Assembly (NCBI GenBank): GCA_042216675.1
Contig: JBDGTS010000022.1
Location: 1 to 13,823, forward strand
Direction of reading: 5' to 3'
From: Halobacteriaceae archaeon
GTDB lineage: Archaea > Halobacteriota > Halobacteria > Halobacteriales > Halobacteriaceae
DNA length: 13,823 nucleotides
Both the position numbers and the translations under genes were made by a program. Of this stretch, positions 1-13,823 are shown piece after piece (positions within the stretch are counted from its first letter, which is position 1; every line of letters begins with the position of its first letter). Under the pieces are notes generated by a model. It saw only the letters and a list, made by a program, of their open reading frames with translations. It was not told the DNA's origin and made no database searches.

Positions 1-2
1 TC

Positions 3-1397
3 GGTGGCAGCGTCAACGAGACCGGGACGCTCCTCGTCGAGGTCACCGCGACCGGCGAGGACGCGTTCCTGAATCAGGTCGCTCACGAGATCGAGGAAGC
101 CCGCGCGATGAAGCCCGGAATCATTCAGCTTGCCGACCGCGTCCTCCGGTACTTCGTCCCGGCCGTCCTGACCATCGCGGCGCTAGCCTTCGCGTTCTGG
201 CTGGTCGCGCCGCTTGCGTGGGGTGCCGGCCCGAACGTCCAGCGCGGGGCGTTCGCCGCCTTGGCCGTCCTCGTCCTCGGGTACCCGTGTGCCCTCGGGA
301 TGGCGACGCCGCTGGCCCTAATTCGCGGCGGCGGGAAGGCCGCAAACCACGGCATTTTGATGCGGAGCGGCGACGCCTTCCAGATCTTCCCCGACGTCGA
401 CCGTATCGTGCTTGACAAGACCGGCACCATCACCGTCGGTGAGCCCGCCGTCAGCGAGATCGTCGCGCTCAACGGTGACGAGGACAACGTGCTGGCGATG
501 GCGGCGAGCGCGGAGGCGTTCTCGGAACACCCCCTCGCTGACGCTATTCTCGACCGCGCCGACGAGTGGGGTGTGGCGTACGCCGACCCCGAGGCGTTCG
601 ACTCCGTCACGGGCAAGGGCGTCCGGGCGACCGTGGACGGCGACGATGTACTGGTCGGCAAGCCGGGCTGGCTCGCGGACGAGGGCATCGACCTCTCTTA
701 TGTGGCCGAAGAGGTCGAGCGCCTCCAGCACCACGGCCTTACGGTCTCGGGCGTTGTCCGAGACGGCGACCTCGTGGGCCTGATCGGGATCGGCGACGAG
801 ATCAAGGCCGACGCCGCCGCGACCGTCCGACGAACGCACAACGCCGGGATCACGCCCGTGATGATCACCGGCGACAACGAGCGCACTGCGGAGGCGGTCG
901 CCGAGGAGGTGGGGATCGACCGCGTGATGGCCGACGTGCTGCCCGACGAGAAGCGCGAGGAGATCGGTCGCCTGCAGGACGAGGGCCATCGGGTGGCGAT
1001 GGTCGGTGACGGCATCAACGACGCGCCCGCGCTCACGCAGGCGGACATCGGCATCGCCATCGGGGCGGGAACGGACATCGCCATCGAGTCCGCCGACATC
1101 GTACTGATGGGCGAGCGACTCGGCGGCGTGATGGACGCCTACGAGATCGGCGAGGAGAGCTACCGGAAGACCCGCCAGAATCTCGGTGCGGCGTTCGCGT
1201 TCAACGGCATCGGCGTCGCAGCGGCGACGACAGGCCTCGTCCACCCGGTGTTCGCGATGATTGCGATGGTGCTGTCCGTGTCGTCGGTACTGGCCAACAG
1301 CTTCGCGGGGCAGTTGCTCTCGGGGGAGGGTGTCAACACGGAGTTCGCCGTGGAAGATGACAGAGAAACGGGAGTCGCCGAGACGCCGGCCGATTAG
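3..1397 (+). CDS. Heavy-metal translocating P1B-type ATPase (CopA-like), 5' truncated by window edge
   Basis: The frame is open from position 3 (GGSVNETGTLLVEVTATGEDAFLNQV..., actuator-domain end), so ATG 108 is internal. Motifs: YPCALGMATP, phosphorylation site DKTGT, SEHPL, TGKG, TGDN, MVGDGINDAPAL. Confidence 0.95.
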   Translation, partial: GGSVNETGTLLVEVTATGEDAFLNQVAHEIEEARAMKPGIIQLADRVLRYFVPAVLTIAALAFAFWLVAPLAWGAGPNVQRGAFAALAVLVLGYPCALGMATPLALIRGGGKAANHGILMRSGDAFQIFPDVDRIVLDKTGTITVGEPAVSEIVALNGDEDNVLAMAASAEAFSEHPLADAILDRADEWGVAYADPEAFDSVTGKGVRATVDGDDVLVGKPGWLADEGIDLSYVAEEVERLQHHGLTVSGVVRDGDLVGLIGIGDEIKADAAATVRRTHNAGITPVMITGDNERTAEAVAEEVGIDRVMADVLPDEKREEIGRLQDEGHRVAMVGDGINDAPALTQADIGIAIGAGTDIAIESADIVLMGERLGGVMDAYEIGEESYRKTRQNLGAAFAFNGIGVAAATTGLVHPVFAMIAMVLSVSSVLANSFAGQLLSGEGVNTEFAVEDDRETGVAETPAD

Positions 1398-1600
1398 GCC
1401 GTGACCTCGTAACCGGCCTGTTCGATCGCGGCGTGGATGTCGTCGTCGGTGACCGAGTCTCCGGCGACGACTTCGACGGTGTCAGCCTCGTGGTCGGCCT
1501 CCACGCGATTCACGCCGTCGAGGGTCTTGAGGGCGTTCGTGACGGTCTGTTCGCACCCGGTACACGACAGTCCCGTGACAGAGATCGTTTTTCGTTCCAT
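1394..1600 (-). CDS. copZ: Heavy-metal-associated (HMA) domain metallochaperone, CopZ-like, 68 aa
   Basis: MERKTISVTGLSCTGCEQTVTNAL...IEQAGYEV has the GxxCxxC motif and the C-terminal GY of HMA domains. The start is placed at ATG 1600 rather than 1648 because the domain begins there. Confidence 0.9.
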   Translation of the reverse strand: MERKTISVTGLSCTGCEQTVTNALKTLDGVNRVEADHEADTVEVVAGDSVTDDDIHAAIEQAGYEVTA

Positions 1601-1840
1601 ACGTGTCACTTGTGATGGCTGACCTAAGGCTATTACGATGGTTGTCATAGCGGGATGAGAATATCGGTATTGCAGTTAACCTCGTCATCTCCTTCACGGA
1701 CTATGGAAACCTCCTGCACAGATTTTGTCGCTCGCAATTACACTGGCGGGTCGCGGTACGGCTGACGCGGTCCCGAGACGGGGAGACTGTTCGGGGGCAC
1801 AATACTTTAGGCGGGACGAGTTGGATTTAATACACTTCCG

Positions 1841-2614
1841 ATGAGGGACGCCACCCCGGCGCGACTCGCCGCCGTCCTGTGTGTACTCGTCGGCGTTGCG
1901 CTCCTCCTGAGTTCGGCGTGGCTCGTCCCACACGCCGGGAAAGACGCGTGCCGCAACCGGGTCGAACGACAGACCCCCGACCCGGCGTTTCCCGCCGACG
2001 AGCACCTCGACTATTCGGCGCTGTCACCGGACGCGAGGGCCGTGTTCGACGCCGCCCGGCACTCGCCGGACGGCACTGTCACTGTCTACGGTGACGACTG
2101 CCCCGAACAGTTCAACTACTACGGCGACGTCGCCACCCACTACGCCATCGACCGCAACGACACGACGTATCGACTGGTGACCCGCGGGTCCGGATTCGCG
2201 GTGCTTCCGTGGTCGCTCGCGCTCAGTTGGGCACTGGCGCTCACCGGCCTCGCCGTGGGCGTCGTCGGTGTTCGGTCGGCGCGCGCCGGGCGCACGATGG
2301 CGCCGGCCCTCTTCGCCGGACTCGGAGCGCTCACGCTGGGGATAGCCGCCGTCAGTGCTTTCCCCGCAAAGCTCTGGATGGTCGCGGTGCTCGTGGCCGC
2401 GTGCTGTGGCGCGGGCGCCGTCAGCCGGCGGCGCCCCGCGCTGGTGACTGGGTCCCTCCTCGTCCCGGCGGCGACTGGCTGGTTCCTCCTCGTCGACGGA
2501 GGCGTCGGACCGCACACGGCAGTCTCGGCGAGGCTATTCGTCGGGGTTCTGGTGATACTCCCGCTGTTGGTCCGCATCGGTGCGGAAGCGAGTGCGGCCG
2601 TCAATCGAGAGTAG
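1841..2614 (+). CDS. Hypothetical membrane protein (N-terminal TM, ~90 aa soluble loop with two Cys, about 5 C-terminal TM segments)
   Basis: 257 aa ORF after an AT-rich gap, with hydrophobic segments. The loop DYSALSPDARAVFDAAR...CPEQF resembles a small domain I associate with uncharacterised haloarchaeal surface proteins. No function recognised. Confidence 0.7.
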   Translation: MRDATPARLAAVLCVLVGVALLLSSAWLVPHAGKDACRNRVERQTPDPAFPADEHLDYSALSPDARAVFDAARHSPDGTVTVYGDDCPEQFNYYGDVATHYAIDRNDTTYRLVTRGSGFAVLPWSLALSWALALTGLAVGVVGVRSARAGRTMAPALFAGLGALTLGIAAVSAFPAKLWMVAVLVAACCGAGAVSRRRPALVTGSLLVPAATGWFLLVDGGVGPHTAVSARLFVGVLVILPLLVRIGAEASAAVNRE

Positions 2615-2629
2615 CGTGCGTCGGGTGAG

Positions 2630-4576
2630 TCAGAGGCCCCAGAACACGGAGATGCCGCCGACGATGACCACCGAGAGGAGCAACTGGAGGGGCGCGCCGA
2701 TGCGCGTGTAGTCCGTGAACTTGTAGCCGCCGGGGCCGTAGACGAAGAGGTTCGTCTGGTAGCCGATGGGGCCGAGGAACGCCATCGACGCGGCGAACGT
2801 GACCGTCAGCACGAACGCGAAGGGGTTCGCGTCGATGCGCGTCGCCGCCTCGATGGCCACGGGAATCATCAACACGACGCTGGCGTTGTTCGAGATGACC
2901 TCCGTGATGAGGCCGGTGCCGATGTAGAACACCCACAGGACGCCGATGGTCGGCAACACCACCGAGGTGGCGGCCACGAGGGCACCCAGAATCTCGGCGC
3001 CGCCGGTCTGTTCGAGGGCCATCCCGAGCGGAATCACGCCCGCGAGCAGGAAGATGACGTCCCACTCGACGCCGTCGTACAGTTCGTTCGGCTTGATGAC
3101 GCCGGTGAGCACCATCGCGACGACCCCCGCGAGCGCGCTGACGAGGATGGGGAACTGGAGGCCGCCCAACACCGCCAGCGCGCCGATGCCGGTGGCGCCG
3201 ACGAGCAGGTCCGCGATGGCGTCGAAGGGGAGCGCCGCGAACGCGACGACGCCGGCCATGATGCCCGCCGCGTGGGGAATCTTCTCAGTGCGGTAGTCCG
3301 GAGACTCTGGCTCGTGGGCGACGATGAAGTCGTCGTTGCGCGAGAGGCGGTCGATGCTGTCGGGCGGCGCCTGAATCAGGAGCGTGTCGCCCACGCGGAT
3401 ACGGCGCCTGTCGAGTCGCTCCCGAATCGTCTCCCCGCGGGACCGGAACGCCAGCACCGTCGCGTCGTAGCGCTGGCGGAACGTCGAACTCCGGAGCGTC
3501 TCCCCGACGAGGTGCGACCCGCGAGGGACGACGACTTCCACCAGCGTCTGCTCGTCGATGCGGTCCGGTTCGAGTTCCGACTCCTCCGTCGGGTGGCCCG
3601 CCATCGTCAGCGTCTCCTGTTCGGCGAGGCGTTCGAGCGTCTCGCGGTTCGCGCGCAGTCGCAACACGTCGTCGGCCTGAATCTGCTTGTTGCCGATTGG
3701 TTCGATGAACTCCTCGCCGTCACGGACCACCTGCACGATGTCGGCGTCGAACTCGCTCCCGTCGATGGCCGCCTCGACGGTGTTGCCGACGAAGTGCGAG
3801 TCCTCGTCGACGACGACTTCAGTGAGGTACTCCTCGATGGCGTACTCGCCGATGTAATCCTCTTCGGCGGGGATGCGCTCGGGGAGGAGCCGGTGTCCCA
3901 CGAAGTAGAGGTACGCGCTCCCGACGACGAGGACGATGACGCCGAGTTTCGTGAACTCGAACATCGAGAAGGGGTGCCCCAGCAGGCGTCCCGACACGTC
4001 GCTCGCGAGGATGTTCGTCGAGGTGCCGATGAGCGTCAGCATCCCGCCGAGCATCGAGGCGTAGGAGAGCGGAATCAGGAGCTTCGACGGCGAGGTGTTG
4101 CCCTTGTGCGCCAAGTCGCTGATGACGGGGACGAGGACGGCCACGACGGGCGTGTTGTTCACGAACCCCGAGATTGGGCCCGCGACGCCGATGGTGGCGA
4201 GCAACTGCCTGTCGAGGCTGTCGCCAGCGAACGCGGCCATCTTCCGGCCGAGTATCTGGACGATGCCCGTCCGGCTGATGCCGGAACTGAGGATGAGCAT
4301 CGCCAGCACTGTGACGGTCGCGGGCGAGGAGAACCCGGAGATGCCCTCCGCGGTGGAGATGTGCGTGTAGTTGACGACGCCGTCCGAGCCAAAGACCATC
4401 AACAGCACCATCACGAGAATGGCCGTGACGTCGACGGGGAGCCACTCGGTGACGAACAGCACCAGTGCGACGAGGATGACACAGAAGACGGCGATCACGT
4501 CGGTCGTCACCGGCGGGATGGCGCCGGTCTGGCTCAGCGTCGTCGCGAGGACGTCGGAGAGATGCTGTGGGGTCAT
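2630..4576 (-). CDS. SLC13/DASS-family permease with two TrkA-C (RCK_C) domains (anion/di-tricarboxylate transporter)
   Basis: 648 aa. Motifs SGFVNNTPVV, LLIPLSYASMLGGMLTLIGTSTN, EVISNNAS and PIGYQTNLFVYGPGGYKFTDY. The central hydrophilic region has two EVVV..S..VG.T repeats typical of TrkA-C. Confidence 0.92.
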   Translation of the reverse strand: MTPQHLSDVLATTLSQTGAIPPVTTDVIAVFCVILVALVLFVTEWLPVDVTAILVMVLLMVFGSDGVVNYTHISTAEGISGFSSPATVTVLAMLILSSGISRTGIVQILGRKMAAFAGDSLDRQLLATIGVAGPISGFVNNTPVVAVLVPVISDLAHKGNTSPSKLLIPLSYASMLGGMLTLIGTSTNILASDVSGRLLGHPFSMFEFTKLGVIVLVVGSAYLYFVGHRLLPERIPAEEDYIGEYAIEEYLTEVVVDEDSHFVGNTVEAAIDGSEFDADIVQVVRDGEEFIEPIGNKQIQADDVLRLRANRETLERLAEQETLTMAGHPTEESELEPDRIDEQTLVEVVVPRGSHLVGETLRSSTFRQRYDATVLAFRSRGETIRERLDRRRIRVGDTLLIQAPPDSIDRLSRNDDFIVAHEPESPDYRTEKIPHAAGIMAGVVAFAALPFDAIADLLVGATGIGALAVLGGLQFPILVSALAGVVAMVLTGVIKPNELYDGVEWDVIFLLAGVIPLGMALEQTGGAEILGALVAATSVVLPTIGVLWVFYIGTGLITEVISNNASVVLMIPVAIEAATRIDANPFAFVLTVTFAASMAFLGPIGYQTNLFVYGPGGYKFTDYTRIGAPLQLLLSVVIVGGISVFWGL

Positions 4577-4726
4577 CGGTCAGTCGGCGCCGAGATGTCG
4601 CTGTGGGTGCCAGTCGGGAGGGAGTGATAAAAGCGCGGTGGAGTGCCGCGACTATAGAGGGCTCCGGAGGCCTCGGGTGCCCTCATAGTAACCGATTACA
4701 GGGGACGGCGACACCCTCCGCGTGGA

Positions 4727-5392
4727 ATGACTGAGACGGAACCGCCGGCGTTCGCCACGCGGGTCGCGACGCTCTCGGAGCGGTATCTCGAAGCGGTGCT
4801 CGGATGCGTTCGCGCCCTGCGGACGGGTATCGACGACTACCTCGCGGGCGAGGCATTCGACGCGGCCGCGAGTCGAGTGGCTGCACTCGAAGGTGACTGT
4901 GACGACGCACTTCGGGACGTGCGGGAAGCAGTCGTCGGGATGCCCCCGTCGTTCTCGAACCTGTATCTCCGGCCGGGCGAGGCGGTGACGTTCTTCGACC
5001 GGGCCGACGAAATCGCGAACCGCGCGGAGGCGCTCGCGGACGACGTTCGGGTGATGGAGCCGTCGCTCGGCCCCGTGGACGGCAACGTCTCCGTCATCGC
5101 CGAGGAGATCGTGGCGATGACGGAGACGCTCTCGGAGGCCGCGGCGCTCCACTTCGCGGACCCCACCGGCCCCGGCGCGGCTGAGGAGATTCGACCGCTC
5201 GTCGGCGAGATTCGGGAGCGCGAGCGGCGCTGTGATCGGGAGCGCGAGGCCGCTCTCGAAGCGGTCTTCGCCGACGGTCCCACCGCGGCGGCGCTGGCGA
5301 CCCGAGAGGTGATCGTCGCGCTCGACGGCGTGGCCGACGCCGTCGAGGACGCCGCTGACCACCTCATCTACGTCGAGCAGGTGGCGCGCTGA
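4727..5392 (+). CDS. DUF47 / PhoU-like phosphate transport regulator family protein
   Basis: 221 aa helical acidic protein with repeated LEGDCD / ERRCD and DEIANRAE / DGVADAVEDAAD patterns characteristic of DUF47. Confidence 0.75.
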   Translation: MTETEPPAFATRVATLSERYLEAVLGCVRALRTGIDDYLAGEAFDAAASRVAALEGDCDDALRDVREAVVGMPPSFSNLYLRPGEAVTFFDRADEIANRAEALADDVRVMEPSLGPVDGNVSVIAEEIVAMTETLSEAAALHFADPTGPGAAEEIRPLVGEIRERERRCDREREAALEAVFADGPTAAALATREVIVALDGVADAVEDAADHLIYVEQVAR

Positions 5393-5410
5393 GCCGGAAC
5401 GGCAGTCTTT

Positions 5411-5424
5411 TTAGGCCAACCTAA
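5411..5424. promoter_or_regulatory. Palindromic operator TTAGGCCAACCTAA (DtxR/SirR/MntR-type box), copy 1
   Basis: TTAGG-N4-CCTAA with perfect 5-bp arms, upstream of the GT75 gene. The motif recurs four times, only in intergenic gaps. Confidence 0.85.
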
Positions 5425-5436
5425 TCGCCAGTCTTT

Positions 5437-5450
5437 TTAGGTTGCCCTAA
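5437..5450. promoter_or_regulatory. Palindromic operator TTAGGTTGCCCTAA, copy 2, overlapping putative TATA element TTTTTA (5434-5439)
   Basis: TTAGG-N4-CCTAA at -31..-18 from ATG 5468. Confidence 0.85.
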
Positions 5451-5467
5451 AGAATGTGGGGCAACCG

Positions 5468-6628
5468 ATGACAGACATCTGCGTCGTGGTTCCGACGGTC
5501 AGGAACCCGGACTGCGTCCGCGAGTACGCCGAGAACGCGCGCCGCCACGGCTTCGACACCGACCGCCTCCACGTCGTTCTCGTGACCGAGGACTTCTGTG
5601 ACGCCGACGCTATGCGGGAGATGCTCGCCGACGAGGGGCTCTCCGGTCGCGTCTTCGACGGCGAGGCGCGCACGGCGTGGTTCGAGGAACAGGGCCTCGC
5701 CGACTACGACCACCTCGTGCCGGCGGCGAGTCACGCCCAGACGAGTTTCGGCCTGCTCTACATGTGGGCCGGCGACTACGAGTACGGCGTCTTCATCGAC
5801 GACGACACCGCGCCTCACGCCGAGGACGACTTCTTCGGGACGCACATGGCGAACCTCGCCTACGAGGGCGACGTCGAGACGGTGCGCTCCGACGAGCAGT
5901 GGGTCAACGTCCTCTACCAGACGGACACGGACCTCTACCCGCGGGGCTACCCCTACGCGGCGATGGACGAGACGGTGGAGACGGAGTCAGGACACGTCGA
6001 GAGCGTCGTCGCGTCGCAGGGCCTCTGGACGAACGTTCCGGACCTCGACGCCGTGCGCATCCTGATGGACGGCGACCTGCAGGGACAGGCGGAGACGCGC
6101 CTCGACCGCGACGACTTCGGCCCGGACTTCGTCGCCGACAGGGGGCAGTATCTCACCGTCTGCTCGATGAACCTCGCGTTCCGCCGCGAGGTCATCCCCG
6201 CGTTCTACCAACTGCCGATGGACGACAACGAGTGGGAGGTGGGCCGTTTCGACGACATCTGGTCGGGCGTGTTCCTCAAGCGGGCAGCCGACGTCGTGGG
6301 CGACCAGATTCTCACGGGCGGCCCCCTCTGTGAGCACAACAAGGCGCCGCGCTCCACCTTCGACGACCTGCACAACGAGGTGGCGGGCCTCGAACTCAAC
6401 GAACACCTCTGGGAAGTCGTCGACGACGTGGACCCCGACGTGTCCGGGTCCGGCGCGGACGCCTACGCCACCGTCTTCCGCGCGATGGCCGACGCACTCG
6501 CCGAAGGCGACTGGGCCGAGTACACCAACGGCGCCTTCTTCACCCACGTCGGCGAGTACATGCACGACTGGCTGGACTGTCTGGACGCCATCGGGGCGCG
6601 GCGCCCCGCCCCCGTCGCCGACGACTGA
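5468..6628 (+). CDS. GT75 / reversibly glycosylated polypeptide (RGP, UDP-arabinopyranose mutase-like; often annotated alpha-1,4-glucan-protein synthase)
   Basis: Motifs FIDDD, RGYP, SQGLWTNVPDLDA, CSMNLAFRRE and GRFDDIWSG parallel plant RGP motifs (TIDDD, RGYP, SHGLWLNIPDYDA, CGMNLAFDRE, GRYDDMWAG, recalled from memory). ATG 5468 is preferred over GTG 5456. Confidence 0.88.
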   Translation: MTDICVVVPTVRNPDCVREYAENARRHGFDTDRLHVVLVTEDFCDADAMREMLADEGLSGRVFDGEARTAWFEEQGLADYDHLVPAASHAQTSFGLLYMWAGDYEYGVFIDDDTAPHAEDDFFGTHMANLAYEGDVETVRSDEQWVNVLYQTDTDLYPRGYPYAAMDETVETESGHVESVVASQGLWTNVPDLDAVRILMDGDLQGQAETRLDRDDFGPDFVADRGQYLTVCSMNLAFRREVIPAFYQLPMDDNEWEVGRFDDIWSGVFLKRAADVVGDQILTGGPLCEHNKAPRSTFDDLHNEVAGLELNEHLWEVVDDVDPDVSGSGADAYATVFRAMADALAEGDWAEYTNGAFFTHVGEYMHDWLDCLDAIGARRPAPVADD

Positions 6629-6647
6629 ATCGGTGCCTTTTTGGGTT

Positions 6648-6661
6648 TTAGGCCGACCTAA
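6648..6661. promoter_or_regulatory. Palindromic operator TTAGGCCGACCTAA, copy 3
   Basis: Lies in the 40-bp gap between the GT75 stop and ATG 6669 (-21..-8), downstream of a T-run at 6638-6642 (candidate TATA element or terminator). Confidence 0.85.
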
Positions 6662-6668
6662 TCCAAAT

Positions 6669-7826
6669 ATGACTCAGGACTCCGCGTTCGGACGACGCGC
6701 GCTCCTCCGCACCGTCGGTGCCGGCGCCGTCGCCGGACTGGCTGGCTGCTCCATTCCGGGAACCAACGGCGGCGGGGACGGCGCGGCCGACATCCCCTCA
6801 CTGACGAACTTCCGTGGCTCCGGGCCGCTGGCGTCCGGGCGTCCCCAACCCGGTGGCACTTCCATCGAGGAGTTGCCGGCGCTGGAGGGCGAACTCAACC
6901 TCGCCATCGGCGGCGGCGAGGGCGGCATCTACTCGAACTTCGTCGACCAGCTCCAGCAGATCTACCCCGACTTCACGGTGTACACGAACTCCGGCGCCTC
7001 CTCGTCGTTGGCCCAGACGCTCGTACAGGAGGTCGAGGCAGGCCAACCGTCGGCGGACGTGTTCTGGTCCATCGACGCCGGCTCGCTGGCCTACGTGACG
7101 AACCACGACGCGTACGCGTCGCTGTCGAGTGACGTGACTGAGCCCGTGCCCGCGGAGTTCCACGGCGAGGAGGACTCGTGGGTCGGCGTCACCGGTCGGG
7201 CGCGAGCGGTACCGTACAACACGAACAAACTCAGCGCGTCGGACATCCCCGACAAGGTACAGGAGTTCCCCGAGACGGCGGCCCTACAGGGAACGATGGG
7301 CTGGGCGCCAACCTACGGGGCGTTCAAGTCCTTCGTCACGGCGATGCGCCTCCTCCGCGGGCCGGAGCAGACCAAGCAGTGGCTCGTCGATATGAGGAAG
7401 GCCGGCACCAAGCGGTTCCCCAACGAGTACGTCGTGTCGAGTCAGGTCGCCGACGGTGCGCTGGCGGCTGGCTTCGCCAACCACTACTACGCCATGCGCG
7501 TGAAGAACCGCCGCCCCGACGCGCCCATCGACCTCGCGTTCACGACGGGCGACGCGGGCGCACTCGTCAACGTCGCCGGCACGCTGATCCCCCGTGGGTC
7601 GGGCAAGCAGGACCTCGCGGAGCTGTTCATCCGCCACCTGCTCTCCGCGGAGGCACAGGAGTTCTTCGCCACCGTGAGCTTCGCCTACCCGATGATCGAA
7701 GGCGTCGACCCGGTGGCCGGCCTGCCGCCGGTGACGGAACTCAATCCGCCGGAAATCGACCTCTCGAAGCTCTCCGACATCCAGCCGACCCTCGAGTTGA
7801 TGCGTGAGGCCGGCGTGGAGGGATGA
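6669..7826 (+). CDS. Fe3+-type ABC transporter substrate-binding lipoprotein (FbpA/FutA/SfuA-like), Tat-exported
   Basis: True start at ATG 6669: MTQDSAFGRRALLRTVGAGAVAGLAGC (twin-arginine plus lipobox). Family motifs ADVFWS.DAG, WVGVTGRAR..YN, FVTAM and NHYY (tandem Tyr iron ligands, 7479-7490). Confidence 0.9.
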   Translation: MTQDSAFGRRALLRTVGAGAVAGLAGCSIPGTNGGGDGAADIPSLTNFRGSGPLASGRPQPGGTSIEELPALEGELNLAIGGGEGGIYSNFVDQLQQIYPDFTVYTNSGASSSLAQTLVQEVEAGQPSADVFWSIDAGSLAYVTNHDAYASLSSDVTEPVPAEFHGEEDSWVGVTGRARAVPYNTNKLSASDIPDKVQEFPETAALQGTMGWAPTYGAFKSFVTAMRLLRGPEQTKQWLVDMRKAGTKRFPNEYVVSSQVADGALAAGFANHYYAMRVKNRRPDAPIDLAFTTGDAGALVNVAGTLIPRGSGKQDLAELFIRHLLSAEAQEFFATVSFAYPMIEGVDPVAGLPPVTELNPPEIDLSKLSDIQPTLELMREAGVEG

Positions 7827-9421
7827 GTTCCGAGGGGCGATTGCAGTCCCTGCTCGCACGGGTCGTGAGCCGTGACACCGTCCTCACCGTCGTCGCGGCC
7901 CTCATCGCGGCGTCGATGCTGGTGCCGCTCGCGTGGCTCTTCGTCGACGCCCGTGACATCGGCGCCCGCGCGTTCGAGTTGCTCCTCGCGCCAACGACGC
8001 TCCGCGTTCTCGGCCGGAGCGTCGCCCTCGTCGCCGTCGTCACCGCCGCGACCGTGGTACTCGGGGTGTCGCTCGCCGTCCTCACCGTGCAGACGGACCT
8101 CCCGTTCCGCCGCTTCTGGACCGTCGTGACGGCGCTTCCGCTGGTCATCCCGAGCTACCTCGGTGCGTTCGCGGCGCTGTCGGCGTTCGGCCGCGGTGGT
8201 CTCCTCTCGGAACTGCTCGGAACGACGGTGCCGCCCCTCACCGGCTTCACCGGGACAGCGGTGGTGATGACGCTCTACACGTACCCGTACGTCTACCTCA
8301 CCACCAGAGCCTCGCTGCTGTCGCTCGACGCCTCGCTCGTCCGGGCCGCGCGGAGTCTCGACGCGACGCGCCGGGAGGCGTTCCGCCGCGTGACCCTGCC
8401 ACAGATCACGCCCGGCATCGCGGCGGGGGCGCTCCTCGTGGCGCTCTACACGCTCTCTGACTTCGGGACGCCGAACTTCATGCGCCTGCAGGTGTTCACG
8501 CAGTTCATCTACGCCCGCTACGTCCACGCGACGGACTACGCGGTGGTGTTGTCGCTCGAACTCATCGCCGTCACCGCGGGCATCATCTTGCTCCAGTCCC
8601 GCATCGGCGCGGACCGGTCGGGGGCGTACGCCAGCGGCGGTCAGCGGGGCGCGACCAAACTCTCGCTCGGCAAGTGGCGCTACCCCGCGATGGCGCTCCC
8701 GGCGGCGGTGGCGACGGCGGCCCTCGTGGCGCCGCTGACCATCTTCTGTCTCCTCCTGTTTCGGGAGGACGCCGGCTACGTCTCCGAGCCGTCGTTCGCG
8801 TGGTCGTACGCCGTCGACTCGGTGACCGTCTCCCTGCTGGCGGCCGTCGCCGCCGTCCTCGTGGCGCTCCCCATCGCGTTGCAGGCGGCGCAAAGCGACT
8901 CTCGGCTGGCATGGCTGGCGGACCGGGCGGCGTACGTCGGCTTCGCCGTGCCGGGCATCGTGTTGGGCATCGCACTGGTGAGTTTCGGCCTCGACGTCCT
9001 CCCGTGGCTCCACAAGACGCTCCCCATCCTCATCTTCGCCTACGTCGTGCGCTTCATGCCGCAGGCGCTTGGCTCGATTCGGACCTCGATTCTGCAGGTG
9101 GACCGGAACCTCGTCGCCGCCGCCCGGACGCTCGGGAAGTCGCCGGCGGCGGCGTTCAGATCGGTGACGCTCCCGCTCATCGCGCCGGGGATGGCGACGG
9201 GGGCGGCGCTCGTCTTCCTCACGACGATGAAGGAACTGCCGGCGACGCTCATCCTCCAGCCGTACGGCTTCAAGACGCTCGTCCTCTACATCTGGGAGGT
9301 TCGTGAGGCGGGCCTCTACGGCCGCGCGGCGGTGCCGGCGCTGGTGTTGGTGTTCGTCTCGGCGCTGTCGATGGCCGTCATCCTGCTGAGCGAGACGAGC
9401 GGCGACACCGGAGGGAAGTGA
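7823..9421 (+). CDS. Fe3+-type ABC transporter permease (FbpB/SfuB-like, two fused BPD_transp_1 domains)
   Basis: 532 aa polytopic protein with two EAA-like loops (LVRAARSLDA...FRRVTLP; LVAAARTLGKS...FRSVTLP), plus LSDFGTP and MKELPATLIL. ATGA overlap with the upstream gene. Confidence 0.92.
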   Translation: MSSEGRLQSLLARVVSRDTVLTVVAALIAASMLVPLAWLFVDARDIGARAFELLLAPTTLRVLGRSVALVAVVTAATVVLGVSLAVLTVQTDLPFRRFWTVVTALPLVIPSYLGAFAALSAFGRGGLLSELLGTTVPPLTGFTGTAVVMTLYTYPYVYLTTRASLLSLDASLVRAARSLDATRREAFRRVTLPQITPGIAAGALLVALYTLSDFGTPNFMRLQVFTQFIYARYVHATDYAVVLSLELIAVTAGIILLQSRIGADRSGAYASGGQRGATKLSLGKWRYPAMALPAAVATAALVAPLTIFCLLLFREDAGYVSEPSFAWSYAVDSVTVSLLAAVAAVLVALPIALQAAQSDSRLAWLADRAAYVGFAVPGIVLGIALVSFGLDVLPWLHKTLPILIFAYVVRFMPQALGSIRTSILQVDRNLVAAARTLGKSPAAAFRSVTLPLIAPGMATGAALVFLTTMKELPATLILQPYGFKTLVLYIWEVREAGLYGRAAVPALVLVFVSALSMAVILLSETSGDTGGK

Positions 9422-11427
9422 TGCGCCGACGCACGGCCCGCGCCCTCGCCGTCGCCCTCGCGCTGACGGGTGCGCTCGTCGTCCTCCTCGTGGCGTCGCG
9501 GCTGTTCCCCTACCACTCGCTCAACCACGACGAGGGGGTGTATCTCCGGCAGGCCGCGCTGCTCCGAAACGGGCAGTTCTCCCTGTATCCGCCCGTGGAG
9601 GACGTGTTCCGGCCGTGGTTCTTCGTCGAGGACGGCGACCGACTGTACCCCAAGTACGCGCCCGTGCCGGCGGCGATGTTCGCCGTCGGGCAGGCGTTCG
9701 GCGCCGCGCGCCTCGTCCTCGCGGGCATCGGCGGGGGTATCGTCGCGCTGACGGTCCGCGTCGTCGGGTCGGCGTTCGACCGCGAGACGGGTCTGCTGGC
9801 CGGCGTCGCGATGCTCGCCTCGCCGCTGTTCCTGCTCACGACTTCGGTGTTCCTCCCGTACGCGCCCACGGCGGTGCTGAATCTCGCGTTCGCGGCGGTG
9901 TACTTCCGCGCCGACCGAACCGGCGACCCGCGGTGGGCCGCCGTCGCGGGCGTCGCCGTCGGCCTCGCGTTCTTCGCGCGACCCTACACGGCCGTCCTGT
10001 TCGCGCTGCCGTTCATCGCGCACGCCGTCTGGACGCTGTGGCGCGATTTCTGTGGGGCGCTCCCGCGGCAGGCGCTCACGGCCGCGGGTGGGTTGCTCGG
10101 CGTCGCGTCGACGCTCGCGTACAACGCCGTGGTCACCGGGTCCCCGTGGCTGTTCCCGTACGCGGCGTTCGCACCGCTGGACGGCCTCGGGTTCGGTGAG
10201 CGCCGCCTCCTCGGCCACACCGTCGACTACACGCCGACGCTGGCGCTCCGGGTCAACGCCGAGGTGCTGGAGGTGTTCGCCACGGACTGGGTGGCCGGAG
10301 GCGCCCTCGGCGCTCTCCTCGCGGCCGTCGGCCTCGCCGCGGCAGTTCGGCGTGGCCTGACCCCGAAACAGGCGGTACTGGCCGGCCTCTTCGTGACGAT
10401 TCCGCTCGGCAACGTCTACTTCTGGGGCAACTACAACATCCTCGGCGTCGTCGGCGTGCCGGGCGACGGTCTCGTGGCGTACCTCGGGCCGTACTACCAC
10501 TTCGACCTCTTGCTCCCGACGGCGGCGTTCGCCGCGCGCGGCGCCGTCGCGGTGACGCGGGCCGCCCGCGAACTCGCAGAGCGGTCGCCGGACCCTCGCC
10601 GCGCCCGCGCCGTCGCGGCCATCGTGCTTCTCGTCGGCGCGGCGGCGTTCGGCGCCGCCACCGTCGGAGCCATCGACGCCCCGGCCGACCGGAACGCCGA
10701 GGTGACGGAGACGTACCGGACGGCGTACGAACCGTTCGAGTCGGGGCCGCCCGCGAACTCGCTCGTCTTCCTCCCCTCGACGTACGGGCCGTGGCTCGGC
10801 CACCCGTTCCAGTCGCTCCGCAACGACCCGGGCTTCGACGGCGACGTGGTGTACGCCCTCGACGACCGGCCCTTCGCCACGGCCGCGGCGTTCCCGAACC
10901 GGACGCTGTACCGCTACGGCTATCGGGGCGTCTGGAACCCGGCCGCCGGGTCGCCGACGGCGGCGCGCCTCCAAGCCGTCGAGCGAGTGCGCGGGGAGCG
11001 CGTCGGCTACACGGCGGCGCTCGGCGTCCCGAACGGCGTACAGGGCGTCACCCTCCGCCTCGGCTCAGAGGAGAGAGCGGCGTACCGGACCCTCGGGCCC
11101 GTCTCGAACCTCTCCGTGGCGGTGACGGTGGCGAACGGGACGGCCACGCTGACGGGCGACGGGGTGGACCCCGTGACGATTCCGGTCGACGACAGGGACG
11201 AGGTCGGTCTGACTGTGTTCCTCGACTACGGGCCGGGCGGCAGTTTCAGTTACGGCCTCGAACTGCCTGTCGAGCGGACGGCGGGCGGCGTGCAGGCGCT
11301 CACCCCCCGCGTCGAGTACTGCCGCGCGGCGGCCACCTGTGGCGGCGCGGCGACGTACGTGCCCGCGTCGGCGCCCCCCGGCGTCTCAGTCACCGTCGAC
11401 GCGTTCGCCGCGGAGCAGAACGCCTAA
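9421..11427 (+). CDS. GT-C fold membrane glycosyltransferase (ArnT/PMT-like) with C-terminal extracytoplasmic domain
   Basis: One N-terminal TM followed by an acidic DE motif (SLNHDEGVY), about 10 further TM segments including GLAFFARPY, and a ~250 aa soluble C-terminus with a Cys pair. TGATG overlap with the permease stop, GGAGG just upstream. Alternative start GTG 9418. Confidence 0.8.
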   Translation: MRRRTARALAVALALTGALVVLLVASRLFPYHSLNHDEGVYLRQAALLRNGQFSLYPPVEDVFRPWFFVEDGDRLYPKYAPVPAAMFAVGQAFGAARLVLAGIGGGIVALTVRVVGSAFDRETGLLAGVAMLASPLFLLTTSVFLPYAPTAVLNLAFAAVYFRADRTGDPRWAAVAGVAVGLAFFARPYTAVLFALPFIAHAVWTLWRDFCGALPRQALTAAGGLLGVASTLAYNAVVTGSPWLFPYAAFAPLDGLGFGERRLLGHTVDYTPTLALRVNAEVLEVFATDWVAGGALGALLAAVGLAAAVRRGLTPKQAVLAGLFVTIPLGNVYFWGNYNILGVVGVPGDGLVAYLGPYYHFDLLLPTAAFAARGAVAVTRAARELAERSPDPRRARAVAAIVLLVGAAAFGAATVGAIDAPADRNAEVTETYRTAYEPFESGPPANSLVFLPSTYGPWLGHPFQSLRNDPGFDGDVVYALDDRPFATAAAFPNRTLYRYGYRGVWNPAAGSPTAARLQAVERVRGERVGYTAALGVPNGVQGVTLRLGSEERAAYRTLGPVSNLSVAVTVANGTATLTGDGVDPVTIPVDDRDEVGLTVFLDYGPGGSFSYGLELPVERTAGGVQALTPRVEYCRAAATCGGAATYVPASAPPGVSVTVDAFAAEQNA

Positions 11428-11429
11428 GT

Positions 11430-11443
11430 TTAGGTTTGCCTAA
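11430..11443. promoter_or_regulatory. Palindromic operator TTAGGTTTGCCTAA, copy 4
   Basis: Fills the 27-bp gap between the GT-C stop and ATG 11455 (-25..-12). Confidence 0.85.
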
Positions 11444-11454
11444 TCCCGTTCCGA

Positions 11455-11979
11455 ATGCGCCTCACTCGCCGTGACGCCGTCGTCGCCCTCGCCAGCGCCG
11501 GCGTCGCCGTGACCGCGGGCGCGACGCTCGACCCGCCGACGGCCGCGGATGGGCCGATCGGCGAGCGCGAGACGGACGCGCTCGTCGCCGCCGCGGAGGT
11601 GGTGTATCCCAGCGACGTCACCGAGACCCGACAGTTCGTCGAACGATACGTCGGCCGGCGGGCGGAGGAGCGCCCGGACTGGGCCGCGGGCGTCGCCGAC
11701 GCCGTCTCGTACCTCGACGAGTACACGCGGTCGTGGCGGGACGCCCCGTTCGCGGCGCTCGACCCGGCCGCGCGCGACGATGTTCTGCGCTCGATGGGCG
11801 TCGACGCCGCGACCCCGAACCCCGACGGCACCGACACCGAGCGCGTGCGCTACTACGTCGTGAACGACCTGCTGTACGCGCTCTACTCCTCGCCGACTGG
11901 CGGGCGCCTCGTCGGCATCGAGAACCCGCAGGGCCACCCCGGCGGCACCGCGTCGTATCAGCGCGGGGCGGAGCGATGA
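11455..11979 (+). CDS. Gluconate 2-dehydrogenase subunit 3-like small subunit with Tat signal
   Basis: MRLTRRDAVVALASAG twin-arginine leader. Motifs LVAAAEVVYP, FAALDPAARDDVL and ALYSSP.G...G are typical of this family. Translationally coupled to a GMC enzyme. Confidence 0.82.
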   Translation: MRLTRRDAVVALASAGVAVTAGATLDPPTAADGPIGERETDALVAAAEVVYPSDVTETRQFVERYVGRRAEERPDWAAGVADAVSYLDEYTRSWRDAPFAALDPAARDDVLRSMGVDAATPNPDGTDTERVRYYVVNDLLYALYSSPTGGRLVGIENPQGHPGGTASYQRGAER

Positions 11980-13559
11980 CCCGGGCACCCTCGCCGCGGG
12001 CGGACGTCTGCGTCGTCGGTGCCGGCCCCGCGGGCGCCCTCGTGGCCGAGAGACTCGCGCGCGCCGGGCAAGACGTGGTGGTGTTGGAGGCTGGCCCCCG
12101 ATTCGACCCGGAGCGCCGTCTGGAGCGGATGGAGCGCTCGATTCGGCCGGCGAGCAACCCCCTCTCCGTCTGGGAGATGGGCGGCCCGCGCGACGCCTAC
12201 TCGTCGACGGGGAGTCGGCACTATCCGCTCAACCGCGCCCGCGTGAAGGGCGTCGGCGGGTCCTCGCTCCACTGGCAGGGCATGGTGATGCGTCTCCACG
12301 AGTCGGACTTCGCGTCGGCGACCAGACGGGGCCGCGGCGCCGACTGGCCCATCGACTACGACGACGTGCGGCCCTACTACGCCGCCGCCGAGGACGCACT
12401 CGGCGTCGCCGGGGCGTCTGACAACCCCTTCGCGCCGCCGCGCGAGGAGCCACACCCCATGCCCGCGTTCCCGCCCTCCCACAGCGACGGCATCTTCGCG
12501 GCGGCCTGCGAGGAACTGGGCATCGTCACCCACTCGGTGCCGAACGCGCGCAACTCCGAACCGTACGACGGCGAGAGCGCCTGCGTCGGCTACGGCACCT
12601 GTCAGCCGGTGTGTCCCTCCGGCGCGAAGTACGACGCGACGCGCCACGTCGAGAGCGCCGAGGACGCGGGCGCCCGCGTCGTCGACGAGGTGCCGGTCCA
12701 GCGACTCGTCCACGACGACGCCGGCGAGCGAGTCGTCGCCGCCGAGTACGTCACCCCTGAGGGCGAGACGCACAGACAGGAGGCCCGCCAGTTCTTCCTC
12801 GCTGCCGGCGGCGTCGAGACGCCGCGCCTCCTCCTCCTCTCGCAGTCCGAGCAGTACCCCGACGGCCTCGCGAACTCCTCGGGCGCGGTGGGGCGGTACT
12901 TCCACGACCACCTGTTCGCGGGCGTCGGCGGCACCGTGGACGAGGCCACCCGGCAGAACCACGTCGGGTTCAACACCTCCGAGTCCCACCAGTTCTACGA
13001 CGACGACGGCGTCGGCAAGATAAAACTGGAGTTTCTGAACTACGCCGGCCCCTCGCCCGTCGAGATGGCCCTCGGCGCCGACGAGTGGGGCGACGACCTG
13101 CGCGACTCGATTCAGGACGCCTACGGGTCGCACCTCGCCGTCGGTGCCCTCGTGGAGCAGTTGCCCCGCGCAGAGAACCGCGTGACGCTCTCCTCGTCAC
13201 GGACGGACGCTCACGGGAACCCCGCGCCGGAGATTCAGTGGTCGCTGAGCGACTACGAGCGACGGACGATTCGCCGGGCGAACGCGATTCAACGGGAGAT
13301 TCTCGACGCCGTGGGGGCGGAGATTCGGTGGACCGTCGGTCCCGATTCGACGGGACCGGCGTTCCACCACATGGGCACGACGCGGATGGGCACCGACCCC
13401 GACTCGTCGGTGGTCGACCCGCGCCTGCGGACCCACGACCTCGACAATCTCACGATTCCGTCGTCGTCGGTGTTCGCCACCGGTGGGGCCATGAACCCGA
13501 CGCTCACCATCGCCGCACTCGCGTTGAAGGCCGCCGACCACCTCGCCGCGGACCTATAG
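11976..13559 (+). CDS. GMC-family FAD oxidoreductase (sugar/glycoside dehydrogenase large subunit)
   Basis: Start at ATG 11976 (ATGA overlap). FAD motif VVGAGPAG, then VGGSSLHW, WPIDYDDVRPYY, CVGYGTCQPVC, ETPRLLL.S, catalytic HHMGT and NPTLTI.ALA. Confidence 0.93.
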   Translation: MTRAPSPRADVCVVGAGPAGALVAERLARAGQDVVVLEAGPRFDPERRLERMERSIRPASNPLSVWEMGGPRDAYSSTGSRHYPLNRARVKGVGGSSLHWQGMVMRLHESDFASATRRGRGADWPIDYDDVRPYYAAAEDALGVAGASDNPFAPPREEPHPMPAFPPSHSDGIFAAACEELGIVTHSVPNARNSEPYDGESACVGYGTCQPVCPSGAKYDATRHVESAEDAGARVVDEVPVQRLVHDDAGERVVAAEYVTPEGETHRQEARQFFLAAGGVETPRLLLLSQSEQYPDGLANSSGAVGRYFHDHLFAGVGGTVDEATRQNHVGFNTSESHQFYDDDGVGKIKLEFLNYAGPSPVEMALGADEWGDDLRDSIQDAYGSHLAVGALVEQLPRAENRVTLSSSRTDAHGNPAPEIQWSLSDYERRTIRRANAIQREILDAVGAEIRWTVGPDSTGPAFHHMGTTRMGTDPDSSVVDPRLRTHDLDNLTIPSSSVFATGGAMNPTLTIAALALKAADHLAADL

Positions 13560-13823
13560 AGAGACGCCGAGTCGCTCCTCGACGCCGACCTTGAGGATGG
13601 AGTAGGCGATTTCCGCGCCGCCCTCGATGGGGTCGAGTTTCGTCTCGCCGAGTCGCTCGCCGTAGCGAATCGGCTCCTCCCGCACGTCGTAGCCGCGGGC
13701 GACGGGGCGCATCAGCAGTTCGGCCGAGAGGCCGGTGTTCTCCGTCCACTCGACGTCCGCGAGCATCGACTTCCGATAGGCGCGCATCCCCGTCGTGGTG
13801 TCGTGAACTCGCTCCCCGAGGAG
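13554..13823 (-). CDS. GT2 dolichyl-phosphate hexose transferase-like glycosyltransferase, C-terminal part (5' end outside window)
   Basis: The frame is open from the window end: LLGERVHDTTTGMRAYRKS...WTENTGLSAELL...REEPIRYGERLGETKL. The D...G.R.Y and E.PI.Y..R.G.TK pattern matches DPM1-like polyprenyl-phosphate glycosyltransferases. Confidence 0.8.
   Translation of the reverse strand, partial: LLGERVHDTTTGMRAYRKSMLADVEWTENTGLSAELLMRPVARGYDVREEPIRYGERLGETKLDPIEGGAEIAYSILKVGVEERLGVSL

Follow-up and report, generated by a model that had tools for sequence, protein, structure and literature searches.

We propose, at a probability of about 0.55, that the locus described here is a conserved cluster of the TroR regulon of Halobacteria, which would combine iron import with the glycosylation of an exported uptake component and with dehydrogenase-aided iron mobilization. 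The regulation and linkage of this cluster are well supported, since its operators fit the TroR box, ChIP and RNA data have been published for Haloferax volcanii, and both synteny and boxes are conserved.

The window, i.e., the whole stretch of 13,823 nucleotides that was analyzed, comprises positions 1–13,823 of contig JBDGTS010000022.1 from a Halobacteriaceae archaeon (GCA_042216675.1). It contains six genes on the same strand, followed after the last of them by an opposing (convergent) fragment of a gene for a Dol-P hexose transferase:

5411–5424 and 5437–5450 (element 5400–5450): palindrome pair of the TroR type, 5' of the GT75 gene
5468–6628, plus strand: GT75/RGP protein, 386 aa; PF03214, E 9.7e-15
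6648–6661: palindrome of the TroR type, stopping 7 bp short of the binding-protein start codon
6669–7826, plus strand: FbpA-type binding protein, 385 aa; Tat RR motif and lipobox Cys
7823–9421, plus strand: fused double permease of the FbpB type, 532 aa; two BPD_transp_1 stretches
9421–11427, plus strand: GT-C protein, 668 aa; PMT_2 at 27.0 bits (cut-off 26.1), DUF7846 at E 1.4e-46
11430–11443: palindrome of the TroR type, stopping 11 bp short of the small-subunit start codon
11455–11979, plus strand: small Tat-signal subunit, 174 aa; Gluconate_2-dh3 (PF13618) at 27.5 bits (cut-off 23.4)
11976–13559, plus strand: GMC-family FAD dehydrogenase, 527 aa; GMC_oxred_N and GMC_oxred_C
13554–13823, minus strand: C-terminal 89 aa of a GT2 dolichyl-phosphate hexose transferase; NF041391, E 6.7e-42

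An earlier note on this DNA had described this gene set with its overlaps and palindrome-bearing gaps, and gene calls together with direct reading bear it out; its family assignments likewise stand in the light of Pfam, NCBIfam, PDB and Foldseek matches. Read directly, the binding-protein stop overlaps the permease start in an ATGA (7823–7826), the permease stop and the GT-C start have base 9421 in common (TGATG), and a further ATGA (11976–11979) joins the small-subunit and GMC genes. The GMC stop abuts the GT2 stop on the opposite strand (CTATAG), and the GT2 promoter falls outside the window. The gap between the GT75 and binding-protein genes (40 bp, 6629–6668) and that between the GT-C and small-subunit genes (27 bp, 11428–11454) each contain the palindrome. 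When up to one mismatch is allowed, TTAGGNNNNCCTAA finds four matches in the window, all exact and all in intergenic gaps, against 0.01 expected; none of 200 shuffles reached four. The pair 5' of the GT75 gene is embedded in a 25-nt direct repeat with a spacing of 26 bp, its second member stopping 17 bp short of the ATG. The four boxes serve three transcription units (GT75 alone; binding protein–permease–GT-C; small subunit–GMC) and lie 7–57 bp 5' of the start codons, so that they would overlap the core promoters. The operator of a metal repressor suspected in the earlier note can be given a name: the palindrome matches the H. volcanii box, TTTAGGC-NNN-CCTAAAANAN, of TroR, an iron-sensing regulator of the DtxR family. 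That motif was derived from ChIP-seq data and verified by mutating promoters (PMC10783522); according to the same source, H. volcanii also has tandem boxes, ~26–30 bp apart as compared to the 26 bp of the window pair, and its boxes likewise precede genes for iron ABC transporters. We infer that TroR also binds in the source archaeon of the window.

The arrangement recurs widely. Synteny was counted in 71 of 80 haloarchaeal loci, namely those whose sequence extends 9 kb or more past the GT75 gene on its downstream side: the binding-protein gene adjoins the GT75 gene in 70 of the 71, and the GT-C (70), permease (65), GT2 (57) and small-subunit (54) genes are usually present, but the GMC gene is found in only 28 (absent from 43) and all six genes in 27. 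Hence, the co-occurrence anticipated in the earlier note holds for the GT75, binding-protein, GT-C and GT2 genes, but only in a minority of loci for the GMC gene. Synteny itself extends over many haloarchaeal genera, and the operator is kept throughout several rearranged layouts. Twelve different gene layouts occur among the 71 loci; in 16 of these the glycosylation and dehydrogenase genes sit between the binding-protein and permease genes, and on one RefSeq plasmid all eight genes, the ATPase among them, are consecutive. A TroR-like box precedes the GT75 gene in 78/80 loci (two boxes in 18/80), the binding-protein gene in 68/78 and the small-subunit gene in 33/56, and is present in the GT2 promoter region in 56/57; these boxes lie 0–60 bp from the start codons. 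The GT-C and GMC genes, which serve as internal negatives, have no TroR-like box of their own in any of 74 and 29 loci, respectively.

Published data from H. volcanii bear directly on this regulation, with the caveat that its counterparts are apparent ones, matched by annotation, size and gene order. The supplement of PMC10783522 lists TroR ChIP peaks at HVO_1293 (upstream of the GMC gene HVO_1294), HVO_1613, HVO_1704 and HVO_1705; the 26-gene high-confidence regulon includes HVO_1704 (+1.57) and HVO_1613 (+1.21), whereas HVO_1705, despite its peak, lies outside it. In the troR mutant the GT39-annotated HVO_1708 (+1.42) and HVO_1294 (+1.30) are also up, so that four apparent counterparts are derepressed, albeit modestly (1.2–1.6 log2), and those of GT75, GT2, GT-C and GMC are bound and/or derepressed. 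The induction by iron limitation predicted in the earlier note fared less well for the three genes covered in the same tables: in the parent strain without versus with iron, the transporter counterparts HVO_1706 (-0.90, padj 0.10) and HVO_1707 (-0.91, padj 0.057) are slightly down, non-significantly after correction, and HVO_1708 reaches only +0.97.

These observations leave room for a competing explanation, possible though clearly less probable than ours, in which the genes are co-regulated but functionally separate. TroR would then run the importer and, independently, an envelope or general Dol-P-hexose module along with a sugar dehydrogenase; the glycosylation genes would alter the surface at low iron or provide general glycosylation, and clustering would reflect shared regulation. 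Physical clustering is indeed not obligatory, since the H. volcanii parts are spread over three loci as against the single block of the window (PMC10783522 supplement). Further, a preprint reports that HVO_1708, called a lipid A-modifying glycosyltransferase by HHpred, is located at midcell and co-purified with a division protein, which suggests a link to the growing envelope rather than to iron. The GT2 gene and the small subunit–GMC unit are under their own operators and would not need their position in the cluster, and the GMC gene is present in only 28 of the 71 loci. Against this stands the GT-C gene, which, lacking an operator of its own, always follows binding-protein or transporter genes, including 16 loci in which it comes after the binding-protein gene while the permease lies elsewhere. 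The near-invariant adjacency of the GT75 and binding-protein genes speaks the same way. Moreover, the association outlasts 12 rearrangements; since TroR boxes also work at dispersed loci, shared regulation on its own can hardly account for this.

As for the transporter, the binding protein is predicted to be a ferric-iron-binding protein of the FbpA type and a Tat-exported lipoprotein, an RR motif and lipobox Cys being present in 74 of 78 homologs from related loci. Its best PDB match is 7w3w (E 1.8e-48), with whose Tyr-Tyr pair its own is aligned, and the PDB matches listed are all iron-binding except 6g7n and 3c9h, which carry generic solute-binding names. Like the bacterial FbpABC/HitABC/SfuABC systems, the locus combines a protein matching solved FbpA-family structures with an importer-type, here fused double, permease. 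It differs from them in that the binding protein is a Tat-exported archaeal lipoprotein with a conserved N-terminal extension of ~35–40 residues outside the PDB alignments, and in that the operon embeds glycosyltransferase genes. No ABC ATPase gene is found in the window; 45 of 50 related loci include one in the cluster. That the transporter instead carries another solute (an oxidized sugar, another metal, or a phosphonate- or thiamine-like compound), as a nutrient system that merely happens to be under TroR, is improbable: the weak NCBIfam matches to the phosphonate family phnS2 (32 bits versus 393) and the thiamine sfuA subfamily fall far below cut-off, whereas, besides the structural matches, RefSeq annotates the permease homolog as an iron ABC permease, and the H. 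volcanii counterpart, annotated as an iron binding protein, is bound by TroR (PMC10783522 supplement). A chance neighborhood of unrelated genes, with palindromes that are accidental or generic promoter elements, retains hardly any probability and is already refuted by the excess of palindromes and by synteny in 70/71 loci with operators conserved across genera; the ChIP-seq peaks at the H. volcanii counterparts (PMC10783522 supplement) also speak against it.

The GT75/RGP protein is, by sequence, most like MtdL, a bacterial mutase converting NDP-pyranose to NDP-furanose: profile searches of the PDB recover the MtdL entries 7xpr/7yua at E 2.4e-27, as against only 1.3e-5 for the plant UDP-arabinopyranose mutase 8cid. 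Its identity across haloarchaeal genera is 71–89%, and all of 22 sequences share the DDD motif, Arg159 and His290. It thereby retains the Mn2+-binding DDD motif and His of MtdL/Hyg20 and the plant mutases, as well as the catalytic Arg159 and equivalents of Asp192, Arg260 and Asp263. In contrast, D87 of MtdL is replaced by His and Q229 by Met, positions at which a mutation left MtdL with little or no activity (PMC9937993). The setting also differs, those mutases belonging to antibiotic or cell-wall synthesis rather than to an iron regulon.

The GT-C protein is predicted to be a glycosyltransferase of the GT-C fold that carries a beta-sandwich (DUF7846) at its C-terminus: the top Foldseek matches of its AlphaFold model (pLDDT 84.5) are all GT-C enzymes (AglB, STT3, ArnT, PglB, ALG9, Emb and Pmt4), and D37 and E38 of its first loop are invariant. 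Although its RefSeq homolog is annotated as GT39, membership in that family is not established, because the PMT_2 score barely clears its cut-off and, structurally, the protein resembles Pmt no more than it does OST or ArnT. To our knowledge, there is no precedent for a GT2 enzyme loading a furanose onto Dol-P, which makes the step from GT75 to GT2 a weak one. Two bacterial systems offer parallels. In Actinobacteria, the GT2 polyprenyl-P-mannose synthase Ppm1 and the GT-C enzyme Pmt (GT39) O-mannosylate secreted lipoproteins, such as the phosphate-binding PstS; here, a DPM1-like GT2 and a GT-C would likewise act in series, with the lipoprotein binding protein as candidate acceptor, whereas the actinobacterial system lacks the iron regulation, GT75 mutase and dehydrogenase of the present cluster. 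In enterobacteria, lipid A modification by ArnC/ArnT runs under the Fe3+-sensing PmrAB; there too a GT2 loads polyprenyl phosphate and a GT-C, a type represented among the top fold matches by ArnT itself, transfers the sugar to a surface lipid in an iron-responsive manner. However, Arn is induced by high Fe3+, whereas low iron would derepress the present cluster; moreover, archaea have no lipid A, and aminoarabinose synthesis genes are absent here.

The GMC dehydrogenase belongs to the glucose/fructose dehydrogenase large-subunit type, matching glucose dehydrogenase (8hdd/6a2u_B, E 1e-92) and the large subunit of fructose dehydrogenase (7w2j, E 3e-81). It contains a C-x5-C-x3-C-P stretch, whose spacing we take to be that of the 3Fe-4S site of the Burkholderia glucose dehydrogenase. 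The GMC protein has no signal peptide of its own, while the RR motif of the small subunit is invariant in 19 sequences; a fold search of the PDB with a model of the latter gave no match, and its homolog on plasmid pJOR178 is annotated as "gluconate 2-dehydrogenase subunit 3 family protein". The membrane-bound FAD glucose dehydrogenase of Burkholderia and the fructose dehydrogenase of Gluconobacter share this pairing of a homologous large subunit with a small RR-signal subunit, the two genes overlapping here; in contrast to them, the present cluster has no gene for a cytochrome c subunit, and 26 of the 71 haloarchaeal loci have a small-subunit gene but no GMC gene.

Returning to iron import coupled to glycosylation and sugar oxidation, we advance the following mechanism, modeled on H. 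volcanii for its regulation and on family membership for its enzymes. When iron is replete, TroR would occupy the operators and lower transcription; when it is scarce, the transcription units would be derepressed, as would the convergent GT2 gene from an operator of its own, of the kind present in related loci and probably located beyond the window. The lipoprotein and fused permease would then import Fe3+ with an ATPase encoded elsewhere. GT75 would interconvert NDP-pyranose and NDP-furanose, the GT2 would place a hexose on dolichyl phosphate, and the GT-C, always transcriptionally tied to the binding-protein/transporter genes, would transfer the GT2-loaded sugar at the external membrane surface. 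Our committed guess is that the target of this module is an exported part of the iron-uptake machinery; the acceptor would most likely be the co-transcribed binding lipoprotein or a neighboring envelope molecule, by analogy to the actinobacterial Pmt/Ppm1. Against this guess, HVO_1705 is not among the glycoproteins that the H. volcanii glycoproteome paper names in its main text. The dedicated glycoconjugate that, in the earlier note, may be built and oxidized to capture iron finds no support in the present data. Finally, the small subunit would take the cofactor-loaded GMC dehydrogenase out via the Tat pathway, where it would oxidize a sugar or glycoside and pass electrons to an outside acceptor; we guess that this might aid iron mobilization by Fe(III) reduction or via a chelating sugar acid.

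The earlier note knew of no described pathway with this combination. A literature search of incomplete coverage likewise found no paper treating the cluster as a unit, but the regulation and linkage are partly in print already, in supplements only, with regulon membership of GT75 and GT2 in a supplementary table of PMC10783522; the main text of that paper speaks of siderophore, transporter and storage genes without mentioning glycosylation or dehydrogenase genes. In placing an importer, lipid-linked sugar transfer and an exported dehydrogenase under one repressor site, the cluster suggests a candidate link between surface sugars and iron acquisition.

Domain matches and direct reading of the genes from 5400 to the end of the window return the gene list drawn up in the earlier note, along with its three gene overlaps and two short gaps. 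The cluster and the genes that precede it are laid out as follows:

within 3-5392: partial heavy-metal P1B-type ATPase, upstream of the cluster
1841-2614: membrane protein of no family, upstream of the cluster
2630-4576, minus strand: CitMHS/DASS transporter with two TrkA_C domains, upstream of the cluster
4727-5392: PhoU_div protein (weak match), upstream of the cluster
5468-6628: GT75/RGP protein
6669-7826: solute-binding lipoprotein with a twin-arginine signal
7823-9421: fused double ABC permease
9421-11427: large membrane protein (GT-C), with a marginal PMT_2 and a strong DUF7846 match
11455-11979: small Gluconate_2-dh3 protein with a twin-arginine signal (small subunit)
11976-13559: GMC flavoprotein without a signal
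13554-13823, other strand: dolichyl-phosphate hexose transferase (GT2), last 89 residues

The GMC gene and the convergent GT2 gene meet at their stop codons (CTATAG, 13554-13559), with zero intergenic bases and no room for a terminator. The four upstream genes were considered as members of the cluster and rejected: nothing in the related loci corresponds to them, save for a distant match to the ATPase in one locus (L058). Since these genes are not conserved beside the cluster, the latter begins at the GT75 promoter. On a Salarchaeum plasmid (L081, 5718-9950), the genes immediately before GT75 likewise encode a manganese transporter and a P-type ATPase. No tRNA or Rfam family was found in the window, and its long antisense ORFs were dismissed as the usual open frames of high-GC DNA (the G+C of the window is 63-75%). 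The nearest relatives of the window proteins come from haloarchaea only, the nearest named ones being about 77% identical.

The cluster is widespread in this class. The best 120 of 1731 GT75 homologues are all haloarchaeal, belong to many genera and are 71-89% identical to the window protein. A one-genome-per-species scan recovered 424 genomes with a GT75 relative, from which we took the best 80 loci (L001-L080) with up to 10 kb on each side, a sample that leans to the closest relatives yet spans many genera. The window proteins were compared to these loci by tblastn, and synteny was counted in the 71 loci whose sequence runs on for 9 kb or more downstream of GT75. The binding-protein gene lies directly beside GT75 in 70/71 and the GT-C gene is present in 70/71, followed by the permease (65/71), GT2 (57/71), the small subunit (54/71) and the GMC gene (28/71); all six are found together in 27/71. 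The genes fall into 12 layouts. The commonest (21 loci) opens with GT75, the binding protein and the permease; after a gap of some 1.1 kb come GT-C, the small subunit and a convergent GT2, and GMC is missing. In the next most frequent (16 loci), GT75, the binding protein and GT-C are followed by GT2, GMC and the small subunit, these three on the opposite strand, and the permease comes last, so that the two parts of the transporter flank the glycosylation and dehydrogenase genes. The RefSeq annotation of the Salarchaeum plasmid has all eight genes in a row.

The earlier note's claim that the gaps share one palindrome is borne out: TTAGGNNNNCCTAA occurs four times in the window, always exactly, always in a gap and each time after a T, as against 0.01 expected copies and 0 of 200 shuffles that reached four. 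All of these sites fall between genes, at 7-57 bp ahead of a start codon, with their ends 7 to 43 bp away from it, and the two upstream of GT75 sit in a 25-nt direct repeat with a spacing of 26 bp, forming one tandem pair. They read TTTAGGC-CAA-CCTAA, TTTAGGT-TGC-CCTAAAG, TTTAGGC-CGA-CCTAA and TTTAGGT-TTG-CCTAA. The motif of TroR, the DtxR-family iron repressor of Haloferax volcanii, was derived from 32 ChIP-seq peaks as TTTAGGC-NNN-CCTAAAANAN; its operator is described as semi-palindromic, TTTAGGC-NNN-CCTAA(AA), in the promoters of iron genes and often in tandem about 30 bp apart, and mutating both such copies abolished the iron-dependent repression of a reporter (PMC10783522, 2023). By their sequences and placement, the window palindromes therefore fit TroR-type (DtxR-family) operators. 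Haloarchaeal mRNAs commonly have very short leaders; hence, the sites should overlap the core promoter, a placement that would fit repression by occlusion.

TroR-like operators upstream of the cluster genes in the related loci (one mismatch allowed, -200 to +30 of the start)
GT75: 78/80 loci
binding protein: 68/78 loci
GT2 (promoter region): 56/57 loci
small subunit: 33/56 loci
permease, where it heads its own unit: 15/70 loci
GT-C: 0/74 loci
GMC: 0/29 loci

The boxes of the related loci lie 0-60 bp from the starts. The zero counts for GT-C and GMC serve as internal controls for the search and further indicate that GT-C is always read from the promoter of the binding protein or transporter, and GMC from that of the small subunit. 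Beyond the cluster spans, the flanks of L001-L080 contain 84 TroR-like boxes in 844 kb, far above chance, suggesting that other TroR-controlled genes tend to be nearby.

Published data from H. volcanii give indirect evidence on TroR control, through apparent counterparts of these genes. HVO_1704-1705-1706-1707-1708 follow one another as their counterparts do in the window, apart from one additional gene at the place that the ATPase takes in other genomes, and two of the proteins are 385 and 388 aa long (window: 386 and 385 aa); on annotation, length and order, these HVO genes are apparent orthologues of the window genes. The supplementary tables of the TroR study place ChIP peaks at HVO_1293, the HVO_1613 promoter, HVO_1704 and HVO_1705, where HVO_1293 encodes a Tat-signal protein and lies just ahead of the gene for the GMC oxidoreductase HVO_1294, HVO_1613 is a GT2, HVO_1705 is an iron ABC binding protein, and HVO_1704 is labelled in arCOG as 'Reversibly glycosylated polypeptide family protein' (PMC10783522). 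In the troR mutant versus its parent the log2 changes are +1.57 for HVO_1704 and +1.21 for HVO_1613, both being in the 26-gene 'high-confidence regulon', and HVO_1708 (annotated as glycosyltransferase family 39) and HVO_1294 change by +1.42 and +1.30; HVO_1705 is absent from the high-confidence list (PMC10783522). Its absence there speaks against TroR control of the whole set, as do the values of the parent strain without iron, in which HVO_1708 rises by only +0.97 and HVO_1706 (-0.90) and HVO_1707 (-0.91) go slightly down, though not significantly after correction (PMC10783522). The supplement of an iron-starvation proteome has rows for the six proteins as raw intensities (PMC11349517). The main text of PMC10783522 makes no mention of the glycosylation and dehydrogenase genes, nor do the main texts of two earlier Halobacterium papers, and a literature search by six HVO identifiers returned no paper treating the genes together. 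Elsewhere, HVO_1705 serves as a model lipoprotein and HVO_1613 is mentioned only in passing.

The transport module resembles the FbpABC importers in having an FbpA-homologous binding protein and a fused double permease, with two BPD_transp_1 stretches in a single 532-aa protein. Against the PDB the binding protein finds 37 sequences at E <= 0.01 (best E 1.8e-48), all named as iron-binding except YfuA, sfuA, 6g7n and 3c9h, and the best match is followed by the Thermus protein, HitA and the Neisseria and Haemophilus FbpA. Its 'HYY' aligns with the 'NYY' of that best match, 7w3w, the tyrosines of which are putative iron ligands. It is a Tat lipoprotein in 74 of the 78 loci. A conserved N-terminal stretch, roughly FRGSGP..R..GGTSIE-LPDL-GEL (residues ~45-82, window 6800-6915), follows a variable linker rich in Gly, Asp and Ser and precedes the FbpA fold, outside the part that aligns with bacterial FbpA; this extension could be a docking or modification site. 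The window cluster differs from FbpABC in having no gene for a cognate ATPase; tblastn found no ABC ATPase match in the window. In 45 of 50 related loci the permease and GT-C genes are more than 800 bp apart and 40 of the 45 gap ORFs have Walker A and LSGG motifs; this gap (~1.1 kb or more) holds an ABC ATPase. The ATPase gene is relocated behind the small-subunit gene in two loci (L017, 16853-17908; L063, 16886-17944), and it is absent from the stretch covered in L026, L048, L058 and the window (permease/GT-C junction 9418-9424).

The first of the glycosylation proteins, GT75, matches the RGP domain (PF03214, Pfam) and is much nearer to MtdL, a bacterial GT75 mutase (E 2.4e-27), than to a plant UDP-arabinopyranose mutase (E 1.3e-5). 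Its DDD motif D111-D113, R159 and H290, invariant in 22 sequences, align with D109-D111, R159 and H287 of MtdL, the Arg being the autoglycosylated or catalytic residue of this family and the His a metal ligand. MtdL is a GDP-sugar pyranose/furanose mutase, in which the sugar-site residues D87, D195, S228, Q229, R257 and D260 are essential, with mutation at D87 and Q229 abolishing activity or nearly so (PMC9937993). The haloarchaeal protein keeps the equivalents of D195, S228, R257 and D260, but its set is incomplete, an invariant His89 standing for D87 and an invariant Met234 for Q229. The retained core motif and these two replacements together argue that it is probably an NDP-sugar enzyme of the MtdL kind with a different substrate or altered chemistry. 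A protein annotated as hypothetical on a Planctomyces plasmid (NZ_CP011275.1, 75059-75847) shares 31% identity with the GT75 of haloarchaea, across 74% of its length; thus, the family reaches bacteria beyond the actinomycete antibiotic clusters.

In its structural model (pLDDT 84.5, pTM 0.84), the large membrane protein has the GT-C membrane fold: a Foldseek search against PDB folds gave 29 matches at E <= 1e-3, with none but GT-C enzymes among the matches listed. The strong matches are to oligosaccharyltransferases, ArnT, ALG9/12, Emb/Aft and Pmt4 (TM 0.36-0.45), with no subfamily standing out; the GT39/PMT folds rank behind oligosaccharyltransferases and ArnT (Pmt4 25th, Pmt1-Pmt2 44th; TM ~0.26-0.36). 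GT-C enzymes have their catalytic acids in the first loop that follows TM1, and in this protein that loop contains an Asn-x-Asp-Glu motif (N35, D37, E38) that is invariant in 24 sequences. The PMT_2 match reaches 27.0 bits (cut-off 26.1), DUF7846 forms the C-terminal domain, and the sequence finds nothing meaningful among PDB chains. Two Haloarcula genomes have two paralogous GT-C genes in the cluster (14031-16043 and 17908-19923 in L017; 14055-16076 and 17944-19959 in L063), whose products are ~57-59% and 47-50% identical to the window protein. The 89 residues of GT2 match positions 130-213 of NF041391, the dolichyl-phosphate hexose transferase model, with E 6.7e-42 and 142.9 bits, the cut-off of 375 applying to the full length; its positional homologue on pJOR178, the Salarchaeum plasmid with the RefSeq-annotated cluster, is annotated as a dolichyl-phosphate hexose transferase.

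The GMC protein aligns over nearly its full length with PDB entries 8hdd/6a2u_B (E 1e-92) and 7w2j (E 3e-81), and resembles the large subunits of the Burkholderia FAD glucose dehydrogenase and the Gluconobacter fructose dehydrogenase. It has no signal, opening directly with the FAD-binding GxGxxG, and contains a C-x5-C-x3-C-P motif (weak Fer4_7 match, E 0.004), the spacing of which is presumably that of the 3Fe-4S cluster site of Burkholderia-type large subunits. The small subunit scores above the cut-off for PF13618, and its RR motif is invariant. In the glucose and fructose dehydrogenases a small Tat subunit escorts the large one out, and there is a cytochrome c subunit as well; the window pair shares the combination of a small Tat-signal subunit with a signal-less large subunit, but the cluster lacks a gene for the cytochrome c subunit, there being no cytochrome domain in the 11 window proteins or in the RefSeq-annotated cluster on pJOR178. 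Neither a fold search with the small-subunit model (pLDDT 80.3), which found no PDB match below E 0.8, nor its sequence compared to PDB chains gave anything meaningful. A search for fused forms, a weak type of evidence, yielded two longer proteins (477 and 482 aa) without a GT-C or GMC domain, and a predicted complex of GT-C and the mature small subunit scored 0.00 against a mark of 0.32, which, being without controls, bears neither way. The small subunit stands behind GT-C with no GMC within 10 kb in 26/71 loci (including L003, L006, L013, L022, L029 and L034), while GMC was never seen without an adjoining small subunit. This one-sided pattern suggests that the small subunit may have a role beyond escorting GMC. 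Haloarcula-type genomes have the small subunit without GMC in the locus; there are no Haloarcula names among the best 120 GMC homologues and no Haloarcula plasmid match, but GMC may still lie elsewhere in such genomes. A lipobox-like AGC follows the twin-arginine signal of the small subunit in L010, L041, L043, L055, L076 and L078, though not in the window copy; going by this motif, the protein may be lipid-anchored in several genomes.

The sequences show operators that match the TroR motif and are conserved, as well as the families to which the genes belong and the conserved linkage; on this footing, we advance the following mechanism. By extension from H. volcanii, TroR with iron would repress the three window units plus the GT2 gene. 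Judging from their families, the binding protein and permease would import Fe3+, GT75 would isomerise an NDP-sugar, GT2 would load a hexose on Dol-P, GT-C would transfer the sugar outside, and the sugar dehydrogenase would be exported via Tat; the weakest link in this chain is the step from GT75 to GT2. Our preferred guess is that glycosylation by this module is in the service of iron uptake and that the acceptor is the binding lipoprotein or a nearby envelope molecule, since the transcription of GT-C is tied to the binding-protein gene in every layout. Actinobacterial Ppm1/Pmt act on lipoproteins such as PstS, and the proposed modification of a lipoprotein by the cluster module would be comparable. 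The dehydrogenase, we guess, would mobilise iron by Fe(III) reduction or via a chelating sugar acid; the production of an iron-sulfur enzyme under iron scarcity is easier to understand if it is repaid in iron.

A further-reaching reading is a hitherto unrecognised, glycan-dependent archaeal iron route, to which we assign a probability of roughly one in five. Upon starvation the cell would make a furanose-containing or other special Dol-P-sugar, which GT-C would place outside on the ferric-binding lipoprotein or on some other protein or lipid of the surface. The FAD/iron-sulfur dehydrogenase, exported via Tat, would then either draw electrons from the sugar, with which Fe(III) in the environment is reduced and released, or turn it into a sugar acid that chelates Fe3+ and delivers it to the FbpA homologue. 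The main rival to the mechanism is that the modules share only the regulator. It is sustained by the scattering of the genes in H. volcanii, by a preprint that finds HVO_1708 at midcell, by the assumption that HVO_1613 has a general role and by the uneven occurrence of GMC.

The operator, the regulator and every one of the protein families are already known, and the membership of the GT75 and GT2 genes in the regulon is already in a published supplementary table (PMC10783522). The earlier note's statement that it knew of no such pathway calls for this caveat; neither the cluster as a conserved unit nor any proposal for its function was found in a literature search that took in few subscription journals and no bioRxiv supplements. 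Leyn and Rodionov's 2015 work on archaeal DtxR regulons may already count some of the cluster genes among the predicted regulon members.

Iron is scarce in oxic brines, and haloarchaeal uptake beyond siderophores is poorly understood. Against this backdrop, the cluster represents a class-wide archaeal link of a ferric-iron ABC importer, lipid-linked glycosylation and an exported sugar dehydrogenase under the main iron repressor. Even if the modules are independent, it widens the conserved core of the TroR regulon past transport and storage. If the link is functional, it would introduce a new principle, namely surface sugars serving metal acquisition, would give a role to a GT75 protein that is without known function in haloarchaea, and would provide a tractable genetic handle (HVO_1704-1708, HVO_1613 and HVO_1293/1294) on archaeal O-glycosylation, the pathway of which is termed elusive or enigmatic in two papers. 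The conserved GT2/GT-C pair, with a candidate acceptor adjoining it, makes the question of O-glycosylation testable; and, were the glycan-dependent iron route to be true, these two enzymes would be the first parts to be identified of the 'elusive' pathway for O- or lipid-glycosylation in archaea.
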